Shown: one piece after another, positions 1 through 64,000 of the stretch
How positions within the stretch are numbered: position 1 is the first letter of the stretch
Layout: the number at the start of each line of letters is the position of its first letter
NCBI RefSeq assembly: GCF_013315695.1
Contig: NZ_CP054356.1
Origin: Escherichia coli
Lineage (GTDB): Bacteria; Pseudomonadota; Gammaproteobacteria; Enterobacterales; Enterobacteriaceae
DNA: 64,000 bases
Reading direction: 5' to 3' (one strand)
Translations under genes and position numbers: made by a program
The notes under the pieces: generated by a model
The model's input: the letters and a program-made list of their open reading frames with translations, nothing else
Database searches by the model: none
Told to the model about the DNA's origin: nothing

Positions 1-858
1 GTGACTGATCTTCACCAAACGTATTACCGCCAGGTAAAGAACCCGAATCCGGTGTTTACACCCCGTGAAGGTGCAGGAACGCTGAAGTTCTGCGAAAAAC
101 TGATGGAAAAGGCGGTGGGCTTCACTTCCCGTTTTGATTTCGCCATTCATGTGGCGCATGCCCGTTCGCGTGGTCTGCGTCGACGCATGCCACCAGTGCT
201 GCGTCGACGGGCTATTGATGCGCTCCTGCAGGGGCTGTGTTTCCACTATGACCCGCTGGCCAACCGCGTCCAGTGCTCCATCACCACGCTGGCCATTGAG
301 TGCGGACTGGCGACGGAGTCTGCTGCCGGAAAACTCTCCATCACCCGTGCCACCCGGGCCCTGACGTTCCTGTCAGAGCTGGGACTGATTACCTACCAGA
401 CGGAATATGACCCGCTTATCGGGTGCTACATTCCGACCGATATCACGTTCACATCTGCACTGTTTGCTGCCCTCGATGTATCAGAGGAGGCAGTGGCCGC
501 CGCGCGCCGCAGCCGTGTGGTATGGGAAAACAAACAACGCAAAAAGCAGGGGCTGGATACCCTGGGCATGGATGAACTGATAGCGAAAGCCTGGCGTTTT
601 GTTCGTGAGCGTTTTCGCAGTTATCAGACAGAGCTTAAGTCCCGGGGAATAAAGCGTGCCCGTGCGCGTCGTGATGCGGACAGGGAACGTCAGGATATTG
701 TCACCCTGGTGAAACGGCAGCTGACGCGCGAAATCGCGGAAGGGCGCTTCACTGCCAATCGTGAGGCGGTAAAACGCGAAGTTGAGCGTCGTGTGAAGGA
801 GCGCATGATTCTGTCACGTAACCGCAATTACAGCCGGCTGGCCACCGCTTCCCCCTGA
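1..858 (+). CDS. repA1: IncFII replication initiator RepA1 (285 aa, GTG start at window base 1)
   Basis: Translation [37 protein letters not shown]... matches the recalled R100/NR1 RepA1 along its length; upstream copA/repA2 lie outside the window. Confidence 0.9.
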
Positions 859-949
859 AAGTGACCTCCTCAGAATAATCCGGCCTGCGCCGGAGGAATC
901 CGCACGTCTGAAGCCCGCCAGTACAGAAAAAAACAGCACCACATACAAA

Positions 950-1250
950 AAACAACCTCATCATCCACTTTCAGATGCATCCGGTTCTCTCTGTTTTTGA
1001 TACAAAACACGCCTCACAGACGGGGAATTTTGCTTATCCACATTAAACTGCAAGGGACTTCCCCATAAGGTTACAACCGTTCATGTCATAAAGCGCCATC
1101 CGCCAGCGTTACAGGGTGCAATGTATCTTTTAAACACCTGTTTATATCTCCTTTAAACTACTTAATTACATTCATTTAAAAAGAAAACCTGTTCACTGCC
1201 TGTCCTGTGGACAGACAGATATGCACCTCCCACCGCAAGCGGCGGGCCCC
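950..1250. other. oriR: oriR, IncFII vegetative origin region (approximate bounds), with DnaA box TTATCCACA at 1034-1042
   Basis: Consensus DnaA box seen just downstream of repA1 with an AT-rich stretch, the expected position of the IncFII origin. Boundaries not determined. Confidence 0.45.
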
Positions 1251-1577
1251 AACCGGAGCCATTTTAGTTACAACACTCAAATACAAGCACCGGGAAAACC
1301 CCAGTCCAGCGCAGAACTGAAACCACAAAGCCCCTCCTCATAACTGAAAAGCGGCCCCGCCCCGGCCCGAAGGGCCGGAACAGAGTCGCTTTTAATTATG
1401 AATGTTGTAACTATACTCCGTCATCGCTGTCAGTGTTCTGGCTGGAAGTCCTCAGTACACGCTCGTAAGCGGCCCTGACGGCCCGCTAACGCGGAGATAC
1501 GCCCCGACTTCGGGTAAACCCTCGTCGGGACCACTCCGACCGCGCACAGAAGCTCTCTCATGGCTGAAAACAGGTAT

Positions 1578-1700
1578 GGTCTGGCAGGGCAAGGGATGGG
1601 TAAGGTGAAATCTATCAATCAGTACCGGCTGACGCCGGGCTTCGGCGGTTTTACTCCGGTATCACATGTAACCACAGCGTGCCGCCTTCCATGCCGCTGG
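1578..1700. repeat. Imperfect direct repeat, copy A (matches 17983-18068; 3' end also matches 36845-36880)
   Basis: Shared blocks tggtctggcagggc...gggtaaggtgaaa...tcaatcagtaccggct.acgccgg...gtgccgccttccat read directly in both copies; copy A carries a 7-bp stem hairpin atgccgc-tggc-gcggcat. Confidence 0.5.
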
Positions 1701-1926
1701 CGCGGCATAAGCATATGTTGGTGGCTGTGTCTGAAAGGTTATATACTCTGCATAAAACCTGACAACACGCAGATTGCCAGGCAAATGAGCATTATGCATC
1801 CGGTTATCGCCTGCCTGTGAAACAATATCACCGGGGCGAATATCGATACTCTGACTCGTTATACCCATGCGTGTGGCATCAAAAAACCTGCAATTGCCCT
1901 TTATTGAATGAAAGGGGGAGTCAATT

Positions 1927-2190
1927 ATGAATAGCACCACACATTACGAAAACGCCAATTTCCTGCGCGAGCTGGCCGAAAGCCTGCCTCGTATTTTTCC
2001 AGAAGGCAGTACAGACAAGTCTGCACTATTGCAACGCCTCGCTAATGAAGAACTGGCACGGGCGGAATACGACGAACAGATCCGAGCGAAAGTTGCCGCT
2101 GCCCGCGCCGATAAGCGGCCGGGAATGAGTTCCGCGCAACTGCGCCAGCAACTACAGGGACGTTATCAGGAACTGCGCAATGAGTTATGA
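1927..2190 (+). CDS. Putative type II antitoxin (ParD/RelB-like), 87 aa
   Basis: Small ORF immediately upstream of and overlapping by 11 nt a ParE/RelE-like ORF; RBS-like gggggag upstream. Family assignment is by context only. Confidence 0.5.
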   Translation: MNSTTHYENANFLRELAESLPRIFPEGSTDKSALLQRLANEELARAEYDEQIRAKVAAARADKRPGMSSAQLRQQLQGRYQELRNEL

Positions 2191-2479
2191 AATAGAATGG
2201 CGACCAGGTGCGATTGAGGATATAACGGCGTTGTTTGAATATCTGGTCGAGAATGCATCTCTTTGGGATGCAAGGAACGTGACAGAGCGTCTGATCACTG
2301 CAACCGATCGCCTGGCTGATTACCCCAGGCTGTATGAAACGGATGAACGCTATGGTGAAGGGGTTCGCCGTATTAGCTTACTTGGACAGCATGTACTTTA
2401 TGAAGTGAATGATGAGGCCAGTCGTGTCAATATCCTGGCGGTTGTAGGCCAGCGTCAGAATCCCCGATTCATTCTTTGA
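2180..2479 (+). CDS. Putative type II toxin, ParE/RelE family, 99 aa
   Basis: About 100 aa with size and sequence features typical of ParE/RelE toxins, overlapping the upstream antitoxin; sits where F-like plasmids carry pem/vag-type TA loci. Confidence 0.6.
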   Translation: MSYEIEWRPGAIEDITALFEYLVENASLWDARNVTERLITATDRLADYPRLYETDERYGEGVRRISLLGQHVLYEVNDEASRVNILAVVGQRQNPRFIL

Positions 2480-2514
2480 GTGTCCGGCTTGGAACTCCAT
2501 CTTCAGAGAATCGA

Positions 2515-2948
2515 TCAACGTTCTTTAGCTCCTTCCACTAACAGCCGACCTATCTCAAACACCGCAGCTGACCGTCCCGACTTCACCGCTTCGGCTTTCT
2601 GTCCCTCAACAAACCAGTTATTACCGTCCGTTCGGACCAACTCAAACATCCATGACATATCGTAAACGTGTTCCGGGATCAGCGACCCTTCTCCGGCCAG
2701 AATACCCGCCGTTATGGAGTGGTTGCCCCCGTGCACAAAGCCAATACGCCAGGGCAACCACAGGTCAACATAGTGGTTGTTTTTATCTTGCTTCCACGGC
2801 TTCCCCTTATGGGTTCCAATGCGTGAAACGTTATCGATATAGCGTGGTAGGCTCCAAGGCCACGGCAGCACTATGTCGCTTGCCAGCGACAACGGATAAT
2901 CAGCGCCGTTCATCTCACACTCTTTCATCTTTTCGTAAGATTGTATTT
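2515..2948 (-). pseudogene. 3' portion of an unknown gene interrupted by the Tn5403-like insertion (5' portion at 6829-7060)
   Basis: After removing 2949-6828 (element plus one TATTT copy) the minus-strand frame runs continuously from a GTG start at 7060 to the stop at 2515, about 221 aa; hand-translated junction ...KGLTQIQSYEKMKECEMNG.... Confidence 0.55.
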
Positions 2949-2981
2949 GGGCTCCGTTTGGGAAACGGAAAATATTGTACG

Positions 2982-5969
2982 TTAAGGCTGTTTTTTGTAC
3001 TGACTGACATCAACTGCTCGCAAAGGACGATACTTCCCTTCAGCCAGCTTCTTATTGTTTTTCCAGATATAGTCCCCTGTCAGATTAATGTGCTCCCAGC
3101 CCAGCGGAGACAAATGTGACAACAATTGCTCATTAATATGTAGCCCTTTCTTTTTCAGCAGGTTAATGGCGTTTTCTATATATACGGTATTCCACAAAGT
3201 GATTGCGGCAGTGAGCAGCGTAAGCCCACTGGCGCGGTAACTCTGGTTTTCAATACCACGATCCCTTATTTCTCCCAGACGATGCATGAAGACAGCTCTG
3301 GCAAGGGCATTCCGGGCTTCCCCTTTGTTCAGACCTGCCTGAACCCTACGACGAAGCGCCGGATCGCGGAACCAGTCCAGCATGAACAGTGTTCGCTCAA
3401 TACGACCAATTTCTCTTAACGCCTTAGCAAGGCCATTCTGTTTCGGATAACTGGTCAATTTTTTCAGCATCAGAGAAGCGGTCACTGTTCCCTGTTTTAT
3501 TGAGGTCGCCAGTCTCAGAATTTCATTCCAGTGTATTTTTATCTCTTTGATATTCAGGGGGGTTGTGGAGATAATTGACTGTAGAGCAGGATAGTTATCA
3601 GCTTTACCTTGAATAAACAAACGTTTGTCATGCAGATCCCGGATCCTTGGGGCAAAAGCGAATCCCAGCAGATGCATTAGTGCAAAAACATGCTCCGTGA
3701 AACCTGCTGTATCGGTGTAATGTTCCGTTATATCAAGGTCACTTTCGTGATACAGAAGACCATCAAGTACGTGGGTGGAATCACGAACACGACTGATTAC
3801 TTTGGTATAAAACGGACTATATTGATCTGAGATATGCGTATAAAACTGCACCCCAGGTTCCTGACCGTACTTCAAATTAACCTGACCGGCATAGCGCCCA
3901 TGACTGCCAACCCTAAAATTCTGGCCGTCAGAGGATGAGGTGGAACCGTCTCCCCATAATGCCGCCAGCGGTCGTGACTTCTGGGCATTAACCAGTTCTG
4001 CCAGTGCAGCAGAGTACGTTTCATCACGGATGTACCATGCTTGTATGTTTTCCAGCGAAGCTCGTGTGGTTCCCGGACAGGACTCTGCCATTTTTTCCAA
4101 CCCTAGATTGATGCCGTCCGCCAGGATAGTGGTTAGTAGTAAACGATTATCCTGAGGACGGATTAGCGGATTCTTAAGATGAGTAAAATGTCGCGAGAAG
4201 GCAGTCCATCGCTCGACTTCATCAAGTATCTCTGTAATTTTGGGGTGCGGTAGCATGTTGTAAATCAGGTCGGCCAGGGGAGAGACTGTTGAAGGAACGC
4301 TGTTATCCAGTGGGGTGATCTTTACACCTTTATCTGAAATATCCACATCAGGAAGCTCCCCTGCGACAGCCATTGCGTTAACTTCCTCCAGACGGGAGGC
4401 CAGTAGAGTCAGTCTGGCATTAAGATAAGCCCCGCATTCTGTGCCAACAGGTAAATTTAATAGGTTATTATTTAATAACTTTTCGAAATCATCGTTAGGC
4501 ATAAGATAATCATCAAAGTTTTTGTAGCGCCGGGAGCCCCTGACCCAGATATCACCCGCCCGCAGCGCCCCCTTTAGCTCATTCATTGCGCAAATTTCAT
4601 AGTATTGTCGGTCAATGCCTGAGGGGGTGACCACCATCTTTCTCCAGCTCTCAGGAATGAAATCCAGTGGTGCCGATGCAGGAACCTTTCGTAGCTGTTT
4701 ACGGTACATATCACGAATAGTTTCAAGGGCATCATTAAGCGGCAACGCTGCCGAAGTGGCTCTCAGTTGCAGGGCCGATAGAAAACGAAAAGAATATTTG
4801 CGCAATGTACTGAATTTTTCGGTAATAAGATGAAGCGGCTCAAAATTATCCTTACGTGCAAGAAGCTTTGTTTCCTCCAGACTGGCGACAAAATCGTCCC
4901 ACGGTAACACTCGTTCAATAGCAGACAGAGGATCTTCGCCTGCATTGCGTGCATCCAGGATAGCCTGGCCAACAGAAACATACTGACGTAACTTTTGCTG
5001 TATCAACTTGCCCGTTTTCTGAAGACGCTCAGCCTGCTGATGTTTTGCCCGACTGAACATGCTGCCTAGAATACGTTCATGCAGTTCTATAATTTCATCA
5101 ATGATTGTGGCTCTGGCCTCAGTCAGTACACAGACCATCGTTGCGTATCGACGAGCAGGGGAAAAATCAGCCAGATCGCGACTGCTCATTTTGCGGCCCT
5201 CACGCGCGAGTTTCAGCAATCGGTTCTGGTGAACGGTTCTCTCCACTCCTTCCGGCAGCGCCAGAGCTTCAATAGCGTTAAGGCGGTCAATGTGTTGCAG
5301 GACATTCTTTCCATTGATTTTCCCTGGAGGTTGAAGCAGCCACGTCAAACGGGATATTTGTTTTTCATTTGTCACCAACAGGGCATCAAGCGCAGATTTA
5401 TGCGTGATATCAAGGTGCGCATTCAGCGTTGTATACACCGTTTTATCACCCAGTGTCATTGCTTCTGCACAGGTACGTTCCAGAACATCAATGCCTGGAA
5501 TAATAATTCGCTGTTGATGCAGGTACTTTAGTAACTCCTCTGCGATAAGTATGCCTCTGTCCGTTCTGGTAGACAGAGGGAGCAGATGCCGGATACATTC
5601 TTTCTGAAGTGCACCGTTAAAGGCTTTCAGTTCAAGATATCGATAAAGTTCCCTCATATGCTCACGTCTGGTGGTATCACGACCGGAAACGTATTCCTGC
5701 CAAAGTTCTGCTGATAACTTAAGTCGAGCGCCAATGGTTTTTAGCAATTTTGCGGGTGGGGATGATTTTTTATCCGGGGCAAACCCAATACTTTTCAGAT
5801 AACAGAGAAGAACGGCAAAACCAAACCGGCTGGCAGGTTTACGGTGAGCATTGATAATTGCCAGATCCTGCTCACTGAAATACGTCATTCGAGTCAGTGT
5901 TAACTCATCGTCTGGCAATGCCAGTAATGATTCTCTTTCCGATAGAGAAAGAATCTGCCTCCTTGCCAT
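2982..5969 (-). CDS. tnpA: Tn3-family transposase TnpA, 995 aa, intact
   Basis: Uninterrupted 995-aa ORF with Tn3-family transposase length and organisation, distinct in sequence from the Tn2/Tn3 TnpA at 9012-12017. Confidence 0.9.
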   Translation of the reverse strand: MARRQILSLSERESLLALPDDELTLTRMTYFSEQDLAIINAHRKPASRFGFAVLLCYLKSIGFAPDKKSSPPAKLLKTIGARLKLSAELWQEYVSGRDTTRREHMRELYRYLELKAFNGALQKECIRHLLPLSTRTDRGILIAEELLKYLHQQRIIIPGIDVLERTCAEAMTLGDKTVYTTLNAHLDITHKSALDALLVTNEKQISRLTWLLQPPGKINGKNVLQHIDRLNAIEALALPEGVERTVHQNRLLKLAREGRKMSSRDLADFSPARRYATMVCVLTEARATIIDEIIELHERILGSMFSRAKHQQAERLQKTGKLIQQKLRQYVSVGQAILDARNAGEDPLSAIERVLPWDDFVASLEETKLLARKDNFEPLHLITEKFSTLRKYSFRFLSALQLRATSAALPLNDALETIRDMYRKQLRKVPASAPLDFIPESWRKMVVTPSGIDRQYYEICAMNELKGALRAGDIWVRGSRRYKNFDDYLMPNDDFEKLLNNNLLNLPVGTECGAYLNARLTLLASRLEEVNAMAVAGELPDVDISDKGVKITPLDNSVPSTVSPLADLIYNMLPHPKITEILDEVERWTAFSRHFTHLKNPLIRPQDNRLLLTTILADGINLGLEKMAESCPGTTRASLENIQAWYIRDETYSAALAELVNAQKSRPLAALWGDGSTSSSDGQNFRVGSHGRYAGQVNLKYGQEPGVQFYTHISDQYSPFYTKVISRVRDSTHVLDGLLYHESDLDITEHYTDTAGFTEHVFALMHLLGFAFAPRIRDLHDKRLFIQGKADNYPALQSIISTTPLNIKEIKIHWNEILRLATSIKQGTVTASLMLKKLTSYPKQNGLAKALREIGRIERTLFMLDWFRDPALRRRVQAGLNKGEARNALARAVFMHRLGEIRDRGIENQSYRASGLTLLTAAITLWNTVYIENAINLLKKKGLHINEQLLSHLSPLGWEHINLTGDYIWKNNKKLAEGKYRPLRAVDVSQYKKQP

Positions 5970-6135
5970 ATAGTTATCCTTGTTAATTATTTAGTACGTT
6001 ATTTTTGATGAAAAGGTTATTGCATAAGGGTACACCCTGATGCGAGATATAAAATGTGACCTCATACAAATAATGACATAACCTATATGCGATAGAATAT
6101 ATGCAACAACCTAAATGCGACAATGCGGTGAAAAA
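5970..6135. promoter_or_regulatory. Putative res site and divergent promoters between tnpA and tnpR of the Tn5403-like element
   Basis: Intergenic position between divergently transcribed tnpA and tnpR, as in other Tn3-family elements; subsites not mapped. Confidence 0.35.
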
Positions 6136-6777
6136 ATGTTCATCAGAGCTTATTTAAGGGCGTCAACAGAAGATCAGTTTGCAGATCGAGCAAAAGAGAT
6201 GCTGGAACAGTTCGTCCAAGAACGGGGGCATAAAATTGCCAGTTATTATCGGGAGAACATAAGCGGTACAAAACTTGACCGTCCGGAACTGAAACGCTTA
6301 CTGATGGACAGTCACCGTAATGATATTTTGCTGGTCGAGCAGATAGACCGCCTGACCCGACTGAGTAACAGCGACTGGATAACGCTGAAAAAGCAGATAG
6401 AACAACACGAACTGCGGATTGTCAGTCTGGATGTTCCAACATCATGGCAAGCCCTGTCAGATAAAGATCCTTCACAATCAGATCCGATTACCCGCGCAGT
6501 GATAACTGCAATAAATAATATGCTTATAGACCTGATGGCCGCGATGTCGCATAAGGACTGGCTGAGTCGTCGCCAACGCCAAAAACAGGGAATTGAACGA
6601 GCTCATACGTTGGGTAAATACCGGGGAAAACAGGCCGATCAGGAACGTCATCAGAAAGTGTTGTACTACAGACAAGTAAAAAAACTCAGCATTAGAGAAA
6701 CAGCAGATGCAACGGGCTACAGCACTTCGCAGGTTTGTCGCATTCAGGCTCTCTATAAAGAGGTTAAACCTGATTAA
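6136..6777 (+). CDS. tnpR: Serine recombinase resolvase TnpR, about 213 aa
   Basis: N-terminal FIRAYLRASTEDQ motif with the catalytic serine region and a C-terminal HTH; start chosen at the internal ATG at 6136. Confidence 0.85.
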   Translation: MFIRAYLRASTEDQFADRAKEMLEQFVQERGHKIASYYRENISGTKLDRPELKRLLMDSHRNDILLVEQIDRLTRLSNSDWITLKKQIEQHELRIVSLDVPTSWQALSDKDPSQSDPITRAVITAINNMLIDLMAAMSHKDWLSRRQRQKQGIERAHTLGKYRGKQADQERHQKVLYYRQVKKLSIRETADATGYSTSQVCRIQALYKEVKPD

Positions 6778-6828
6778 AAAACAGCCTTAACGTACAATAT
6801 TTTCCGTTTCCCAAACGGAGCCCTATTT

Positions 6829-7060
6829 GGGTAAGTCCCTTAAAGAAGAACTCCTGCGGGGTCATATCCGGGCGGGCATCTGTTCCCTCCTCAGCTACCG
6901 CCAGCAAGAAATCACTCTGTACTGGCCGCACGATAGCGCGAATGAGATCTGGTAGCGCCTTAACGGGTAGTTTCTCTGCCACAGAAAGCAGATGATTGAA
7001 GCGTTTTTTTTCATTGGCTATAGTTGCTTTATCTTTCTTGTTTCGGTTCCAGAACATCAC
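6829..7060 (-). pseudogene. 5' portion of the unknown gene interrupted by the Tn5403-like insertion (continues at 2948)
   Basis: GTG start at 7060 with a GGAGGG Shine-Dalgarno about 9 nt upstream on the minus strand; reading frame enters the transposon IR at 6828. Confidence 0.55.
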
Positions 7061-7247
7061 TGTCTGTAGCCCTCCTTATCGTGATCAGGATGATGGTTTT
7101 GGGGTCTGACGCTCAGTGGAACGAAAACTCACGTTAAGGGATTTTGGTCATGAGATTATCAAAAAGGATCTTCACCTAGATCCTTTTAAATTAAAAATGA
7201 AGTTTTAAATCAATCTAAAGTATATATGAGTAAACTTGGTCTGACAG

Positions 7248-8120
<873 letters not shown>

Positions 8121-8290
8121 TCAATATTATTGAAGCATTTACCAGGGTTATTGTCTCATGAGCGGATACATATTTGAATGTATTTAGAAAAATAAACAAA
8201 TAGGGGTTCCGCGCACATTTCCCCGAAAAGTGCCACCTGACGTCTAAGAAACCATTATTATCATGACATTAACCTATAAAAATAGGCGTA

Positions 8291-9011
<721 letters not shown>

Positions 9012-12000
9012 ATGCCCGTTGACTTTCTGACCACTGAGCAGACTGAAAGCTATGGCAGATTCACCGGTGAACCGGATGAGCTTCAGCTGGCACGATATTT
9101 TCACCTTGATGAAGCAGACAAGGAATTTATCGGAAAAAGCAGAGGTGATCACAACCGTCTGGGCATTGCCCTGCAAATTGGATGTGTCCGTTTTCTGGGC
9201 ACCTTCCTCACCGATATGAATCATATTCCTTCCGGCGTCCGGCATTTTACCGCCAGACAGCTCGGGATTCGTGATATCACCGTTCTTGCAGAATACGGTC
9301 AGAGGGAAAATACCCGCCGTGAGCATGCAGCGCTGATACGTCAGCACTATCAGTATCGTGAATTTGCCTGGCCCTGGACATTTCGCCTTACCCGTCTTTT
9401 ATATACCCGGAGCTGGATAAGCAACGAACGTCCTGGCCTGCTTTTCGATCTGGCGACAGGGTGGCTTATGCAACATCGTATTATTCTCCCCGGAGCCACT
9501 ACGCTGACCCGGTTGATTTCAGAGGTAAGGGAAAAGGCGACGTTGCGCCTGTGGAACAAACTGGCACTGATACCGTCAGCCGAACAGCGTTCACAGCTGG
9601 AGATGCTGCTGGGGCCAACTGATTGCAGCCGCCTGTCTTTACTGGAATCACTGAAAAAGGGCCCTGTGACCATCAGTGGTCCGGCGTTTAATGAAGCAAT
9701 TGAACGCTGGAAAACTCTGAACGATTTTGGCCTGCATGCTGAAAACCTGAGTACACTCCCGGCTGTGCGCCTGAAAAATCTCGCACGTTATGCTGGTATG
9801 ACTTCGGTGTTCAATATTGCCAGGATGTCACCGCAGAAAAGGATGGCGGTTCTGGTTGCCTTTGTCCTTGCATGGGAAACGCTGGCGCTGGATGATGCAT
9901 TGGACGTTCTGGACGCCATGCTGGCCGTTATCATCCGTGACGCCAGAAAGATTGGGCAGAAAAAACGGCTCCGCTCGCTGAAGGATCTGGATAAATCTGC
10001 ATTGGCGCTCGCCAGCGCATGTTCGTACCTGCTGAAAGAAGAAACACCGGACGAATCGATTCGTGCTGAGGTGTTCAGCTACATCCCAAGGCAAAAGCTG
10101 GCTGAAATCATCACGCTTGTCCGTGAAATTGCCCGGCCCTCAGACGATAATTTTCATGAAGAAATGGTGGAGCAGTACGGGCGCGTTCGTCGTTTCCTGC
10201 CCCATCTGCTGAATACCGTTAAATTTTCATCCGCACCTGCCGGGGTTACCACTCTGAATGCCTGTGACTACCTCAGCCGGGAGTTCAGCTCATGGCGGCA
10301 GTTTTTTGACGACGCACCAACGGAAATTATCAGTCGGTCATGGAAACGGCTGGTGATTAACAAGGAAAAACATATCACCCGCAGGGGATACACGCTCTGC
10401 TTTCTCAGTAAACTGCAGGATAGTCTGAGGCGGAGGGATGTCTACGTTACCGGCAGTAACCGGTGGGGAGATCCTCGTGCAAGATTACTACAGGGTGCTG
10501 ACTGGCAGGCAAACCGGATTAAGGTTTATCGTTCTTTGGGGCACCCGACAGACCCGCAGGAAGCAATAAAATCTCTGGGTCATCAGCTTGATAGTCGTTA
10601 CAGACAGGTTGCTGCACGTCTTTGCGAAAATGAGGCTGTCGAACTCGATGTTTCTGGCCCGAAGCCCCGGTTGACAATTTCTCCCCTCGCCAGTCTTGAT
10701 GAGCCGGACAGTCTGAAACGACTGAGCAAAATGATCAGTGATCTACTCCCTCCGGTGGATTTAACGGAGTTGCTGCTCGAAATTAACGCCCATACCGGAT
10801 TTGCTGATGAGTTTTTCCATGCTAGTGAAGCCAGTGCCAGAGTTGATGATCTGCCCGTCAGCATCAGCGCCGTGCTGATGGCTGAAGCCTGCAATATCGG
10901 TCTGGAACCACTGATCAGATCAAATGTTCCTGCACTGACCCGACACCGGCTGAACTGGACAAAAGCGAACTATCTGCGGGCTGAAACTATCACCAGCGCT
11001 AATGCCAGACTGGTTGATTTTCAGGCAACGCTGCCACTGGCACAGATATGGGGTGGAGGAGAAGTGGCATCTGCAGATGGAATGCGCTTTGTTACGCCAG
11101 TCAGAACAATCAATGCCGGACCGAACCGCAAATACTTTGGTAATAACAGAGGGATCACCTGGTACAACTTTGTGTCCGATCAGTATTCCGGCTTTCATGG
11201 CATCGTTATACCGGGGACGCTGAGGGACTCTATCTTTGTGCTGGAAGGTCTTCTGGAACAGGAGACCGGGCTGAATCCAACCGAAATTATGACCGATACA
11301 GCAGGTGCCAGCGAACTTGTCTTTGGCCTTTTCTGGCTGCTGGGATACCAGTTTTCTCCACGCCTGGCTGATGCCGGTGCTTCGGTTTTCTGGCGAATGG
11401 ACCATGATGCCGACTATGGCGTGCTGAATGATATTGCCAGAGGGCAATCAGATCCCCGAAAAATAGTCCTTCAGTGGGACGAAATGATCCGGACCGCTGG
11501 CTCCCTGAAGCTGGGCAAAGTACAGGTTTCAGTGCTGGTCCGTTCATTGCTGAAAAGTGAACGTCCTTCCGGACTGACTCAGGCAATCATTGAAGTGGGG
11601 CGCATCAACAAAACGCTGTATCTGCTTAATTATATTGATGATGAAGATTACCGCCGGCGCATTCTGACCCAGCTTAATCGGGGAGAAAGTCGCCATGCCG
11701 TTGCCAGAGCCATCTGTCACGGTCAAAAAGGTGAGATAAGAAAACGATATACCGACGGTCAGGAAGATCAACTGGGCACACTGGGGCTGGTCACTAACGC
11801 CGTCGTGTTATGGAACACTATTTATATGCAGGCAGCCCTGGATCATCTCCGGGCGCAGGGTGAAACACTGAATGATGAAGATATCGCACGCCTCTCCCCG
11901 CTTTGCCACGGACATATCAATATGCTCGGCCATTATTCCTTCACGCTGGCAGAACTGGTGACCAAAGGACATCTGAGACCATTAAAAGAGGCGTCAGAGG

Positions 12001-12017
12001 CAGAAAACGTTGCTTAA
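9012..12017 (+). CDS. tnpA: Tn3-type transposase TnpA, about 1001 aa, intact
   Basis: Translation from MPVDFLTTEQTESYGRFTGEPDELQLARYFHLDEADKEF... matches the recalled Tn3 TnpA; ORF ends just inside the terminal IR. Confidence 0.9.
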   Translation: MPVDFLTTEQTESYGRFTGEPDELQLARYFHLDEADKEFIGKSRGDHNRLGIALQIGCVRFLGTFLTDMNHIPSGVRHFTARQLGIRDITVLAEYGQRENTRREHAALIRQHYQYREFAWPWTFRLTRLLYTRSWISNERPGLLFDLATGWLMQHRIILPGATTLTRLISEVREKATLRLWNKLALIPSAEQRSQLEMLLGPTDCSRLSLLESLKKGPVTISGPAFNEAIERWKTLNDFGLHAENLSTLPAVRLKNLARYAGMTSVFNIARMSPQKRMAVLVAFVLAWETLALDDALDVLDAMLAVIIRDARKIGQKKRLRSLKDLDKSALALASACSYLLKEETPDESIRAEVFSYIPRQKLAEIITLVREIARPSDDNFHEEMVEQYGRVRRFLPHLLNTVKFSSAPAGVTTLNACDYLSREFSSWRQFFDDAPTEIISRSWKRLVINKEKHITRRGYTLCFLSKLQDSLRRRDVYVTGSNRWGDPRARLLQGADWQANRIKVYRSLGHPTDPQEAIKSLGHQLDSRYRQVAARLCENEAVELDVSGPKPRLTISPLASLDEPDSLKRLSKMISDLLPPVDLTELLLEINAHTGFADEFFHASEASARVDDLPVSISAVLMAEACNIGLEPLIRSNVPALTRHRLNWTKANYLRAETITSANARLVDFQATLPLAQIWGGGEVASADGMRFVTPVRTINAGPNRKYFGNNRGITWYNFVSDQYSGFHGIVIPGTLRDSIFVLEGLLEQETGLNPTEIMTDTAGASELVFGLFWLLGYQFSPRLADAGASVFWRMDHDADYGVLNDIARGQSDPRKIVLQWDEMIRTAGSLKLGKVQVSVLVRSLLKSERPSGLTQAIIEVGRINKTLYLLNYIDDEDYRRRILTQLNRGESRHAVARAICHGQKGEIRKRYTDGQEDQLGTLGLVTNAVVLWNTIYMQAALDHLRAQGETLNDEDIARLSPLCHGHINMLGHYSFTLAELVTKGHLRPLKEASEAENVA

Positions 12018-12132
12018 CGTGAGTTTTCGTTCCACTGAGCGTCAGACCCCGTTTTCATTCTAATGGTGTAGTAGTTTCACGTCACGCGCACGTGCATATT
12101 CTTCGAAAGCTTCGGCGTTAGCCGGTCAACCA

Positions 12133-12388
12133 GGGGTTTGAGGCCCAACCGTACGAGATCGTACGCTAAGTTCATTTTTTGAGCAGAAGAGGTGAGTAAA
12201 GAAAACGAGGGTTTTATTTACTCTTCCCGTCAATGCCAGTAGCCATGCGGTTTCAGGGACTTTCAGTGTTAATAAACTCGGTAATCAAATCAACGTAAAC
12301 CTGCCTAACAACGCCACGACTTTATTGACTTAAAATCATATAGTTAGCTTCTTAGCGTACGTTTCCGCTCCATTGGGCTTCAAACCCC
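12133..12388. mobile_element. Tn3-derived inverted-repeat miniature element (TIME-like), 256 bp, no ORF
   Basis: Inverted 38-bp ends GGGGTTTGAGGCCCAACCGTACGAGATCGTACGCTAAG (12133-12170) and GGGGTTTGAAGCCCAATGGAGCGGAAACGTACGCTAAG (reverse strand, 12351-12388), both ending in the Tn3-family CGTACGCTAAG motif; about 180 bp AT-rich interior; no clear target duplication. Confidence 0.5.
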
Positions 12389-12584
12389 ACACCCAATGAC
12401 ATGAGAAAAGCTGGATCTGATTCTCAAAATGCTGGGATACCCATCGAGATGGAGAACTCAGTCAATGTTCCATTCTTTCTGAAATATGTGTGGGGACACT
12501 GATCTGTCGGGAGCCGGATGCGGTAGTTCCGCAGGTCCGGTTCTGAGGAGGGGCCCGTCCGGGCAACCGGCGGGTCTACTCACC

Positions 12585-13148
12585 TCATCCCCCTACAACC
12601 ACTCCCATTCGTTTAAGTATTTTTAAACCTGCTTCCTGTGGTATCTTTATAGATAAGATCCTGTTTATCTCAGGATTTATATCGAGACCTTCTGTCATTG
12701 AAAAATCACAGTGAGACAAATCAGAATGTCTGAACTCTGTATTATTAAACTCCGAACCAGTAAAATCAGATTTACGAAGGTCTGTTTCCTCAAATAAACA
12801 ATCACGGAAGCGACAGGATAAAAAAATAGATTTCTGTAACCGTAAACTAATAAAATCAACAAATCTCAAATCACAATTTACAAGAGAAAAAGTACAGGGA
12901 AACATAATGTCTGCTGCATTTACTCCTTGTAATAAACAATCTTTGAATTCACAGTCAATAAGTTTAAAAAAATTAAGTTTTAAATTCTTTATTGAGCAGT
13001 TTACGAAGCGACATTTTTCGAACTCACAATCGCGAAAGTTAAAGTTGTCAAGCTGTATTCGTTCAAATATACAATTGTAATAATTTACACCTGATAATTC
13101 ACTTTCACTGAGGTGTCGTTTTGTGATTCTTTTTTCTATTATATCCAT
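12585..13148 (-). CDS. mcbG: Microcin B17 immunity protein McbG (pentapeptide-repeat DNA gyrase protector), 187 aa
   Basis: Pentapeptide-repeat-rich 187-aa protein at the last position of the mcbABCDEFG array. Confidence 0.85.
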   Translation of the reverse strand: MDIIEKRITKRHLSESELSGVNYYNCIFERIQLDNFNFRDCEFEKCRFVNCSIKNLKLNFFKLIDCEFKDCLLQGVNAADIMFPCTFSLVNCDLRFVDFISLRLQKSIFLSCRFRDCLFEETDLRKSDFTGSEFNNTEFRHSDLSHCDFSMTEGLDINPEINRILSIKIPQEAGLKILKRMGVVVGG

Positions 13149-13151
13149 GTG

Positions 13152-13883
13152 TCAGTCTCCTGTTCCCATAACTTCTTTAATAAATGCCTTTTCTGGAGTT
13201 GTTTCATTATTGGATTGAATAAAATCACTCATATCAGAATAACGATTTATACTATTTTTTGAAAGCATATAGAAGGGGATTTTATCTCTTGTTAATTCAT
13301 CAAAAATATGAGTTGAGAAAAATACCGTTTTCCCGTCAGCGGTGATCTTATTTATCAGTTCCCATAACATCATTCTGTACTGAATATCAATGCCTACAGT
13401 TGGTTCATCCAGTAAAAATAAACGGGCATTTTTGCAAAGCGTTAGCATCAAAGATATGATAAGCCAACGCTTCTCTCCATAACTTACCGTGTAAGTCCTT
13501 TTACGTCTTATTTTATCATAGCGAATGAAAAAATTATCATTCCATTTATGATTAAGCTCTGTCCATGCCTGTTTTTTAGTTAACTTATTGAAGCAGCAAA
13601 TCAAATCAAGAACCTCCTCATTCCTTAGTGTACCTGAAAGATTTATGACTTGAGGTAGACTTACTAATTCTCCACCAGAGAAATTTCGCTTGAGGGTCCC
13701 TTCATAATTACTGACTCCGCCCCTGATAAGGTTAAAAAGAGTGGTCTTCCCGGCTCCATTTTCTCCAAGCAGACCTATCAACTCTCCCTGCTCAATCTTA
13801 AGCGACAGATTATTGAAAACAGGGGGTAAATTTACTTTATATGAAAAGCTCAGAGAGTTGATTTCTAAAAGAGGTATGGTCAT
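13152..13883 (-). CDS. mcbF: Microcin B17 export ABC transporter ATP-binding protein McbF
   Basis: Walker A motif GENGAGKTT and ABC signature region; operon position. Confidence 0.85.
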   Translation of the reverse strand: MTIPLLEINSLSFSYKVNLPPVFNNLSLKIEQGELIGLLGENGAGKTTLFNLIRGGVSNYEGTLKRNFSGGELVSLPQVINLSGTLRNEEVLDLICCFNKLTKKQAWTELNHKWNDNFFIRYDKIRRKRTYTVSYGEKRWLIISLMLTLCKNARLFLLDEPTVGIDIQYRMMLWELINKITADGKTVFFSTHIFDELTRDKIPFYMLSKNSINRYSDMSDFIQSNNETTPEKAFIKEVMGTGD

Positions 13884-14605
13884 TGAGAACTCCAGACTGG
13901 CTCAGTTTTGAAGGTTAGTGCTGAAATAATACTTATGATTAACATTATACTATAGAAAAATATCGTCATCAGAGACAACTCCTGGTCTGACTGGAGTATT
14001 GTAGAATAGATGGCGATAGGATTAACCTGATTTATCCAGTAAACGATCCCCTCATTATATTTTAATGATACAATTCCTGATACCATACAGACAGTTATTA
14101 ATACAGAATAGATAGTGCTGGCTGTTTGGAATGTGACTCTGAACGATGCCATGAAAGTGAGTGAAACCATCATAAATGCATTTATGTATATCGATTTTAA
14201 AATAATCATTACTATTTGATAATCTGGACTTGCCTGGAATCCTGTTAGTACGACTAAAATGAAAAAAAACACATACAAAATAGACATGATAAGTGAGGCT
14301 ATTAATTGAGAACGAATAAATAATAGTCGACCATCCATATTATGCACGAAGGTAGCAATAAAACCACTTTCTCTTCTTCCGACCAGATACAGACAGTAAT
14401 TAAACAGAACAACAGAAAAAGAAATGTAGCCTACAAACCATGATATTTGTTTTCCGAGCCATGCTGTATCACCATAATGAAGTTCAATTTCATTGAAATG
14501 AAGGAAAAAGAACAACACTGTAGGTGACATAATTGTCCATATTAAGCTGAAAGGGGTTCTGATTTGTTCCATCAGAAAAATTATCGCCATTTTTAATGTA
14601 ACCAT
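13880..14605 (-). CDS. mcbE: Microcin B17 export permease McbE, 241 aa
   Basis: Polytopic hydrophobic protein, start overlapping the mcbF neighbour; operon position. Confidence 0.85.
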   Translation of the reverse strand: MVTLKMAIIFLMEQIRTPFSLIWTIMSPTVLFFFLHFNEIELHYGDTAWLGKQISWFVGYISFSVVLFNYCLYLVGRRESGFIATFVHNMDGRLLFIRSQLIASLIMSILYVFFFILVVLTGFQASPDYQIVMIILKSIYINAFMMVSLTFMASFRVTFQTASTIYSVLITVCMVSGIVSLKYNEGIVYWINQVNPIAIYSTILQSDQELSLMTIFFYSIMLIISIISALTFKTEPVWSSQ

Positions 14606-14614
14606 TTGTTATCC

Positions 14615-15805
14615 TTATGGGAATGGTACCATCTTTGATTCTCTGACTTTAATACCGTCCCCGGTATGGTAAATTTTATTATTAATGTTTATTGCACCTG
14701 AGTTATTCATATGAAGGAAAAAATCAGGGCTTACTATTTTTGTGTACCAGACAAGGCTGTTACTTACTCTTTCCCTGGCATAGTAAACAAAAATATTATC
14801 AGAAATTTGTTGAAGATAGTTTAATAAATTTGTGTCTGACGTAATATTTTCCTCAAGCGTTAACTTGACATCATCAGACAGTAGTACCGTATTTTCACAC
14901 AAATCCGTAAACGACTCGTACTTGTTGCATGACATAAAGTGACGCTGGTAACTATCAATAATGTCATCATCAGTATAACCGCCAATAAGAAAGTTGTGCA
15001 GGCATATATACGATTGCCACAATTCCACTACGGATTTACAAAGTGCTTTTTTCAGACTATTAGCATAGGATAATCCGGTACTGTATTTTATTCGACTGAT
15101 TTTGTTTTTTGTGCCATACAGGGTTAGTACTGCGTGTCCAGGAGCTCCGGGCAGGGTGATATCGAAAATCCTGATATCTCCTTCTGACCTGAGAGCCAGT
15201 AAAATCTCATCTATATGATTTATGCCTGTTACTATTTCACTGGATATTTCAGTATTGGCTTTTCCCTGTAACCAGTAAAGAAGGAGGGACTGTCTCTCCA
15301 TAAATTCACACAAGGAACCTTCTATGGCATCGTTCAAACTACCATGAAAGCTACATCCGCATGTATCTCTGTCAGGATAAAATTTCAGATCATCTGCAGC
15401 GGTTATATTGTCGAGTGCAATTATGACTGCAGGTATTTCTTGTTGTTCAAGGCTAAACAGATTAAAGGCTCTGACCGTTTTAAATTTATGGGTTATGATT
15501 TCATCGCGGGTCAGTGATGAGATCTGAAAAAATGCTTCGGTAAAAGCCTTTGCAGCAGATGGAGGCATCATCTCATATAATGTTTTCTGACCACCGGTGA
15601 CTATCTCATTAAAAAAATGACGGCGTTCAAAATATTCACCTATTGCCCCCTGAATTGACTTCAGAGTTTCACCGGCCGCGCTGGCTGGTGTAATACGCTC
15701 ATAGTCCCATATCTGAGAAAACGTTGGCATATTTCTGTTCAGTTTTGGACTCATGGCCATTGTGGCCGGCCATGCGGACATAAGGTTACTGTAGACATTT
15801 ATCAT
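14615..15805 (-). CDS. mcbD: Microcin B17 synthetase McbD (YcaO-type cyclodehydratase), 396 aa
   Basis: Size and position match McbD in the canonical operon. Confidence 0.85.
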   Translation of the reverse strand: MINVYSNLMSAWPATMAMSPKLNRNMPTFSQIWDYERITPASAAGETLKSIQGAIGEYFERRHFFNEIVTGGQKTLYEMMPPSAAKAFTEAFFQISSLTRDEIITHKFKTVRAFNLFSLEQQEIPAVIIALDNITAADDLKFYPDRDTCGCSFHGSLNDAIEGSLCEFMERQSLLLYWLQGKANTEISSEIVTGINHIDEILLALRSEGDIRIFDITLPGAPGHAVLTLYGTKNKISRIKYSTGLSYANSLKKALCKSVVELWQSYICLHNFLIGGYTDDDIIDSYQRHFMSCNKYESFTDLCENTVLLSDDVKLTLEENITSDTNLLNYLQQISDNIFVYYARERVSNSLVWYTKIVSPDFFLHMNNSGAININNKIYHTGDGIKVRESKMVPFP

Positions 15806-16604
15806 CGTTTACATCTCCAAAAAACTGAACGATCAGTGGCGCTACAGTCCTCTGATCCAGATTCATTGTTTTTGCTACGTATGAATCGGTATATCCCGCC
15901 CATACCCGGTTTTTCAGTCCTATTTGATCTGCAACCAATACTGCGTTCTGATACATCGAACCTGTTTCCATTAAGGCCATCCGGTATCCTCTGTAGCGAT
16001 ATTTGAACAAAGCTTTTTCAAAAATAATGCAATAGACGAGAGCAAAATGGGGTTTACCAAGACGTTCCGAATCCCCACCGGACAGGCTTCGGTAGAGTGA
16101 CTGAGTATTACATGTAGCAACAGGTTCCAGTGCCTGACTTAGCGGCAGGTAGTGATAAACATTAGTTCCTGCCTGCCAGTTTTCTGTATTTTCAGATAAT
16201 CTGCATAAAAAAACTTCAATCGGGTACAATGCCCCCCCAGAAGGATAAGGTCTTCTTACAGAGCCAGGATCAGGTGAGCTGAATGCATTGACTAATAACT
16301 TTTCAATAGTACGAATGGAAAGTTTATTTTTGTCGCAAAAGTTTATTCCTGATGGGAGCCTTTCACGACTAAAATTATGTGATGAGGATATGTTTATTAC
16401 GGAGCTGAAACCTGGCCTGAAGAGAACTTCTTTATTTTCAAATTTCTCCAGATGGGCAAGAGGTACCGCGGACACGAAAGTTCGTTCAGCAAATTCGGGG
16501 AGGGAAGCAAAGTTACCTCTGACATGAAAATCTTTAACAATGGCCAGAACTTCAGGATCTGTGTAATGCGTTACTTCCACTAAAGAGAGTTCGTGTTTTG
16601 ACAT
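15786..16604 (-). CDS. mcbC: Microcin B17 synthetase McbC (FMN-dependent dehydrogenase), 272 aa
   Basis: Size and position match McbC. Confidence 0.85.
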   Translation of the reverse strand: MSKHELSLVEVTHYTDPEVLAIVKDFHVRGNFASLPEFAERTFVSAVPLAHLEKFENKEVLFRPGFSSVINISSSHNFSRERLPSGINFCDKNKLSIRTIEKLLVNAFSSPDPGSVRRPYPSGGALYPIEVFLCRLSENTENWQAGTNVYHYLPLSQALEPVATCNTQSLYRSLSGGDSERLGKPHFALVYCIIFEKALFKYRYRGYRMALMETGSMYQNAVLVADQIGLKNRVWAGYTDSYVAKTMNLDQRTVAPLIVQFFGDVNDDKCLQ

Positions 16605-16605
16605 G

Positions 16606-17493
16606 TTATCTCTCCAGACAGCTGCAAGCCTGCCAGTGAATTACCGGCTCTTTACATAAAATACAGGTGATTAAATCAGCGCTAACAGATGACATAAAGT
16701 TATCGACATGACTTTTAACCAGTGAAGTACCTGTCAACTCCTGAAGTCGCCGTTTTATTAAATGATAGCTGAATCCTCTTTCTGATTCGCCTAAAGCCAA
16801 TGCTGGTAGTGTCATTTGGTATTTTTTCAGTAACTGAAGTAAGTTTGCCCAGGACATTTCGTTACGTCTGAAGCTTTTTTCTTCCCTGCTCAGCCATCTC
16901 TCTATATGACAAAAATGGCAGGGAGTACCAAGATCAGGTGAATATACTCCATCTATCCTGAATGACTCCTTTAGGTAGTAGCTTTGGATGAAGGCAACAC
17001 CAGGGTTACTTTCAAATTTTGAATAGATTCTTTTTACAATGTCTGAATGATAGTTTTCGAGATGTAACCAGATTAGTGTTGAATCGCTCACATTAATATT
17101 ATTATCTTTTATATCAATGATATGAGAAACAAAAACACCATCAGATTTCCATTGTTCCCGGGCATTACTGAAAAGATGTGGAACATCGCTTATTATGACT
17201 GAGTTTACCCAGAGAGGTGATGTTTTCGTTTTATTTATCACGCCTGTGGTAATAAGAAACTCTTTGCCCTTGTCTTTATCAATAAGCGATTCGTCCAGTA
17301 GTTTATCAAGGAGGTATTCAGAAATAATACCCTGTTTGGATCGTAGGCTTTCGAGTACTTTTTTCATTCCCTCATGTGTAATGTCTACTGAAGAAATGTA
17401 GGTAATAAGCAGGGTCTTTGTATTTCTGGAAATTATCTCAAACGGCAGAATATTGATCATATCTTTTCCTTTTTTAATATCAGGGAGCACCAT
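16606..17493 (-). CDS. mcbB: Microcin B17 synthetase McbB (zinc-binding scaffold/cyclodehydratase subunit), 295 aa
   Basis: Size and position match McbB; Cys-containing C-terminus. Confidence 0.85.
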   Translation of the reverse strand: MVLPDIKKGKDMINILPFEIISRNTKTLLITYISSVDITHEGMKKVLESLRSKQGIISEYLLDKLLDESLIDKDKGKEFLITTGVINKTKTSPLWVNSVIISDVPHLFSNAREQWKSDGVFVSHIIDIKDNNINVSDSTLIWLHLENYHSDIVKRIYSKFESNPGVAFIQSYYLKESFRIDGVYSPDLGTPCHFCHIERWLSREEKSFRRNEMSWANLLQLLKKYQMTLPALALGESERGFSYHLIKRRLQELTGTSLVKSHVDNFMSSVSADLITCILCKEPVIHWQACSCLER

Positions 17494-17519
17494 GCTCCCT
17501 GAACGGTTAATTCAACGTA

Positions 17520-17729
17520 TCAGATATGTGAACCACTTCCGCCGCTGCCACCGTTTCCACCACTACAACCGTTGCTGCAACCACCACAACCGCCACCTTG
17601 ACCACCGCAGCTACCGCCGCCGCCGCCGCCGCCACCACCACCAATGCCAACACCTAATGGAGACTGGCGTGATAATTTAAGAGCATCAACGGACAAAACT
17701 ACACCAAATTCACTCGCTTTTAATTCCAT
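17520..17729 (-). CDS. mcbA: Microcin B17 precursor peptide McbA, 69 aa
   Basis: Translation MELKASEFGVVLSVDALKLSRQSPLGVGIGGGGGGGGGGSCGGQGGGCGGCSNGCSGGNGGSGGSGSHI is the recalled pro-MccB17 (leader plus Gly/Ser/Cys core). Confidence 0.95.
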   Translation of the reverse strand: MELKASEFGVVLSVDALKLSRQSPLGVGIGGGGGGGGGGSCGGQGGGCGGCSNGCSGGNGGSGGSGSHI

Positions 17730-17982
17730 AAGGACTCCTTTTTTAAGGGAAATTAATGCTTATGACATCTGAATAGTATGTTGGCCAACACTAGTTACTT
17801 GCCGTCATTAACTATATTTTGCAATGATAATTTGAACTAAATTTGTACGCCTGTTAAATATTTAATAATAATATCAGTTGGTTATGTTTATGCTGTTATT
17901 GTTTTTTTACAAAAATTAATATTGTGTTTACATTTTGCTTTCAGTTGCTGTCAGGATGTCACACTACCCCTTTAAGCCCCCA

Positions 17983-18068
17983 CTGGTCTGGCAGGGCCGG
18001 GGGTGGGTAAGGTGAAACCTGTCAATCAGTACCGGCTTACGCCGGTATCATATGCAACAACTGAGTGC
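17983..18068. repeat. Imperfect direct repeat, copy B (matches 1578-1700)
   Basis: About 85 bp alignable to copy A with one roughly 19-bp indel and scattered substitutions. Confidence 0.5.
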
Positions 18069-18228
18069 CGCCTTCCATATCATATCATTTGCCCGTTTCC
18101 CGCCGTGCAGATCCGGTTTCCGGCTGAAGTGGATCCAGACCTGATTTGTTGCTGAGTATCGGTAAAAGAGCGGCTTATAATCTATTCTGAAACATGGCAA
18201 GTGAATCTGGGCTGTATAATTCCGGCAA

Positions 18229-18711
18229 GTGTCATCTGTATTTAAAGGTCGTGTGAGTATGAAATTTATGGAATGTGCTGTCCGGGATGTGATTTATGGG
18301 ACCAATGTCCGTATTGTCAAACCGGTCAACATTTATGAATGTGAACTCAGGGACAATGTGTTTGTCGGCCCCTTCGTTGAGATACAGAAAGGCTGTGTCA
18401 TTGGTAGTGGAAGCCGGATACAGTCGCACACGTTTATTTGTGAGAACGTAACACTGGGGGAGAACTGCTTCATTGGTCATAACGTGACGTTCGCCAACGA
18501 TCTGTTTCGTTCAGGAGCACCAGATCCGTCACCGGATAACTGGATCAGCATTACCCTGGGGGATTCGGTTACTGTTGGCAGTGGAGCCATTATTCTGTCT
18601 CCGTATATATGCAGCGGAGCTGTTATTGGTGCGGGGGCAGTTGTAGTAAAACCGATTGAGAACAAAGGCATTTATGCAGGAAACCCGGCAAGACTGATCA
18701 GAATATTATGA
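18229..18711 (+). CDS. Hexapeptide-repeat (left-handed beta-helix) acyl/acetyltransferase, about 150-160 aa; start uncertain (18229, 18259 or 18268)
   Basis: Repeated [LIV]-G-x-x-x-x hexapeptide units (IGSGSRI, IGHNVTF, VGSGAIIL, IGAGAVVV) and a C-terminal YAGNPARLI motif typical of this acetyltransferase family. Confidence 0.6.
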   Translation: MSSVFKGRVSMKFMECAVRDVIYGTNVRIVKPVNIYECELRDNVFVGPFVEIQKGCVIGSGSRIQSHTFICENVTLGENCFIGHNVTFANDLFRSGAPDPSPDNWISITLGDSVTVGSGAIILSPYICSGAVIGAGAVVVKPIENKGIYAGNPARLIRIL

Positions 18712-19113
18712 AAAAGAAAAGGGCCGTTACTGGCCCTTTTTATCAGAGGTAGGTCTGTGAATACGGCAGGTGTACAGAAATCGACTGCCGGGGATCGATT
18801 TCCAGGGCCGCCCGGTATTCTGCGTCAGTGATATCACCTTTTTTCAGTAAATAACCGAGAGCATCGTTTCCCAGCCCTGACAGTATGCGTATTCTGGCGA
18901 TCCGGACTGGCAAATAACCCATCAAAAACGTTATTGCCAGACATTGCGAACTCACCAATTTTGATTATTGGAGCCACTTTTTCATAAGTTCCGTGAAATT
19001 ATTTCATAATAACGACCCTGTTTATTTTATGTAATGACTGGCAATAAAATAACTTGATTAAGTTCCCTTTATCCAGCCTGATAGTGGATAAAGGAAACTC
19101 AATCATAATTTAA

Positions 19114-19467
19114 TTAGTTTATTAACTTCATCGCATTCTTTTTTGTCTCCTCATCACTTTTTTGCTCCGATTGTGAAGAGGACTGAATGATTGTTGAAGA
19201 ATTTAAATCGGCCATCTCTTTTGGAAATAGCGATCTCAATATATTCACGATATCTGAAAATGTGGTTTCTTTCGTCAGCAGTTCACATAAAAGGAAAGGG
19301 GCCCTGGGATCTTGTCTGTATAAGGCCAGACCTGCCGTCAGTGCAGCCCGGTTAAGGCGGCTGCGTTCCCCTTGCGGGATACTGTCCAGTGTATCACAAA
19401 CAATTTTATCTGTTTGATTTACATCTGGATTTAGCTTAAAGGCAATGGTTCTGCGCTTGTCCATCAT
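19114..19467 (-). CDS. parR: Plasmid partition centromere-binding protein ParR (StbB), 117 aa
   Basis: Translation [55 protein letters not shown]... matches the recalled R1/R100 ParR. Confidence 0.85.
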   Translation of the reverse strand: MMDKRRTIAFKLNPDVNQTDKIVCDTLDSIPQGERSRLNRAALTAGLALYRQDPRAPFLLCELLTKETTFSDIVNILRSLFPKEMADLNSSTIIQSSSQSEQKSDEETKKNAMKLIN

Positions 19468-20429
19468 TAATTACCTATGAGATACATACCGTTAACTAAA
19501 TCATATTGAGAGTTATTGGTTTTAAAAAAACGTTCATCACGAATCTGTGTGTGTTTTTTTACTGCATCGCATATTAATTCTGCGCCACCACCTATAACCA
19601 TAACATGAGTATAACCAGAAAATTCATTGAGTGTATTTAATACACGTTGCTCAAGTTTACGAAGTGCTTCATTCATTGCTTCGGTGACTATTGATATTTT
19701 ATTCTCATCATTAATTCGTTGCTTCAGATAGTTATTATCTTTTCTGTGAATAATTATATCGTCAGCAAGATAGCTACTTCCTTTTGTTCTCGCAAGAGAA
19801 AGGGCATCTTTTACTGCAGATGTGACCAGAGATACACCAAGAGATGAGTCTCCGTATATTTTACTGATTCCCGATAATTTCCCCATTACCTGAGAAATAT
19901 CTAATGTGGTGCCCCCGAGATCTATAATTAATAAAGAATCTAACTCATCCAGTTCTTGTAGAACTTCATAACCTGCCGGTATAGATTCAGGCATGACTTT
20001 TACATCTTTTATTGTGAATGTATCCCCACCATTTAATGTAATTTTTTTCCGGAAGTTTGCTTTCTTACGCTCAATATTTTCCGTATTGGGTTGGTTATTC
20101 CTGTCGTAATACTCTGTCAGAGGAAGTGTGCAAACAATATCCACTTCGCTTACCGGCAGACCACTGGTCAGTAAGGCGTGGTGCACCGCAACGACATTAA
20201 CGTCGCTGTATTGCCATGCGATATTGGTTGTGACTACAGCATCCGGGCTGATTGGATCAAATGAATACTGTTCGCCGTTCAGTGTGTAGTTAAAGACCTT
20301 TTTATCACCAAAAGAAACTGCCCACTCGCGTTTGAAGCTGTTCGGGCTAATGTGCTGTTTAATTGTTCCGTCGCTTTCCTGCCACTGTAGTTTGATGTTT
20401 GTTGAACCGTCATCAATGAATACCAACAT
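19467..20429 (-). CDS. parM: Actin-like partition ATPase ParM (StbA), 320 aa
   Basis: Translation [42 protein letters not shown]... matches the recalled R1 ParM; stop of parM abuts the parR start. Confidence 0.9.
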
Positions 20430-20600
20430 TTATAAAACTCCTTATGGTGTTTTTTTTGGTGTTTGTTTGGGTGTGTTTTGGGTTTTAAGTGGGTTTATTT
20501 GTCAAGTTTACCCCATTTTAACTATCAATCAATGATTATTTGTCTTGTTTTGGTGTTTTATTGGGTTTGGAGTGGGTTGTTTTTGGGTTTTGTTTGGCGG
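20430..20600. promoter_or_regulatory. parC: parC centromere/promoter region with tandem gggttt/ggtgttt-type iterons
   Basis: Immediately upstream of parM: repeated short units ttttggtgtttgtttgggtgtgttttgggtttt...ttggtgttttattgggtttggagtgggttgtttttgggttttgtttgg. Confidence 0.55.
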
Positions 20601-20610
20601 ATAACAAAAG

Positions 20611-20920
20611 ATGTCGCCGGGCTCCTCTTTTTACTGCGCCGGCTGACGCGGCGCGGCAGGAACGCTGCCTGTGGTCAGTGTCCCGCGTCCGGCCGGGCAC
20701 GGGACGGGCGCTTTTACCGCTCCCGGCTGGCGTCGGTGACAGTGTACGCCAGCCCGTCGCCCTTTTCTGATGAGCGCCCTTCAAGCCGCTTTCGCGGCAT
20801 AGCCTTGCCGTCAAAAAGACGACGGCTGCGGTATTCCACGGTCGGCCTGACCCGTTACCGGGCGCGGTGAACAGCCCACAGGCAGCGGGGAACGGGCGCC
20901 ACAGGGGCGCCCTCCCGATG
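20611..20920. repeat. Leading-region repeat family R1, copy a (about 310 bp, GC-rich, hairpin-rich)
   Basis: Near-identical to 21916-22230; each copy sits directly upstream of a plus-strand ORF; a short partial match occurs at 24473-24510. Confidence 0.5.
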
Positions 20921-20940
20921 CTCCTGTGAGGATAATTCCC

Positions 20941-21867
20941 ATGCCAAACTGGTGCTCGAATCGTATGTATTTTTCTGGTGAACCGGCACAGATCGCTGAG
21001 ATTAAACGACTGGCCAGCGGTGCAGTCACACCGTTTTATCGCCGCGCCACAAATGAAGGTATTCAGCTGTTTCTGGCCGGAAGTGCCGGACTTCTGCAGA
21101 CCACTGAAGATGTGCGGTTTGAACCATGCCCCGGACTGACGGCTGCCGGACGTGGTGTTTTATCGCCGGAGAATATCACGTTCACCCGCTGGCTGAAGCA
21201 CCTGCAGGACGGTGTACTGCTGGATGAGCAAAACTGCCTGATGCTGCATGAACTCTGGCTGCAGAGCGGTACTGGACAGCGTCGCTGGGAAGGGTTACCG
21301 GATGATGTCAGGGAAACTATCACTGTGCATTTCACCGCAAAAAGAGGTGACTGGTGTGACATCTGGGGTAACGAGGATGTATCGGTGTGGTGGAACCGTC
21401 TGTGTGACAACGTACTGCCGGAAAAAACCATGCCGTTTGACCTGCTGACGGTTTTGCCGACCCGCCTGGATATTGAAGTGAATGGCTTTAACGGCGGTGT
21501 TCTGAACGGTGTTCCTTCTGCATATCACTGGTATACAGAACGGTATGGCGTGAAGTGGCCTTGTGGGTATGACCTGAATATCAGCAGTCAGGGGGAAAAC
21601 TTCATTCAGGTAGATTTCGACACGCCGTGGTGTCAGCCGGAAAGCGACGTTGTTGCAGAATTAAGCCGCCGTTTCGGCTGCACGCTGGAGCACTGGTACG
21701 CCGAACAGGGCTGCAATTTCTGTGGCTGGCAGTTGTATGAGCGCGGAGAGCTTGTTGATGTGCTGTGGGGGGAACTGGAATGGTCTTCCCCGACAGATGA
21801 CGATGAGCTGCCGGAAGTCACCGGACCTGCGTGGATAGTCGACAATGTGGCGCATTATGGCGGATGA
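20941..21867 (+). CDS. Conserved leading-region protein of unknown function, about 308 aa (N-terminus MPNWCSNRMYFSGEP)
   Basis: ORF with a GAGG Shine-Dalgarno about 10 nt upstream of the ATG at 20941; family not confidently recognised. Confidence 0.55.
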   Translation: MPNWCSNRMYFSGEPAQIAEIKRLASGAVTPFYRRATNEGIQLFLAGSAGLLQTTEDVRFEPCPGLTAAGRGVLSPENITFTRWLKHLQDGVLLDEQNCLMLHELWLQSGTGQRRWEGLPDDVRETITVHFTAKRGDWCDIWGNEDVSVWWNRLCDNVLPEKTMPFDLLTVLPTRLDIEVNGFNGGVLNGVPSAYHWYTERYGVKWPCGYDLNISSQGENFIQVDFDTPWCQPESDVVAELSRRFGCTLEHWYAEQGCNFCGWQLYERGELVDVLWGELEWSSPTDDDELPEVTGPAWIVDNVAHYGG

Positions 21868-21915
21868 AGTATGACGGAGACGGGCGGGCAACCGCCCGTT
21901 TCTTTTCCGGTAAAG

Positions 21916-22230
21916 GATGTCGCCGTGCTCCTCTTTTTACTGCGCCGGCTGACGCGGCGCGGCATAAACGCTGCCTGTGGTCAGTGTCCCGCGTCCGGTG
22001 GGCACGGGACGGGCGCTTTTACCGCTCCCGGCTGGCGTCGGTGACAGTGTACGCCAGCCTGTCGCCCTTTTCTGATGAACGCCCTTCAAGCCGCTTTCGC
22101 GGCATAGCCTTGCCGTCAGAAAGACGACGGCTGCGGTATTCCACGGTCGGCCTGACCCGTTACCGGACGCGGTGAACAGCCCACAGGCAGCGGGGAACGG
22201 GCACCACAGGGGTGCCCTCCCGGTGCCCTC
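21916..22230. repeat. Leading-region repeat family R1, copy b
   Basis: See copy a; ends at the AAGGAG RBS of the methyltransferase gene. Confidence 0.5.
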
Positions 22231-22250
22231 TGTAAGAGAAGGAGTTTTGT

Positions 22251-22934
22251 ATGTCCCGTTTTGTCCTCGGTAACTGCATCGATGTTATGGCCCGTATTCC
22301 TGATAACGCCATTGATTTCATACTGACTGACCCGCCGTACCTCGTCGGTTTCCGTGACCGTTCCGGGCGCACCATTGCCGGTGATGTTAATGATGACTGG
22401 CTGCAACCTGCCAGCAATGAGATGTACCGCGTACTCAAAAAAGACGCGCTGATGGTCAGCTTCTACGGCTGGAACCGTGTCGATCGCTTTATGGCCGCCT
22501 GGAAACGCGCCGGATTCAGCGTGGCAGGGCACCTCGTGTTCACCAAAAACTACACATCCAAATCTGCGTATGTCGCGTACCGTCACGAATGCGCTTACAT
22601 CCTGGCAAAGGGCAGTCCGGCCCGGCCCCGTAACCCTCTGCCGGATGTGCTGGGCTGGAAATATTCAGGCAATCGTCATCACCCGACGGAAAAGCCCGTT
22701 ACCAGCCTGCAACCACTGATTGAGAGCTTCACACATCCGAACGCGATTGTGCTGGACCCGTTTGCAGGCAGCGGCTCAACCTGCGTCGCTGCCCTCCAGT
22801 CCGGACGCCGGTATATCGGTATCGAGCTGCTTGAACAGTATCACCGTGCCGGACAGCAACGACTGGCCGCCGTGCAACGGGCCATGCAGCAGGGGGCCGC
22901 GAATGATAACTGGTTTGAACCGGAGGCTGCGTAA
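22251..22934 (+). CDS. Orphan DNA N6-adenine methyltransferase (DPPY motif), 227 aa
   Basis: Motif ILTDPPYLVGF and a C-terminal DPFAGSGST SAM-binding motif (permuted order typical of beta-class N6/N4 MTases); no adjacent restriction endonuclease gene. Confidence 0.8.
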   Translation: MSRFVLGNCIDVMARIPDNAIDFILTDPPYLVGFRDRSGRTIAGDVNDDWLQPASNEMYRVLKKDALMVSFYGWNRVDRFMAAWKRAGFSVAGHLVFTKNYTSKSAYVAYRHECAYILAKGSPARPRNPLPDVLGWKYSGNRHHPTEKPVTSLQPLIESFTHPNAIVLDPFAGSGSTCVAALQSGRRYIGIELLEQYHRAGQQRLAAVQRAMQQGAANDNWFEPEAA

Positions 22935-23156
22935 ATGAACTATGCCGGACACGAAAAACTTCGCGCCGACGTGGCGGAGGTGGCCAACACCATGTGTGAC
23001 CTTCGGGCCAGGCTGAACGATATGGAGCATCGCTGTCGCTTTGATTCCGATGTGCTTGTTGAACGCCTGACACGCCAGACGCTGTATCGCGCCAATCGCC
23101 TGTTCATGGAGGCGTATACCGAAATTCTGGAACTGGATTCCTGCTTCAAAGATTGA
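22935..23156 (+). CDS. Small hypothetical protein, 73 aa
   Basis: ORF abutting the methyltransferase stop; no recognised motif. Confidence 0.35.
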   Translation: MNYAGHEKLRADVAEVANTMCDLRARLNDMEHRCRFDSDVLVERLTRQTLYRANRLFMEAYTEILELDSCFKD

Positions 23157-23169
23157 GAAGGAGACGAGA

Positions 23170-23604
23170 ATGTACGGAACATGCGAAACGCTATGCCGGG
23201 AGCTGGCAGCAAAGTATTCGGGAGACACGCCACTGATGCTGGTTATCTGGTCCCCGGAAGAAATTCAGGCCCTCTCTGACGGAATGGATATTGCCCTGAC
23301 CGATCATGAAATCAGGACTGTCCTGGCGCGCCTGGAGGACATCCCGGAAGACCAGCGGACTGAATCCGGTATTTCTTCCGGCGTGGCGATGGAGATCATC
23401 AATAACGTGAGCGAAAACCGCCAGGTGACTGTCCCTGCTGAACTGCTGGCGTCCCTGATTCAGACCGCTGAACAGGCATTGTGGAAACGTGAATGGGCCG
23501 CCCGGGATCATGGCCTCGCCGTCCCGGAATGCGTCACCCGCCGTCAGGCGGTGGTTAATCAGGTCCGCATCCTGCTGAAAAACAACACACACGAAAACGA
23601 CTGA
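23170..23604 (+). CDS. Hypothetical leading-region protein, 144 aa (paralogous to 25307-25726)
   Basis: Shares an MY.T start, an LTD.E..TV..RL.D block and a VTVPA.LL block with the ORF at 25307-25726. Confidence 0.5.
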   Translation: MYGTCETLCRELAAKYSGDTPLMLVIWSPEEIQALSDGMDIALTDHEIRTVLARLEDIPEDQRTESGISSGVAMEIINNVSENRQVTVPAELLASLIQTAEQALWKREWAARDHGLAVPECVTRRQAVVNQVRILLKNNTHEND

Positions 23605-23648
23605 TGTTATCGCCGCCTCCGGGCGGCGATACAGGGAGTTCATGAATT

Positions 23649-24419
23649 ATGAATGAAATGCTGAATGCACTGATTTATCGCCACGCCAGCAACCTGTTGC
23701 TGGCGCAGGGCTGGCCGGAAGAGACGGATGTTGACCAGCGTAACCCGAAGTATCCGGGCTGGATCAGCATTTACGTGCGGCTGGATGCGCCCCGGCTGGC
23801 GACGTTACTTATCAAGCGTCACGGCGGCGTACTGCCGCCGCTCCTGGCCTCTGCCATTCAGAAACTGACCGGAACCGGAGCGGAACTTGTTCTGTCCGGC
23901 AGTCAGTGGCAGTCGCTGCCGGTACTTCCGGCAGACGGAACGCAGGTGTCTTTCCCGTATGCCGGTGAGTGGCTGGCAGAGGACGAAATCAGGGCCGTTC
24001 TTGGTGCGGTACGCGATGCAGTATGCAGTGTCAGTTACCAGGTGGCAGAAGATGCGCGGCGTATCCGTGCGGCGCTGACCACCACCGGTCAGACGTTGCT
24101 GACCCGCCAGACGCGCCGCTTTCGCCTGGTGGTGAAGGAAAGCGATCACCCCTGCTGGCTCGATGAAGACGACGAAAACCTGCCCGTGGTGCTCGATGCC
24201 ATCCTGAACCGGGGCGCTCGTTTTTCGTCGGTGGAAATGTATCTGGTCAGTGAGTGTGTGGAGCATATCCTGTCCAGTGGGCTGGCCTGCGATATGCTGC
24301 GTATACCGGATGAACCGCCCCGCCGCTGGTTTGACCGTGGTGTTCTGCGGGAGGTGGTCCGGGAAGCCCGGAACGAAATCCGCAGCATGGCGGATGCCCT
24401 GGCAAAAATCCGGAAATGA
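23649..24419 (+). CDS. Hypothetical leading-region protein, 256 aa
   Basis: Uninterrupted ORF in the same orientation as neighbouring leading-region genes; no recognised motif. Confidence 0.5.
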
Positions 24420-24566
24420 TGACGCTGGCGGGGAAAAATCTCCGCCTTTTCCAGTCGGTCCCCGGAAAGAGCAAAAGGATGTCGCCGCAGGCTCCTCTTT
24501 ACCCGGCCATGTGGGGCATGGCCTTGTGGGTTTTCAGTTATGTGGCCTCAGCGTCGTGTGCGGGCT

Positions 24567-24792
24567 GTGCCGTGCCTCCATCGTAGCCGGGCTTCTGCGG
24601 GCGGGTTGCAAGGTAAGGTGAACCGCTGCGGTCACCCGGTCCCTCCTTCCCGTCTGCCGTGATTTTCCGGTCGTTCACCCGCTCAGATTTCGCGGTCTCA
24701 CCCTTCAACTCCCGTCAGCCGTGCGCGTCAGGCTGCGGCTTCCCTTGCGCCCTTGCAACCCTGCAGGCCCGGCAAAGATGGAGGCACGGCAC
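24567..24792. other. Long imperfect inverted repeat (about 45-bp arms at 24567-24612 and 24751-24792) upstream of klcA; candidate ssDNA hairpin (ssi/Frpo-like)
   Basis: Arm 1 gtgccgtgcctccatcgtagccgggcttctgcgggcgggttgcaagg and reverse complement of arm 2 gtgccgtgcctccatctttgccgggcctgcagggttgcaagg, read directly. Confidence 0.5.
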
Positions 24793-24834
24793 CGCCCGGT
24801 GTCGCGGAATATGTGAACAACGGAGGAAAACATC

Positions 24835-25260
24835 ATGCAATATGCGAAACCTGTCACTCTGAACGTTGAAGAGTGTGACCGTCTCTCCTTTCTGCCTTAC
24901 CTGTTTGGCAACGATTTTCTGTATGCCGAGGCGTATGTGTACGCGCTGGCGCAAAAAATGATGCCGGAATATCAGGGAGGCTTCTGGCATTTCATCCGCC
25001 TGCCGGACGGTGGCGGTTACATGATGCCGGATGGCGACCGTTTTCATCTGGTCAACGGTGAAAACTGGTTTGACCGCACTGTGAGTGCTGATGCCGCAGG
25101 TATCATCCTGACTTCCCTTGTGATTAACCGCCAGTTGTGGCTGTACCACGACAGCGGGGATGCGGGACTGACACACCTTTACCGGATGCGCGATGCGCAG
25201 TTGTGGAGCCACATCGAATTTCACCCCGAATGCAATGCGATTTACGCGGCACTTGACTGA
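24835..25260 (+). CDS. klcA: Antirestriction protein KlcA/ArdB family, 141 aa
   Basis: Translation [53 protein letters not shown]... matches recalled KlcA/ArdB proteins of F-like and IncP plasmids. Confidence 0.8.
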
Positions 25261-25306
25261 TTAACGGACGGGGCGGCGATGCCGCCCCTGTAAAGGAGAC
25301 GAGAAC

Positions 25307-25726
25307 ATGTACTGTACTGTTAAAGAAATTATCCGCGAAGTGCTGGATACAGACGTGCCGGACAGTGAATGCGTTTTTGCCGTGGTGCTGACCCGTGGGG
25401 ATGTGCGTCACATAGCCCAGGACTGGAGTCTGACAGACGATGAGCTGGAAACCGTCATGCAGCGGCTGGACGATGCCTTTGAGCATGGTGCTGATGTCAG
25501 CATTGTTCACGACGTTGTTCGTGAACTGATGGAGGAAAAGCGCGTAAACCGTCTTGTAACAGTCCCTGCGGTGCTGCTGGAAAAAGTGATGGTGATGGCT
25601 GGTAGTGAAATTTATCGCCTCCATGCTGTAGGGAGCGAGAACGGGGGCGACGGTGACGCATTTGTCAGGGAAGAACGTGAGATTATGCGGGTGATGCGTC
25701 AGGCGCTGGACGGGGAGAATGGGTAA
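25307..25726 (+). CDS. Hypothetical leading-region protein, 139 aa (paralogous to 23170-23604)
   Basis: See 23170-23604. Confidence 0.5.
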   Translation: MYCTVKEIIREVLDTDVPDSECVFAVVLTRGDVRHIAQDWSLTDDELETVMQRLDDAFEHGADVSIVHDVVRELMEEKRVNRLVTVPAVLLEKVMVMAGSEIYRLHAVGSENGGDGDAFVREEREIMRVMRQALDGENG

Positions 25727-25917
25727 TGAATATCAGCAAGGAAACCCGCGAAATTCTGCGTAATTACAGGGCCGTGATTAATGCGCGGCGTCGTGAAATG
25801 GGGCAGAAACCGCTCACCACCGCGCAGATTGTTGATGAAATATGTGATTTTGTGGTGAATCAGCAGGCTGTTTTCCTCGGTGGTCACTACATCCTTCAGG
25901 GCAGCAGGCACAGGTGA
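25726..25917 (+). CDS. Small hypothetical protein, 63 aa
   Basis: ORF start overlapping the upstream stop (ATGA); basic N-terminal half. Confidence 0.3.
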   Translation: MNISKETREILRNYRAVINARRREMGQKPLTTAQIVDEICDFVVNQQAVFLGGHYILQGSRHR

Positions 25918-26109
25918 TACAGGGCAGGCGGTGGAGGCCGCCTGTCAGCCCGCGCGAAAACCCCTGGCAGGCTGGCGCCTGCCGGAAGGGAAGCGGGCCA
26001 CGCTGGCGCGTCGCCCGTTACCCTTCCCGTTTGTGATGTGTCCGGAATGTTTTTTCCTGATGTTATGTTTCTGTGGTTACTGTTCTTCTTCTTCCTCTTC
26101 TTTCCGTTC

Positions 26110-26650
26110 CTCTCCTGTTTATGCCTTTTCCGGGCGTCCCCCTGGCGGGGCGGGCTGTCGTGAACGGAGCCAGCGGAGCTGTCTCCGCCCTGGCGGGCTT
26201 CCATCCCTGACGCAAAACCCCGGGTTTGCAGCGACCGGAACGGTCGCGCCACCCCTGTCGCGCCGTGGCCTGCGCTCCCGGCATCCCGGCAAAAAGACGC
26301 CGGGATGTAAGGAGCAACGCCGTTTCGCAAACCGCGCTTCACGTCGTTGCAGCGGGTCCCTGCTCATTGCCTGCCGGGTGCCACACACCCGTATGAGTCC
26401 CTGTCGCCGGGGGCATAGACAGCCACAACCTGCCGCACTGACTGTCCAGGGTAAATGAACAGCCCACAAAATTTTTTACCTAAAACCCGGTAAAAAATTT
26501 TGCGTTCTGCCCAGGACAGGTGCGTCAGGCCGTGGCAGTGATGCCCCTTGCGGCGAAGGTTCTCAAACGGGTGAAGTTCATACCACAGGGAATACAGCAG
26601 CAGGTTCCCGCGAAACGTCAAAACCGCGGCTCCCGAAACTCAACGGGTGA
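26110..26650. repeat. Leading-region repeat family R2 (Frpo/ssi-like ssDNA promoter candidate), copy 1
   Basis: About 540 bp alignable to 29390-29935 and 34800-35370; shared core ggtaaatgaacagcccacaaaattttttacc.aaaacccggtaaaaaattttgcgttctgc...gtcaaaaccgcggctcccgaaactcaac; preceded by a TTC/CTC-rich simple tract. Confidence 0.5.
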
Positions 26651-26884
26651 TGTTCTTTAAAAATCAGGATTTATTTCAGGCTCCGGCAATACGCATTTAT
26701 GTGTTCTGTCAGTCATCCGGCTGGCAGGTAATGAAAACGCAGGAACAGAAGGAGGAAAACACCGGAAAGCGTCAGATGCAGATATGAAAAAAAGCAGGTC
26801 AGGGACCTGCTTAATCCACGCCGTAAGAATTGTGCGACCAATTTTGACGGCATTGTTAACCAATTTGTCATAAGGAATCCATTT

Positions 26885-27115
26885 ATGACTGTAAGCATTG
26901 TTTCACCTTCCGCAGCGGCTGTAAAGCCCCGCCGTCATCCCCGTTTCAGACGCGAAGACATCCCCGCGCCGGAACTTGACCCCGTGCTGAAAGCCTTCGG
27001 GCGACACATTGCCCGGAGTTTTCGCCGGGGGCGTGGTGTACACATCCCCGCCATGAAAAACACGGCCTTCGGGCAGGTGCTCCGCACACTCGAACTGAAA
27101 CGCGCTTTTAACTGA
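26885..27115 (+). CDS. Small basic hypothetical protein, 76 aa
   Basis: Arg-rich ORF downstream of R2 copy 1. Confidence 0.3.
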   Translation: MTVSIVSPSAAAVKPRRHPRFRREDIPAPELDPVLKAFGRHIARSFRRGRGVHIPAMKNTAFGQVLRTLELKRAFN

Positions 27116-27166
27116 TGAGGTGAGCCGCCCCGCGAGGGGCGGCAACAGACGGAAGGAGAACATTTT

Positions 27167-28528
27167 ATGACATTAGCAGCAATCACCATGACCGCCCCGG
27201 AAGCCGCCAGCCCTGTGCAGATGTACCGCGCGACCTACTCACCGGATGACAACAAACTGCGCCTGTATGCCGTGTCACGTCTTGACCCGGAGACGTATAA
27301 AAAAGTGCATGATGCCGGTTTTCGCTGGGCACCAGAACAGGCGCTGTTTGTGGCTCCAGCCTGGACACCGGGCCGGGAAGACGTGCTCCTCTCACTTGCC
27401 GGAGAGATTGAGGATGAAGACAGCACGCTCGCTGAACGTCAGGAAGCACGGGCGGAGCGGTTTACCGGATACAGCGGAAAGCGGGCCAGTGAATCCGCAC
27501 AGGCACTTGATGAAGTGGAAAGACTGGCCGCGATGATCCCGCCCGGTCAGCCCATTCTTGTGGGGCATCACAGCGAACGCCGCGCCCGTCGTGATGCGCA
27601 GCGTATTGAAAACGGCATGAAACGTGCCGTGATGCTCTTTGAACGTGCGGAATACTGGGAAGAACGTGCGCGGTCGGCACTGCTTCACGCGAAGTATAAA
27701 GAACGTCCGGACGTTCGCTGGCGTCGTATCAAAAAAATCGAAGCTGATTTGCGCAAGGCTGAAAAGACCATCGCACAGTCGCAGAAATATCTGACGATGT
27801 GGCGGGCTGAATCGCTGGATCTGAATATGGCAAAACTCATCAGCAGTCATGACCATATCAGCGCCTGTTTCCCGCTGGATACGTATCCGCGCCCGGCAGA
27901 AAAAAGCCAGTATGAAGGAAGTCGATCGTTATGGTCGGCCCTGGATGATGACATCATCACCACGGAGCAGGCCCGCGAAATTGCGATCCGCTGTCATGAA
28001 CGGCAGATTCAGCATCAGCAACGCTGGGTTAACCACTATCAGAACCGCCTGATCTATGAGCGTGCCATGCTGGACGAAAGCGGCGGCGTGGTTACCCGGA
28101 CACAGGATTTTGAGCCGGGCGGACAGGTTTTCAGCCGGGGCGAGTGGCTGACCATCATCCGCGTGAACAAAAGCAACGGGGCGGTGAGTTCAGTCACAAC
28201 GCCGAATTACAGTTTTCTCGGGTACAGCGGCACGATGAAAGTGACGCCCGATCGCATCACGGACTACAAAGCACCATCGGCAGAAGAGGCTGCCGTCGCC
28301 AGCCAGGCCGCGAAGCGTCCGCCGGTAGTCAACTATCCGGGGGAAGGTTTCCGGGAAATGACAAAGGCGCAGTGGGCCGCCCTGCCCCGGGACTGTAAGG
28401 CCGTGCGCAGTGTGGCAGAGACAGAAGACCACGGGGCATACCGCTACCGCCGCACAATGGACAATAATTTCCGCCTGGTGAATGTGTATATCACCGACAT
28501 GAAAATCACGGAAATCCCGCAGAAATAA
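27167..28528 (+). CDS. Conserved leading-region protein of unknown function, 453 aa
   Basis: Long uninterrupted ORF with a GGAGAA RBS; no catalytic motif recognised. Confidence 0.6.
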   Translation: MTLAAITMTAPEAASPVQMYRATYSPDDNKLRLYAVSRLDPETYKKVHDAGFRWAPEQALFVAPAWTPGREDVLLSLAGEIEDEDSTLAERQEARAERFTGYSGKRASESAQALDEVERLAAMIPPGQPILVGHHSERRARRDAQRIENGMKRAVMLFERAEYWEERARSALLHAKYKERPDVRWRRIKKIEADLRKAEKTIAQSQKYLTMWRAESLDLNMAKLISSHDHISACFPLDTYPRPAEKSQYEGSRSLWSALDDDIITTEQAREIAIRCHERQIQHQQRWVNHYQNRLIYERAMLDESGGVVTRTQDFEPGGQVFSRGEWLTIIRVNKSNGAVSSVTTPNYSFLGYSGTMKVTPDRITDYKAPSAEEAAVASQAAKRPPVVNYPGEGFREMTKAQWAALPRDCKAVRSVAETEDHGAYRYRRTMDNNFRLVNVYITDMKITEIPQK

Positions 28529-28574
28529 GGTATATCCCCCCGGGAAATCCCCGGGGGATGACGGAGATAATGAT

Positions 28575-29138
28575 ATGCACAGTCAGTTAAAAGAACGTAT
28601 CCGGCTGATGCGCGCAAGGCTGGATAACGCCGCGCCGGTTGCTGAAATCCGGGCTGAATCTCAGCTTTTTGTGACTCCTGCCCCGGTCTGTGATCGCCTG
28701 GTGACGCTGGCGGAGATCAGCAACCGTGATCACATTCTGGAACCCTCTGCCGGCACCGGGGCCATACTGCGGGCGATTCGTCATGTCGCGCCGGGGGCCA
28801 TGTGTGATGCGGTGGAGATTAACAGCGGGCTGGTCCGGTATCTGCGGGATAATTTTAACGGTGTCAGGGTTCAGTGTGGCGACTTCATGGAATGGCAGCC
28901 GGTGCAGTATTACAGCCGGATTATCATGAATCCGCCGTTCAGTCACGGGCAGGATATCCGGCATATCCTGCGGGCTTTTTCCCTGTTGCGTCCGGGTGGT
29001 GTGCTGGTTGCCGTCTGTCTGAACGGGCCGCGCCAGCAGGAGAAGCTGTTACCGTTTTCTGATGTCCGCGAGGTGCTGCCGTGCGGCACATTTGCTTATA
29101 CCCGTGTTCCGACGATGATTATTCGTCTGCGTGCCTGA
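28575..29138 (+). CDS. SAM-dependent methyltransferase (NPPF motif), 187 aa; second orphan MTase
   Basis: GTG-containing SAM-binding region LEPSAGTGAIL and motif IV IIMNPPFS, typical of N6-adenine/N-methyltransferases. Confidence 0.7.
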   Translation: MHSQLKERIRLMRARLDNAAPVAEIRAESQLFVTPAPVCDRLVTLAEISNRDHILEPSAGTGAILRAIRHVAPGAMCDAVEINSGLVRYLRDNFNGVRVQCGDFMEWQPVQYYSRIIMNPPFSHGQDIRHILRAFSLLRPGGVLVAVCLNGPRQQEKLLPFSDVREVLPCGTFAYTRVPTMIIRLRA

Positions 29139-29389
29139 TGACTCCGGGCAGGCGGGAGGATAAATGCCCGTCTGCCCGCGCCGGGAAAAGACCGCGCGCC
29201 GGTGGCGCTGAAAGGGGCCGCGCTTACGCGCCGCCCCTTTCATTACGCGGACGTTCTGCTGTGGGCTTCTGTCTTTTCAGACCTGTCATTTGCCTGTTAC
29301 TGATGATGTTGTTGTTCCTGCTACTGCTACTGCTACTGCTACTGCTACTGTTCTTCTTTTTTCTGCTGCTCTGATTACTGTCTGTTTTG

Positions 29390-29935
29390 TTGTTCTCCTG
29401 CTTATGCCTTTTCCGGGCGTCCCCCTGGCGGGGCGGGCTGTCGTGAACGGAGCCAGCGGAGCTGTCTCCGCCCTGGCGGGCTTCCATCCCTGACGCAAAA
29501 ACCCGGGTTTGCAGCGACCGGAACGGTCGCGCCACCCTTGTCGCGCCGTGGCCTGCGCTCCCGGCATCCCGGCAAAAGACGCCGGGATGTAAGGAGCAAC
29601 GCTGTTTCGCAAACCGCGCTTCACGTCGTTGCGGCGGGTCCCTGCCCGTTGTTCTGTCCGGTGCCATTCACCTGTTTAAGCCCCTGTCGCCGGGGGCTGA
29701 TACAGCCACAACCTGCCGCACTGACTGTCCAGGGTAAATGAACAGCCCACAAAATTTTTTACCCAAAACCCGGTAAAAAATTTTGCGTTCTGCCCAGGAC
29801 AGGTGCGTCAGGCCGTGGCAGTGATGCCCCATGCGGCGAAGGTTCTCAAACAGGTGATGGTGAATACCGGAGGGAACAAAAGGCAGGTCCCCGCAAAACG
29901 TCAAAACCGCGGCTCCCGAAACTCAACAGATGATG
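29390..29935. repeat. Leading-region repeat family R2 (Frpo/ssi-like), copy 2, directly upstream of ssb; preceded by a (CTGCTA)5 microsatellite at 29318-29350
   Basis: See copy 1; microsatellite read directly. Confidence 0.5.
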
Positions 29936-29968
29936 GGGGCTGAAAACATCAACAGAAGGAGACACATC

Positions 29969-30496
29969 ATGGCAGTTCGTGGCATTAACAAGGTCATTCT
30001 TGTCGGTCGTCTGGGAAAAGATCCGGAAGTCCGTTACATCCCCAACGGGGGCGCAGTGGCAAACCTGCAGGTGGCCACGTCAGAAACCTGGCGCGACAAA
30101 CAGACGGGGGAAATGAAGGAGCAGACGGAATGGCACCGCGTGGTGCTGTTCGGCAAGCTCGCGGAAGTGGCAGGTGAATATCTGCGTAAGGGGGCGCAGG
30201 TCTACATTGAAGGCCAGCTTCGCACCCGTAGCTGGGAAGATAACGGTATTACCCGTTACGTCACCGAAATCCTTGTTAAAACCACGGGCACCATGCAGAT
30301 GCTGGGGAGTGCACCACAGCAGAACGCTCAGGTGCAACCGCAGCCTCAGCAGAATGGTCAGTCACAGAGTGCTGACGCGACGAAAAAAGGGAGCGCGAAA
30401 ACGAAAGGCCGTGGACGTAAGGCTGCGCAGCCGGAGCCTCAGCCGCAACCACCGGAGGGGGAGGATTACGGGTTTTCAGACGATATCCCGTTCTGA
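29969..30496 (+). CDS. ssb: Plasmid single-stranded DNA-binding protein SSB, 175 aa
   Basis: Translation [48 protein letters not shown]... with the C-terminal acidic tail DDIPF. Confidence 0.92.
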
Positions 30497-30514
30497 CTGG
30501 CCTGACTGTGATAA

Positions 30515-30787
<273 letters not shown>

Positions 30788-30847
30788 GAGAGGTGCCGGA
30801 CGGGGATCACGTCCGGCAGACATTAACTACACAATAAGGGGATAGTC

Positions 30848-32812
30848 ATGTCAGTAACAAAGTCTGAACCAAAATCTACCCGTAAAGCAAGCCGTAAACC
30901 TGCAAAAACGCAGGAAACTGTCCTGTCTGCCCTGCTGGCGCAGACGGAGGAAGTGAGCGTGCCGCTGGCCTCGCTGATTAAGTCACCACTGAATGTGCGC
31001 ACGGTGCCGTATTCTGCGGAGTCCGTCAGCGAACTGGCTGATTCCATTAAGGGGGTCGGCCTGCTGCAGAATCTGGTTGTTCATGCCCTGCCAGGTGACC
31101 GCCACGGTGTCGCCGCAGGTGGTCGCCGACTGGCAGCACTCAACATGCTGGCAGAGCGTGGCATCATTCCGGCTGACTGGCCTGTCCGCGTGAAAATTAT
31201 TCCGCAGGAACTGGCGACGGCCGCATCGATGACCGAGAACGGTCATCGTCGGGATATGCACCCAGCCGAACAGATTGCCGGATTCTGTGCAATGGCGCAG
31301 GAAGGCAAAACACCTGCACAAATCGGTGATTTGCTGGGCTATTCACCCCGCCACGTTCAGCGAATGCTGAAACTGGCTGACCTTGCGCCTGTCATCCTCG
31401 ATGCGCTGGCAGAAGACCTCATCACCACCGAGCACTGTCAGGCGCTGGCGCTGGAGAACGACACCGCGCGTCAGGTGCAGGTGTTTGAAGCCGCCTGTCA
31501 GTCGGGATGGGGCGGTAAACCGGAAGTACAGACCATTCGTCGTCTGGTGACCGAAAGTGAAGTGGCGGTGGCAGGGAACAGTAAATTCCGCTTCGTGGGG
31601 GCTGATGCCTTCTCGCCAGATGAACTGCGCACTGACCTGTTCAGCGACGACGAGGGTGGCTATGTGGACTGCGTGGCGCTCGATGCCGCCCTGCTGGAAA
31701 AACTCCAGGCTGTTGCTGAACACCTTCGGGAAGCCGAAGGCTGGGGATGGTGCGCCGGACGCATGGAGCCTGTCGGTGAGTGCCGTGAGGATGCCGGAAC
31801 ATACCGCTGTCTGCCGGAGCCGGAAGCGGTGCTGACGGAGGCGGAAGAAGAACGTCTGAACGAACTGATGACGCGTTACGACGCGCTGGAAAACCAGTGT
31901 GAGGAATCTGACCTGCTGGAAGCAGAAATGAAGCTGATGCGCTGCATGGCGAAGGTCAGGGCGTGGACGCCGGAGATGCGTGCCGGAAGCGGTGTGGTGG
32001 TGTCCTGGCGTTATGGCAACGTGTGTGTCCAGCGTGGTGTGCAGTTGCGCAGCGAGGATGATGCGGCTGACGACGCTGACCGCACGGAACAGGTGCAGGA
32101 GAAAGCGCCCGTGGAGGAAATCAGTCTGCCACTGCTGACGAAAATGTCTTCCGAACGCACGCTGGCAGTCCAGGCAGCACTGATGCAGCAACCGGACAAA
32201 TCCCTGGCACTGCTGGCATGGACGCTCTGCCTGAATGTGTTTGGCAGCGGAGCGTACAGTAAACCAGCACAAATCAGCCTGGAATGTAAACATTATTCGC
32301 TGACCAGCGATGCGCCATCGGGGAAGGACGGTGCCGCATTCCTGGCGCTGATGGCAGAAAAAGCCCGTCTTGCAGCCCTGTTACCGGAGGGATGGTCACG
32401 GGATATGACGACGTTCCTGTCACTCAGCCAGGAGGTACTGTTATCCCTGCTCAGTTTCTGCACCGCGTGCAGCATCCACGGCGTTCAGACCCGCGAGCAT
32501 GGTCACACGTCACGCAGTCCGCTGGACTCGCTGGAGAGCGCTATCGGATTCCACATGCGCGACTGGTGGCAGCCGACGAAAGCAAACTTCTTCGGACACC
32601 TGCAAAAGCCGCAGATTATCGATGCCCTGAATGATGCCGGACTGTCCGGTGCTGCGCGGGACGCGGAGAAAATGAAGAAAGGCGATGCCGCTGAACATGC
32701 AGAGTTCCACATGAAAGACAACCGCTGGGTGCCTGGCTGGATGTGTACACCACGTCCACAGGCAGAGACGGAAACCACGGAGTACCGTGACGACCAGGCA
32801 GAAGCCGCCTGA
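30848..32812 (+). CDS. ParB-like nuclease-domain protein of the leading region, 654 aa
   Basis: N-terminal ParB/Srx-like region (...[30 protein letters not shown]...) and large acidic C-terminal extension; position between ssb and psiB as in F-like plasmids. Confidence 0.7.
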
Positions 32813-32880
32813 CCGCCAGTCATAAACCATTTATCACGCCGCCCTGCCGGAGACGGGGCGGCAGCAAGGGAGATACCGTG

Positions 32881-33315
32881 ATGAAAACTGAACTGACCCT
32901 GAATGTATTACAGACCATGAGCGCACAGGAATATGAAGATATCCGGGCTGCCGGAAGTGATGAACGTCGTGAACTCACACATGCCGTGATGCGGGAGCTG
33001 GATGCGCCGGATAACTGGACGATGAACGGCGAGTATGGCAGCGAGTTCGGCGGCTTTTTCCCCGTCCAGGTCCGTTTCACGCCTGCCCACGAACGTTTTC
33101 ACCTGGCGTTATGTTCACCGGGCGATGTCTCTCAGGTCTGGGTGCTGGTTCTGGTGAATGCCGGTGGTGAGCCGTTTGCGGTGGTTCAGGTACAGCGGCG
33201 GTTTGCACCGGAAGCCGTCAGCCATTCACTGGCACTGGCGGCGTCACTGGACGCGCAGGGGTACAGCGTCAGTGACATCATCCATATCCTGATGGCGGAA
33301 GGAGGTCAGGCATGA
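32881..33315 (+). CDS. psiB: Plasmid SOS inhibition protein PsiB, 144 aa
   Basis: Translation [46 protein letters not shown]... matches the recalled F PsiB. Confidence 0.9.
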
Positions 33316-34031
33316 GCGCACGTTCACAGGCACTGGTTCCCCTCAGCGCAGAGCAACAGGCCGCATGGCGGGCGGTGGCGGAGACAGAAAAACGCCGCCA
33401 CCAGGGAAACACGCTGGCGGAATATCCGTATGCGGGGGCGTTTTTCCGCTGTCTGAACGGAAGCCGCAGGATATCGCTGTCTGACCTGCGATTTTTCATG
33501 CCGTCCCTGACCGCAGAAGAACTGCGCGGCAACCGTTCTCAGTGGCTGTATGCCGTCGATGTGCTGATTGAAACTCAGGGCGAGGTCTGCCTTCTTCCCC
33601 TTCCCGGCGATGCAGCAGAGCGGCTGTTCCCGTCGGTGCGGTTCCGTGTCAGGGAGCGCAGTCGCCACAAATCCGCACTGGTCATGCAAAAGTACAGCCG
33701 CCAGCAGGCGAGGGAGGCAGAGCAGAAAGCCCGTGCGTACCAGGCGCTGGTCGCTCAGGCTGAAATCGAACTGGCATTCCATTCGCCGGAAACAGTCGGA
33801 AGCTGGCATGCCCGCTGGAGTGACCGGGTGGCAGAGCATGACCTGGAAACCCTGTTCTGGCAGTGGGGTGAGCGTTTTCCGTCACTGGCCGGAATGGAAC
33901 GCTGGCAGTGGCAGGATATGCCGTTCTGGCAGGTTATTGCGGAAGCCAGTCTTGCAGCAAGAGAGGCCGGTCACGCTGTCCGTGAGATGGAGCGGTGGAT
34001 GGTGCCGAACAAACTCCGGGAGGCGGCGTGA
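33312..34031 (+). CDS. psiA: Plasmid SOS inhibition protein PsiA, 239 aa
   Basis: Overlaps the psiB stop (ATGA); translation [32 protein letters not shown]... matches recalled PsiA. Confidence 0.88.
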
Positions 34032-34194
34032 TGCGGCAACAATCGCACAGATTACCCGTAAACAGCCTGAATGAGCGGGTTATTTTCAGGAAAAGTGAGT
34101 GTGGTCAGCGTGCAGGTATATGGGCTATGATGTGCCCGGCGCTTGAGGCTTTCTGCCTCATGACGTGAAGGTGGTTTGTTACCGTGTTGTGTGG

Positions 34195-34265
34195 CAGAAA
34201 GAAGATAGCCCCGTAGTAAGTTAATTTTCATTAACCACCACGAGGCATCCCTATGTCTAGTCCAC
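34195..34265 (-). ncRNA. sok: Putative Sok antisense RNA of the hok/sok (flm) locus; coordinates approximate
   Basis: Inferred from the position complementary to the hok/mok mRNA leader; ends not mapped. Confidence 0.3.
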
Positions 34266-34465
34266 ATCAGGATAGCCTCTTACCGCGCTTTGCGCAAGGA
34301 GAAGAAGGCCATGAAACTACCACGAAGTTCCCTTGTCTGGTGTGTGTTGATCGTGTGTCTCACACTGTTGATATTCACTTATCTGACACGAAAATCGCTG
34401 TGCGAGATTCGTTACAGAGACGGACACAGGGAGGTGGCGGCTTTCATGGCTTACGAATCCGGTAA
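34253..34465 (+). CDS. mok: Mok (modulator of killing) overlapping reading frame, 70 aa
   Basis: Translation [52 protein letters not shown]... overlapping hok in another frame. Confidence 0.6.
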
Positions 34466-34469
34466 GTAG
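34311..34469 (+). CDS. hok: Hok/FlmA post-segregational killing toxin, 52 aa
   Basis: Hand translation [52 protein letters not shown] matches recalled Hok; the downstream fold-back region ...cttttcagggctgatgctggtctgactgc... is present. Confidence 0.85.
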
Positions 34470-34799
34470 CAACCTGGAGGCGGGCGCAGGCCCGCCTTTT
34501 CAGGGCTGATGCTGGTCTGACTGCACTGAAGCGCCTTTATAAAGGGGCTGCTGGTTCGCCGGTGGCCCCTTTCTCCTTGCTGGCATTGTACGGGCATGAA
34601 CAACCAGACTGCCAGGAAGGCCGTTTCCCTCCGGGAACGGGGATGAACGTGCGCCTGCGGCGCCCGTTCTTTTCCCCCGCCTTCTCTGTTTATGACTTAC
34701 CAGAAATCACATCACCTTCCCTTTGATTATTCTCTTTTTCCTCCTGCTCTGACTCTGATTACTGCTCTGACTCTGATTACTGCTGCCCTGATTATTGTC

Positions 34800-35370
34800 T
34801 GTTTTGTTGTTCTCCTGCTTATGCCTTTTCCGGGCGTCCCCCTGGCGGGGCGGGCTGTCGTGAACGGAGCCAGCGAAGCTGTCTCCGCCCTGGCGGGCTT
34901 CCATCCCTGACGCAAAACCCCCGGCTTGCAGCGACTGTTCCGGTCGCGCCGCCTCTGTCGCGCCGTGGCCTGCGCTCCTGGCATCCCGGCAAAAGGCCGC
35001 CGGGATGTAAGGCGCAACGCCGTTTCGCAAACCGCGCTTCACGTCGTTGCGGCGGGTCCCTGCCCGTTGTTGTGTCCGGTGCCATTCACCTGTTTAAGCC
35101 CTGTCGCCGGGGCTGATAGTTGATACAACCTGCCGCACTGACTGTCCGGTAAAATGAACAGCCCACAAAATTTTTTACCCAAAACCCGGTAAAAATTTTG
35201 CGTTCTGCTCCAGACAGGTGCGTCAGGCCGTGGCAGGTGATGCCCCTGCGGCGAAGGTTCTCAAACAGGTGATGGTGAATACCGGAGGAACAAAAGGCAG
35301 GTCCCCGCAAAACGTCAAAACCGCGGCTCCCGAAACTCAACAGATGATGGGGGCTGAAAACATCAGATAC
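34800..35370. repeat. Leading-region repeat family R2 (Frpo/ssi-like), copy 3; preceded by a tandem 18-bp unit (ctgactctgattactgct x2) at 34748-34783
   Basis: See copy 1; ends at the RBS (caggagga) of the ORF at 35381. Confidence 0.5.
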
Positions 35371-35380
35371 AGGAGGAATT

Positions 35381-35677
35381 ATGAGCGCATTTTCTTTTAA
35401 CACCACTTATCAGCCAACAGGCGATCAGCAGAAAGACGCAATCGCACAAATCGGGATCATGCAGAATCGTGCTGTTCAGGCAAATCTTGCATATCAGAGC
35501 TGCCGGGATTCTGGTGCACTCTTTAAGGTGCTCCACCAGGTCAATAATGAGCTGCATGACTTACTGGATAGCCTGGAGAATCATACTCCTCTTGTCAGAA
35601 AAAACGCTGATGAGTTGATCGCGCTGTTACTGCTTTTCACTCGGCAGGTTGGTCAGTCCCGAACTGACCTGATTTGA
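35381..35677 (+). CDS. Hypothetical protein, 98 aa; first ORF downstream of the oriT-proximal R2 copy
   Basis: Strong RBS AGGAGGA 7 nt upstream of the ATG; no recognised motif. Confidence 0.5.
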   Translation: MSAFSFNTTYQPTGDQQKDAIAQIGIMQNRAVQANLAYQSCRDSGALFKVLHQVNNELHDLLDSLENHTPLVRKNADELIALLLLFTRQVGQSRTDLI

Positions 35678-35787
35678 TGGTCCTTCCCCTCGGAATTGTT
35701 GTCTTTTTGTTAACGATAACCGAGGGGGGATGATATTAAGCGAAAAAACTTTTATTAATTTTATGCCTTCATAAAGGAGTTACTGTT

Positions 35788-36609
35788 ATGCGATTAGCTT
35801 CCCGTTTTGGTCGATATAATTCTATTCGCCGTGAGCGCCCGTTAACGGATGACGAATTAATGCAGTTTGTTCCATCTGTCTTTTCTGGTGATAAACATGA
35901 ATCCCGGAGTGAGCGTTATACATATATCCCAACCATCAATATCATCAATAAGTTACGTGATGAAGGTTTCCAGCCATTCTTTGCCTGTCAGAGTCGGGTT
36001 CGTGATTTGGGACGCCGCGAATACAGTAAACATATGTTACGTCTTCGCAGGGAAGGGCATATTAACGGGAAAGAAGTTCCTGAAATTATCCTGCTTAATT
36101 CACATGATGGTTCATCCAGTTATCAGATGATCCCAGGAATTTTTCGTTTTGTCTGCACAAATGGCCTGGTGTGTGGGAATAATTTTGGCGAAATCCGCGT
36201 TCCACATAAAGGTGATATTGTCGGGCAGGTTATTGAGGGAGCGTATGAAGTGCTCGGTGTCTTTGATAAAGTCACTGAAAATATGGAGACAATGAAAGAG
36301 ATACATCTTAACAGTGACGAACAACATTTATTTGGCAGAGCTGCATTGATGGCCAGGTACGAAGATGAAAATAAAACGCCAGTGACGCCAGAACAAATAA
36401 TTACTCCCCGCCGTTGGGAGGATAAACAGAACGATCTCTGGACAACCTGGCAGCGGGTTCAGGAGAATATGATAAAAGGTGGATTATCGGGGCGAAGTGC
36501 CTCCGGTAAAAATACCAGAACAAGAGCCATTACAGGCATTGACGGTGATATCCGAATCAACAAAGCATTATGGATGATTGCCGAACAGTTCAGGGAGTGG
36601 AAGTCATGA
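35788..36609 (+). CDS. Conserved leading-region protein (orf273/YubP-like), 273 aa
   Basis: Size and position match the 273-aa ORF found between hok and gene X in F-like plasmids; assignment by synteny and recall. Confidence 0.55.
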   Translation: MRLASRFGRYNSIRRERPLTDDELMQFVPSVFSGDKHESRSERYTYIPTINIINKLRDEGFQPFFACQSRVRDLGRREYSKHMLRLRREGHINGKEVPEIILLNSHDGSSSYQMIPGIFRFVCTNGLVCGNNFGEIRVPHKGDIVGQVIEGAYEVLGVFDKVTENMETMKEIHLNSDEQHLFGRAALMARYEDENKTPVTPEQIITPRRWEDKQNDLWTTWQRVQENMIKGGLSGRSASGKNTRTRAITGIDGDIRINKALWMIAEQFREWKS

Positions 36610-36905
36610 TAATATAAGTAAAGCCCCGAAAAATTTTTCGGGGCTTTACTTATATTATCATCCTGCGGCATTGCTGTGTCGTCTGATATGCCTCAATTTC
36701 ATCAACTGGCTTTTCGGTAGTCTGTAAATATTGTGCCCGCGAAAAATGGTCTGGCAGGAGGCTGCACAGTTACCGGATATATATAAGATGGGATCCCGCT
36801 TTGCGGGGCTTCGGCCAGTCAGCATTATCACTCATATGATATTTTTGTGTGTGGCCTTCCATGCCGCTGTCGCGGCATAACCGGTATTTGACAATGTATA
36901 CAATA

Positions 36906-37415
36906 TTAATTTTTCTGCACACTGTTAATTTGGGAAAGTGATTTCTTCGTGGTCGGAACCCGGATGCCTTTACTGCTCTTTATCCAGGTATAAATCCGGT
37001 AAACCTCTGATGCGTAGGCAAGACGTCTCTGGTTCTGGCGTTCGGTCTTCCTGAATCCGGCATTGTATGCACCAACGGCCTCCCAGGAGACGCCCCATTT
37101 TTTAAAGGCTATTGCCAGATAATAAGCACCGGTATAAATGTTCATGCAGGGATCTGTTGTCAGATGTTCCGGCTTAATTCCATAGCGGGCCAGTTCGTTA
37201 AAATGCTGGGAATCTACCTGCATCAGTCCGCTGCCATATCCCGTTACCGGATTAATACCGATGGCATTAACCCGGTAACGGGATTCTTTCCATGATATCG
37301 CTCTCAGTAAATCCGGGTCTATTTTGTAATCCCGACCTGCAAGATCAAAGCAATCGGCGGCTTCGCAGATCCCATTTATAAACATCAGGCAGATTGCTAA
37401 CATCCATTTTTTCAT
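36906..37415 (-). CDS. Lytic transglycosylase (gene X / orf169 / P19 family), 169 aa
   Basis: Signal peptide, then the lytic transglycosylase catalytic region ...[32 protein letters not shown]... (catalytic Glu in the WKES motif) and AYNAG motif. Confidence 0.85.
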
Positions 37416-37439
37416 TTTTCCACCTCTGGTGACTTTATC

Positions 37440-37810
37440 CGTAAATAATTTAACCTACTCCACAAAAAGGCTCAACAGGTTGGTGGTTCTCACCACCAAA
37501 AGCACCACACCCCACGCAAAAACAATTTTTTGCTGATTTTTCTTTATAAATAGAGTGTTATGAAAAATTAGTTTCTCTTACTCTCTTTATGATATTTAAA
37601 AAAGCGGTGTCGGCGCGGCTACAACAACGCGCCGACACCGCTTTGTAGGGGTGGTACTGACTATTTTTATAAAAAACATCATTTTATATTAGGGGCGCTG
37701 CTAGCGGCGCGGTGTGTTTTTTTATAGGATACCGCTAGGGGCGCTGCTAGCGGTGCGTCCCTGTTTGTATTATGAATTTTAGTGTTCCGAAATTAACTTT
37801 ATTTTATGTT
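37440..37810. other. oriT: oriT (origin of transfer): F-type nic sequence on the minus strand (GGGGTGT^GGTGCT, nick between 37507 and 37506), with TraM-binding repeats near traM
   Basis: Reverse complement of 37490-37520 reads gcgtggggtgtggtgcttttggtggtgag, the recalled F/R100 nic region; ctagcggcgcg/cgctaggggcgctgctagcgg repeats upstream of traM resemble sbm sites. Transfer would proceed from 37506 toward lower coordinates, so the leading region enters first. Confidence 0.8.
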
Positions 37811-37828
37811 CAAAAAAGGTAATCTCTA

Positions 37829-38212
37829 ATGGCTAAGGTGAACCTGTATATCAGCAATGATGCCTATGAAAAAATAAATTCGATTATTGAGAAGCGTCGA
37901 CAGGAAGGGGCAAGGGAAAAAGATGTCAGTTTTTCAGCAACAGCTTCAATGCTTCTTGAACTGGGGCTTCGTGTATATGAGGCTCAGATGGAGCGTAAAG
38001 AGTCTGCATTTAATCAGACTGAGTTTAATAAATTGCTTCTTGAATGCGTTGTAAAAACACAATCATCAGTAGCGAAAATTTTGGGTATTGAGTCTCTCAG
38101 TCCTCATGTCTCCGGAAATCCAAAGTTTGAATATGCCAATATGGTTGAAGATATCAGGGAGAAGGTATCATCTGAGATGGAACGATTTTTTCCAAAAAAT
38201 GATGATGAATAA
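37829..38212 (+). CDS. traM: Relaxosome protein TraM, 127 aa
   Basis: Translation MAKVNLYISNDAYEKINSIIEKRRQEGAREKDVSFSATASMLLELGLRVYE... matches recalled F TraM. Confidence 0.92.
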   Translation: MAKVNLYISNDAYEKINSIIEKRRQEGAREKDVSFSATASMLLELGLRVYEAQMERKESAFNQTEFNKLLLECVVKTQSSVAKILGIESLSPHVSGNPKFEYANMVEDIREKVSSEMERFFPKNDDE

Positions 38213-38304
38213 AAGAAATTTGACTTCGTTCAAATATCAGAGTTTTTATGATTTAAAAAGGTGACAGTACGAAAGATAATTAGTATATTAATTACGTGGT
38301 TAAT

Positions 38305-38395
38305 GCCACGTTAAAATTTGAATTTGAAAATCGCCGATGCAGGGAGTTCTCTCCTCCCCGCATCGACTGTCCATAGAATCCTTTGTGAGGAGGTT
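38305..38395 (-). ncRNA. finP: Putative FinP antisense RNA (fertility inhibition); coordinates approximate
   Basis: Expected antisense to the traJ leader between traM and traJ; ends not mapped from sequence. Confidence 0.35.
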
Positions 38396-39088
38396 CCTAT
38401 GTATCCGATGGATCGTATTCAACAAAAACATGCTCGTCAAATAGATCTGCTGGAAAATCTGACGGCAGTTATTCAGGATTATCCAAATCCAGCCTGTATC
38501 AGGGACGAAACTGGAAAATTTATTTTTTGCAATACGCTGTTTCATGAGTCATTTCTTACACAAGATCAAAGTGCTGAAAAATGGCTTCTGTCGCAGAGAG
38601 ATTTTTATGAATTGATCTCTGTCACAGAGATGGAAGCATACAGGAATGAGCATACGCATCTTAATCTTGTAGAGGATGTTTTTATTCAGAACAGATTCTG
38701 GACAATATCTGTCCAGTCATTTCTTAATGGACACAGAAATATTATTCTGTGGCAATTTTATGATGCTGCTCATGTTCGTCATAAAGACAGTTATAATCAA
38801 AAAACGATTGTCAGTGATGATATCAGAAATATAATCAGAAGAATGAGTGATGATTCTTCTGTATCATCATATGTAAATGATGTATTTTACTTATATAGCA
38901 CCGGAATCAGTCATAATGCTATAGCAAGAATATTAAACATATCCATCTCCACATCAAAGAAACACGCATCTCTGATATGCGACTACTTCTCTGTTTCTAA
39001 TAAAGATGAGTTAATCATCTTACTCTACAATAAAAAGTTTATTCATTATTTATACGAGAAGGCTATGTGTATCATAAATATGCGTTAA
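38396..39088 (+). CDS. traJ: Transfer operon activator TraJ, about 230 aa
   Basis: Translation from MYPMDRIQQKHARQIDLLENLTAVIQDYPNPACIRDETGK... matches recalled F TraJ; the longer upstream ORF is probably not translated. Confidence 0.85.
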   Translation, partial: PMYPMDRIQQKHARQIDLLENLTAVIQDYPNPACIRDETGKFIFCNTLFHESFLTQDQSAEKWLLSQRDFYELISVTEMEAYRNEHTHLNLVEDVFIQNRFWTISVQSFLNGHRNIILWQFYDAAHVRHKDSYNQKTIVSDDIRNIIRRMSDDSSVSSYVNDVFYLYSTGISHNAIARILNISISTSKKHASLICDYFSVSNKDELIILLYNKKFIHYLYEKAMCIINMR

Positions 39089-39180
39089 TAAAGTGTTAAT
39101 AAAATATAGACTTTCCGTCTATTTACCTTTTCTGATTATTCTGCAAACATAAGTGGTAACCAGAAGATAAACAGCGGGAG

Positions 39181-39582
39181 GTGTTATTGAAAAGATTTGG
39201 TACACGTTCTGCAACAGGTAAGATGGTAAAACTAAAATTACCTGTAGATGTGGAAAGTCTATTAATTGAGGCAAGTAACAGAAGCGGAAGAAGTCGATCG
39301 TTTGAGGCAGTAATAAGACTTAAAGATCATCTTCACCGCTATCCAAAGTTTAACAGGGCAGGAAATATCTATGGTAAGTCGCTGGTTAAGTATCTGACAA
39401 TGCGTCTGGATGATGAAACTAACCAGCTACTTATTGCAGCAAAAAATCGTAGTGGATGGTGTAAAACAGATGAGGCTGCAGACAGAGTTATTGATCATTT
39501 GATCAAGTTTCCTGATTTTTATAACTCGGAGATATTCAGGGAGGCAGATAAAGAGGAAGATATAACATTTAATACACTCTAG
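39181..39582 (+). CDS. traY: Relaxosome accessory protein TraY (ribbon-helix-helix), about 131-133 aa
   Basis: Translation ...KRFGTRSATGKMVKLKLPVDVESLLIEASNRSGRSRSFEAVIRLKDHL... with duplicated RHH modules; non-ATG start likely. Confidence 0.85.
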   Translation: MLLKRFGTRSATGKMVKLKLPVDVESLLIEASNRSGRSRSFEAVIRLKDHLHRYPKFNRAGNIYGKSLVKYLTMRLDDETNQLLIAAKNRSGWCKTDEAADRVIDHLIKFPDFYNSEIFREADKEEDITFNTL

Positions 39583-39614
39583 TTTTATTCATTTATCCGA
39601 AATTGAGGTAACTT

Positions 39615-39974
39615 ATGAATACTGTTTTAAGTGTTCAGGGTGCTTCTGCGCCCGTCAAAAAGAAATCGTTTTTTTCTAAATTCACTCGTCTGAATATGCT
39701 TCGCCTGGTTCGTGCAGTGATCCCGGTTGCTGTTCTGATGATGTTGTTCCCTGAGTTAGCTATGGCTGCTGGTAAAGGCGACCTGATGGCTAAAGGTAAC
39801 GATACGGTTAAGGCGACCTTCGGTAAGGACTCCAGTATCGTTAAATGGGTTGTTCTGGCTGAGGTGCTGGTCGGTGCGGTCATGTACATGATGACCAAAA
39901 ACGTCAAGTTCCTGGTCGGCTTTGCCATCATCTCTGTATTTATTGCTGTGGGTATGAGCGTCGTTGGCCTCTGA
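39615..39974 (+). CDS. traA: Propilin TraA, 119 aa
   Basis: Long leader peptide ending ...LAMA, then mature pilin ending [23 protein letters not shown]; N-terminal mature region differs from the F type ([13 protein letters not shown]). Confidence 0.9.
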
Positions 39975-39988
39975 CAGGAAATAAAACG

Positions 39989-40300
39989 ATGTCGGGAGAC
40001 GAGAATAAACTTAAGAAATATCGTTTCCCGGAAACACTGACCAACCAGAGCCGCTGGTTTGGCCTGCCACTGGATGAACTGATCCCCGCAGCAATCTGTG
40101 TTGGCTGGGGTATCACAACATCGAAATATCTGTTCGGTATTGGTGCAGCGGTTCTGGTTTATTTCGGGATTAAAAAACTGAAAAAAGGGCGGGGCAGTTC
40201 CTGGTTACGTGACCTGATTTACTGGTATATGCCAACAGCCCTGCTGCGCGGTATTTTTCATAATGTTCCCGATTCGTGTTTCCGGCAGTGGATTAAATAG
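39989..40300 (+). CDS. traL: Pilus assembly protein TraL
   Basis: Position and size in the tra operon; membrane-spanning segment. Confidence 0.8.
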
Positions 40301-40321
40301 AACTGATACCAGGATTGTTAT

Positions 40322-40888
40322 ATGGAACACGGTGCCCGTTTAAGTACCAGTCGTGTAATGGCCATCGCCTTTATATTTATGTCAGTGCTTATTGTTCTCA
40401 GCCTCTCTGTTAACGTCATTCAGGGGGTGAATAACTACCGCCTTCAGAATGAGCAACGCACTGCCGTGACGCCAATGGGATTTAATGTGCCCTTTGCCGT
40501 GTCACAGAACAGTGCCGATGCCTCTTATTTGCAGCAGATGGCGCTGTCATTTATTGCCCTCCGTCTGAATGTCTCACCGGAAATCGTCGATGCCTCACAT
40601 CAGGCGCTTCTGCAATATATCCGCCCGGGCGCACAGAACCAGATGAAAGTTATTCTGGCTGAAGAAGCGAAACTCATTAAAAAAGATAACGTGAATTCTG
40701 CTTTTTTCCAGACCAGTGTCCGTGTCTGGCCTCAGTATGGTCGTGTGGAAATCCGTGGAATTCGGAAAACATGGATTGGTAACTCCGAACCTTTTACTGA
40801 TATCAAACATTACATCCTTATTCTGAAGCGGGAAAACGGGGTGACCTGGCTGGATAATTTCGGGGAAACAGACGATGAGAAAAAATAA
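40322..40888 (+). CDS. traE: Pilus assembly protein TraE, 188 aa
   Basis: Position, size, N-terminal TM anchor. Confidence 0.88.
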
Positions 40889-41603
40889 TACGGCAATAAT
40901 ATTCGGCGGCCTGTTTTTTTCCTGCAGCGTGATGGCCGCAAACGGTACGCTGGCCCCCACTGTGGTGCCAATGGTGAACGGTGGTCAGGCCAGTATTGCC
41001 ATCAGCAATACCAGCCCGAATCTGTTTACCGTTCCCGGTGACCGGATTATCGCCGTGAACAGTCTGGATGGTGCCCTGACCAATAATGAGCAGACCGCCT
41101 CCGGCGGTGTGGTGGTGGCCACCGTCAACAAAAAGCCCTTTACGTTCATTCTGGAAACAGAGCGTGGTCTGAACCTTTCCATTCAGGCTGTTCCCCGTGA
41201 AGGCGCGGGGCGTACCATTCAGCTGGTCAGTGACCTGCGCGGAACCGGAGAAGAAGCCGGAGCGTGGGAAACGTCCACGCCTTACGAATCCCTGCTTGTG
41301 ACCATCAGCCAGGCTGTCCGTGGCGGAAAATTACCTGCAGGCTGGTATCAGGTTCCTGTGACAAAGGAAACCCTGCAGGCCCCGGCGGGGCTGTCTTCAG
41401 TGGCAGATTCCGTATGGACGGGGAATCACCTGAAGATGGTCCGCTTTGCCGTGGAAAATAAAACGCTGTCTGCCCTGAATATCCGGGAAAGTGATTTCTG
41501 GCAGCCGGGAACCCGTGCCGTGATGTTCAGCCAGCCTGCCAGCCAGTTACTGGCAGGTGCGCGCATGGATGTGTATGTCATCCGTGACGGGGAGGGCAAC
41601 TGA
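40875..41603 (+). CDS. traK: Secretin-like transfer protein TraK, 242 aa
   Basis: Signal peptide, position and size. Confidence 0.88.
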
Positions 41604-43054
41604 TGGCCAGTATCAATACCATTGTGAAACGCAAGCAGTACCTGTGGCTGGGGATTGTGGTTGTCGGTGCAGCCTCCGCGATTGGTGGGGTACTGTATCT
41701 GTCTGATGTGGACATGTCCGGTAACGGTGAGGCGGTGGCTGAACAGGAGCCTGTGCCGGATATGACAGGTGTGGTGGATACGACCTTTGATGACAAGGTG
41801 CGTCAGCATGCCACCACAGAGATGCAGGTGACGGCAGCGCAGATGCAGAAGCAGTATGAGGAAATCCGTCGTGAACTGGATGTCCTGAACAAACAGCGCG
41901 GTGATGACCAGCGTCGTATTGAAAAGCTGGGACAGGACAATGCCGCCCTGGCAGAGCAGGTAAAAGCCCTGGGTGCTAATCCCGTCACGGCGACCGGTGA
42001 GCCTGTACCTCAGATGCCTGCCTCACCGCCCGGGCCGGAAGGCGAACCACAGCCAGGAAACACCCCCGTATCCTTCCCGCCGCAGGGCAGCGTTGCTGTT
42101 CCACCGCCGACGGCGTTTTATCCCGGGAATGGTGTCACGCCACCACCACAGGTGACGTACCAGTCTGTGCCGGTGCCTAACCGGATACAGCGTAAGGTGT
42201 TTACCCGTAATGAGGGAAAACAGGGACCATCGCTGCCGTACATTCCGTCAGGAAGTTTTGCGAAAGCCATGCTGATTGAAGGGGCGGATGCCAATGCCTC
42301 AGTCACCGGTAATGAATCCACGGTGCCGATGCAGTTGCGTATCACCGGCCTGGTGGAAATGCCGAACAGCAAGACGTATGACGCAACGGGATGTTTTGTG
42401 GGGCTGGAAGCCTGGGGGGATGTGTCCAGTGAACGTGCCATTGTACGCACCCGCAATATCAGTTGCCTGAAGGACGGCAAAACTATTGATATGCCGATTA
42501 AGGGGCATGTCAGCTTCCGGGGTAAAAACGGTATCAAGGGCGAAGTGGTGATGCGTAACGGCAAAATCCTCGGCTGGGCATGGGGCGCGGGATTTGTTGA
42601 CGGTATCGGTCAGGGAATGGAGCGCGCCTCCCAACCGGCTGTCGGGCTGGGTGCCACAGCCGCTTACGGGGCTGGTGATGTCCTGAAAATGGGTATCGGT
42701 GGCGGCGCATCGAAAGCCGCACAGACGCTCAGTGACTACTACATCAAACGTGCCGAACAGTATCACCCGGTGATACCGATTGGTGCGGGCAACGAAGTGA
42801 CCGTGGTGTTCCAGGACGGCTTCCAGCTGAAAACCGTGGAGGAAATGGCGCTGGAGCAGTCACAGAGTACAGCGGAAGAGGGTAACCCGGAAAGCCCGGT
42901 GCCGAATCCTCCCTCGGCAGAAAGCCACCTGAACGGTTTTAACACCGACCAGATGCTGAAACAGCTGGGCAATCTGAATCCGCAGCAGTTTATGTCCGGA
43001 GACAAGAACCCGCTGGGCGGGGATGCCGGCAAGGAGGGCGGAAATGGCGGGTGA
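41603..43054 (+). CDS. traB: Transfer protein TraB (VirB10-like), 483 aa
   Basis: N-terminal TM, Pro-rich linker, C-terminal VirB10-like domain. Confidence 0.9.
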   Translation: MASINTIVKRKQYLWLGIVVVGAASAIGGVLYLSDVDMSGNGEAVAEQEPVPDMTGVVDTTFDDKVRQHATTEMQVTAAQMQKQYEEIRRELDVLNKQRGDDQRRIEKLGQDNAALAEQVKALGANPVTATGEPVPQMPASPPGPEGEPQPGNTPVSFPPQGSVAVPPPTAFYPGNGVTPPPQVTYQSVPVPNRIQRKVFTRNEGKQGPSLPYIPSGSFAKAMLIEGADANASVTGNESTVPMQLRITGLVEMPNSKTYDATGCFVGLEAWGDVSSERAIVRTRNISCLKDGKTIDMPIKGHVSFRGKNGIKGEVVMRNGKILGWAWGAGFVDGIGQGMERASQPAVGLGATAAYGAGDVLKMGIGGGASKAAQTLSDYYIKRAEQYHPVIPIGAGNEVTVVFQDGFQLKTVEEMALEQSQSTAEEGNPESPVPNPPSAESHLNGFNTDQMLKQLGNLNPQQFMSGDKNPLGGDAGKEGGNGG

Positions 43055-43610
43055 TGCACTGACATTCCGTGTGGCGTTTGTCGTTCGCTGGCTGCTGTGG
43101 GTCGTCAGGTTTGTGGTTATCTGGCCGCTGGCCACAATGGCCCTGATGGCTCTGTTTGTTTTATGGAAGGACAACACCACGCCGGGGAAATTACTGGTTA
43201 AGGAGATTAACTTCGTAAGACAAACAGCACCTGCCGGACAGTTCCCGGTCAGTGAATGCTGGTTTTCTTCCTCTGATTCTTCAGGCAGATCAGAAATACA
43301 GGATATCTGCCATTACCGCGCGGCTGATGCTGCAGATTATGTCAGGGAGACTGACCGGTCACTGATGCAACTGGTCACCGCATTCTGGGCAACGCTGGCA
43401 CTGATGTATATGTCGTTTGCGGCAGGCACCGGGAAATATCCGATGTGGCCCGGAAAAATGAAATGTGTCCGGGTGGGAACCGCAGATGAACATCTGAAGG
43501 AAGTTTATACGGAAGACGCTTCCCTGCCGGAAAAAATCAGGAAATGCCCTGTTTATTTCCATGATGACAGAACAAACAGAAGCAACGGAGATAAAAATGA
43601 ACATGCGTAA
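43023..43610 (+). CDS. traP: Transfer protein TraP, 195 aa
   Basis: Position and size in the tra operon. Confidence 0.8.
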   Translation: MPARRAEMAGDALTFRVAFVVRWLLWVVRFVVIWPLATMALMALFVLWKDNTTPGKLLVKEINFVRQTAPAGQFPVSECWFSSSDSSGRSEIQDICHYRAADAADYVRETDRSLMQLVTAFWATLALMYMSFAAGTGKYPMWPGKMKCVRVGTADEHLKEVYTEDASLPEKIRKCPVYFHDDRTNRSNGDKNEHA

Positions 43611-43914
43611 TATTAATGTTATTACTGCCCGCGCTGTGCCGGATAAAAACGTATCAGATGATTTTATGCATGCTGTTCTCAGTAACTGCACCACAAGAAT
43701 CGCACTTCCTGCGCCGAAGAAATTCAGTTCTGAATCATTGCCGCACAATTTTAATATGGCTGCTGTCGGAGTGATGAAGAAGGGTATGTCGATGAGTTTA
43801 TTTTCTTCTCCGGGAAATACAGTAGTCTCCGGACAACCCTGTGCAGGAAAAACAAATCTGACAGTAGAGTTAATTTCTGCTGTTGTGGAGAGTAATAAAA
43901 AAGGAGAAGGGTAA
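43597..43914 (+). CDS. TrbD/TrbG region ORF (start uncertain)
   Basis: Small ORF between traP and traV where F carries trbD and trbG; exact gene boundaries not resolved. Confidence 0.45.
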   Translation: MNMRNINVITARAVPDKNVSDDFMHAVLSNCTTRIALPAPKKFSSESLPHNFNMAAVGVMKKGMSMSLFSSPGNTVVSGQPCAGKTNLTVELISAVVESNKKGEG

Positions 43915-44429
43915 TGAAACAGATTTCTTTATTTATTCCTCTGCTGGGAACCTTATTACTTTCCGGCTGTGCAGGAACGAACTCTGATTTTGAGTGTGAT
44001 GCCACCACGTCAGATACCTGTATGACGATGGAGCAGGCTAATGAGAAGGCCAAAAAACTGGAGCAGTCCTCAGAAGCAAAGCCGGTTGCGGCATCACTGC
44101 CGCGCCTGGCTGAAGGGAACTTCCGGACCACGTCGGTGCAGGCCGTTGCGGCGACAACGCCGTCCCGCAGCAGGCCTGCGGTGACAGCACATCCGGAGCA
44201 GAAACTGCTGGCACCACGCCCGCTGTTTACCGCTGCCCGGGAAGTGAAAACGGTTGTTCCGGTCAGTTCAGTTGCGCCGGTAACACCTCCCCGTCCGCTA
44301 AGAACGGGTGAGCAGACGGCTGCATTATGGATAGCGCCTTATATTGATAATCAGGATGTTTATCATCAGCCATCCAGTGTGTTTTTTGTTATTAAACCGT
44401 CTGCGTGGGGAAAACCACGTATTAATTAA
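43914..44429 (+). CDS. traV: Outer-membrane lipoprotein TraV, 171 aa
   Basis: Lipobox LLSGC at the N-terminus; position and size. Confidence 0.9.
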   Translation: MKQISLFIPLLGTLLLSGCAGTNSDFECDATTSDTCMTMEQANEKAKKLEQSSEAKPVAASLPRLAEGNFRTTSVQAVAATTPSRSRPAVTAHPEQKLLAPRPLFTAAREVKTVVPVSSVAPVTPPRPLRTGEQTAALWIAPYIDNQDVYHQPSSVFFVIKPSAWGKPRIN

Positions 44430-44563
44430 CTGGCCCTGAAGTTGTATATCAGCCGGCAATGCCGGCGGGCTTTCTGTATTCAAAATCTGCCTGTAAAACG
44501 AGTGCCCTGTGCGTGAAAAGGGATGGGCGGTAGCGTGTCAGAACATGTCGGGAGGAATATTCC

Positions 44564-44785
44564 GTGAGTGATGAAGCCGATGAAGCATATTCAGTGACAG
44601 AACAACTGACCATGACAGGAATAAACCGGATACGCCAGAAAATAAATGTTCATGGTATTCCTGTTTATCTCTGTGAAGCATGCGGAAATCCTATTCCGGA
44701 AGCCCGGAGGAAAATATTTCCCGGTGTGACGTTGTGCGTTGAATGTCAGGCGTATCAGGAAAGGCAGAGGAAACACTATGCATAA
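44564..44785 (+). CDS. traR: TraR (DksA/TraR-family C4 zinc finger), 73 aa
   Basis: Motifs CEACGNPIPEARRK...CVEC. Confidence 0.9.
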   Translation: MSDEADEAYSVTEQLTMTGINRIRQKINVHGIPVYLCEACGNPIPEARRKIFPGVTLCVECQAYQERQRKHYA

Positions 44786-44793
44786 ATCAGAAA

Positions 44794-45255
44794 ATGAAAA
44801 AAATAGATTTTATTCTGGATGAGCATGAGCAGATATTCAGAAAACAGGGTTCTTTGTGTATGGCACTGGGTAAGGGCTTTTTAGTTATAGCTATTCTTTG
44901 TGGTGTTGCCACATTCTGTGTTTCTGGCCTGTATCTGAAATCCCTGTGCCTGTCCGTTGCCTGCTGTTGTGGGGTATTCAGTCGTATTTTTAATTATTAC
45001 AGCGTACCGGAGGAATCACGCATGGTACTCAGTCGTCAGGAATTACTCCGGCTTATGCGTCTGACTGAAGACGTACCAGATGTGAGACAGGAACTGCTTA
45101 ACCGTTTGTTGTCCGGTAAAAAACTGACTGGTCGGGATGAACAGGATATCCGGCGTCTCTGGCAGGAGAAAGTGGATGCAATGCAGGAGTCTGCCACCCG
45201 TCAGCGTGAACAGGATACTATTCGGAAGTTTACTGAAGGGAATAAATCCGAATGA
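44794..45255 (+). CDS. Hypothetical membrane protein, about 153 aa (insert between traR and traC); start uncertain
   Basis: Cys-rich hydrophobic segment, then a charged helical C-terminus; AT-rich relative to the flanking tra genes. Confidence 0.4.
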   Translation: MKKIDFILDEHEQIFRKQGSLCMALGKGFLVIAILCGVATFCVSGLYLKSLCLSVACCCGVFSRIFNYYSVPEESRMVLSRQELLRLMRLTEDVPDVRQELLNRLLSGKKLTGRDEQDIRRLWQEKVDAMQESATRQREQDTIRKFTEGNKSE

Positions 45256-45334
45256 GAATCTGCAGTGTTTTATGACCTCATAAGTTAACTGAAGGGATAT
45301 TCAGTGATTAATATACAAGCGGAGATAATAAAGA

Positions 45335-45553
45335 ATGCATACCTTTATTTTTCTTGTGCTGATAAAAAATATTAACGGTGGCGGAAGCTGGAATATTACA
45401 CCCATGCCAAATACGGACGTATGCGTGCAGGTTCTTCGGACAATCGAAGCACATGGCGGCAGGGGCTTTGGAAATACAGGGGAGTGTATTGAAGTTAAAA
45501 CAAATGAACCTTTGAACAGCGTGATGGAAACACTAAATGGTGGTGGGCAATGA
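45335..45553 (+). CDS. Small hypothetical protein, 72 aa (insert between traR and traC)
   Basis: GGAGA RBS about 10 nt upstream; hydrophobic N-terminus. Confidence 0.3.
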   Translation: MHTFIFLVLIKNINGGGSWNITPMPNTDVCVQVLRTIEAHGGRGFGNTGECIEVKTNEPLNSVMETLNGGGQ

Positions 45554-45580
45554 GTGCTTACTGCTTCGAAGGAAAATGAA

Positions 45581-45928
45581 ATGAAGTCGATATATTTAAA
45601 ATCTGTTCTGGCTTTTATATTTGTTGGCGTTATGGCTATGATTGTATGTATTCCTTTTTACATCGTTTACCTTGCGCAACAACCTGCAACACCAGAACAA
45701 CTGACAGAGATTTTACAGGAAACTCCCTGTGCAGCAGAAGCATTTCAGGAGACACTTAATTATCAGTCTGAACCTTTAACACTTGGTAAGGCAAATAAAA
45801 TCGCATCAGAATGCAGAAAAAGAAACGAAATGGCAGAGGTGAAACGTGTAAGAGAAAATGAGCGCAATAAGATTCGCGAAAAACAAATTCAGGCATTAAA
45901 TGATGCTCATTCAGTAAAGGAACGTTAA
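45581..45928 (+). CDS. Hypothetical membrane-anchored protein, about 115 aa (insert between traR and traC)
   Basis: AAGGA RBS; N-terminal TM helix then a charged C-terminal tail. Confidence 0.4.
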   Translation: MKSIYLKSVLAFIFVGVMAMIVCIPFYIVYLAQQPATPEQLTEILQETPCAAEAFQETLNYQSEPLTLGKANKIASECRKRNEMAEVKRVRENERNKIREKQIQALNDAHSVKER

Positions 45929-46053
45929 TCCTGGTTTCCTGTTAAAAGCCTCCATCTCTTATTTGTGCTGTGGTTTCAGGAATGGCACTGCGTGATATAT
46001 CCACGGCCACAGACTGATATTTTCCTTTTTTAAACGCACTAAGGAATACTCAT

Positions 46054-48684
46054 ATGAGTAATAACCCACTTGAGGCCGTCACTCAGGCGGTTAACTCCCT
46101 CGTCACAGCACTGAAACTGCCTGACGAATCCGCAAAGGCCAATGAAGTTCTGGGCGAAATGAGCTTCCCGCAGTTCAGCCGTCTGCTGCCGTACCGTGAT
46201 TACAACCAGGAATCCGGTCTGTTCATGAATGACACCACGATGGGCTTTATGCTGGAAGCCATTCCCATCAATGGGGCGAATAAGTCCATTGTGGAGGCAC
46301 TCGATCACATGCTGCGCACCAAACTGCCGCGCGGTATTCCGTTGTGTATCCATCTGATGTCCAGTCAGCTGGTTGGTGACAGGATTGAATACGGGCTGCG
46401 TGAGTTCTCCTGGTCAGGTGAACAGGCTGAACGGTTTAACGCCATTACCCGTGCCTATTATATGAAAGCGGCAGCGACACAGTTCCCGCTGCCGGAGGGG
46501 ATGAATCTGCCCCTGACCCTGCGCCATTACCGGGTGTTTATCTCGTACTGTTCTCCCTCGAAGAAAAAAAGCCGGGCTGACATTCTGGAAATGGAAAATC
46601 TGGTGAAAATCATCCGTGCCTCTTTTCACGGCGCAAAAATCACCACACAGACAGTGGATGCACAGGCTTTCATCGAGATTGTCGGGGAGATGATTAACCA
46701 TAATCCGGACTCTCTGTACCCGAAAAGACGTCAGCTGGACCCGTATTCTGATCTGAATTATCAGTGTGTGGAGGACAGTTTTGACCTGAATGTCCGGGCT
46801 GATTACCTGACGCTGGGCCTGCGTGAGAACGGCAGGAACAGCACGGCCCGCATCCTGAATTTCCATCTGGCCCGTAACCCGGAAATCGCCTTCCTGTGGA
46901 ACATGGCCGACAACTACAGCAATCTGCTGAACCCGGAAATGTCCATTTCCTGCCCGTTCATCCTGACGCTGACTCTGGTGGTGGAAGACCAGGTGAAAAC
47001 CCACAGCGAAGCCAACCTGAAGTACATGGACCTGGAGAAGAAGTCGAAGACCTCCTATGCCAAATGGTTTCCGTCCGTGGAGAAAGAGGCGAAGGAGTGG
47101 GGGGAACTGCGCCAGCGGCTGGGCTCCGGCCAGTCTTCTGTCGTGTCCTACTTCCTCAACATCACAGCCTTCTGCAAGGACAATAATGAAACGGCACTGG
47201 AAGTGGAGCAGGACATCCTGAACAGCTTCCGTAAAAACGGTTTTGAGCTGATTTCACCGCGCTTTAACCACATGCGCAATTTCCTGACCTGCCTGCCCTT
47301 TATGGCCGGGAAAGGGCTGTTTAAACAGCTGAAAGAGGCCGGTGTGGTTCAGCGCGCAGAGAGCTTTAATGTGGCCAACCTGATGCCGTTAGTGGCGGAT
47401 AACCCCCTGACACCGGCAGGTCTGCTGGCGCCCACCTACCGTAACCAGCTGGCGTTTATCGATATCTTCTTTAAGGGGATGAATAACACCAACTACAACA
47501 TGGCGGTCTGTGGCACCTCCGGGGCCGGTAAAACCGGACTGATACAGCCACTTATCCGCAGCGTGCTGGACTCCGGGGGCTTTGCCGTGGTGTTCGACAT
47601 GGGGGATGGCTACAAGTCCCTGTGTGAGAACATGGGGGGCGTATATCTGGACGGTGAAACCCTGCGTTTTAACCCGTTTGCGAACATCACCGATATCGAC
47701 CAGTCAGCGGAGCGTGTCCGCGACCAGTTGTCGGTGATGGCCAGCCCCAACGGTAACCTGGATGAAGTGCATGAAGGTCTGCTGCTGCAGGCGGTCAAAG
47801 CCTCCTGGCTGGCCAAAAAGAATCAGGCGCGCATTGATGATGTGGTGAATTTCCTGAAAAACGCCAGTGACAGCGAGCAGTATGCCGGGTCACCGACCAT
47901 CCGCAGCCGTCTGGATGAAATGATTGTGCTGCTTGACCAGTACACTGCCAACGGCACTTATGGCCGGTATTTTAACTCTGATGAGCCGTCCCTGCGGGAT
48001 GATGCCAGAATGGTGGTGCTGGAGCTGGGTGGGCTGGAAGACCGTCCGTCCCTGCTTGTTGCGGTGATGTTCTCCCTTATTATCTACATCGAGAACAGGA
48101 TGTACCGCACGCCGCGTACTCTCAAGAAACTGAACGTCATTGATGAAGGCTGGCGTCTGCTGGACTTCAAAAATCGTAAAGTCGGTGAGTTTATTCAAAA
48201 AGGTTACCGCACCTGTCGCCGCCATACCGGTGCCTATATCACCATCACACAGAACATCGTCGACTTTGACTCTGACAAGGCCTCCAGTGCGGCCCGTGCG
48301 GCATGGGGTAACTCCTCCTACAAAATTATCCTCAAACAGAGTGCGAAGGAGTTCGCGAAATATAACCAGTTATTCCCGGATCAGTTCCAGCCACTGCAGC
48401 GCGACATGATTGGCAAGTTTGGTGCGGCCAAAGACCAGTGGTTCAGTTCCTTCCTGCTGCAGGTGGAAAACCATTCCTCCTGGCACCGTCTGTTTGTGGA
48501 CCCGTTAAGCCGCGCCATGTACAGCTCTGACGGCCCGGATTTTGAGTTTGTGCAGCAGAAACGCAGGGAGGGCCTGAGTATTCATGAGGCGGTGTGGCAG
48601 CTGGCGTGGAAGAAGTCAGGGCCGGAGATGGCTTCGCTGGAAGCCTGGCTGGAAGAACATGAGAAATACAGGAGTGTTGCATGA
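46054..48684 (+). CDS. traC: Type IV secretion ATPase TraC (VirB4-like), 876 aa
   Basis: Walker A GTSGAGKT; size and position. Confidence 0.95.
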   Translation: MSNNPLEAVTQAVNSLVTALKLPDESAKANEVLGEMSFPQFSRLLPYRDYNQESGLFMNDTTMGFMLEAIPINGANKSIVEALDHMLRTKLPRGIPLCIHLMSSQLVGDRIEYGLREFSWSGEQAERFNAITRAYYMKAAATQFPLPEGMNLPLTLRHYRVFISYCSPSKKKSRADILEMENLVKIIRASFHGAKITTQTVDAQAFIEIVGEMINHNPDSLYPKRRQLDPYSDLNYQCVEDSFDLNVRADYLTLGLRENGRNSTARILNFHLARNPEIAFLWNMADNYSNLLNPEMSISCPFILTLTLVVEDQVKTHSEANLKYMDLEKKSKTSYAKWFPSVEKEAKEWGELRQRLGSGQSSVVSYFLNITAFCKDNNETALEVEQDILNSFRKNGFELISPRFNHMRNFLTCLPFMAGKGLFKQLKEAGVVQRAESFNVANLMPLVADNPLTPAGLLAPTYRNQLAFIDIFFKGMNNTNYNMAVCGTSGAGKTGLIQPLIRSVLDSGGFAVVFDMGDGYKSLCENMGGVYLDGETLRFNPFANITDIDQSAERVRDQLSVMASPNGNLDEVHEGLLLQAVKASWLAKKNQARIDDVVNFLKNASDSEQYAGSPTIRSRLDEMIVLLDQYTANGTYGRYFNSDEPSLRDDARMVVLELGGLEDRPSLLVAVMFSLIIYIENRMYRTPRTLKKLNVIDEGWRLLDFKNRKVGEFIQKGYRTCRRHTGAYITITQNIVDFDSDKASSAARAAWGNSSYKIILKQSAKEFAKYNQLFPDQFQPLQRDMIGKFGAAKDQWFSSFLLQVENHSSWHRLFVDPLSRAMYSSDGPDFEFVQQKRREGLSIHEAVWQLAWKKSGPEMASLEAWLEEHEKYRSVA

Positions 48685-49067
48685 CCACAACGCAAAAAAC
48701 GACTGATGTTACAGCCCCCCGACGCAGCCACTGGTGGTGGACGGTGCCGGGATGCCTGGCAATGGTGTTACTGAACGCAGCCGTCAGTTACGGCATTGTC
48801 AGACTGAACGCACCGGTGACTGCCGCCTTCAACATGAAACAGACTGTGGATGCATTTTTTGACAGCGCCAGTCAGAAACAACTGTCAGAAGCACAGTCAA
48901 AAGCCCTTTCAGCGCGTTTTAACACGGCACTGGAAGCCAGCCTGCAGGCGTGGCAGCAGAAACACCACGCGGTCATTCTGGTGTCGCCTGCCGTGGTACA
49001 GGGGGCTCCGGATATCACCCGGGAAATCCAGCAGGATATTGCCCGGCGAATGAGAGCGGAACCATGA
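48681..49067 (+). CDS. trbI: Transfer protein TrbI, 128 aa
   Basis: Position and size. Confidence 0.85.
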   Translation: MTTTQKTTDVTAPRRSHWWWTVPGCLAMVLLNAAVSYGIVRLNAPVTAAFNMKQTVDAFFDSASQKQLSEAQSKALSARFNTALEASLQAWQQKHHAVILVSPAVVQGAPDITREIQQDIARRMRAEP

Positions 49068-49696
49068 GATGCCGGGGGCTGATTGCCCTGCTGATATGGG
49101 GGCAGAGTGTGGCCGCCGCCGATCTTGGCACCTGGGGCGATCTGTGGCCGGTAAAGGAGCCGGACATGCTGACGGTGATCATGCAGCGCCTGACGGCACT
49201 GGAGCAGTCCGGTGAGATGGGCCGGAAAATGGATGCCTTTAAGGAGCGGGTGATCCGCAACAGTCTGCGGCCCCCTGCCGTGCCCGGTATCGGACGCACG
49301 GAGAAATACGGCAGCCGGTTGTTTGACCCGTCCGTCAGACTGGCTGCGGATATCCGGGATAACGAAGGGCGGGTGTTTGCCCGTCAGGGTGAAGTGATGA
49401 ATCCGCTGCAGTATGTGCCTTTTAACCAGACGCTGTATTTCATCAATGGCGATGATCCGGCGCAGGTGGCCTGGATGAAACGCCAGACGCCGCCCACACT
49501 GGAGAGCAAAATTATCCTCGTGCAGGGCAGTATCCCGGAGATGCAGAAGTCTCTGGACAGCCGTGTTTACTTTGACCAGAACGGTGTGCTCTGCCAGCGC
49601 CTCGGCATTGATCAGGTCCCGGCACGGGTGAGCGCCGTTCCCGGCGATCGCTTCCTGAAGGTGGAATTTATTCCGGCAGAGGAGGGCAGAAAATGA
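49064..49696 (+). CDS. traW: Pilus assembly protein TraW, about 210 aa
   Basis: Start at MRCRGLIALLIWGQSVAA (signal peptide), overlapping the trbI stop. Confidence 0.85.
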   Translation: MRCRGLIALLIWGQSVAAADLGTWGDLWPVKEPDMLTVIMQRLTALEQSGEMGRKMDAFKERVIRNSLRPPAVPGIGRTEKYGSRLFDPSVRLAADIRDNEGRVFARQGEVMNPLQYVPFNQTLYFINGDDPAQVAWMKRQTPPTLESKIILVQGSIPEMQKSLDSRVYFDQNGVLCQRLGIDQVPARVSAVPGDRFLKVEFIPAEEGRK

Positions 49697-50685
49697 AGCG
49701 AAGCCTGTGGCTGCTGATGTTATTCCTTCTCGCCGGTCATGTCCCTGCAGCGTCTGCGGATTCTGCCTGTGAGGGGCGTTTTGTAAACCCGATCACGGAT
49801 ATCTGCTGGAGCTGTATTTTCCCGCTCTCGCTGGGCAGTGTCAAAGTCAGTCAGGGTAAGGTCCCCGACACGGCGAACCCGTCGATGCCCATTCAGATTT
49901 GTCCGGCACCGCCGCCGCTGTTCAGGCGTATCGGGCTGGCCATTGGTTACTGGGAGCCGATGGCGCTGACGGACGTCACCCGGTCACCGGGATGCATGGT
50001 TAACCTGGGCTTCAGCCTGCCGGCTTTTGGTAAAACGGCACAGGGAACGGCGAAAAAGGATGAGAAGCAGGTGAACGGGGCGTTCTATCACGTTCACTGG
50101 TACAAATACCCGCTGACGTACTGGCTGAACATCATCACATCGCTGGGCTGTCTGGAAGGTGGTGACCTGGATATCGCTTATCTTTCTGAAATTGACCCCA
50201 CCTGGACGGACAGCAGCCTGACCACCATTCTCAATCCGGAAGCTGTCATCTTTGCCAATCCGATAGCACAGGGGGCCTGTGCAGCAGATGCCATTGCCAG
50301 CGCCTTTAATATGCCTCTCGATGTTCTGTTCTGGTGTGCCGGTTCGCAGGGAAGTATGTACCCGTTCAATGGCTGGGTGAGTAATGAGTCCAGTCCGTTG
50401 CAGTCCTCCCTGCTGGTCAGTGAACGCATGGCGTTCAAACTACACCGTCAGGGCATGATTATGGAAACCATCGGGAAAAATAACGCCGTCTGTAATGAAT
50501 ATCCGTCCCCAATCCTGCCCAAAGAACGCTGGCGTTATCAGATGGTGAATATGTATCCGGACAGCGGGCAGTGCCATCCGTTCGGGCGCAGTGTGATGCG
50601 CTGGGAGACGGGAAAAAATCCGCCCAACACAAAGAAAAACTTCGGCTACCTGATGTGGCGTAAACGTAACTGTGTATTCCTGTAA
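49693..50685 (+). CDS. traU: Transfer protein TraU, 330 aa
   Basis: Signal peptide; size and position. Confidence 0.9.
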   Translation: MKRSLWLLMLFLLAGHVPAASADSACEGRFVNPITDICWSCIFPLSLGSVKVSQGKVPDTANPSMPIQICPAPPPLFRRIGLAIGYWEPMALTDVTRSPGCMVNLGFSLPAFGKTAQGTAKKDEKQVNGAFYHVHWYKYPLTYWLNIITSLGCLEGGDLDIAYLSEIDPTWTDSSLTTILNPEAVIFANPIAQGACAADAIASAFNMPLDVLFWCAGSQGSMYPFNGWVSNESSPLQSSLLVSERMAFKLHRQGMIMETIGKNNAVCNEYPSPILPKERWRYQMVNMYPDSGQCHPFGRSVMRWETGKNPPNTKKNFGYLMWRKRNCVFL

Positions 50686-50708
50686 ATCATTTTAATGAAT
50701 AAGAGGAA

Positions 50709-51020
50709 ATGAAAATGGCAACAATGGACAGTAAATATATTCAGCACCTCAGGAAAATAAGTGCTGTGCTGCTCAGGCTGATAAGCAGAACATTAAAATT
50801 ATTTCCTTTTGGTCTTGTAATGGTGCCCGTTATATTATTTTATTTTGCACCTGACAGTTTTCTCGCTGAAATTATTCATGAATGGAAGAAGGCAGATATA
50901 TCAGAACAAGTGACACTTGTCAGATTATATCTGAAGGTGACATTTACATGTGCGTTTATGGCTGTTTTTCTCAATTATCTTTTTTCTGATGAGTTCATGC
51001 CTGTAAATAGCAGAAAGTGA
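50709..51020 (+). CDS. Hypothetical membrane protein, 103 aa (between traU and trbC)
   Basis: GAGGA RBS; two predicted hydrophobic helices; AT-rich. Confidence 0.4.
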   Translation: MKMATMDSKYIQHLRKISAVLLRLISRTLKLFPFGLVMVPVILFYFAPDSFLAEIIHEWKKADISEQVTLVRLYLKVTFTCAFMAVFLNYLFSDEFMPVNSRK

Positions 51021-51667
51021 GAAATATCATGAACCGGAAAATATTTGCACTTTTTGCTCTGACAGCAGGGATGCATCTTGCTGTTCATGCTTCAGAAAAT
51101 GTGAACACACCTGAAAACCGCCAGTTCCTGAAGCAGCAGGAAAATTTAAGCAGACAACTGCGAGAGAAACCTGACCATCAGCTGAAAGCCTGGGCGGAGA
51201 AACAGGTGCTGGAAAACCCCCTTCAGCGTTCAGATAACCATTTTCTGGATGAGCTGGTTCGTAAACAGCAGGCTTCGCAGGACGGGAAACCCCGGCAGGG
51301 TGCCCTGTATTTTGTGTCGTTTTCCATTCCCGAAGAGGGGCTGAAACGGATGCTGGGCGAAACCCGGCACTACGGTATTCCGGCCACACTGCGGGGCATG
51401 GTGAACAATGACCTGAAGACCACCGCTGAAGCCGTGCTGTCCCTGGTGAAAGACGGCGCGACTGATGGTGTTCAGATCGACCCGACGCTGTTTTCACAGT
51501 ACGGCATTCGCAGTGTACCGGCACTGGTGGTGTTCTGCAGTCAGGGATACGACATCATCCGGGGAAACCTGCGGGTCGGCCTGGCGCTGGAGAAAGTGGC
51601 CGCCACGGGTGACTGCCGGCAGGTGGCTCATGATTTACTGGCAGGGAAAGGAGATTCCGGGAAATGA
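51017..51667 (+). CDS. trbC: Transfer protein TrbC, 216 aa
   Basis: Signal peptide; position and size. Confidence 0.85.
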   Translation: MRNIMNRKIFALFALTAGMHLAVHASENVNTPENRQFLKQQENLSRQLREKPDHQLKAWAEKQVLENPLQRSDNHFLDELVRKQQASQDGKPRQGALYFVSFSIPEEGLKRMLGETRHYGIPATLRGMVNNDLKTTAEAVLSLVKDGATDGVQIDPTLFSQYGIRSVPALVVFCSQGYDIIRGNLRVGLALEKVAATGDCRQVAHDLLAGKGDSGK

Positions 51668-53514
51668 AACGTATTTTACCTCTGATACTGGCTCTGGTTG
51701 CCGGCATGGCACAGGCTGACAGCAACAGTGATTACCGGGCCGGTTCTGATTTTGCCCGTCAGATTCAGGGGCAGGGTACAGGCAGTATTCAGGGCTTTAA
51801 GCCACAGGAGAGTATCCCCAGCTATAACGCGAATCCGGACGAGACAAAATATTACGGTGGCGTGACTGCCGGCGGGGATGGCGGCCTGAAAAATGACGGC
51901 ACCACGGAATGGGCGACCGGTGAAACCGGAAAAACCATCACAGAGTCCTTCATGAACAAGCCGAAAGACATTCTGTCACCGGATGCACCGTTCATTCAGA
52001 CCGGCAGGGATGTGGTGAACCGGGCTGACAGCATTGTGGGAAACACCGGGCAGCAGTGCAGTGCGCAGCAGATAAACCGCAGTGAGTTCACAAACTATAC
52101 CTGTGAGCGGGACACGATGGTGGAGGAGTACTGCACACGGACTGCCAGTATCACCGGGGACTGGAAATACACGGATGAATATCGTGAAGTGACGATACCG
52201 CACTCACAGTTCCGGTTCAGTATGAACGGGCTGAAACTGGTGTTCAGTGTCACGGCTCCGGTAACCGGTACAGTGGAAAGTGCATCATTGTCTGTATACG
52301 CCGCTTTTTTCTTCCTGAACTCCCGTTATACCTTCATGAATACAACCTTTAATGTCGGCCTGGCAAACGGGCAGTCGGATACTTACCCCCTGTCCGGGGC
52401 GACAGGTTTGCAGGTGACACAGGGGCAGGTTCTGACCGGTAGTGGCTGTACTGCTAACGGTAATTGCCTCCCGCACGGGAATGGTGACAGGAAAGTCTAT
52501 GAATCGCTTGTCAGTGGTGCTTCCACCTTTACGCTGAAACTCAGGATGAAGGTCCGTGATAAAGAATGGGTTCCCCGGGTGGAGTGGGTGGAGAGTTGTC
52601 CGTTTAATAAAGCGGATGGCGTGCTGACAGGCACTGAGTGTTCAGAGCCGGGTGGTACGAAAACCGGAGTGATGGAAGGTAAACCCTGGAACATCACACA
52701 GGCATGCTGGGCATACCGGGATAAATATGTCACTCAGTCCGCAGATAACGGCACCTGTCAGAAATATGTCGATAATCCGGCCTGTACGCTGGCCTCACGT
52801 CAGTGCGCGTTTTATTCCGATGAGGGAACCTGTCTGCATGAGTACGCCACGTACTCCTGCGAGTCCAGAACATCAGGAAAAGTGATGGTCTGTGGTGGTG
52901 ATGTCTTCTGCCTTGACGGTGAATGCGATAAGGCACAGAGCGGAAAAAACAGTGATTTTGGTGAAGCAGTATCACAGCTGGCTGCGCTTGCCGCCGCAGG
53001 TAAGGATGTTGCCGCCCTGAATGGTGTGGATGTCAGGGCTTTCACGGGTGAGGCGAAATTCTGCCGTAAGGCCGCAGCCGGCTTCAGTAACTGCTGTAAG
53101 GATGGCGGCTGGGGTCAGGATGTGGGGCTGGCGAAGTGCAACAGTGAAGAAAAGGCGCTGGGAAAGGCAAAGGACAACAAACTGACGGTGAGTGTGGGCG
53201 AGTTCTGCTCCCGGAAAGTGCTGGGTGTCTGTCTGCAGAAAAAGCGCAGCTACTGCCAGTTTGATTCGAAGCTGGCGCAGATAGTCCAGCAGCAGGGGCG
53301 TAACGGGCAGTTGCGTATCAGTTTTGGCAGTGCGAAGCATCCTGACTGTCGGGGGATTACGGTTGATGAGCTGCAGAAAATTCAGTTCGACAGACTGGAT
53401 TTCACTAACTTCTACGAAGACCTGATGAATAACCAGAAAATCCCGGACAGTGGCGTTCTGACGCAGAAAGTGAAAGAGCAGATTGCTGACCAGCTGAAAC
53501 AGGCAGGACAGTAA
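51664..53514 (+). CDS. traN: Mating-pair stabilisation outer-membrane protein TraN, 616 aa
   Basis: Signal peptide, many conserved Cys in the C-terminal third; size and position. Confidence 0.9.
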   Translation: MKRILPLILALVAGMAQADSNSDYRAGSDFARQIQGQGTGSIQGFKPQESIPSYNANPDETKYYGGVTAGGDGGLKNDGTTEWATGETGKTITESFMNKPKDILSPDAPFIQTGRDVVNRADSIVGNTGQQCSAQQINRSEFTNYTCERDTMVEEYCTRTASITGDWKYTDEYREVTIPHSQFRFSMNGLKLVFSVTAPVTGTVESASLSVYAAFFFLNSRYTFMNTTFNVGLANGQSDTYPLSGATGLQVTQGQVLTGSGCTANGNCLPHGNGDRKVYESLVSGASTFTLKLRMKVRDKEWVPRVEWVESCPFNKADGVLTGTECSEPGGTKTGVMEGKPWNITQACWAYRDKYVTQSADNGTCQKYVDNPACTLASRQCAFYSDEGTCLHEYATYSCESRTSGKVMVCGGDVFCLDGECDKAQSGKNSDFGEAVSQLAALAAAGKDVAALNGVDVRAFTGEAKFCRKAAAGFSNCCKDGGWGQDVGLAKCNSEEKALGKAKDNKLTVSVGEFCSRKVLGVCLQKKRSYCQFDSKLAQIVQQQGRNGQLRISFGSAKHPDCRGITVDELQKIQFDRLDFTNFYEDLMNNQKIPDSGVLTQKVKEQIADQLKQAGQ

Positions 53515-53537
53515 GGTATGGAAAATAACCGGGGGAA

Positions 53538-53798
53538 ATGATGAAAGTCATATTCACGTCGAACCGTTTTATTGATTTTCTTATCCGGCTTTTGATTACA
53601 GCGATTGTCATTTCCCCGGTAATTATCTGGTCGTGGGATACGGTAAAAGAAACCACTGCAGGTGAGATGCTTGCTGCTTGTTTTGTTATTTTTTACTCCG
53701 GTGTGCTCCTGTTTATTCTGTATTTTTGTTTTTCTGCCCTGACTGGCCTGCAGAAAGATGATGAAAGAAAAAATGATGAAAGGAATGAAGATGAATAA
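53538..53798 (+). CDS. trbE: Transfer protein TrbE, 86 aa
   Basis: Position and size. Confidence 0.7.
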   Translation: MMKVIFTSNRFIDFLIRLLITAIVISPVIIWSWDTVKETTAGEMLAACFVIFYSGVLLFILYFCFSALTGLQKDDERKNDERNEDE

Positions 53799-54534
53799 AG
53801 CATTACTGCCACTGTTACTCTGCTGCTTTATTTTTCCGGCGTCAGGGAAAGATGCAGGCTGGCAGTGGTATAACGAGAAAATAAATCCGAAGGAAAAAGA
53901 AAATAAACCTGTACCTGCAGCCCCCCGTCAGGAGCCGGATATTATGCAGAAACTGGCCGCGCTGCAGACGGCAACAAAGCGGGCGCTGTACGAAGCCATT
54001 CTGTATCCCGGCGTGGATAATTTTGTGAAATATTTCCGGCTGCAGAATTACTGGACTCAGCAGGCCGGGCTTTTCACCATGAGTGCTAAAAAGGCCATGC
54101 TGGCACATCCCGAACTGGACTATAACCTGCAGTACAGCCATTACAACGGCACGGTACGGAACCAGCTGGCGGCAGACCAGGCGCAGCAGCGACAGGCCAT
54201 TGCGAAACTGGCTGAACACTACGGCATCATGTTTTTTTACCGGGGGCAGGACCCCATCGACGGGCAACTGGCGCAGGTCATTAATGGCTTCCGGGATACG
54301 TATGGTCTGAGTGTTATTCCCGTTTCCGTGGATGGCGTGATTAATCCGCTGTTGCCGGATTCCCGGACTGACCAGGGGCAGGCGCAGCGCCTCGGCGTGA
54401 AATATTTCCCGGCCATGATGCTGGTTGACCCGAAACAGGGCAGTGTTCGCCCGTTATCATACGGCTTTATTTCGCAGGACGACCTGGCAAAACAATTCCT
54501 GAACGTTTCTGAAGATTTTAAACCGAATTTTTAA
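53791..54534 (+). CDS. traF: Pilus assembly protein TraF (thioredoxin-like fold), 247 aa
   Basis: Start at MNKALLPLLLCCFIFPASG; position and size. Confidence 0.88.
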   Translation: MNKALLPLLLCCFIFPASGKDAGWQWYNEKINPKEKENKPVPAAPRQEPDIMQKLAALQTATKRALYEAILYPGVDNFVKYFRLQNYWTQQAGLFTMSAKKAMLAHPELDYNLQYSHYNGTVRNQLAADQAQQRQAIAKLAEHYGIMFFYRGQDPIDGQLAQVINGFRDTYGLSVIPVSVDGVINPLLPDSRTDQGQAQRLGVKYFPAMMLVDPKQGSVRPLSYGFISQDDLAKQFLNVSEDFKPNF

Positions 54535-54547
54535 CCAAAGGTTATAT

Positions 54548-54892
54548 ATGCATACAGGGGATTTGTGTTTTTTTACAGGTGCCAGCCTGTTTATCGTGGG
54601 GGTTGTTGGTTATTTCTTTACAGGACCAAATAATAAAGGAGTTTATCTGCTGAGCTCGTTTGTCTTCTTTGTAGTAAATGTCATAAGTGTATGTATGCTG
54701 CCAGATAATTTCTTGTTTCTTTGTGGTGCGGTTATGAATCAGTGTGCCGTACCGGTTGTTTCAATGGCAGTCAGTACCATACCGGTTATCACGAAGTTTG
54801 ACAGTTTCAGAAGGATGTTTGTTTGTATTATGTTGTCATCAGCATGGTCCGGAGTGATGTGGTTTTTTATAAGGGGGCTTATGACAGGCTAA
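54548..54892 (+). CDS. trbA: Transfer protein TrbA, 114 aa
   Basis: Hydrophobic small protein at the expected position. Confidence 0.6.
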   Translation: MHTGDLCFFTGASLFIVGVVGYFFTGPNNKGVYLLSSFVFFVVNVISVCMLPDNFLFLCGAVMNQCAVPVVSMAVSTIPVITKFDSFRRMFVCIMLSSAWSGVMWFFIRGLMTG

Positions 54893-55010
54893 GTCATATA
54901 AAACGGTAATAAAAACCATACAAAATAATGAGGTTGATCTGATTAATATCACACAAACGCGAATATTACAGACATGAATACTCTCATGTAAATAATAACC
55001 GGAGTTTAAC

Positions 55011-55295
55011 ATGATAAGTAAACGCAGATTCTCTTTACCACGGCTTGATATTACGGGAATGTGGGTATTTTCCCTGGGTGTCTGGTTTCATATCGTCGCC
55101 CGTCTTGTTTACAGCAAACCCTGGATGGCTTTTTTTCTGGCGGAGTTGATTGCGGCCATCCTTGTGCTGTTCGGCGCATACCAGGTGCTGGATGCATGGA
55201 TTGCACGTGTCAGCCTGGAAGAGCGTGAGGCACTGGAAGCCAGGCAACAGGCCATGATGGAAGGGCAGCAGGAGGGCGGACATGTCTCTCACTAA
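55011..55295 (+). CDS. traQ: Pilin chaperone TraQ, 94 aa
   Basis: Position and size; membrane segment. Confidence 0.85.
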   Translation: MISKRRFSLPRLDITGMWVFSLGVWFHIVARLVYSKPWMAFFLAELIAAILVLFGAYQVLDAWIARVSLEEREALEARQQAMMEGQQEGGHVSH

Positions 55296-55827
55296 ATTAC
55301 TGCCGGTCATTTTGTTGATGATGGCCACAGGTGTGCAGGCCTCCACCCGGGATGAAATTGAACGACTCTGGAATCCGCAGGGTATGGCCGTGCAGCCTGC
55401 ACAACCGGCAGCAGACACATCAGCCAGAACAGAAAAGCCGGCTCCCCGCTGGTTCCGCCTCAGCAACGGCAGGCAGGTTAACCTGGCCGACTGGAAGGTG
55501 GTGCTGTTTATGCAGGGGCATTGCCCTTACTGTCACCAGTTTGACCCGGTACTGAAACAGCTGGCACAGCAGTACGGCTTTTCCGTTTTTCCCTACACCC
55601 TGGATGGTCAGGGGGATACCGCCTTTCCGGAAGCATTACCGGTGCCACCGGACGTGATGCAGACCTTCTTCCCGAATATCCCGGTGGCCACACCGACCAC
55701 CTTCCTGGTCAACGTCAACACACTTGAGGCATTACCGCTTTTGCAGGGGGCAACGGATGCCGCCAGTTTTATGGCGCGGATGGATACCGTTCTGCAGATG
55801 TACGGAGAGGAAAAAGGTACGAAATAA
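55282..55827 (+). CDS. trbB: Periplasmic thioredoxin-like disulfide isomerase TrbB, 181 aa
   Basis: Signal peptide and CPYC active-site motif. Confidence 0.88.
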   Translation: MSLTKLLPVILLMMATGVQASTRDEIERLWNPQGMAVQPAQPAADTSARTEKPAPRWFRLSNGRQVNLADWKVVLFMQGHCPYCHQFDPVLKQLAQQYGFSVFPYTLDGQGDTAFPEALPVPPDVMQTFFPNIPVATPTTFLVNVNTLEALPLLQGATDAASFMARMDTVLQMYGEEKGTK

Positions 55828-55831
55828 GCAG

Positions 55832-56104
55832 GTGGTGTTACTCATTGCCGGAATATCCGGCATCGCGACGGGAATAATCGTCAGCCTGAATATCCCCTTT
55901 ATCCGTCAGGGGCTTTTTTATCCCGCCAGCCCTGTGGAAATTGTCGTTTCGCTGTGTCTTACCTTTTCTGTTTCTGTTGTGTTTTTTGTGGGGGCAATTG
56001 TGGGATGGATTTCGGTGTCTGAAATATATTACAGCCGCATGAACGGCCTGAATGAATCATCGGAAATATCAGAGGAAACTTATAATGAAAGAAAAAAGAA
56101 ATGA
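55832..56104 (+). CDS. trbJ: Transfer protein TrbJ, about 90 aa (probable GTG start)
   Basis: Hydrophobic ORF overlapping the trbB stop; start codon assignment tentative. Confidence 0.5.
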   Translation: MVLLIAGISGIATGIIVSLNIPFIRQGLFYPASPVEIVVSLCLTFSVSVVFFVGAIVGWISVSEIYYSRMNGLNESSEISEETYNERKKK

Positions 56105-56477
56105 TGCGGAACTAAAAAACAGAAAAACTAAACGGGATTATGATTATGAACGCAGGGTTTCTGATATATATTTTGATCTGTTTTTTGTGTTCGTTGCTGC
56201 CGGAACTTTTTTATGGGTGATTATGCATAGTATTTTTGATGCCTGTATTGATTCGTGGAAAGCTGACCCGGAATTAAATAATTTTCGTTATATGTGGAAC
56301 ATCCTGATGTATGTCATTCCGTATACGTTATGGGCGTTTGCAGGTGGATTTCTTATCGTATACGTCAGGAACCCTTTAAATGAATTAATAAACGGGGGGA
56401 TCAGAATATTCCGGCTGAAACGCCGTATGCGCCGGGAGAACAAATTAAGGGAGGGTGGCAATAATGCTTCGCATTAA
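56085..56477 (+). CDS. trbF: Transfer protein TrbF, about 130 aa
   Basis: Position and size; start chosen at the internal ATG. Confidence 0.55.
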   Translation: MKEKRNDAELKNRKTKRDYDYERRVSDIYFDLFFVFVAAGTFLWVIMHSIFDACIDSWKADPELNNFRYMWNILMYVIPYTLWAFAGGFLIVYVRNPLNELINGGIRIFRLKRRMRRENKLREGGNNASH

Positions 56478-57837
56478 ACCTCTTCTGGTTCTTTGTGCCG
56501 CTTTACTGACGGTCACACCCGCAGCGTCAGCGGATGTGAACAGCGACATGAATCAGTTCTTTAATAAGCTGGGATTTGCTTCCAATACCACACAACCGGG
56601 CGTCTGGCAGGGGCAGGCCGCCGGGTATGCCTATGGTGGCTCCCTGTATGCCCGCACCCAGGTCAAAAATATCCAGCTGATTTCCATGACGCTGCCGGAT
56701 ATCAATGCCGGATGTGGCGGCATCGACGCCTATCTCGGCTCGTTCAGTTTTATTAATGGCGATCAGTTGCAGCGTTTTGTTAAGCAGATTATGAGCAACG
56801 CTGCCGGTTACTTTTTTGACCTTGCCCTGCAGGCAACGGTGCCGGAAATCAAAACCGCAAAAGACTTCCTGCAGAAAATGGCAAGCGACATTAACAGTAT
56901 GAACCTCAGCTCCTGTCAGGTGGCGCAGGGGATTGTCGGAGGATTATTTCCTCAGACTCAGGTGTCACAGCAGAAGGTCTGTCAGGACATTGCCGGTGAG
57001 AGCAATATTTTTGCTGACTGGGCCGCGTCCCGTCAGGGCTGCACGGTCGGAGGACAGTCATCGTCTGTTCGTGACAAGGCCAGTGACAAAGATAAGGAAC
57101 GGGTGCTGAAGAACATCAATATCATCTGGGACTCGCTGTCCAAAAACAGGATGCTTGATGGTAACAAAGAACTGAAAGAATTTATTATGACGCTCACCGG
57201 TACGCTGATTTTTGGGGAAGACAGCGAGATTACCCCCCTGCCGGCGCGTACCACTGACCGCGATATCCTCCGGGCGATTATGGAGGGGGGAACGGCAAAA
57301 GTTTATCACTGCAACGATTCGGACAAGTGTCTGAAGGTGGTGGCGGATGCAAATGTGACCATCGCCCGGGATAAAGCCCTGAAATCACAGATTACAAAAC
57401 TGCTCACCAGTATTCAGAATAAAGCGGTGAGTGATACTCCACTGGATGACAGGGAAAAAGGCTTCATTTCCAGCACCACCGTCCCCGTCTTTAAATATCT
57501 TATTGACCCGCAGATGCTCGGTGTGTCCAGCAGCGTGGTTTACCAGCTGACGGACTATATCGGCTACGACATCATGCTCCAGTACATTCAGGAACTGCTT
57601 CAGCAGGCCCGGGCCATGATTGCCACCGGGAACTATCCACAGACCGTGCTGGACAGTGTGCTGGAGAATCTGAATCAGGCACAGCAACAGATTGCGGTTT
57701 TCCAGGGGCAGGTAAAGGTCCAGCAGGATGCATTGCTGGTTGTTGACCGTCAGATGAGCTACATGCGCCAGCAGCTTTCCGCCCGCATGCTCAGCCGTTA
57801 CCAGAACAACTATCACTTCGGAGGGAGCACGCTGTGA
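56455..57837 (+). CDS. traH: Pilus assembly protein TraH, about 460 aa
   Basis: Signal peptide; size and position. Confidence 0.9.
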   Translation: MAIMLRIKPLLVLCAALLTVTPAASADVNSDMNQFFNKLGFASNTTQPGVWQGQAAGYAYGGSLYARTQVKNIQLISMTLPDINAGCGGIDAYLGSFSFINGDQLQRFVKQIMSNAAGYFFDLALQATVPEIKTAKDFLQKMASDINSMNLSSCQVAQGIVGGLFPQTQVSQQKVCQDIAGESNIFADWAASRQGCTVGGQSSSVRDKASDKDKERVLKNINIIWDSLSKNRMLDGNKELKEFIMTLTGTLIFGEDSEITPLPARTTDRDILRAIMEGGTAKVYHCNDSDKCLKVVADANVTIARDKALKSQITKLLTSIQNKAVSDTPLDDREKGFISSTTVPVFKYLIDPQMLGVSSSVVYQLTDYIGYDIMLQYIQELLQQARAMIATGNYPQTVLDSVLENLNQAQQQIAVFQGQVKVQQDALLVVDRQMSYMRQQLSARMLSRYQNNYHFGGSTL

Positions 57838-60656
57838 ATGAAGTCTATGTGATTGCCGGTGGTGAGTGGTTAAGCAATAACCTGAACGCCATTGCCGCCT
57901 TTATGGGGACCCGGACGTGGGATTCCATCGAAAAAATTGCGCTCACATTGTCTGTTCTCGCGGTGGCCGTGATGTGGGTACAGCGGCACAACGTGATGGA
58001 TTTGCTGGGCTGGGTGGCCGTGTTTGTGCTTATCAGCCTGCTGGTTAATGTCCGTACATCGGTGCAGATTATTGATAACAGTGACCTGGTCAAAGTTCAC
58101 CGGGTGGATAATGTGCCGGTCGGACTGGCGATGCCACTTTCACTGACGACCCGTATCGGGCATGCAATGGTGGCCAGTTACGAGATGATATTCACCCAGC
58201 CGGACAGTGTCACCTACAGCAAAACGGGGATGCTGTTCGGCGCAGAACTGGTATCAAAAAGCACCGACTTTTTGTCCCGCAATCCGGAAATCGCCAATCT
58301 TTTTCAGGATTATGTGCAGAACTGTGTGATGGGGGATATTTACCTGAACCACAAATACACGCTGGAGGAGCTGATGGCCTCCGCTGATCCCTACACGCTG
58401 ATTTTTTCCCGCCCCAGTCCGCTGCGGGGCGTTTACGACAGCAATAATAATTTCGTGACCTGTAAGGACGCGTCGGTTTCGCTGAAAGACAAGCTGAATC
58501 TGGACACACAGAGTGGCGGAAAAACCTGGCATTATTATGCCCAGCAGTTATTTGGTGGTCGCCCTGATCCGAACCTGTTGTTCAGTACGCTGATTGGCGA
58601 CAGTTACAGTTACTTCTATGGCTCAAGTAAATCAGCCAGCCAGATCATCCGCCAGAATGTCACCATCAATGCGCTGAAGGAGGGGATCACCAGTTATGCC
58701 GCACGTAATGGTGATTCGGCCAGCCTGGTGAATCTGGCCACCACATCATCGATGGAGAAGCAACGTCTGGCACATGTCTCCATCGGTCATGTGGCGATGC
58801 GGACACTGCCCATGACGCAGACCATCCTGACGGGGATCGCCATCGGTATTTTCCCGCTCCTGGTACTGGCGGCTGTCTTCAACAAACTGACGCTGTCCGT
58901 CCTGAAAGGCTATGTGTTTGCCCTGATGTGGTTGCAGTCATGGCCAATGTTGTACGCCATTCTGAACAGTGCCATGACATTTTATGCGAAGCAGAACGGT
59001 GCACCGGTGGTGCTCTCAGAAATTTCACAGATACAGCTGAAATACTCCGATCTGGCTTCCACTGCCGGGTATCTTTCCATGATGATCCCGCCATTATCCT
59101 GGATGATGGTCAGGGGACTCGGGGCCGGATTTTCCAGTGTGTACAGCCATTTCGCTTCCTCTGCTATCAGCCCGACCGCCAGTGCGGCAGGCAGTGTGGT
59201 TGACGGTAATTACTCCTACGGCAACATGCAGACGGAAAACGTGAACGGCTTCAGCTGGAGCACCAACAGCACCACGTCGTTTGGTCAGATGATGTACCAG
59301 ACCGGCAGTGGCGCAACTGCCACACAGACCCGTGACGGTAATATGGTGATGGATGCGAGCGGGGCGATGTCCCGGTTACCGGTTGGTATCAATGCAACGC
59401 GTCAGATTGCAGCGGCACAACAGGAAATGGCCCGGGAGGCGTCGAACAGAGCAGAAAGCGCCCTGCATGGGTTCAGCAGCAGTATTGCCAGTGCCTGGAA
59501 CTCGCTCAGCCAGTTTGGTTCTAACCGGGGGAGCAGTGATTCTGTCACAGGTGGTGCTGACAGCACGATGAGCGCACAGGACTCCATGATGGCCAGCCGT
59601 ATGCGCAGTGCAGTGGAAAGCTATGCGAAGGCGCATAATATCAGTAATGAGCAGGCGACTCAGGAACTGGCATCCAGAAGTACGAGAACTTCTGCCGGGA
59701 TGTATGGAGATGCTCATGCTGAATGGGGGGTTAAACCTAAAATTCTTGGTGTTGGTGGAGGATTAGGCGTTAGAGGTGGTGGTCGGGCTGGTATTGATTG
59801 GGAAGATAATGATGCGCATACGGCAAGTAGTAATACTCAGTCGAGCCATAATGCTCGTCATGATATCGATGCCAGAGCTACACAAGACTTTAAAGAGGCC
59901 AGCGATTACTTTACCAGTCGCAAGGTCAGTGAGTCCGGCAGCCATACTGACAATAATGCTGATTCCCGTGTGGATCAGTTGTCTGCAGCCCTGAATTCAG
60001 CGAAGCAGAGTTACGACCAGTACACGACGAATATGACCCGCAGCCATGAATATGCTGAAATGGCATCCCGTACTGAAAGCATGAGTGGGCAGATGAGTGA
60101 AGACCTGTCGCAACAGTTTGCACAGTATGTAATGAAACACGCGCCACAGGATGCAGAAGCTATTCTGACAAACACCAGTTCACCGGAGATTGCAGAACGT
60201 CGTCGGGCGATGGCCTGGTCTTTTGTGCAGGAACAGGTACAGCCTGGTGTTGATAATGCCTGGCGGGAATCCCGTGGTGATATTGGTAAAGGAATGGAGA
60301 GCGTACCTTCGGGTGGTGGCAGTCAGGATATTATTGCTGACCATCAGGGACATCAGGCCATTATTGAGCAAAGAACGCAGGACAGTAATATCCGTAATGA
60401 TGTAAAACATCAGGTTGATAATATGGTCACAGAATATAAAGGGAATATAGGTGATACTCAGAACAGCGTACGTGGCGAGGAAAATATTGTAAGAGGACAG
60501 TATTCTGAACTGCAGAATCACCATAAAACAGAGGCATTATCTCAGAATAATAAATATAATGAAGAAAAGTCGGCTCAGGAAAGAATGCCCGGGGCTGACA
60601 GTCCACAGGAACTTATGAAAAGGGCAAAGGAATATCAGGATAAGTATAAGCAATAA
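57834..60656 (+). CDS. traG: Mating-pair stabilisation / entry-exclusion specificity protein TraG, 940 aa
   Basis: N-terminal polytopic membrane region and large periplasmic C-terminus; size and position. Confidence 0.9.
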   Translation: MNEVYVIAGGEWLSNNLNAIAAFMGTRTWDSIEKIALTLSVLAVAVMWVQRHNVMDLLGWVAVFVLISLLVNVRTSVQIIDNSDLVKVHRVDNVPVGLAMPLSLTTRIGHAMVASYEMIFTQPDSVTYSKTGMLFGAELVSKSTDFLSRNPEIANLFQDYVQNCVMGDIYLNHKYTLEELMASADPYTLIFSRPSPLRGVYDSNNNFVTCKDASVSLKDKLNLDTQSGGKTWHYYAQQLFGGRPDPNLLFSTLIGDSYSYFYGSSKSASQIIRQNVTINALKEGITSYAARNGDSASLVNLATTSSMEKQRLAHVSIGHVAMRTLPMTQTILTGIAIGIFPLLVLAAVFNKLTLSVLKGYVFALMWLQSWPMLYAILNSAMTFYAKQNGAPVVLSEISQIQLKYSDLASTAGYLSMMIPPLSWMMVRGLGAGFSSVYSHFASSAISPTASAAGSVVDGNYSYGNMQTENVNGFSWSTNSTTSFGQMMYQTGSGATATQTRDGNMVMDASGAMSRLPVGINATRQIAAAQQEMAREASNRAESALHGFSSSIASAWNSLSQFGSNRGSSDSVTGGADSTMSAQDSMMASRMRSAVESYAKAHNISNEQATQELASRSTRTSAGMYGDAHAEWGVKPKILGVGGGLGVRGGGRAGIDWEDNDAHTASSNTQSSHNARHDIDARATQDFKEASDYFTSRKVSESGSHTDNNADSRVDQLSAALNSAKQSYDQYTTNMTRSHEYAEMASRTESMSGQMSEDLSQQFAQYVMKHAPQDAEAILTNTSSPEIAERRRAMAWSFVQEQVQPGVDNAWRESRGDIGKGMESVPSGGGSQDIIADHQGHQAIIEQRTQDSNIRNDVKHQVDNMVTEYKGNIGDTQNSVRGEENIVRGQYSELQNHHKTEALSQNNKYNEEKSAQERMPGADSPQELMKRAKEYQDKYKQ

Positions 60657-60671
60657 TGCTGTTTTTGGGAG

Positions 60672-61157
60672 ATGATAATGAGATGTTTAACCCATATTAC
60701 TCTGGTAACGGTGATACAGTTTATCGCCTGTTATCTGGCTGGTTGGGGGAATGCCGAAACAATTTTTATGCTGTTCTTCATAGTACTATGGCAGGGACTG
60801 TTTATATGGTTGTTCTCTCAAATACGAAAAAAACGGAATGTGTCGGATGAGTTTAAGTTTAGTAAAGGCGTTTGGTATATAACGATGCCAGTATCTTCCT
60901 TACTCTCTCCATTATTAAGCCTGATGGTTTTTATCATTGGTACACTATACGAATTAAGGCGAGTTAGTGGTTGTGTAAGCGTAAGAGAATGGATGCAATC
61001 TCAGGTAAATGAACAAACTAATGAAGATTTGCATCTGGATTTTGATAATATGGATTTTCATCGTACTAATCCTGCAACAGGGTTACCTATGTCAGGTATT
61101 GGTGTGGATATCGGTGGTAATTCATATGGTTATAGTTCAAAACGATATGATGAGTGA
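60672..61157 (+). CDS. traS: Entry exclusion inner-membrane protein TraS (divergent), about 150-161 aa
   Basis: Hydrophobic ORF between traG and traT; assignment by synteny, since TraS is poorly conserved. Confidence 0.6.
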   Translation: MIMRCLTHITLVTVIQFIACYLAGWGNAETIFMLFFIVLWQGLFIWLFSQIRKKRNVSDEFKFSKGVWYITMPVSSLLSPLLSLMVFIIGTLYELRRVSGCVSVREWMQSQVNEQTNEDLHLDFDNMDFHRTNPATGLPMSGIGVDIGGNSYGYSSKRYDE

Positions 61158-61202
61158 ATCTTAATTTGTATATTATGACGTTTTATTCAATATGAAGGAA
61201 CA

Positions 61203-61937
61203 TTGATGAAAATGAAAAAATTGATGATGGTTGCACTGGTCAGTTCCACTCTGGCCCTTTCAGGGTGTGGTGCGATGAGCACAGCAATCAAGAAGCGTAA
61301 CCTTGAGGTGAAGACTCAGATGAGTGAGACCATCTGGCTTGAACCCGCCAGCGAACGCACGGTATTTCTGCAGATCAAAAACACGTCTGATAAAGACATG
61401 AGTGGGCTGCAGGGCAAAATTGCTGATGCTGTGAAAGCAAAAGGATATCAGGTGGTGACTTCTCCGGATAAAGCCTACTACTGGATTCAGGCGAATGTGC
61501 TGAAGGCTGATAAGATGGATCTGCGGGAGTCTCAGGGATGGCTGAACCGTGGTTATGAAGGCGCAGCTGTTGGTGCAGCGTTAGGTGCCGGTATTACCGG
61601 CTATAACTCAAATTCTGCCGGTGCCACACTCGGTGTAGGCCTTGCTGCTGGTCTGGTGGGTATGGCTGCAGATGCGATGGTGGAAGATGTGAACTATACC
61701 ATGATCACGGATGTACAGATTGCAGAGCGTACTAAGGCAACGGTGACAACGGATAATGTTGCCGCCCTGCGTCAGGGCACATCAGGTGCGAAAATTCAGA
61801 CCAGTACTGAAACAGGTAACCAGCATAAATACCAGACCCGTGTGGTTTCAAATGCGAACAAGGTTAACCTGAAATTTGAAGAGGCGAAGCCTGTTCTCGA
61901 AGACCAACTGGCCAAATCAATCGCAAATATTCTCTGA
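61203..61937 (+). CDS. traT: Surface exclusion / serum-resistance lipoprotein TraT, about 243 aa
   Basis: Translation [42 protein letters not shown]... matches recalled TraT; a stem-loop follows the stop. Confidence 0.92.
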
Positions 61938-62139
61938 ACCTCGTCAGGAGGCTGATCTGACCGGCCTCCTTGCTGACGCCTCGCGTTGCTCGTTGTCCAA
62001 CCCCGGGATGTAACAAAATAAATTTTGTCACCTCCCGGCGTTTCCGAAATAAATATGAAAACACTGAGCGGTTGTGCAAATTCTTTGTGCGACCGTGAAG
62101 TGTTGCCGGCGAAGCCGGGATCTTCCGGAGAAAGTCATT

Positions 62140-62877
62140 ATGACATCAGACAATATCGCTGAATATGTTGGTGAGAATAATCAATTTACTGAGAAGCCTG
62201 TAACTGAATACCCCCCGGTGATACAGGATAATACAGTGACCACTAAAGACTATCTGTACAGCAATAATATTGATACTGACCTTTTAGTGGTTATCGGAGG
62301 GCTTATTGTTATATTGTTTCTCATGATGCTTATCATGTACTTTATTAATTCTCTCAGGCATAAGGAATTAACTGAAATACTGGAAAAAATATCTTTTCCT
62401 GAAAAATCCGGGAGCAATTTGCTTAAACCGGAGGCGGTCAGCTGTAATTTGTTGTCCCTGTGTGTGCTGGCACCGGTACTCTGTACACCCAGAAAGCTGG
62501 CAGAAGTCTCCAGGGAGATCATCGTGGCGAGTGCGCAGGAAATTGCATGGACGCCGGGGAGCAGTCGTATTGATGGTCATCAGGGCGAAAATATTACCTG
62601 GTCTCTGTCATCGCAGTCTCCTGCCGATAAGTATGATCTCATCAATAAAACCTCCCGTGTTTCTCCTGACAGTGGCCGTTTTTATGAACCGGACACAGTT
62701 CTGGATCACCGTGAACGGGTACGCCTTTTTATTCAGATCCAGTTTCCGCACGGGAGTGACTGGTCTGAAGTATTGCGACTGACTGACATTGTTACAGAGA
62801 AGGTCTCTTCCGGCAGGGCTGCAGGCGGGTATCACCACCGGCATACAGGGTACACCTGGTCTGTTTCTGTGAATTAA
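62140..62877 (+). CDS. Hypothetical single-pass membrane protein, about 245 aa, inserted between traT and traD
   Basis: GGAGA RBS 9 nt upstream; one predicted TM helix ([22 protein letters not shown]) and a roughly 180-aa C-terminal domain; lies downstream of the traT stem-loop. Confidence 0.45.
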
Positions 62878-62927
62878 CCCCACATCATCCTTTTCTGCCC
62901 TGTTCCAGATTTTCCCGGAGTTTCATC

Positions 62928-64000
62928 ATGAGTTTTAACGCAAAGGATATGACCCAGGGCGGTCAGATTGCGTCCATGCGTATCCGCATGTTCAGCCAGA
63001 TCGCCAATATCATGCTTTACTGCCTGTTTATTTTTTTCTGGATACTCGTTGGTCTGATTTTATGGGTAAAAATAAGCTGGCAGACGTTTGTGAACGGCTG
63101 TATTTACTGGTGGTGTACCACGCTGGAAGGCATGCGGGATTTAATCAAGTCCCAGCCAGTATATGAGATCCAGTATTACGGCAAAACCTTCCGGATGAAC
63201 GCTGCCCAGGTACTGCATGATAAATATATGATCTGGTGCGGAGAGCAGCTATGGTCCGCATTCGTTCTGGCCACAGTTGTGGCACTGGTTATTTGCCTGA
63301 TCACCTTCTTTGTTGTCTCCTGGATTCTGGGGCGTCAGGGTAAACAACAGAGCGAAAATGAAGTCACAGGTGGTCGTCAGCTGACAGACAATCCGAAAGA
63401 CGTTGCCCGGATGCTGAAAAAAGACGGCAAGGACTCCGATATCCGGATTGGCGACCTGCCGATTATCCGGGATTCCGAAATCCAGAACTTCTGTCTGCAC
63501 GGCACGGTCGGGGCCGGTAAGTCGGAGGTTATCCGTCGTCTGGCCAACTATGCCCGTCAGCGCGGTGATATGGTGGTGATTTATGACCGTTCAGGGGAAT
63601 TTGTTAAAAGTTACTATGATCCCTCCATCGATAAAATCCTGAATCCGCTGGATGCCCGCTGTGCCGCATGGGATTTGTGGAAGGAGTGCCTGACACAGCC
63701 GGATTTTGATAATACCGCAAATACTCTGATCCCTATGGGTACAAAAGAGGACCCGTTCTGGCAGGGTTCAGGACGTACCATTTTTGCGGAAGCGGCGTAC
63801 CTGATGCGTAATGACCCCAACCGCAGCTACAGCAAACTGGTGGACACACTGCTTTCCATCAAAATTGAAAAACTGCGTACCTTCCTGCGTAATTCACCGG
63901 CAGCCAACCTGGTGGAAGAGAAAATTGAGAAAACGGCGATTTCCATCCGTGCTGTGCTGACCAACTACGTGAAAGCCATCCGTTACCTGCAGGGGATTGA
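62928..64000 (+). CDS. traD: Coupling protein TraD (VirD4-like), 5' portion only; continues beyond the window
   Basis: Translation [34 protein letters not shown]... with Walker A GTVGAGKS; no stop within the window. Confidence 0.9.

What the first reader, a model, noticed from the sequence alone, without database searches (positions are those of the whole stretch)
20941..28528. Leading region is packed with uncharacterised ORFs interleaved with known anti-defence genes
Between parC and ssb there are two orphan methyltransferases (DPPY and NPPF types, neither with a restriction partner) and klcA/ardB, alongside at least seven ORFs I cannot assign: 20941-21867, 22935-23156, 23170-23604, 23649-24419, 25307-25726, 25726-25917, 26885-27115 and 27167-28528. 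All face the same way and several are translationally coupled. Leading regions are known to concentrate anti-restriction, anti-SOS and other anti-defence functions that act right after entry, so these unknowns are reasonable candidates for anti-defence proteins such as anti-CRISPR or anti-abortive-infection factors. This is inference from context, not from any motif I can see.
Basis: inference. Interest (0 to 1): 0.6.

Follow-up and report, generated by a model that had tools for sequence, protein, structure and literature searches.

The report
Ordinary IncF plasmid leading region
This is the well-known first-entering ("leading") segment of an F-like conjugative plasmid, found almost unchanged in thousands of plasmids; its unnamed genes are real and already published as uncharacterised, and one of them looks like the detached front half of the methyltransferase next to it.

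Summary
All eight ORFs exist at the stated coordinates. They face one way and have Shine-Dalgarno sites. dN/dS is 0.05-0.5, against 0.7-1.3 for control ORFs.

The region is not new. It is the oriT-distal half of the IncF/IncI leading region and occurs in at least 5000 plasmid records. It is syntenic with F and pESBL. The unknown ORFs with a DUF or legacy name (DUF1281, DUF1380, YchA, DUF3560) appear in Samuel et al. 2024 (Nature) as large uncharacterised families enriched in leading regions; that paper also makes the "probably anti-defence" argument.

Five roughly 300-nt hairpins on the transferred (minus) strand head the operons. They are homologues of the published single-stranded-DNA promoters (classes 3, 3, 2, 1, 1).

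The DPPY enzyme is 96.5% identical to M.EcoGIX, the ssDNA m6A methyltransferase.

My one addition: 97 of 134 diverged homologues of the DUF3560 ORF carry the neighbouring NPPF methyltransferase as a C-terminal domain. The two genes are therefore probably a split methyltransferase.

DUF1281 matches a solved structure of unknown function. HMM searches on the other six unknowns, and fold searches on YchA and DUF3560, found nothing informative. F carries close orthologues of six of the eight and remains fully sensitive to Cas9.

The parts
20606..20921 (-). Class-3 single-stranded-DNA promoter hairpin, copy A, upstream of the DUF1281 gene.
   Evidence: It is a 97% direct repeat of 21912-22226. The minus strand folds as DNA with z = -5.2. 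It is 95% identical to the hairpin 5' of M.EcoGIX in pESBL. F and pESBL have no copy in front of their DUF1281 gene.
20941..21867 (+). DUF1281 / Api92-like (YubB, YccB) protein of 308 aa; very acidic (pI 4.5, net charge -23); function unknown.
   Evidence: It matches PDB 2IJR 'hypothetical protein Api92' at 6e-48 and phrog_37043. dN/dS is 0.27. The gene is frameshifted in F.
21912..22226 (-). Class-3 single-stranded-DNA promoter hairpin, copy B, heading the methyltransferase operon.
   Evidence: It is 99% identical to pESBL L004 4426-4781, where Wen et al. 2025 mapped the transcription start by 5' RACE. The DNA fold has z = -6.2.
22251..22934 (+). Beta-class DPPY N6-adenine DNA methyltransferase; orthologue of M.EcoGIX, which makes m6A at SAY on single strands.
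   Evidence: It is 96.5% identical in amino acids to the only DNA methylase annotated on pESBL. It matches NCBIfam PRK13699 at 2e-147. Its function is described in PMC7736820.
22935..23156 (+). YubE-family protein of 73 aa; abuts the methyltransferase stop codon; function unknown.
   Evidence: There is a 0-nt gap and a GGAG site upstream. The orthologue in L005 carries Pfam PF27407 YubE. dN/dS is 0.14-0.28.
23170..23604 (+). DUF1380 protein a, 144 aa; acidic (pI 4.7); function unknown.
   Evidence: RefSeq names it DUF1380 and it matches phrog_9024. It is a paralogue of 25307-25726 (28% identity, E 1e-9). dN/dS is 0.2-0.5.
23649..24419 (+). YchA-family protein of 256 aa; function unknown.
24475..24805 (-). 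Class-2 single-stranded-DNA promoter hairpin heading the klcA operon.
   Evidence: It is 88% and 87% identical to the hairpins 5' of klcA and ardA in pESBL. It is 78% identical to Frpo' 4 of Samuel et al.. The DNA fold has z = -4.6.
24835..25260 (+). KlcA/ArdB anti-restriction protein, 141 aa.
   Evidence: It matches PDB 2KMG KlcA at 2e-18 and 2WJ9 at 2e-8. dN/dS is 0.05-0.07.
25307..25726 (+). DUF1380 protein b, 139 aa; acidic (pI 4.5, net charge -15); function unknown.
   Evidence: dN/dS is 0.18-0.32.
25726..25917 (+). Basic protein of 63 aa (pI 10); its start overlaps the preceding stop codon (ATGA); function unknown.
   Evidence: dN/dS is 0.10-0.26.
26308..26641 (-). Class-1 Frpo/ssiD-type single-stranded-DNA promoter hairpin heading the 76-aa / DUF3560 / methyltransferase operon.
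   Evidence: It is 80% identical to F ssiD (D90178). The DNA fold has z = -10.4. It belongs to a roughly 590-nt direct repeat with 29349-29935.
26789..26890 (-). AS-pc01 antisense RNA overlapping the ribosome-binding site and start codon of the 76-aa ORF.
   Evidence: Rfam RF02875 scores 79.4 bits against a gathering threshold of 79. It has its own sigma-70-like promoter at 26925-26897 and terminator at 26812-26792 on the minus strand.
26885..27115 (+). Very basic protein of 76 aa (pI 12); weak HU-fold match; candidate DNA-binding protein.
   Evidence: Pfam HU-CCDC81_euk_1 matches with i-Evalue 2.6e-4. A Klebsiella homologue is annotated 'CCDC81 family HU domain 1'. dN/dS is 0.22-0.33.
27167..28528 (+). 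DUF3560 protein of 453 aa; proposed non-catalytic half of a split methyltransferase.
   Evidence: Pfam PF12083 covers residues 89-206. The AlphaFold2 model has pLDDT 94.3. In 97 of 134 diverged homologues the protein carries a C-terminal domain about 41% identical to the next ORF. dN/dS is 0.13.
28575..29138 (+). Class I SAM-dependent methyltransferase of 187 aa (EPSAGTG ... NPPF); catalytic domain only, with no recognition domain.
   Evidence: Its best solved relative is the M.TaqI catalytic domain, residues 22-122 (2e-6). It matches PADLOC mad2 and Type II methyltransferase models. NCBIfam gives only sub-threshold Erm, KsgA and PrmC matches. dN/dS is 0.21.
29590..29939 (-). Class-1 Frpo hairpin (equivalent to Frpo2 of F) heading the operon that starts with ssb, followed by DUF905, herB and psiB; it marks the right-hand boundary of the finding.
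   Evidence: It is 87% identical to F ssiD. The DNA fold has z = -9.8.
37499..37515 (-). oriT nic site, GTGGGGTGT|GGTGCTTT.
   Evidence: It is an exact match to the F nic sequence on the minus strand. FinP and the traJ 5' UTR lie at 38294-38405.

Best explanation
The interval is the oriT-distal half of a classical F-like (IncF/IncI-type) leading region.

The minus strand is nicked at 37499-37515 and enters the recipient 5' first, so this interval arrives as single-stranded DNA about 9-16.5 kb behind the nick.

The interval holds four co-oriented operons, each preceded by a roughly 300-nt imperfect hairpin on the transferred strand:
1. DUF1281.
2. The M.EcoGIX-type methyltransferase, YubE, DUF1380a and YchA.
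3. KlcA, DUF1380b and the 63-aa protein.
4. The 76-aa HU-like protein, DUF3560 and the NPPF methyltransferase.

By homology with F and pESBL, host RNA polymerase reads these hairpins as promoters only while the DNA is single-stranded. The genes are therefore expressed in a short burst in the new host and fall silent once the complementary strand is made.

The known products protect the entering DNA from restriction. The M.EcoGIX-type enzyme does so by promiscuous m6A methylation of the single strand, and KlcA does so against type I enzymes.

DUF3560 and the 187-aa NPPF enzyme are the two halves of a methyltransferase that is a single polypeptide in most relatives. DUF3560 most likely supplies the DNA-binding or targeting part that the catalytic fragment lacks.

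The remaining seven ORFs are real, conserved early genes with unknown biochemistry.

Shown here: the gene content, the orientation relative to nic, the hairpins and their homology, purifying selection, and the fusion pattern.

Inferred from orthologues: early expression, and the methylation specificity of the DPPY enzyme.

Inference only: the role of DUF3560 as a methyltransferase subunit, and any function for the other seven ORFs.
For: Identity of the region:
- Megablast finds at least 5000 plasmid records, and 2164 of them cover at least 80% of the interval.
- Each of two sub-modules is also present in at least 5000 records.
- Gene-by-gene synteny with F and the IncI1 plasmid pESBL holds at 77-98% amino-acid identity.
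- The exact F nic sequence lies on the minus strand.

Promoters:
- The direct and inverted repeats are mapped.
- The elements are homologous to F ssiD/Frpo and to Samuel's Frpo' 4.
- They are homologous to the pESBL hairpins whose transcription starts were mapped by 5' RACE.
- DNA folds of the minus strand give z = -4.6 to -10.4, and no shuffle folded as well.
- No sigma-70-like double-strand promoter occurs on the + strand in 10.2 kb.

Early expression of orthologues:
- The M.EcoGIX and klcA operons of pESBL and F are induced in transconjugants (PMC12672017).

Coding status:
- dN/dS is 0.05-0.52 for the listed ORFs, against 0.7-1.3 for control ORFs.
- Every start has a Shine-Dalgarno site.

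Split methyltransferase:
- 97 of 134 cluster representatives no more than 76% identical to the query have the methyltransferase domain C-terminal to the DUF3560 part. Their median length is 675 aa, and the order is the same in all 97.
- Pfam finds an MTS domain in 92 of 135 alignment members.
- A 47%-identical homologue in a phage-like contig is split in the same way, with a 4-nt overlap to a 35%-identical methyltransferase.
- A 679-aa fused form sits beside ssb, DUF932, kleA and radC in a MOBF plasmid of Alicycliphilus.
- The 187-aa enzyme aligns only to the catalytic domain of M.TaqI.
Against: - No transcription or methylation data exist for this particular plasmid.
- I did not locate the -35 and -10 elements within the hairpins myself.
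- The promoter status of copy A of the class-3 hairpin (in front of DUF1281) rests only on its 97% identity to copy B. F and pESBL have no copy at that position.
- The substrate of the NPPF enzyme is not established. NCBIfam gives only weak rRNA-adenine and PrmC-like matches.
- The confident DUF3560 model has no recognisable DNA-binding or recognition-domain fold.
- Gene fusion shows functional linkage, not mechanism.
- Chimeric ORFs produced by deletions are common in this region. Fusions among close relatives therefore prove little, and the argument rests on the distant ones.
Confidence: 0.8

Rival explanations
1. One reading: the unassigned ORFs are dedicated inhibitors of recipient defence systems, such as anti-CRISPR, anti-abortive-infection or new anti-restriction proteins. 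Each would act as a stand-alone protein immediately after entry.
For: - The ORFs lie in a leading region on the strand that can be transcribed from entering DNA.
- They belong to families statistically enriched in leading regions (PMC11541004).
- They share operons with a protective methyltransferase and with KlcA.
- DUF1281, DUF1380a and DUF1380b are strongly acidic (pI 4.5-4.7, net charge -10 to -23). KlcA and PsiB in this window are acidic too, and from general knowledge so are DNA-mimic inhibitors.
- The YchA model has no counterpart in the PDB, which from general knowledge is typical of anti-defence proteins.
Against: - PHROGs, PADLOC, NCBIfam and the Pfam and solved-structure searches I ran gave no hit to any known inhibitor.
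- Samuel et al. report no Foldseek match to anti-CRISPR or anti-restriction structures for these families.
- F carries six of the eight ORFs and is still blocked about 550-fold by Cas9. The F derivative pOX38-Tc is blocked about 10^4-fold by type I-E CRISPR.
- DUF1281 is a pseudogene in F, which remains a proficient conjugative plasmid.
- DUF3560 is better explained as a methyltransferase subunit.
Confidence: 0.3
2. The unknown ORFs serve plasmid establishment rather than defence evasion. They could handle the entering single strand, assist complementary-strand synthesis, or transiently reprogram the host, as SSB, PsiB and HerB do.
For: - The adjacent ParB-like leading protein YfjB/HerB reprograms host transcription and offsets the cost of plasmid acquisition (PMC13370423).
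- The 76-aa protein (pI 12, weak HU-like match) and the 63-aa protein (pI 10) look like nucleic-acid binders.
- The hairpin promoters themselves modulate strand conversion.
Against: - No sequence or fold similarity ties any of these ORFs to replication, repair or transcription factors.
- Rifampicin does not abolish complementary-strand synthesis in F, so no newly made plasmid protein is required for it.
Confidence: 0.3
3. YubE, DUF1380a and YchA are accessory subunits of the M.EcoGIX-type methyltransferase. They might link it to DNA polymerase I or to single-stranded DNA. This would parallel the proposed DUF3560/NPPF pair.
For: - The four genes form one tight operon with gaps of 0, 13 and 44 nt.
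- Their order is conserved in F, pESBL and a Salmonella plasmid.
- Fomenkov et al. found that M.EcoGIX loses activity on purification and suspected an intermediary protein.
- In-frame DUF1380a-YchA fusions of 375 aa occur in several 90%-identity clusters.
Against: - M.EcoGIX cloned alone methylates DNA in vivo (PMC7736820).
- The DUF1380a-YchA fusions are between close relatives, in a region where deletion chimeras such as YchA-SSB and YchA-KlcA are common.
- A second DUF1380 paralogue sits in the klcA operon, which has no methyltransferase.
Confidence: 0.12

Closest known systems
Leading regions of plasmid F (IncFI) and pESBL / ColIb-P9 (IncI1)
   Same: - The gene order is the same: DUF1281, DPPY methyltransferase, YubE, DUF1380, YchA, KlcA, DUF1380, 63-aa ORF, ssb, DUF905, ParB-like HerB, psiB. 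Amino-acid identity is 77-98%.
- The hairpin promoter classes occupy the same positions.
   Different: - This plasmid has an extra module (76-aa ORF, DUF3560, NPPF methyltransferase) between two Frpo copies. F and pESBL lack the module.
- It also has a second class-3 hairpin in front of DUF1281.
- DUF1281 is intact here but frameshifted in F.
'Anti-defence islands' of plasmid leading regions (Samuel et al., Nature 2024, PMC11541004)
   Same: - The definition fits: genes next to oriT, all templated by the transferred strand, Frpo-like promoters, and orphan methyltransferases, SSB, SOS inhibitors and anti-restriction genes mixed with uncharacterised families.
- The unknown ORFs here with a DUF or legacy name (DUF1380, YchA, DUF1281, DUF3560) are their families 7, 10, 27 and 28; family 11 is probably YubE.
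   Different: There is nothing categorically different. That paper offers no function for these families beyond annotation hints. The DUF3560-methyltransferase fusion pattern is quantified here, and their table records only a 'Methyltransferase domain protein' structural hit.
M.EcoGIX / M.BceJIII single-strand-specific m6A methyltransferases (Fomenkov et al. 2020, PMC7736820)
   Same: - The ORF at 22251-22934 is 96.5% identical to the pESBL enzyme.
- It has the DPPY motif and beta-class layout.
- It sits behind a 99% identical hairpin.
   Different: The second methyltransferase (NPPF, 187 aa) is unrelated to this family. It is gamma-class-like, is only a catalytic domain, and is paired with DUF3560.
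M.TaqI-type (gamma-class) N6-adenine DNA methyltransferases
   Same: The order of motif I (EPSAGTG) and motif IV (NPPF) matches, and the sequence resembles the M.TaqI catalytic domain.
   Different: The C-terminal DNA-recognition domain is absent. In relatives the extra sequence is an N-terminal DUF3560 region of about 450 aa with a long helical bundle and beta-rich domains. That region has no fold match in the PDB.
YfjB/HerB, the ParB-like leading-region protein (PMC13370423)
   Same: It is a formerly uncharacterised leading-region gene that is zygotically induced. It lies in the same window at 30848-32812.
   Different: HerB has recognisable ParB/CTPase and HTH domains. Apart from the weak HU-like match for the 76-aa ORF, none of the unknown ORFs here has a recognisable domain of known function.

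Membership tests
Conjugative-plasmid leading region / anti-defence island | It lies next to oriT on the side that enters the recipient first. | tested here: met
   The exact F nic sequence is at 37499-37515 on the minus strand. The traJ 5' UTR and FinP lie at 38294-38405, to its right. The interval is 9-16.5 kb on the 5'-leading side.
Conjugative-plasmid leading region / anti-defence island | The genes are oriented so that the transferred strand is their template. | tested here: met
   All genes from 20941 to 33315 are on the + strand, and the transferred strand is the minus strand.
Conjugative-plasmid leading region / anti-defence island | It contains known anti-defence or establishment genes (anti-restriction, orphan methyltransferase, SSB, SOS inhibitor). 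| tested here: met
   KlcA, the M.EcoGIX orthologue, and SSB and PsiB.
Conjugative-plasmid leading region / anti-defence island | The genes are expressed transiently from single-stranded DNA in the recipient. | not testable with these tools
   This has been shown for the orthologous operons of pESBL and F (PMC12672017 and PMC9849209). Here it is inferred from 87-99% identity of the upstream elements.
Frpo/ssi single-stranded-DNA promoters (class 1) | Sequence homology to F ssiD/Frpo, and a long imperfect stem-loop on the transferred strand upstream of an operon. | tested here: met
   The two copies are 80% and 87% identical to D90178 over about 340 nt. The DNA folds have z = -10.4 and -9.8. 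I did not map the -35 and -10 positions.
Class-2 and class-3 single-stranded-DNA promoters (Wen et al. 2025) | Homology to the pESBL hairpins 5' of klcA/ardA (class 2) and 5' of M.EcoGIX (class 3). | tested here: met
   Class 2 is 88% and 87% identical. Class-3 copy B is 99% identical and copy A 95%. The folds have z = -4.6 to -6.2.
M.EcoGIX-type ssDNA methyltransferase | A beta-class enzyme with a DPPY catalytic motif and close sequence identity to M.EcoGIX. | tested here: met
   The DPPY motif is visible in the translation. Identity to the only DNA methylase on pESBL is 96.5%.
M.EcoGIX-type ssDNA methyltransferase | [quoted passage not shown] | not testable with these tools
   This needs a methylome and mating assays. 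It is known for the pESBL enzyme (PMC7736820).
Anti-CRISPR proteins | Sequence or structural similarity to a known Acr family. | tested here: not met
Anti-CRISPR proteins | Inhibits CRISPR interference against the element that carries it. | not testable with these tools
   Indirect evidence argues against it for six ORFs. F, which encodes close orthologues, is blocked 550-fold by Cas9, and its derivative pOX38-Tc is blocked 10^4-fold by type I-E. Other CRISPR types are untested.
Gamma-class N6-adenine DNA methyltransferase (M.TaqI-like), for the NPPF ORF | Motif I (FxGxG-like) comes before motif IV (NPPF/Y). | tested here: met
   EPSAGTG is followed by MNPPF. The ORF aligns to M.TaqI residues 22-122.
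Gamma-class N6-adenine DNA methyltransferase (M.TaqI-like), for the NPPF ORF | It has its own target-recognition domain. | tested here: not met
   The ORF is only 187 aa, and nothing aligns beyond the catalytic domain. In 72% of diverged relatives the enzyme is fused behind a DUF3560 region.
KlcA/ArdB anti-restriction | Sequence membership of the KlcA/ArdB fold family. | tested here: met
   It matches 2KMG at 2e-18 and 2WJ9 at 2e-8. It also matches the PHROG 'anti-restriction protein' family at 1.7e-20.

The most novel reading that the evidence does not exclude
The 76-aa HU-like protein, DUF3560 and the 187-aa NPPF enzyme together form a second entry-phase methyltransferase, mechanistically distinct from M.EcoGIX. 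Its DNA-recognition part is a fold absent from the PDB.

The enzyme family is widespread as a single roughly 675-aa protein in leading regions of unrelated conjugative plasmids and among phage early genes. In enterobacterial plasmids it has been split into two genes.

Its expression would be doubly gated. A hairpin promoter active only on single-stranded DNA turns it on, and the antisense RNA AS-pc01, made only from double-stranded DNA, turns it off.

Separately, the acidic DUF1281 and DUF1380 proteins could be DNA-mimic inhibitors of defence nucleases not yet tested.
Probability: 0.35. Interest if true: 0.5.

Novelty: already known. Interest (0 to 1): 0.25.

Why it matters
These genes sit on thousands of clinical IncF and IncI resistance plasmids and are among the first to be expressed in a new host. 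Knowing their functions would help explain, and perhaps help block, plasmid establishment.

That question remains open, but it is already posed explicitly in the literature (Samuel 2024; Wen 2025; Couturier 2023). This window adds no new instance or anomaly.

The practical gain here is narrower:
- One 'unknown' can be tested as a methyltransferase subunit rather than as an independent inhibitor.
- Two RefSeq 'hypothetical proteins' in the region are hairpin DNA, not genes.

Tried and rejected
- **HMM libraries.** NCBIfam, PHROGs and PADLOC scans of every ORF gave only family names of unknown function.
- **Pfam.** The 256-aa and 63-aa ORFs gave nothing significant.
- **PDB sequence searches.** Only DUF1281 matched, to 2IJR, a structural-genomics protein of unknown function. 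A DUF1380 profile hit only a de novo designed protein.
- **DUF1380a-YchA fusions.** I considered the 375-aa fusions as Rosetta-stone evidence and down-weighted them. The same searches show other deletion chimeras (YchA-SSB in 82 contigs, YchA-KlcA, methyltransferase-YchA, DUF1281-YchA).
- **Promoter elements.** I tried to place -35 and -10 elements in the hairpins by eye and could not do so reliably. Promoter status therefore rests on homology to mapped elements.
- **CRISPR spacers.** I tested published Klebsiella spacers against the window. There are only partial matches to the Frpo copies and a 31/32 match in hok/sok. The DUF3560 and methyltransferase spacers target the Klebsiella-type allele, not this one.
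- **Contexts of fused homologues.** Most metagenomic contigs carrying fused DUF3560-methyltransferase homologues were too short to show context.

Full report
**What is there**

The window comes from an F-like conjugative plasmid. The microcin B17 operon and parM/parR lie to the left of the finding. To the right lie ssb, a DUF905 gene, the ParB-like gene now called herB, psiB, sok, and the traJ leader with FinP.

The exact F nic sequence GTGGGGTGT|GGTGCTTT occurs once, at 37499-37515 on the minus strand. The minus strand is therefore the transferred strand. It enters the recipient 5' first in descending window coordinates, and it is the template for every + strand gene between 20.9 and 36.6 kb. 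The finding covers the part of the leading region furthest from oriT, 9-16.5 kb behind the nick.

**Check of the observation**

All eight ORFs exist at the coordinates given. RefSeq annotates the same genes in a 99.9% identical plasmid. The flanking assignments are correct:
- The DPPY enzyme matches NCBIfam PRK13699 at 2e-147.
- KlcA matches PDB 2KMG at 2e-18.
- The NPPF enzyme is a class I SAM-dependent methyltransferase whose closest solved relative is the catalytic domain of M.TaqI.

Each ORF start has a GGAG-type ribosome-binding site. Two junctions are tight (0 nt and a 1-nt overlap), one gap is 13 nt, and the rest are 44-51 nt.

I compared each ORF with its orthologue in F, in the IncI1 plasmid pESBL and in a Salmonella plasmid (L005). 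dN/dS is 0.05-0.52 for every listed ORF, including the three of 63-76 codons. Two ORFs that RefSeq calls 'hypothetical protein' (20577-20870 and 21864-22175) lie inside hairpin DNA and give 0.7-1.3. The listed ORFs are real genes, and those two annotated ORFs are not.

**How common it is**

Megablast of 20400-30600 reaches the 5000-record ceiling of the plasmid collection, and 2164 records cover at least 80% of the query. Most are Escherichia, Klebsiella, Salmonella and Shigella plasmids typed as conjugative. The methyltransferase-YubE-DUF1380-YchA block and the 76-aa-DUF3560-methyltransferase block each also reach 5000 records.

Gene order and sequence match plasmid F and pESBL at 77-98% amino-acid identity.

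Between the gene groups lie long repeats that fold, as minus-strand DNA, into stem-loops of about 300 nt. No shuffled control folded as well.

| Element | Coordinates | Fold z-score | Closest published element |
|---|---|---|---|
| Class 3, copy A | 20606-20921 | -5.2 | 95% identical to the pESBL hairpin 5' of M.EcoGIX |
| Class 3, copy B | 21912-22226 | -6.2 | 99% identical to the same pESBL hairpin |
| Class 2 | 24475-24805 | -4.6 | 88% and 87% identical to the pESBL hairpins 5' of klcA and ardA |
| Class 1 | 26308-26641 | -10.4 | 80% identical to F ssiD/Frpo |
| Class 1 | 29590-29939 | -9.8 | 87% identical to F ssiD/Frpo |

Wen et al. 2025 mapped a transcription start by 5' RACE in the pESBL hairpin 5' of M.EcoGIX and named it class 3. 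The hairpins 5' of klcA and ardA are their class 2. A third class-1 copy lies at 35008-35353, outside the finding.

No sigma-70-like double-strand promoter occurs on the + strand anywhere in 20400-30600.

The interval therefore holds four operons, each behind a single-stranded-DNA promoter. [quoted passage not shown] In both plasmids the M.EcoGIX and klcA operons are induced in transconjugants.

**Known functions**

The DPPY enzyme is 96.5% identical to the only DNA methylase on pESBL, which is M.EcoGIX. M.EcoGIX makes m6A at SAY on single strands. It protects pESBL from restriction in a way that depends on oriT orientation (PMC7736820).

KlcA/ArdB acts against type I restriction in vivo. Recent deletion tests of klcA on plasmid pB10 and of ardB on RIP113 found no effect.

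**New inference: DUF3560 and the NPPF enzyme are one split methyltransferase**

A full-database HMMER search with the 453-aa DUF3560 protein found 3879 cluster representatives. Most of the best-scoring diverged ones are 630-700 aa long rather than 450.

Among the 134 representatives no more than 76% identical to the query, 97 carry a domain with a median 41.5% identity to the window's 187-aa NPPF enzyme. In every case it lies C-terminal to the DUF3560 part. The median fused length is 675 aa. Pfam independently finds an MTS methyltransferase domain in 92 of the 135 alignment members.

Two contexts support the link:
- A 47%-identical unfused homologue in a phage-like metagenome contig is followed, with a 4-nt overlap, by a 198-aa methyltransferase 35% identical to the window enzyme (E 2e-30). 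A Lar restriction-alleviation gene lies nearby.
- A 679-aa fused version sits with ssb, DUF932, kleA and radC in a MOBF/MPF-F plasmid of the betaproteobacterium Alicycliphilus.

The 187-aa enzyme aligns only to residues 22-122 of M.TaqI and has no recognition domain. In the window both halves are under purifying selection (dN/dS 0.13 and 0.21), with a 46-nt spacer and a GGAG site between them.

The substrate is also unproven. DNA methyltransferase models score best (PADLOC mad2 at 3.5e-20, Type II methyltransferases, M.TaqI), but weak rRNA-adenine and PrmC matches exist too.

**The other seven unknowns**

- **DUF1281** matches the structural-genomics protein Api92 (2IJR, 6e-48), whose function is unknown. 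It is frameshifted in F.
- **YubE, the two DUF1380 paralogues, YchA and the 63-aa ORF** have no informative match in any library.
- **The 76-aa ORF** is very basic (pI 12) and has a weak Pfam match to an HU-type domain (i-Evalue 2.6e-4). It may bind nucleic acid.
- **DUF1281 and both DUF1380 proteins** are strongly acidic, as are KlcA and PsiB in this window. This is compatible with DNA-mimic inhibitors but proves nothing.

**Evidence bearing on the anti-defence reading**

The general claim is already published, and for these very families. Samuel et al. 2024 list DUF1380, YchA, DUF1281 and DUF3560 among the 30 largest leading-region-enriched families. They call them uncharacterised and report no structural match to anti-CRISPR or anti-restriction proteins.

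Two published experiments weigh against the specific anti-CRISPR idea. F encodes six of the eight ORFs at 87-96% identity, with DUF1281 present only as a frameshifted copy. F is nevertheless inhibited about 550-fold by Cas9 unless acrIIA4 is added. The F derivative pOX38-Tc is inhibited about 10^4-fold by E. coli type I-E CRISPR.

The neighbouring gene yfjB/herB shows that a conserved, zygotically induced leading-region protein can act on host physiology rather than on a defence system.

I put the chance that at least one of the seven is a direct defence inhibitor at about 0.3. An establishment function unrelated to defence gets a similar chance.

**Modularity**

The 76-aa-DUF3560-methyltransferase module is bracketed by two copies of the roughly 590-nt class-1 element and is absent from F and pESBL. 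In those plasmids a single element joins the 63-aa ORF to ssb. DUF1281 is bracketed by the two class-3 copies, whereas F and pESBL have only the downstream copy.

Databases also contain many deletion chimeras from this region, such as YchA-SSB in 82 contigs. The repeated promoters thus behave as recombination substrates that add or remove promoter-plus-gene cassettes. Couturier et al. already raised this possibility for Frpo1 and Frpo2.

**Verdict**

The additions from this analysis are incremental:
- Strong comparative evidence for a split DUF3560/NPPF methyltransferase.
- The promoter map for this plasmid.
- Recognition that two annotated ORFs are hairpin DNA.

Novelty: already known. Interest: 0.25.

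Noticed in passing
window 26789-26925, minus strand: The antisense RNA AS-pc01 (Rfam RF02875) has its own sigma-70-like promoter (26925-26897) and terminator (26812-26792). It overlaps the ribosome-binding site and start codon of the 76-aa ORF at the head of the DUF3560/methyltransferase operon. This is the only double-strand promoter-like site in 10.2 kb. It may silence the operon once the plasmid is double-stranded.
   Followed up: partly
window 20577-20870 and 21864-22175, + strand: ORFs that RefSeq annotates as 'hypothetical protein' (WP_002430945, WP_001310011) lie inside the class-3 hairpins. Their dN/dS is 0.7-1.3, so they are almost certainly not genes.
   Followed up: yes
window 20439-20601: An array of 11-12-bp T/G-rich iterons lies directly upstream of parM. 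It is the parC centromere and marks the left boundary of the leading region.
   Followed up: no
window 29318-29350 and 26083-26102: Short tandem repeats, (CTGCTA)x5.5 and (TTC)x6.7, lie in the 5' extension shared by the two class-1 elements. Their significance is unknown.
   Followed up: no
window 26342-26365, 29624-29645, 35042-35063; and 34171-34201: A Klebsiella pneumoniae chromosomal CRISPR spacer, reported to hit an intergenic region in 524 plasmids (PMC6965323), matches 22-24 of 32 nt in all three Frpo copies. The published hok/sok spacer matches 31 of 32 nt at 34171-34201. Host CRISPR arrays therefore target these leading-region elements.
   Followed up: partly
window 35008-35353 and 36723-36911: A third class-1 Frpo copy (84% identical to F ssiD) and an ssiE homologue (91%) lie closer to oriT, outside the finding.
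   Followed up: no
window 16606-17729, minus strand: The microcin B17 genes (McbA precursor at 17520-17729, McbB at 16606-17493) sit next to the partition locus. This segment has much lower GC (35-42%) than the leading region (55-60%).
   Followed up: no
L002 (plasmid F) 4856-5778: The DUF1281 gene of plasmid F is split by a frameshift at about codon 162. It is intact in this window and in pESBL.
   Followed up: partly
L005 6399-6945 and L004 16075-16341: The 76-aa basic ORF has two tandem copies ahead of DUF3560 in a Salmonella plasmid. It also has a 42%-identical paralogue in the part of the pESBL leading region downstream of ardA.
   Followed up: no
proteins P0235, P0127, P0229, P0133 (public databases): Chimeric ORFs join YchA to SSB (417 aa, 82 contigs), YchA to KlcA, the methyltransferase to YchA, and DUF1281 to YchA. 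They indicate recurrent deletions within this region in natural plasmids.
   Followed up: partly

Follow-up and report, generated by a model that had tools for sequence, protein, structure and literature searches.

Gene content and plasmid setting

The 64,000-nucleotide stretch of DNA analyzed here, hereafter the window, contains two short plus-strand open reading frames, designated a and b. In agreement with the first-pass annotation, a encodes 144 residues beginning with MYGT and b encodes 139 residues beginning with MYCT. These genes and their neighbors are listed in Table 1. The window aligns to the IncFIA plasmid NZ_CP024888.1 with 99.84% identity over 27.8 kb, and by sequence comparison it represents an IncF leading region. 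The leading-region setting had been proposed earlier and was borne out by the conjugative plasmid context, with anti-restriction, methylase, ssb and psiB genes around the pair. The oriT region lies at ~37420–37832 of the window, between the SLT gene and traM; both genes are ~11.7–14.6 kb from it and point toward it. With the established transfer polarity of F, both occupy a leading-region position and are oriented with the transferred strand as template. The pair is carried by F, by R64 and by more than 5000 PLSDB plasmids, and around it the F and R64 plasmids show the gene order of the window.

Table 1. Features surrounding the two open reading frames, in window coordinates.
Feature	Coordinates	Strand	Evidence
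Long imperfect inverted repeat 5' of methylase operon	21969–22192	.	arms 31 nt, 84% complementary
Orphan DNA adenine methylase, 227 aa, heads operon a	22251–22934	+	Pfam N6_N4_Mtase E=1.6e-38
YubE-family protein, 73 aa	22935–23156	+	phrog_4830 E=1e-36
DUF1380 paralog a, YubF/YcgB type	23170–23604	+	PF07128, 175 bits
256-aa protein (yffB of F; YubG/YchA type), ends operon a	23649–24419	+	phrog_8919 E=3e-134
Long inverted repeat 5' of ardB/klcA	24561–24798	.	arms 32 nt, 91% complementary
ArdB/KlcA-type antirestriction protein, 141 aa (yfgB of F), heads operon b	24835–25260	+	PF03230 Antirestrict E=1.8e-26
DUF1380 paralog b, YubJ/YcjA/YcgC type	25307–25726	+	PF07128 21 bits; hhalign 95.5%
Basic 63-aa protein	25726–25917	+	start overlaps stop of b (TAATG, 25724–25728)

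Genes a and b are internal cistrons of two separate leading-region operons. Operon a comprises the orphan methylase (NCBIfam PRK13699, 489 bits), YubE, DUF1380a and the 256-aa protein; operon b comprises ArdB/KlcA, DUF1380b and the 63-aa protein. A terminator-like site (24510–24528) follows the 256-aa gene, and none was found within either operon. The earlier statement that a larger gene precedes each open reading frame holds only loosely: the methylase is one gene removed from a, whose immediate 5' neighbor is the much shorter YubE gene, and the ArdB/KlcA gene preceding b is close to b in size. The 73-aa protein itself had no match in our Pfam search, while its homologs carry PF27407:YubE in precomputed tables. 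The 256-aa protein likewise lacked a Pfam match; a primer from the Fraikin preprint, “yffB up F”, falls inside its F homolog. The ArdB/KlcA protein is 98% identical to that of F. The 63-aa protein has a pI of 10.0 and no family match in Pfam, NCBIfam or PHROGs, and an open reading frame of 58–63 aa is also found 3' of type b genes in F, R64 and the lineages L006 and L008. The overlap between the stop codon of b and the start codon of the 63-aa gene suggests translational coupling.

Homology, predicted fold and ancestry of the pair

The two sequence blocks on which the proposed relationship had rested were found in register, LTDxExxTVxxRLxD at residues 43–57 of a and 42–56 of b, and VTVPAxLL at residues 86–93 and 84–91. 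Formal alignment placed the similarity far above chance: BLASTP reported 28% identity over 116 aa (E=1e-9); the Smith-Waterman score of 98 was reached by none of 5000 shuffles (30.2 ± 5.3; z=12.8; Gumbel p about 5e-8); and hhalign of the two family profiles returned a probability of 95.5% (E=1.6e-8 over 98 columns). Both proteins also match phrog_9024. The contrary reading, that the resemblance reflects chance or composition, or that the open reading frames are not genes, draws on the low identity and on nothing else. Besides the significance tests, it is contradicted by strong Shine-Dalgarno sites on both genes, dN/dS values well under 1, retention in more than 5000 plasmids and confident AlphaFold2 (AF2) models; it is vanishingly improbable, and we regard it as already refuted.

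Pfam counts a whole protein as a member of DUF1380 (PF07128) from a gathering score of 26 bits upward. Protein a scored 175.3 bits (E=8.7e-52) across model positions 1–137 of 137, and b scored 21.0 bits, covering positions 1–106 only. Protein b thus falls below the cut-off and by the Pfam rule is no member, but it is a DUF1380 homolog by hhalign, BLASTP and predicted helix order, and its NCBI label is “DUF1380 family protein”. From these comparisons the two open reading frames are ancient paralogs of the DUF1380 family. A ribosome-binding block, AAGGAGACGAGA, is common to both and lies 5' of each gene; for a, the Shine-Dalgarno GAAGGAG lies 7 nt upstream. RefSeq models of a-type genes, at 172–184 aa, have the start set too far upstream; the ribosome-binding site, together with the MYGT N-terminus seen across the family, puts the start of a at 23170. 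The yfhA of PMC10104558 proved to be the ParB-like gene and does not belong to DUF1380.

The pair itself is already known, as RefSeq names both “DUF1380 family protein”. Paralog a corresponds to YubF of F (also YcgB, YceB or YfcB), with 91% identity to it and 90% to the R64 protein; it follows the methylase and YubE as in F, with no difference of substance. The counterpart of b is F YubJ (also YcjA, YcgC, YfeC or Orf52), 86% identical and 85% for R64, which likewise sits after ArdB/KlcA and before the 63-aa open reading frame. The b allele of the window is a minority one: among the best 5000 PLSDB records, 148 are at least 99% identical to it and 4692 are 80–90% identical. In Samuel et al. 2024 the a and b types are families 7 and 14 (3957 and 3145 members), both listed as uncharacterized, ranking 7th and 14th among leading-region-enriched gene families, and assigned to strand=1, the strand transcribable from the T-strand.

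The AF2 models of a (pLDDT 86.2) and b (pLDDT 82.4) are all-helical, contain no beta sheet and share an identical helix order. Both are small acidic proteins (a, pI 4.71, net charge −10; b, pI 4.51, net charge −15). In the models, the N-terminal part appears to form a conserved small four-helix domain, joined through what seems a nearly invariant linker, R-x-V-T-V-P-A, to a predicted C-terminal hairpin of antiparallel helices, which is not the same in types a and b. Searches against solved structures returned nothing significant with single sequences or with the family profile.

This fold bears on the names in circulation. The UniProt-derived names “Adenine-specific methyltransferase” and “Antirestriction KlcA” have been given to numerous members of families 7 and 14 (Samuel et al. 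2024), which would make a and b small DNA adenine methyltransferases or antirestriction proteins, and the family 14 label in their table is methyltransferase/KlcA. Neither protein resembles the neighboring methylase (BLASTP E=1.3 and 2.7), neither matches a Pfam methylase or Antirestrict model or an NCBIfam methylase, and PF03230 was matched only by the 24835–25260 neighbor. A Rossmann-type methyltransferase is ruled out because the models are all-helical without a beta sheet. The methyltransferase label for DUF1380 is thus refuted by sequence and predicted fold, the methyltransferase/KlcA reading is exceedingly improbable, and family 14 is here a diverged DUF1380 paralog. The misleading names most likely spread from neighboring genes or from the mis-fused gene calls P0032, P0097 and P0227.

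A neighbor-joining tree and an identity matrix resolved types a and b as separate clades, a split that extends across four plasmid lineages and is seen in F and R64, in a plasmid of Pectobacterium type and in two lineages from metagenomes. In the contexts considered (the window, F, R64, and lineages L003/4, L006 and L008/9), a follows methylase-YubE and b follows ArdB/KlcA, and the order Mtase-YubE-a ... Antirestrict-b is kept in distant lineages at only 26–42% identity. Duplication followed by divergence, as proposed, stands insofar as a and b are strongly diverged paralogs; a local or recent event in the window plasmid does not, because the two types form separate clades across plasmid lineages. 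The duplication is instead ancient and fixed. Copy number varies across plasmids, with the pair in F and R64 and a single DUF1380 gene in the IncL/M plasmid pOXA-48. Unlike the IncF pair, the pOXA-48-type protein (WP_004187342.1, 136 aa) is encoded by one copy only; the gene also lies in the leading region, adjoining klcA and ssb. It sits ahead of klcA, with a 101-aa open reading frame coming next, at a locus without the methylase-YubE module. The protein belongs to the same family and falls in a third clade. Like type b, a third clade follows an Antirestrict gene.

By pairwise identities, a and b are the fastest-diverging genes of the block. Between L003 and L009, KlcA is 78% identical, a 42% and b 37%; between the window and L006, the methylase is 80% identical, a 35% and b 36%. 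The dN/dS values (0.23–0.33 for a, 0.18–0.36 for b, and 0.18–0.36 over both) indicate purifying selection, and whole-gene positive selection was not seen, dN/dS being below 0.4 throughout.

Upstream inverted repeats and probable early expression

Each operon is preceded by a long inverted repeat. The minus strand of 21900–22250 folds at −97.8 kcal/mol (z=−5.7), and the repeat region 5' of the methylase shares 96% identity with the corresponding stretch before the F methylase; this putative hairpin promoter for single-stranded DNA is homologous to the element before the M.EcoGIX-type methylase of F and pESBL. The minus strand of 24440–24834 folds at −95.5 kcal/mol (z=−4.35), and the repeat region 5' of ardB/klcA, the homolog of F ssp2, shares 88% identity with the intergenic region between yffB and yfgB of F. 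The plus strand within 21800–27200 yielded no sigma-70-like promoter.

In F, ssp2 is a single-stranded-DNA promoter and replication roadblock (bioRxiv 10.64898/2026.01.09.698686); it drives yfgB and the genes downstream, and its deletion lowers transfer into RM-bearing strains (Fraikin preprint). A class 3 single-stranded-DNA promoter precedes M.EcoGIX, and the KlcA and M.EcoGIX operons of F and pESBL are zygotically induced (PMC12672017). According to this literature, such promoters are active on the single strand as it enters the cell, and the recipient would thus produce a and b transiently and within minutes of DNA entry. From these operon-level statements we infer co-transcription and early expression of both cistrons. 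Taken together, the identity and expression context of the two genes as proposed here are very probable.

Candidate roles in plasmid establishment

Taking paralog identity, operon and expression context and an establishment role as a whole, we consider this the best explanation and somewhat better than an even prospect, a grade that blends the high confidence in identity and context with the lower confidence in an anti-defense function. In their most likely mode of action, a and b would act as protein-binding establishment factors that probably neutralize or modulate host barriers beside the ArdB and methylase modules. An activity common to both would reside in the N-terminal domain that they share, and partners or oligomerization specific to each paralog would come from the divergent hairpin. 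The first-pass suggestion that the two copies could differ in target specificity agrees with the data, in that the shared N-terminal domain and linker are conserved and the C-terminal hairpin differs.

An anti-defense role is a plausible candidate, rated a little short of even. No experiment or homology ties DUF1380 to any defense system, and no anti-defense activity was reported for it in the literature searched. DUF1380 proteins had no match in PADLOC, NCBIfam or PDB sequence profiles, a PHROGs search of the pair reached only families without assigned function, and tblastn found no match to the pair in phage genomes. A profile search of a 5.8-billion-protein set gave 1039 matches, and the 120 listed were close relatives with no informative domain architecture. 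With dN/dS below 1, there is no arms-race sign at the whole-gene level, and a weakly constrained helical scaffold could explain the high divergence of a and b just as well. More speculative, and doubtful at present, is the proposal that DUF1380 constitutes an unrecognized early-expressed establishment or anti-defense family, in which the old a/b duplication, retained next to the methylase and ArdB modules, would yield two effectors that share the N-terminal domain and use the hairpins against different host barriers or as the missing in vivo cofactor of ArdB/KlcA.

The conserved neighborhoods raise the alternative that each DUF1380 protein is not an independent effector and serves as an adaptor, chaperone or regulator of the protein encoded beside it: b with ArdB/KlcA or the 63-aa protein, and a with YubE or the methylase. 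Wherever a lineage has upstream sequence, an Antirestrict gene stands immediately before type b or the third clade (the window, F, R64, L003/4, L006/7, L008/9, L005 and L012), and a directly follows YubE in five of the six lineages where both are seen. The gene overlap joins b to a protein of opposite charge (pI 4.5 against 10.0). KlcA/ArdB reportedly block type I restriction in vivo, not in vitro, which would fit a missing cofactor. Set against this, the single DUF1380 gene of pOXA-48 lies upstream of klcA with the 101-aa open reading frame between, and klcA there is followed by a different, 94-aa open reading frame. Evolutionary rates are also uncoupled, with KlcA 78% identical where b is 37%. 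R64 ArdB is reported to inhibit RM by itself, in work cited by the Fraikin preprint. YubE+DUF1380 and KlcA+DUF1380 database “fusions” (P0125–P0153, P0032, P0097) look like frameshift or assembly artifacts; they contain frame-shifted or truncated segments and are mostly singletons from assemblies. We consider such a dedicated partnership unlikely.

A role in establishment outside defense, in single-stranded DNA handling, complementary-strand timing or host reprogramming as proposed for the ParB-like YfjB (PMC13370423), would fit the early-expression context equally. PsiB, SSB and YfjB are leading-region proteins with roles outside defense, and purifying selection without a gene-wide positive-selection signal is in keeping with it. 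The net charges of −10 and −15, though, make direct DNA binding unlikely, neither protein showed similarity to any DNA-processing family, and divergence faster than that of the neighbors is easier to reconcile with variable targets than with a conserved housekeeping partner; we judge this reading rather improbable. The preferred explanation remains that of early-expressed, protein-binding establishment factors.

Most IncF and IncI plasmids, the main antibiotic-resistance vehicles in Enterobacterales, carry both genes, and one of the two operons measurably aids transfer into restriction-proficient strains (Fraikin preprint). As the pair sits in both single-stranded-DNA-switched operons, its members are obvious candidates for operon contributions beyond ArdB and the methylase. 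The pairing of a and b is itself no discovery; the modest additions are that family 14 is a DUF1380 paralog and not a methylase, that the duplication is ancient, and that a and b diverge fastest within the block.

Among known systems, the closest parallels are ArdA, Ocr and ArdB/KlcA. No sequence or fold similarity between these and the DUF1380 pair was detected, and DNA mimics carry a charge far more extreme than the −10 to −15 of the pair. The likeness lies elsewhere: ArdA, Ocr and ArdB/KlcA are small, acidic products of leading- or early-region genes expressed at entry, as the DUF1380 proteins would be, and ArdB/KlcA is the immediate upstream neighbor of b.

Two diverged DUF1380 paralogs

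The first-pass annotation had marked two ORFs of the plasmid leading region, ORF a (DUF1380a, YubF type) and ORF b (DUF1380b, YubJ type), as a paralogous pair with two sequence blocks in common. Both ORFs are present, and BLASTP (residues 1–115 of a against 1–113 of b; 28% identity, 50% positives, E=1e-9) aligns the LTDxExxTVxxRLxD and VTVPAxLL blocks in register. The Smith-Waterman score of 98 compares with 30.2 ± 5.3 for 5000 shuffles of b (z=12.8), none of which scored as high (Gumbel p ~5e-8), and profiles of the a and b relatives align with an hhalign probability of 95.5% (E=1.6e-8). The paralogy is upheld by these comparisons; the similarity is genuine and spans the N-terminal two thirds, while the C-terminal thirds could not be aligned to each other. 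The same ribosome-binding block, AAGGAGACGAGA, precedes both ORFs. RefSeq/PGAP models of DUF1380a extend too far upstream (172 aa here, 23086–23604; 184 aa in the F plasmid) and run into yubE in a different frame; an N-terminal MYGT found across the family, position 1 of the Pfam model and a GAAGGAG Shine-Dalgarno sequence argue for 23170 as the true start.

ORF a covers the whole Pfam DUF1380 model (PF07128) at 175 bits. Because ORF b reaches just 21 bits, short of the 26-bit gathering score, over model positions 1–106 only, and PHROG 9024 gives the same pattern for the two proteins, b is best regarded as a diverged sister of DUF1380 and not a formal Pfam member. The pair is already recorded in databases and literature, without an assigned function, as the DUF1380 genes (YubF/YubJ) that F-like and I-like plasmids carry, as RefSeq/PLSDB annotation and a published family survey attest. 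Window positions 10200–37996 are 99.84% identical to the IncFIA plasmid NZ_CP024888.1, in which RefSeq names both products 'DUF1380 family protein', as in the classical F plasmid and R64; at least 5000 PLSDB records carry this label for each of a and b. The R64 copy of a is intact, though absent from the PLSDB table, and the b allele of the window is a minority type among the best 5000 PLSDB records. In the survey, family 7 (3957 members; YcgB/YceB/YfcB/YubF; median gene 19 from oriT) and family 14 (3145 members; YcjA/YcgC/YfeC/YubJ; median gene 15) are uncharacterized, and both show significant leading-region enrichment (Samuel et al., Nature 2024, PMC11541004, Supplementary Table 1).

AlphaFold2 models built from a 28-sequence alignment (pLDDT 86.2 for a, 82.4 for b; pTM ~0.56) have an identical helix order: four helices in residues ~5–82, a nearly invariant R-x-V-T-V-P-A segment (R84, V86, V88, L93 and A100 of a at least 90% conserved) and a long antiparallel helical hairpin. 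Each protein is acidic (a, pI 4.71, net charge −10; b, pI 4.51, net charge −15). A Foldseek search of the PDB returned nothing at E<1, and the BFVD yielded one uncharacterized 92-aa Erwinia phage protein (E=5.5e-3, TM 0.69 on target), which probably matches the modeled N-terminal domain; there is no informative structural neighbor among the PDB and BFVD searches. No match came from searching the sequences of solved structures, NCBIfam or PADLOC. There is no support for the 'adenine-specific methyltransferase' label that many database entries carry and that Samuel et al. give to family 14: neither protein resembles the adjacent methylase or matches methylase models, and the all-helical predicted fold also counters it.

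Operon context and probable early expression

Features of the DUF1380 operons and their surroundings, in window coordinates
Feature	Coordinates	Strand	Remark
mcb operon	~12585–17729	−	
parM	19467–20429	−	
T/G-rich units	20439–20601		
~315-nt direct repeat	20606–20921; 21912–22226		
29-nt box	20606–20634; 21912–21940; 24474–24502		
DUF1281 gene	20926–21867		
Hairpin of operon a	21969–22192		
Methylase	22251–22934		operon a
YubE	22935–23156		operon a
ORF a	23170–23604	+	144 aa; operon a
256-aa protein	23649–24419		operon a, after DUF1380a
Terminator-like site	24510–24528		operon a, after the 256-aa gene
Hairpin of operon b	24561–24798		
ArdB/KlcA	24835–25260		operon b, before DUF1380b
ORF b	25307–25726	+	139 aa; operon b
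Basic 63-aa ORF			operon b; ATG overlaps b stop (TAATG, 25724–25728)
~540–630-bp repeat	26111–26652; 29321–29951; 34741–35365		
AS-pc01 match	26789–26890	−	
Its terminator-like site	26812–26792		
Its promoter-like site	26925–26897		
oriT region	~37.4–37.8 kb		between SLT gene and traM

The leading-region location of the pair holds, with both genes facing oriT from ~12–14.5 kb away. The polarity of F transfer is established; given this and the plus-strand orientation, the transferred strand is the template for a and b. The minus strand upstream of operons a and b folds far better than shuffles (z=−5.7 and −4.35, respectively), and the upstream regions share 96% and 88% identity with their F counterparts. 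A sigma-70-like promoter was looked for on the plus strand of 21800–27200, and none was found.

Operons of KlcA and M.EcoGIX homologs are induced in transconjugants of F and the IncI1 plasmid pESBL, the single-stranded-DNA (ssDNA) promoters of klcA and ardA forming class 2 and that of M.EcoGIX class 3 (PMC12672017). The F ssDNA promoter ssp2, between yffB and yfgB (the ArdB/KlcA gene), is a roadblock to complementary-strand synthesis cleared by UvrD, a helicase of the host, and transfer to RM-bearing strains falls 5- to >21-fold when ssp2 is deleted (10.64898/2026.01.09.698686). One primer from that preprint maps within the F homolog of the 256-aa gene, which makes this gene yffB; by the ssp2 and operon layout, DUF1380b is the gene right after yfgB under ssp2, and DUF1380a lies in the methylase operon. 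Both are conserved, translated and constrained genes, the two leading-region operons that hold them are documented as zygotically induced from ssDNA promoters, and we infer early expression of the a and b cistrons themselves.

Several neighboring elements were also observed. The ~315-nt repeat (95–97% identical) is the same hairpin-forming element before the DUF1281 and methylase genes, and because it is shared with the methylase upstream region, the DUF1281 operon probably has the same ssDNA promoter class. The 29-nt box, AAAGGATGTCGCCG..CTCCTCTTT.AC, lies just 5' of each of the three hairpin elements, even the one before ardB/klcA, which is unrelated in other respects. Leading-region operons are separated at three places by a repeat of ~540–630 bp (copies 88–95% identical), probably a Frpo/ssi class 1 single-stranded promoter: downstream of the DUF1380b operon, and in the intergenic stretches upstream of ssb and downstream of hok. 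A match to the Rfam family AS-pc01 (the pHK01 antisense RNA; 79.4 bits, barely over gathering), with its own promoter-like and terminator-like sites, runs antisense to the beginning of the next operon. T/G-rich units at 11–12 nt spacing form two clusters directly upstream of parM; by analogy with the R1 parC locus they resemble a parC-type centromere with iterons. Just past parMR is a complete microcin B17 (mcb) operon, recognized by 99.8% identity to NZ_CP024888.1 (TOMM precursor, McbB, SagB-type dehydrogenase, YcaO-like protein, McbE with ABC immunity/export genes, and pentapeptide-repeat protein).

Divergence, copy number and possible function

The DUF1380 family is narrow: a full HMMER search over 1.84 billion representatives at 50% identity gave only 124 clusters at E≤1e-3, mostly fragments, and among the matches listed, all plasmids with a named host belong to Enterobacterales. 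The gene order methylase-YubE-a ... ArdB/KlcA-b(-58/63 aa) recurs in a Pectobacterium-type plasmid and in two lineages known from metagenomes, with members 26–42% identical; a third clade (P0337, P0338) likewise lies downstream of an anti-restriction gene. In a neighbor-joining tree all proteins after YubE group together, as do all those after KlcA, so the duplication is older than these plasmid lineages. The first-pass annotation had proposed duplication and divergence within an anti-defense island, with target specificities that could differ between the copies. This reading is upheld in part: paralogy, strong divergence and leading-region context stand, the duplication is ancient instead of local, and the two copies may differ in target.

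Across plasmids, a and b are the quickest to diverge within the block. Between the window and L006, a distant locus, identity is 80% for the methylase, 55% for YubE, 40% for KlcA, 35% for a and 36% for b; between L003 and L009, two further distant loci, it is 78% for KlcA, 42% for a and 37% for b (methylase and YubE not applicable). Comparing F, R64 and the window gives a dN/dS of 0.23–0.33 for a and 0.18–0.36 for b, against 0.06–0.16 for KlcA and 0.11–0.13 for the methylase. Selection on the pair is purifying, if relatively relaxed; gene-wide positive selection was not seen in this comparison. Over 22251–25917, neighboring genes differ several-fold in dS against F (methylase 0.53, yubE 0.06, a 0.18, klcA 0.16, b 0.41), which points to a recombination mosaic within both operons.

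Tentatively, and at somewhat less than even odds, a and b may be establishment or anti-defense effectors that share a core but have paralog-specific surfaces, and would act in the recipient as protein-binding factors in the first minutes after entry. This reading fits their small size, their acidity and the lack of any enzymatic motif; it also fits an N-terminal domain and linker that are conserved where the hairpin is clade-specific, the speed of divergence, and the fact that both copies have been kept beside an orphan methylase and an anti-restriction gene. An establishment role unrelated to defense seems improbable. Two of the most abundant leading-region families, both lacking an assigned function, now belong to operons for which early expression has been demonstrated and a phenotype can be measured.

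The main alternative, which we consider unlikely, is that each DUF1380 protein partners the product of a neighboring gene. Type b always comes directly after ArdB/KlcA, and the stop of b overlaps the first codon of the basic ORF (58–63 aa across the window, F, R64 and L006) by 4 nt in F (L002, 9647–9650), R64 (L010, 15370–15373) and L006 (6426–6429), an overlap suggesting that the acidic b and the basic small protein are translationally coupled; set against this, evolutionary rates are uncoupled, ArdB is reported to be active autonomously, and the IncL/M arrangement differs. Copy number varies among plasmid families: IncL/M plasmids of the pOXA-48 type have, in place of the pair, a single DUF1380 gene (L014, 9001–9411, in NZ_CP039962.1) of the third clade, located upstream of klcA with a 101-aa ORF next after it, and lack the methylase-YubE module.

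Follow-up and report, generated by a model that had tools for sequence, protein, structure and literature searches.

In F-type transfer the strand enters with its oriT-generated 5' end first and the tra genes last. Class 1 of the promoters that act on single-stranded DNA (ssDNA) reportedly consists of the Frpo/ssi elements associated with the 1997 work of Masai and Arai, namely Frpo1 and Frpo2 of F and ssi1-3 of ColIb-P9.

A second class is described by Wen et al. (NAR 2025; PMC12672017), who place class 2 promoters upstream of klcA and ardA in pESBL and report that these elements were discovered by a homology-independent hairpin scan. The same paper states that the pESBL elements are induced early in conjugation, that 5' RACE on early transconjugants confirmed their starts, that F has conserved class 2 elements as well, and that class 2 activity is tied to the single-stranded phase. 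RNA-seq enrichment has also been reported for the F hairpin in early transconjugants. According to a preprint (bioRxiv 10.64898/2026.01.09.698686), the F copy is named ssp2 and controls yfgB, and its deletion brings transfer down 5- to 36-fold against EcoKI and EcoGIII. Complementary-strand synthesis stalls at ssp2, with the stalled 3' end at the end of the stem; UvrD resolves this stall, and deletion of ssp2 speeds conversion. Placing ssp3 in the position of ssp2 does not rescue transfer against EcoKI, and ssp3 is reported there to be without roadblock activity in F.

Here we describe a large inverted repeat in front of the klcA/ardB antirestriction gene in a 64,000-nucleotide stretch of Escherichia coli DNA (the window), for which a sequence-only reading had proposed early expression of klcA from the incoming strand. 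That idea was right but not new, as the element is already known: its family was published in late 2025 and early 2026. We consider it highly probable that the klcA repeat is this plasmid's copy of the class 2 ssDNA promoter, ssp2, and that it works as such.

Results

The window is a 100% match to the E. coli plasmid pSCU-175-2 (IncFIA/FIC, MOBF) and contains an IncFIA/FIC leading region, whose plus-strand genes include a DNA methylase gene, klcA, ssb, psiB, hok/sok and a DUF932 gene; further along, at about 38300, are the traJ 5' UTR and FinP. Because the leading-region genes are on the plus strand and run toward oriT, the transferred strand (T strand) is the minus strand and is their template. 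A microcin B17 operon (about 12584-17492, minus strand) is annotated in the identical plasmid upstream of the leading region; it comprises mcbB to mcbE-like genes, YcaO and SagB-type enzymes and a pentapeptide-repeat immunity protein. In addition, T/G-rich units with a period of about 11 nt at 20439-20601 adjoin a divergently placed parM and its partner gene, and this stretch looks like the parC-type centromere of a ParMRC partition system.

The first gene behind the hairpin, and the first it would serve, is klcA/ardB (24835-25260, plus strand). It encodes a protein of 141 aa that matches Pfam Antirestrict PF03230 (ArdB/KlcA; E = 1.8e-26) and is 97.9% identical to F YfgB and 97.2% identical to pESBL KlcA. 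The base of the stem ends at 24798 and the klcA ATG stands 36 nt further on, at 24835; the intervening leader (24799-24834, plus strand) carries the Shine-Dalgarno sequence GGAGG at 24822-24826 and is highly conserved over 24799-24820 (diversity 0.0055). On the other side of the unit, just 3' of the stop codon of a yffB-like gene (23649-24419), we read from the sequence a terminator-like hairpin (24427-24450, plus strand; GGCGGGGA-aaaa-TCTCCGCC then TTTT) that would insulate the klcA unit from the upstream operon. The scan for terminator-like sites omitted this hairpin, its T run being only 4. A consensus scan of 24350-24900 for a conventional duplex sigma-70 promoter returned none on either strand.

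A repeat search identified outer arms at 24561-24592 and 24767-24798 (32 nt, 91% complementary) and an inner pair at 24603-24613 and 24751-24761 (11 nt, perfect). Together these form a composite left arm of 53 nt (24561-24613) and a composite right arm of 48 nt (24751-24798), which are the 3' and the 5' arm, respectively, on the T strand (minus), and which enclose an interior of 137 nt (24614-24750) that is predicted to be branched. The arms of about 45 bp, some 140 bp apart, that had been claimed for this locus are thereby borne out, with the true stem base lying 6 nt outside each end of the limits first given. A folding energy calculation on ssDNA, which had been proposed as a check, gave a strong fold on both strands of 24540-24820: the plus strand reached -72.6 kcal/mol (z = -5.3) and the minus strand -75.8 kcal/mol (z = -4.8), and in each case 0 of 200 shuffles folded as well. 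The inverted repeat is therefore real and not a product of chance. Within the interior, the small hairpin ggtgaaccgc/gcggtcacc pointed out by the sequence-only reading is indeed present, at 24617-24636 with a one-base bulge, but it is not kept across variants, since its pairs are broken in 58-59 of the 107 distinct forms described below. We rejected it as a functional part for this reason; it is probably incidental and variant-specific.

We repeated the published hairpin scan on the T strand of 17000-41000 using a 300-nt sliding fold, a 10-nt step and DNA parameters. Against a background with a mean of -45 kcal/mol (sd 14), only six troughs fell below -75 kcal/mol, the published cut-off, each of them in an intergenic stretch ahead of a gene or ORF on the plus strand. 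The klcA hairpin is one of them (24490-24859), with a T-strand energy of -85.0 kcal/mol. Two others are class 3 copies (20580-20979, -94.9 kcal/mol; 21840-22269, -94.0 kcal/mol), and three are Frpo copies (26070-26689, -97.5 kcal/mol; 29370-29959, -95.6 kcal/mol; 34930-35339, -82.4 kcal/mol).

The three Frpo copies, each of about 600 nt (26071-26668, 29354-29951 and 34771-35365), are 84-94% identical to Frpo1/Frpo2 of F; the copy at 29354-29951 corresponds to F Frpo2, before ssb, and that at 34771-35365 to F Frpo1. The copy at 26071-26668 is additional and precedes an operon that is absent from that place in F and comprises a small ORF (26885), a DUF3560 gene (27167-28528) and a SAM-dependent methyltransferase gene. 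Opposite the start of this small ORF, at 26789-26890 on the minus strand, lies a borderline match to the Rfam family AS-pc01 (antisense to pHK01_035; 79.4 bits against a gathering score of 79). The two class 3 copies (20606-20930 and 21912-22236) both match the pESBL M.EcoGIX hairpin and are 95% identical to each other. The second, which lies before a DNA methylase gene (22251), shows 99% identity to that pESBL promoter, and the first precedes a DUF1281 gene (20965). Before the DUF1281 gene, F, pESBL and two other plasmids have only the last 41 nt of the class 3 copy; a query made of the iterons, the first class 3 copy and the DUF1281 start was at least 80% covered in at least 1559 plasmid records.

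The klcA unit spans 347 nt (24474-24820) and is 88% identical to the region upstream of yfgB in F (locus L002, 6395-6741) and 87-88% identical to two stretches of pESBL-EA11 (locus L004, 7011-7356 and 13956-14303), which precede klcA and ardA. Over the whole intergenic region upstream of klcA, mean column identity with the yffB-yfgB intergenic region of F is 93%. The unit therefore agrees with class 2 in its homology with the hairpins before pESBL klcA and ardA and F yfgB, in its place in the leading region with the T strand as template and an antirestriction gene directly downstream, and in a 300-nt fold beyond the published energy cut-off. As a homologue of the published element in a fitting orientation, it lends support by analogy to the proposal that an ssDNA stem-loop would give early klcA expression from the incoming strand. 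Loss of the structure in related plasmids had been named as evidence against that proposal; the class 2 hairpins of F and pESBL have the same architecture of a stem with a branched interior. The accompanying claim that the hairpin acts independently of the R1 and R2 repeats was mostly right: BLAST found no similarity to the unit elsewhere in the window, Frpo included, and the part that did not stand concerns a boundary motif of about 29 nt that the unit has in common with the class 3 repeats at 20606 and 21912.

To describe the variation of the module, we examined its spread among plasmids. The unit is present, at 88-100% identity, in at least 5000 plasmid records, frequently at 2 to 4 sites in the same record, and the hosts of these plasmids include Escherichia, Klebsiella, Salmonella, Shigella and others. 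Plasmid loci were pooled with those from a metagenome scan anchored on exact 15-mers in both sides of the lower stem, which yielded 134 full-length copies; these represent 107 distinct forms with 83-100% identity to the window. Retrieval by exact 15-mers forces the invariance of those lower-stem bases in the metagenome set; the same invariance was seen in 16 copies retrieved by BLAST, without a forcing anchor. A separate scan of genome contigs with a 22-mer from the interior returned 9 loci, several of them in evidently contaminated MAGs, and was of little use for diversity. Near-identical copies of the module (L005, L006, L007, L009 and L010) in assemblies labelled Streptomyces morookaense, Oscillibacter, Oscillospiraceae and Collinsella most likely reflect contamination or mis-binning.

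All of the 132 copies with enough downstream DNA to be assessed, out of 134, stand before klcA (100) or ardA (32), and their distance to the start codon is constant. As a neutral benchmark we used the four-fold degenerate sites of klcA, at which diversity is 0.165; the middle stem, which no anchor forced, and the leader are far more conserved than these sites. These observations bear on whether the palindrome might be a functionless product of chance or a relic, for example the remnant of a mobile element. Duplication of the module within plasmids, as klcA and ardA copies, and its sharp boundary motif could be read that way. Set against this are the 200 shuffles of which none folded as well, the unit's presence in at least 5000 plasmid records, the conservation of middle stem and leader, the start-codon distance held in 132 of 132 copies, and the experimental phenotypes of the orthologues, and we regard the relic explanation as effectively refuted.

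Folded one sequence at a time, the T strand was more stable than its complement in 15 of 15 and in 107 of 107 variants, by a mean of 7.6 kcal/mol. This advantage comes from several stem positions that pair as G-T on the T strand but are A-C mismatches on the sense strand, and it points to selection on the transferred strand rather than on the mRNA-sense strand. A column-based count of pairing over the 107 variants gave 90.7% versus 90.3% on the two strands, with the upper stem misaligned, and per-sequence folding energies were therefore preferred over column counts for the strand comparison.

The strand asymmetry weighs on two other explanations. One is a role at the RNA level, in which the repeat would form a leader structure, a terminator or an RNase III site on read-through transcripts and control klcA in that way. 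The plus strand folds well too (z = -5.3), an RNA with both arms would be strongly structured, and the terminator-like hairpins upstream are modest. However, it is the minus strand, not the mRNA-sense strand, that folds better in all 107 variants, an mRNA starting inside the right arm would be without the left arm, no Rfam family was found over the klcA hairpin at the gathering score or at E = 1, and published activity is tied to the single-stranded phase; we find an RNA-level role very unlikely. The other is that of a duplex operator or cruciform site at which a plasmid repressor silences klcA in established cells. Although genes of the leading region are not expressed in donors and operators can take the form of long inverted repeats, an arm separation of 137 nt is atypical for a dimer operator, no duplex promoter was detectable that could be repressed, and neither the folding asymmetry of the strands nor the asymmetric conservation of the arms described below is expected of a duplex site. 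This makes an operator even less probable than a function in RNA.

In the 16 copies retrieved by BLAST, the lower 20 bp of the stem and a 7-bp GCCGGGC/GCCCGGC segment are essentially invariant. The upper stem differs between the type found in the window and the F type on both arms, yet pairs in both. Furthermore, one upper-stem pair covaries within the window type (T-A in 23 forms, A-T in 5), with a few mismatched intermediates or recombinants. RNAalifold counted 0 compensatory pairs on the 16 copies; their lower stem does not vary, and indels put the upper stems of the two variants out of register. Since the variants are closely related (83-100% identical), the evidence from covariation is thin.

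The lower 20 bp and the GCCGGGC/GCCCGGC segment are separated by an internal loop of 4 x 4 bases. The loop bases on the T-strand 3' arm, together with the two bases that follow, spell TA(A/C)GAT in all 107 variants and retain T-12, A-11 and T-7 of the sigma-70 -10 consensus; in the window this -10-like hexamer is TACGAT (24585 to 24580, minus strand, left arm). The bases opposite the hexamer (24774-24777) occur in five forms, AAAA, CTTT, CGTA, AGTA and CTTA, and are the most variable positions of the unit, with a diversity of 0.47 compared to 0.12 on the hexamer side. Because one arm is fixed in sequence and the other is free, we assign the T-strand 3' arm as the putative non-template strand and the right arm as the putative template. 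This choice of arm comes from conservation alone, and the asymmetry would be expected if a non-template -10 element lay in a pre-weakened duplex. We rejected a promoter on the other arm, aimed into the loop, since no part of the unit varies more than the one AT-rich stretch on that arm.

Judging by the spacing to the -10-like hexamer, transcription would start near A24786 and produce a 49-nt leader. The -35 candidate is the palindrome TTGCAA on the left arm (24606-24611), a weak match with 4 of 6 consensus positions. The distance from TTGCA(A/T) to the hexamer is 20 nt in the window and 15 nt in F, neither of which is canonical, and the extra spacer bases bulge out from one arm in the window type and from the other arm in the F type. 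A sigma-70 consensus scan detected nothing at the klcA hairpin nor in a Frpo copy; being blind to the Frpo copy too, such a scan cannot place the boxes. In the loop of the window, T-12 and C-10 are mismatched and A-11 and G-9 are paired, whereas A-11, A-10 and G-9 are unpaired in F ssp2. The CTTT/TACGAT loop type is a common variant that accounts for 29 of the 107 distinct forms. Since this type closes two of the four loop positions that stay open in F, among them the -11 A, promoter strength and roadblock behaviour in the window variant may differ from those in F.

Diversity in the core of the interior is 0.037, about 4.5 times less than the 0.165 at klcA four-fold sites, which argues that the interior is more than a mere spacer. 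It contains a direct repeat, TCCCGTC(T/A)GCCGTG, at 24648 and 24710, 62 nt apart. At its 5' boundary the unit begins with the motif AAAGGATGTCGCCGcaGGCTCCTCTTTAC (24474-24502, plus strand; opening AAAGGATGTCGCCG..CTCCTCTTTAC). Homology between klcA and ardA copies begins at this motif, as it does for the pESBL ardA copy, and all duplicated copies start exactly there. The motif, of about 29 nt, also opens both class 3 repeats (20606-20634 and 21912-21940), which makes 2 matches where 0.02 were expected, and the form common to class 2 and class 3 is AA(A/G)GATGTCGCCG..CTCCTCTTT(TT)AC. It is followed by a small conserved hairpin (24505-24537, plus strand), GGCCATG-tgggg-CATGGCC then TTGTGGGTTTTCAG, whose pairs are invariant in 16 sequences and within which the scan listed a terminator-like site (24510-24528).

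The constrained interior, the shared boundary motif and a -10 pairing unlike that of F raise the possibility that the module is more than a promoter hairpin. We suggest only tentatively, and with some doubt, that the interior and the boundary motif (AAGGATGTCGCCG..CTCCTCTTTAC) are separate functional parts of the module. They could serve as a loading site for a protein or helicase, as a signal that halts transcription or DNA synthesis coming in on the single strand from the operon upstream, or as a determinant of roadblock strength. If this is true, promoter or roadblock strength could be set differently in each of the two common variants.

Discussion

We propose the following model for the klcA hairpin. 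During conjugation the minus strand of the window would enter the recipient alone, from oriT at about 38 kb, and the arms would fold onto each other to give a stem of about 50 bp that mimics a duplex promoter. Sigma-70 RNA polymerase would use the T-strand 3' arm as the non-template strand, with the -10 element TACGAT held in the partly mismatched internal loop and the weak -35 candidate TTGCAA further up the stem. Transcription would run from near A24786 on the opposite arm, out of the base of the stem and into klcA/ardB and the genes behind it, so that antirestriction protein could be made before the plasmid turns double-stranded and restrictable. By analogy with the published model for these promoters, synthesis of the complementary strand would remove the hairpin and transcription would stop. 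In F, according to the preprint (bioRxiv 10.64898/2026.01.09.698686), the hairpin halts complementary-strand synthesis at the stem base until UvrD acts, which prolongs single-stranded expression. Our own analysis covers homology, strand, fold, the pattern of conservation and gene association. Early induction, start sites, the deletion phenotype and the roadblock are those of the published orthologues, and we infer from them that the window variant would behave like that of F.

This behaviour in F raises the question of whether the main role of the element is structural, as a programmed, UvrD-resolved roadblock to complementary-strand synthesis that extends the time for which the leading region downstream stays single-stranded, promoter activity being secondary. 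The stall at the end of the F ssp2 stem, the faster conversion upon its deletion and the failure of the ssp3 swap against EcoKI all speak for such a role. At our own locus, the G+C-rich lower and middle stem is nearly invariant, and a promoter alone leaves the constraint on the interior unexplained. However, the upper stem and the -10 loop of the window variant differ from those of F, and the preprint calls the conservation of the delay in other plasmids unknown. Furthermore, a pure roadblock needs neither an invariant TA(A/C)GAT on one arm nor a fixed place before antirestriction genes. We see the case for a primarily structural role as evenly poised; a roadblock would complement the reading of the klcA hairpin as an ssDNA promoter rather than compete with it.

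Such hairpins set the speed at which an incoming resistance plasmid produces antirestriction protein, and hence which hosts are open to its establishment, and the module is common to at least 5000 sequenced enterobacterial plasmids. Beyond the available text of the class 2 and ssp2 papers, our results add that the transferred strand is always the better folder, that a -10-like hexamer is invariant on only one arm, that the module is tied exclusively to klcA and ardA in our sample, and that two common structural variants exist, which can be compared by experiment. The sequence-only reading had not anticipated a widespread, duplicated module that is also found before ardA, nor the replication roadblock in F. 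The remaining interest lies in the constrained interior, in the boundary motif common with class 3 and in a functional comparison of the two variants.

Among the known systems, Frpo resembles the klcA element as a T-strand hairpin of the leading region that forms a duplex-like promoter upstream of establishment genes and is lost on duplex conversion. The two differ in sequence and shape. No BLAST similarity links the klcA element to Frpo within the window despite the three Frpo copies there, and the klcA element, with a stem of about 50 bp and a branched interior of 137 nt, does not form the nearly fully paired rod of about 320 nt that is characteristic of Frpo; the Frpo copy at 29560-29960 folds as a continuous rod of -119.4 kcal/mol. 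They also appear to differ in action, as the preprint states that in F the Frpo transcripts prime complementary-strand synthesis, whereas ssp2 blocks it (bioRxiv 10.64898/2026.01.09.698686).

Class 3 (ssp3) is closer in layout, with a boundary motif, an arm of about 30 nt, an interior of about 165 nt, a second arm and a gene about 25-35 nt further on, and it has the opening motif AAGGATGTCGCCG..CTCCTCTTT in common with the klcA element. We found no clear BLAST homology between the klcA element and class 3 beyond this motif, and class 3, which in pESBL lies upstream of M.EcoGIX, drives a DNA methylase operon, unlike the klcA element.

The closest match is class 2/ssp2, to which the klcA element corresponds in homology over the full 347 nt, in its place before klcA/ardB, in strand, in a stem with a branched interior, in the invariant lower stem and in the -10-like hexamer. 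Within this likeness the window variant is distinct from F ssp2. Its hexamer is TACGAT in place of TAAGAT, with CTTT in place of AAAA on the opposite side, its upper stem is rebuilt around a TTGCAA core with the bulge on the other arm, and its interior has the extra small hairpin at 24617-24636.

Follow-up and report, generated by a model that had tools for sequence, protein, structure and literature searches.

[quoted passage not shown] This had been proposed from the letters alone, and it is supported here by homology to characterised elements, including ssiD of F, by the strand and orientation of the copies, and by a conserved hairpin with covarying pairs. Recognition by RNA polymerase, gene induction in the recipient, a priming role and inactivity in the duplex would follow by analogy with the published elements. 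Since Frpo1/2, ssi1-3 and their mass annotation are in print, the main finding is correct but already known.

A repeat search and MAFFT alignment place the copies, all in direct orientation, at 26071-26668 (copy A), 29354-29951 (copy B), and 34771-35365 (copy C), on the leading side of the nick at a distance of 2-11 kb. Each repeat is about 600 bp long, with 89% mean column identity across the three copies (MAFFT), and in blastn comparisons with copy B, copies A and C are 92.9% and 93.9% identical; copies of this length and similarity cannot have arisen by chance. The sequence-only reading had described three hairpin-rich repeats of 540-600 bp, each headed by a different low-complexity tract. 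The repeats are confirmed with slightly wider extents, Tandem Repeats Finder recovers the different tracts, and the minus-strand folds bear out the hairpin-rich character (z values below are relative to shuffled sequence). The tracts, extensions, and hairpins lie as follows:

26083 to 26118, plus strand: tract A, TTC/CTC-rich and pyrimidine-rich, with (TTC)6.7 at 26083-26102 (Tandem Repeats Finder)
26119 to 26321, minus strand: extension A, a GC-rich conserved module with three small hairpins, in a distal (26119-26214) and a proximal (26215-26321) part
26322 to 26641, minus strand: hairpin A, a class-1 (Frpo/ssi-type) homologue, 80% to ssiD, fold z = -11.3
29318 to 29401, plus strand: tract B, (CTGCTA)5.5 at 29318-29350 (Tandem Repeats Finder), then T/C-rich sequence
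29402 to 29603, minus strand: extension B (alignment coordinates), fold z = -3.3 on the transferred strand
29604 to 29924, minus strand: hairpin B, counterpart of F Frpo2 (ssp1b), 5' of ssb, fold z = -9.4
34744 to 34818, plus strand: tract C, 2.3 copies of the 18-mer CTGCTCTGACTCTGATTA at 34744-34784 (Tandem Repeats Finder), then T/C-rich sequence
34819 to 35021, minus strand: extension C (alignment coordinates)
35022 to 35338, minus strand: hairpin C, counterpart by position of F Frpo1/ssiD (ssp1a), closest to oriT, fold z = -6.5

A scan at Rfam gathering thresholds found no family for the repeats and matched only FinP, the traJ 5' UTR, sok, AS-pc01, and AS-traG. A mobile-element (MITE or IS) reading was discarded in view of the fixed syntenic positions of the copies across thousands of plasmids; the IS elements and the intron present in some plasmids are insertions into the copies.

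The transferred strand is marked by an oriT nic-site motif, which we take to be the F/R100 TraI site, with traM, traJ, and FinP just downstream. Because this motif is on the minus strand and the leading-region genes are all on the plus strand, the transferred strand is the template for these genes, in agreement with the earlier assignment of the minus strand. The motif and the genes downstream of the copies are:

37499 to 37510, minus strand: oriT nic-site motif GTGTGGTGCTTT (motif match)
26885 to 29138, plus strand: copy-A operon
26885 to 27115, plus strand: basic 76-aa ORF, first gene of the copy-A operon
27167 to 28528, plus strand: DUF3560 protein, copy-A operon
28575 to 29138, plus strand: class I SAM-dependent methyltransferase, copy-A operon
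29969 to 30496, plus strand: ssb (NCBIfam NF010292, 386 bits), true start at about 29969
35381 to 36609, plus strand: copy-C genes, the 98-aa ORF and then a DUF932 protein
35381 to 35677, plus strand: 98-aa ORF; F has an unrelated gene in this position

The copies had been said to lie directly upstream of plus-strand genes. The genes are as described, but for copy A the adjacency does not hold, as its first ORF starts 217 nt past the repeat. By the annotation of a near-identical plasmid, the copy-B operon consists of ssb, DUF905, parB-like, psiB, and psiA genes, with ssb first. The DUF932 protein downstream of copy C is 97% identical to its F counterpart at the ygeB position. The Rfam antisense-RNA match, AS-pc01, is located at 26789-26890, between copy A and its first ORF.

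The reference for F ssiD/Frpo was D90178, with the sequence from Samuel et al. 2024 (Suppl. file 4), a published element of 351 nt. Compared with the window by blastn, it matches the minus strand of copy B at 29590-29939 (87%, about 350 nt), of copy C at 35008-35353 (84%), and of copy A at 26308-26641 (80%). Homology to characterised Frpo/ssi elements, chosen beforehand as a test of the promoter reading, is thus present in all three copies (80-87% to ssiD). Copy B is 98% identical to the functional fragment of F Frpo2, which drove anti-CRISPR expression from the transferred strand, and the cores of ColIb-P9 ssi2/3 match the window copies at 74-80%. F ssiE has no homology in the three repeats and matches elsewhere, at 36723-36911 (91%). 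The transcription starts of ssi1-3 are known from 5' RACE, in work that also proposed classes 1-3 (PMC12672017), and 13,089 Frpo homologues have been reported in 6,006 elements (PMC11541004). Both the use of ssDNA by RNA polymerase and the induction of genes on entry into the recipient have been shown in the literature for pESBL ssi1-3 and F Frpo1/2.

The conserved hairpin anticipated on the transferred strand is present and spans about 320 nt. Its consensus has 99 pairs across 11 diverse homologues, copy A among them, with 95.3% of cells paired compared to 42-49% in slid controls. Compensatory changes occur in 14 pairs versus 2-7 in the slid controls, and a value of 14 is reached in one of 500 shuffles. 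The weakest of the three folds is that of copy C, which also has several changes in the core helix. A sequence scan of duplex copy B (29300-29990) found no sigma-70-type site on either strand; at the level of sequence, the copy is not a predicted promoter when double-stranded, as is the rule for class 1. Three candidate arrangements of -35/-10 hexamers were obtained by weight-matrix scans: an A/T tract, TTGTGG, 17 nt, and GACAGT in the 3' arm; the conserved unpaired bulge TTCATTTA; and TTGAGA, 17-18 nt, and CATCAC(T) in the 5' arm, within an internal loop. All three score weakly, and none is kept across F-type, IncI-type, Serratia, and insect-metagenome elements. The top weight-matrix match in ssiD (TTGAGA, 17 nt, CATACT; score 10.1) was set aside because it depends on a base that the printed D90178 lacks; where D90178 gives CATACT, the complete F sequence has CATCACT, which is common to all other copies.

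During conjugation, the minus strand would be led into the recipient by its 5' end, starting from the nick near 37.5 kb. While the DNA is still single-stranded, about 320 nt of transferred strand per copy could fold back into a long imperfect hairpin that host RNA polymerase would recognise as a promoter, with transcription proceeding toward the 5' end of the transferred strand, that is, from left to right in the window. Copy A, which we infer to be active, would produce an mRNA for the 76-aa, DUF3560, and methyltransferase genes, copy B an mRNA of ssb through psiA, and copy C an mRNA of the 98-aa and DUF932 genes. The same transcripts may be able to prime complementary-strand synthesis. Once the DNA is duplex, the hairpin would be impossible and the promoters would be off. 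Each cassette would end, on the far (3') side of the transferred strand, in a tract that serves as a slippage-prone spacer.

The tracts vary among related sequences, as the earlier suggestion of slippage had it. Tract A has 14 length alleles of 17-74 nt among 27 related sequences, tract B has (CTGCTA)n with n = 1-10 among 58, and the 18-mer of tract C is present once in 33 related sequences and twice in 36. Even in a plasmid that is 99.7% identical over a 9.4-kb segment, n is 6. The allele ranges and counts among related sequences come from a metagenome scan; a 39-mer scan of genome contigs was left out (4 short contigs, probably contaminants). All tract alleles except one, of 35 nt, differ by multiples of 3. 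That tract length alters the spacing of the elements is contradicted, since some 200 nt separate each tract from its hairpin and the tracts are on the side opposite the genes, leaving the promoter-to-gene spacing unaffected. The wider tract-A region (26040-26118) is 77% pyrimidine, leaving the transferred strand purine-rich. Tract polymorphism was not found in the literature searched, and no paper on the hexamer array was found in the literature search. As highly polymorphic markers, the tracts could serve for typing or for tests of insulation effects.

Between tract and hairpin, the extension of about 200 nt is the most conserved portion of the repeat and is outside the published 351-nt ssiD; such a highly conserved extension beyond the published element was not found in the literature searched. 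These ~200 nt per repeat are left unaccounted for by the promoter model, and an alternative version of the distal extension is present in other plasmids. It is conceivable, although unlikely, that the extension and the polymorphic tract, whose transferred strand is rich in purines and lacks structure, form a functional module in their own right. Located just upstream of the promoter hairpin, such a module could, for instance, make complementary-strand synthesis pause or define where the SSB coat ends, and would thereby determine for how long each promoter remains single-stranded and active. If so, tract length, for example (CTGCTA)1-10, would be a fast-mutating tuning knob for early expression across hosts.

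Other explanations of the repeats are compatible with part of these data. The copies might chiefly be single-strand initiation signals that prime the complementary strand rather than promoters for expression, consistent with the original isolation of ssiD as a priming signal and with transcription-dependent early conversion at ssp1a and ssp1b (bioRxiv 10.64898/2026.01.09.698686; review PMC7690428). However, priming and promoter roles are mutually compatible, each copy precedes an operon and is correctly oriented to it, and copy-dependent protein synthesis before duplex formation has already been shown for F, making a priming-only role very unlikely. Somewhat less remote, but still improbable, is that at least one copy, A or C especially, is an inactive duplicate, a mere leftover of or substrate for recombination. 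Hairpin-deletion variants and IS- or intron-interrupted copies occur in related contigs, copy C folds most weakly, and the copy-A operon is missing from F. Against this, copy A retains its full hairpin and folds best (z = -11.3), at least 3,287 plasmid records contain most of the sequence that runs from copy A into the DUF3560 gene, and the hairpin arms are of matching allele in all but one mixed case.

The position of the repeats exactly between operons and the high conservation of the extension sequence could also suggest double-stranded DNA elements (terminators, insulators, or protein-binding sites) separating operons of the established plasmid. This is highly improbable given the direct homology to an experimentally defined ssDNA promoter. 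Moreover, there is no support for reading the plus strand as a terminator or structured RNA: plus-strand RNA of the tract and extension folds no better than shuffled sequence (z = -1.0), and the single terminator-like site is not above chance. Least probable of all is that the tracts and extension encode a small protein on the plus or minus strand, which would explain the multiple-of-three variants. In every copy, open frames on both strands cross the tract, and PGAP places hypothetical proteins at the tracts in some plasmids. Yet repeat units of 3, 6, and 18 nt would give multiples of three anyway, and the 35-nt allele breaks the frame. This coding reading was rejected because substitutions in the extension have no three-base periodicity (0.038 / 0.038 / 0.031), there is no conserved start codon or ribosome-binding site (an upstream ATG is present at position C only), and frames differ between copies, with a 1-nt indel within the minus-strand frames.

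Besides their probable role as ssDNA promoters, the 600-bp copies are also sites of homologous recombination at which operon cassettes are gained, lost, or swapped. The tract and left part of F Frpo2 are of type A and its right part is of type B, making F Frpo2 a chimera of copies A and B that is explained by recombination between copies. Among related sequences, upstream tracts and downstream genes occur in reshuffled pairings, and the two hairpin arms are nearly always of the same allele, with a single mixed case found. In natural hybrids (L078 and L118), the tract and extension are of F type, whereas the hairpin and ssb to which they are joined are of IncI type. Inter-copy recombination of the F Frpo2 kind was not found in the literature searched. 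An IncI plasmid without the inter-repeat region has been described, and its authors' reading was insertion by crossover between repeats (PMC3817090).

The window copies can be compared with known elements in position as well as sequence. F Frpo2 (ssp1b) resembles copy B in its location directly 5' of ssb, its strand, and its hairpin, but differs in being an A/B chimera. Unlike the window, F lacks the 76-aa/DUF3560/methyltransferase operon between the two copies, and crossover at the copies explains this absence. Copy C is similar to F Frpo1 (ssiD, ssp1a, 5' of ygeA/ygeB) in being nearest to oriT and upstream of a DUF932 gene. However, its first downstream gene is unrelated to that of Frpo1, and its central core is the window-type allele rather than the ssiD type, with both arms changed together. 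ColIb-P9 (IncI1) has three dispersed 328-bp repeats, ssi1-3, each at the head of a leading-region operon like the window copies. In common with the window copies they have the central core (74-80% identity) and the beginning of the extension, but their outer hairpin arms are unalignable with the F type.

Frpo-type promoters explain how conjugative resistance plasmids express SOS inhibitors, SSB, and anti-restriction/anti-defence functions within minutes of arrival, before the DNA is duplex, and the window findings leave this accepted picture of them unchanged. The by-products, namely crossover points, a conserved part outside the published element, and polymorphic tracts, may be useful for work on plasmid establishment. 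Promoters of class 2 (ssp2, 5' of klcA/ardB) and class 3 (ssp3, 5' of a DNA methylase) follow the same logic of a long hairpin on the transferred strand but are dissimilar in sequence to the three window copies. According to one report, ssp2 blocks synthesis of the complementary strand, in contrast to the priming by ssp1 elements (bioRxiv 10.64898/2026.01.09.698686). The window has the common IncF layout, in which three copies of class 1 are accompanied by likely hairpins of classes 2 and 3, here at 24475-24805 and about 21900-22250.

The window comes from an IncF-type conjugative plasmid, whose leading region holds three direct repeats of about 600 bp (copies A, B and C) that belong, by homology, to the class-1 family of single-stranded DNA (ssDNA) promoters. 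Each copy consists of a simple-sequence tract (TTC/CTC-rich sequence, (CTGCTA)n and an 18-mer repeat in tracts A, B and C, respectively), an extension of about 200 nt and a long hairpin. The direct copies and their tracts lie where the sequence-only reading had placed them.

Repeats in the leading region and their parts
26071-26668, direct repeat: copy A, 92.9% identical to copy B
26119-26321, minus strand: extension A, ~200 nt, 3' of the hairpin on the transferred strand
26322-26641, minus strand: hairpin A, from the consensus structure mapped to the window
29354-29951, direct repeat: copy B, reference for the identities of A and C
29402-29603, minus strand: extension B, ~200 nt, 3' of the hairpin on the transferred strand
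29604-29924, minus strand: hairpin B, from the consensus structure mapped to the window
34771-35365, direct repeat: copy C, 93.9% identical to copy B
34819-35021, minus strand: extension C, ~200 nt, 3' of the hairpin on the transferred strand
35022-35338, minus strand: hairpin C, from the consensus structure mapped to the window

According to the annotation of a near-identical plasmid, the leading region begins on the plus strand with a DNA methylase gene, several small genes, an antirestriction gene and a DUF1380 gene, followed by copy A; a 76-aa ORF, a DUF3560 gene and a methyltransferase gene precede copy B; ssb, a DUF905 gene, a parB-like gene, psiB, psiA and hok/sok precede copy C; and a 98-aa ORF and a DUF945/932 gene follow it. 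Beyond these are a minus-strand transglycosylase gene and then traM and traJ, with Rfam matches to FinP and the traJ 5' UTR at 38.3 kb and to sok at 34.1 kb. At least 1,641 PLSDB records, mostly from Escherichia, Klebsiella and Salmonella, cover at least 80% of segment 26040-35400 (Megablast). The three genes said to lie directly behind the copies (the basic 76-aa ORF, ssb and the 98-aa ORF) are all present, "directly" being too strong for the 76-aa ORF, which starts 217 nt past copy A. An Rfam match to AS-pc01, an antisense RNA known from plasmid pHK01, sits in this gap (26789-26890, minus strand; 79.4 bits, at the gathering threshold), its 5' end overlapping the first codons of the ORF.

To identify the repeats, published ssi and Frpo sequences (Samuel et al. 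supplement) were blasted against the window. F ssiD/Frpo matches the minus strand at 29590-29939 (87%), 35008-35353 (84%) and 26308-26641 (80%), the F Frpo2 fragment is 98%, 92% and 91% identical to copies B, C and A, respectively, and the central cores of ColIb ssi2 and ssi3 are 74-80% identical to the copies. On these matches the three repeats are assigned to the class-1 family; by position, copy C is the counterpart of Frpo1/ssp1a and copy B of Frpo2/ssp1b in the F plasmid. The transferred strand is given by GTGTGGTGCTTT, which we take to be the F/R100 TraI nic-site sequence on that strand. It has a single mismatch-free occurrence, on the minus strand at 37499-37510, between the transglycosylase gene and traM. 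Since the 5' end made at the nic site leads into the leading region, the minus strand is the one transferred, as proposed, and the template for the plus-strand genes.

The copies had been called hairpin-rich, and their minus strands fold far more stably than shuffled sequence (z = -11.3, -9.4 and -6.5 for A, B and C). The 11 diverse hairpins aligned were the A-like, B and C forms of the window, Frpo2 and ssiD of F, three variants from metagenomes or plasmids, and three candidates tabulated by Samuel et al. (one from Serratia, two from insect metagenomes). Their RNAalifold consensus is one long hairpin with 99 pairs. Standard pairs occupy 95.3% of its cells, versus 42-49% with partners slid by one to three columns, and 14 pairs show compensatory changes, versus 2-7 in the slid controls, a count reached in 1 of 500 shuffles. 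Homology to ssiD/Frpo, strand and conserved transferred-strand hairpin all support the ssDNA-promoter reading of the sequence-only note, which is judged right. A sequence scan detected no sigma-70-type site in duplex copy B, as would be expected if the promoter functions only while single-stranded. For the -35/-10 elements, weight-matrix scanning of the transferred strand and the drawn hairpin yielded three candidates. One, on the 3' arm from loop to base, comprises an A/T-rich UP-like tract, TTGTGG, 17 nt and GACAGT; another is a conserved unpaired 8-nt bulge, TTCATTTA, with counterparts TGCATTTC in ssiD and TATATCTT in ssi2. The third, on the 5' arm, comprises an invariant TTGAGA, 17-18 nt and CATCAC(T), the last within an internal loop. 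Against this last candidate counts the working fragment of Samuel's construct, which is without the TTGAGA partner; the high score of ssiD for it hangs on the printed D90178 entry, in which a base is missing, and CATCACT is what the complete F sequence reads.

Such elements are already known and routinely annotated. Work using 5' RACE has located the transcript starts of ssi1-3 and defined three classes of promoter (PMC12672017), ssp1 transcripts contribute to the priming of complementary-strand synthesis (bioRxiv 10.64898/2026.01.09.698686), and mass annotation has yielded 13,089 homologues in 6,006 elements (PMC11541004), at least one occurring in 74% of psiB plasmids. The small residual novelty concerns polymorphism of the tracts, conservation of the extension and the chimeric origin of Frpo2 in F.

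Tract lengths were compared in 120 metagenome contigs, found with a 27-mer from the extension start, and nine plasmid loci. Tract B ranges from n = 1 to 10 among 58 sequences, a broad spread peaking at n = 5; tract A has 14 alleles of 17-74 nt among 27 sequences; and the 18-mer of tract C is single in 33 sequences and double in 36. The window differs by one hexamer from a plasmid 99.7% identical over a 9.4-kb segment. This spread and the one-hexamer difference indicate that the suggested slippage variation is real and fast. As for the accompanying idea that it alters element spacing, tract length cannot change promoter-to-gene spacing, because the tract lies on the far side of the extension from the genes; an effect, if there is one, would need to operate through the 3' end of the upstream operon or through template events upstream of the promoter. 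On the plus strand, pyrimidines make up 72-77% of the tract regions, which are therefore purine-rich and unable to self-pair on the transferred strand. All tract alleles but one are separated by multiples of three, and open frames run across the tracts on both strands; with a conserved start codon, ribosome-binding site and codon periodicity all absent, a coding reading was rejected and the steps are put down to the repeat units being 3, 6 and 18 nt long. The CTGCTA array is absent from the searchable literature.

The extensions fall outside the 351-nt ssiD. In a set of 109 unique related sequences, no part of the repeat is as conserved as the extension (variability per column 0.01-0.05 versus 0.09-0.20 in the hairpin), with the caveat that its first 27 nt served as the search anchor, and its substitutions show no codon periodicity. 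It folds moderately well as transferred-strand ssDNA (z = -3.3) but no better than shuffled sequence as plus-strand RNA (z = -1.0). Its distal 100 nt have an unrelated alternative version in many plasmids, and it is also joined to IncI-type hairpins. In a large plasmid group (L006, L008 at ~10520-10850, equivalent to window 25990-26214), unrelated GC-rich sequence replaces the tract and distal 100 nt; by eye, similar sequence ends the Salmonella and insect-metagenome candidates of Samuel et al. at the 3' side, so the extension seems modular. The plasmid or metagenome sequences L078 and L118 are natural hybrids, in which the 3' end of a methyltransferase gene of F type (or hok-side flank) continues through tract and extension into an IncI-type ssi hairpin and IncI-type ssb, which indicates IncF x IncI leading-region recombination inside the shared extension.

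Recombination between copies is also visible in F, which has two copies only. Its Frpo2 is a chimera, with a type-A tract and left part, a type-B right part and the switch inside the hairpin, and unlike the window F lacks the 76-aa/DUF3560/methyltransferase operon. This absence fits an A x B crossover; insertion, as the reverse event, gives an identical picture. In PLSDB, at least 3,287 records contain the greater part of the sequence running from copy A into the DUF3560 gene. Frpo1 x Frpo2 recombination in F was anticipated in the literature, and in an IncI comparison one plasmid was without a 9.7-kb region between such repeats, read by the authors as insertion by crossover (PMC3817090). In the contig set, tract types and downstream genes occur in many combinations, and central-core arms are matched alleles (window or ssiD type) with one mixed case.

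The 98-aa ORF (35381-35677) looks like a swapped cassette directly behind promoter C. It has zero Pfam and NCBIfam matches, and no similarity is detectable between it and the 95-aa gene that F carries at this position (the ygeA position), deletion of which strongly lowers F transfer; the DUF932 gene, second after copy C, is 97% identical to its F counterpart.

Related plasmids carry group II intron, IS679 and ISEc12 insertions in or beside the repeats (L007 8103-9770; L008 14035-16623; L006 14529-16831), and many Klebsiella plasmids share the intron junction at about window 26214. Hairpin-loss variants also occur. Metagenome contigs (L012, L131; L039, L076, L092) show two kinds: either the whole hairpin has gone between short CGGGA repeats, or the outer 5' arm has lost ~70 nt between a pair of similar CATCA(C/T)C..GTT(T)GAG motifs. 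Both kinds look like slipped-mispairing deletions of the palindrome.

Other probable single-strand elements accompany the repeats on the minus strand. A long transferred-strand hairpin of a different type at 24475-24805 (z = -5.05; 32-nt inverted-repeat arms at 24561-24592 and 24767-24798), just upstream of a klcA/ardB-type antirestriction gene (24835-25260), is 78% identical to Samuel's candidate Frpo'4 and is probably a class-2 promoter (ssp2), a type reported to block complementary-strand synthesis (bioRxiv 10.64898/2026.01.09.698686). A long transferred-strand hairpin at ~21900-22250 (z = -6.43), preceding the DNA methylase gene (22251-22934; NCBIfam PRK13699, 489 bits), is probably a class-3 promoter. 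The other single-strand initiation signal in F's leading region, ssiE, has a 91% match at 36723-36911, near oriT between the DUF932 and transglycosylase genes.
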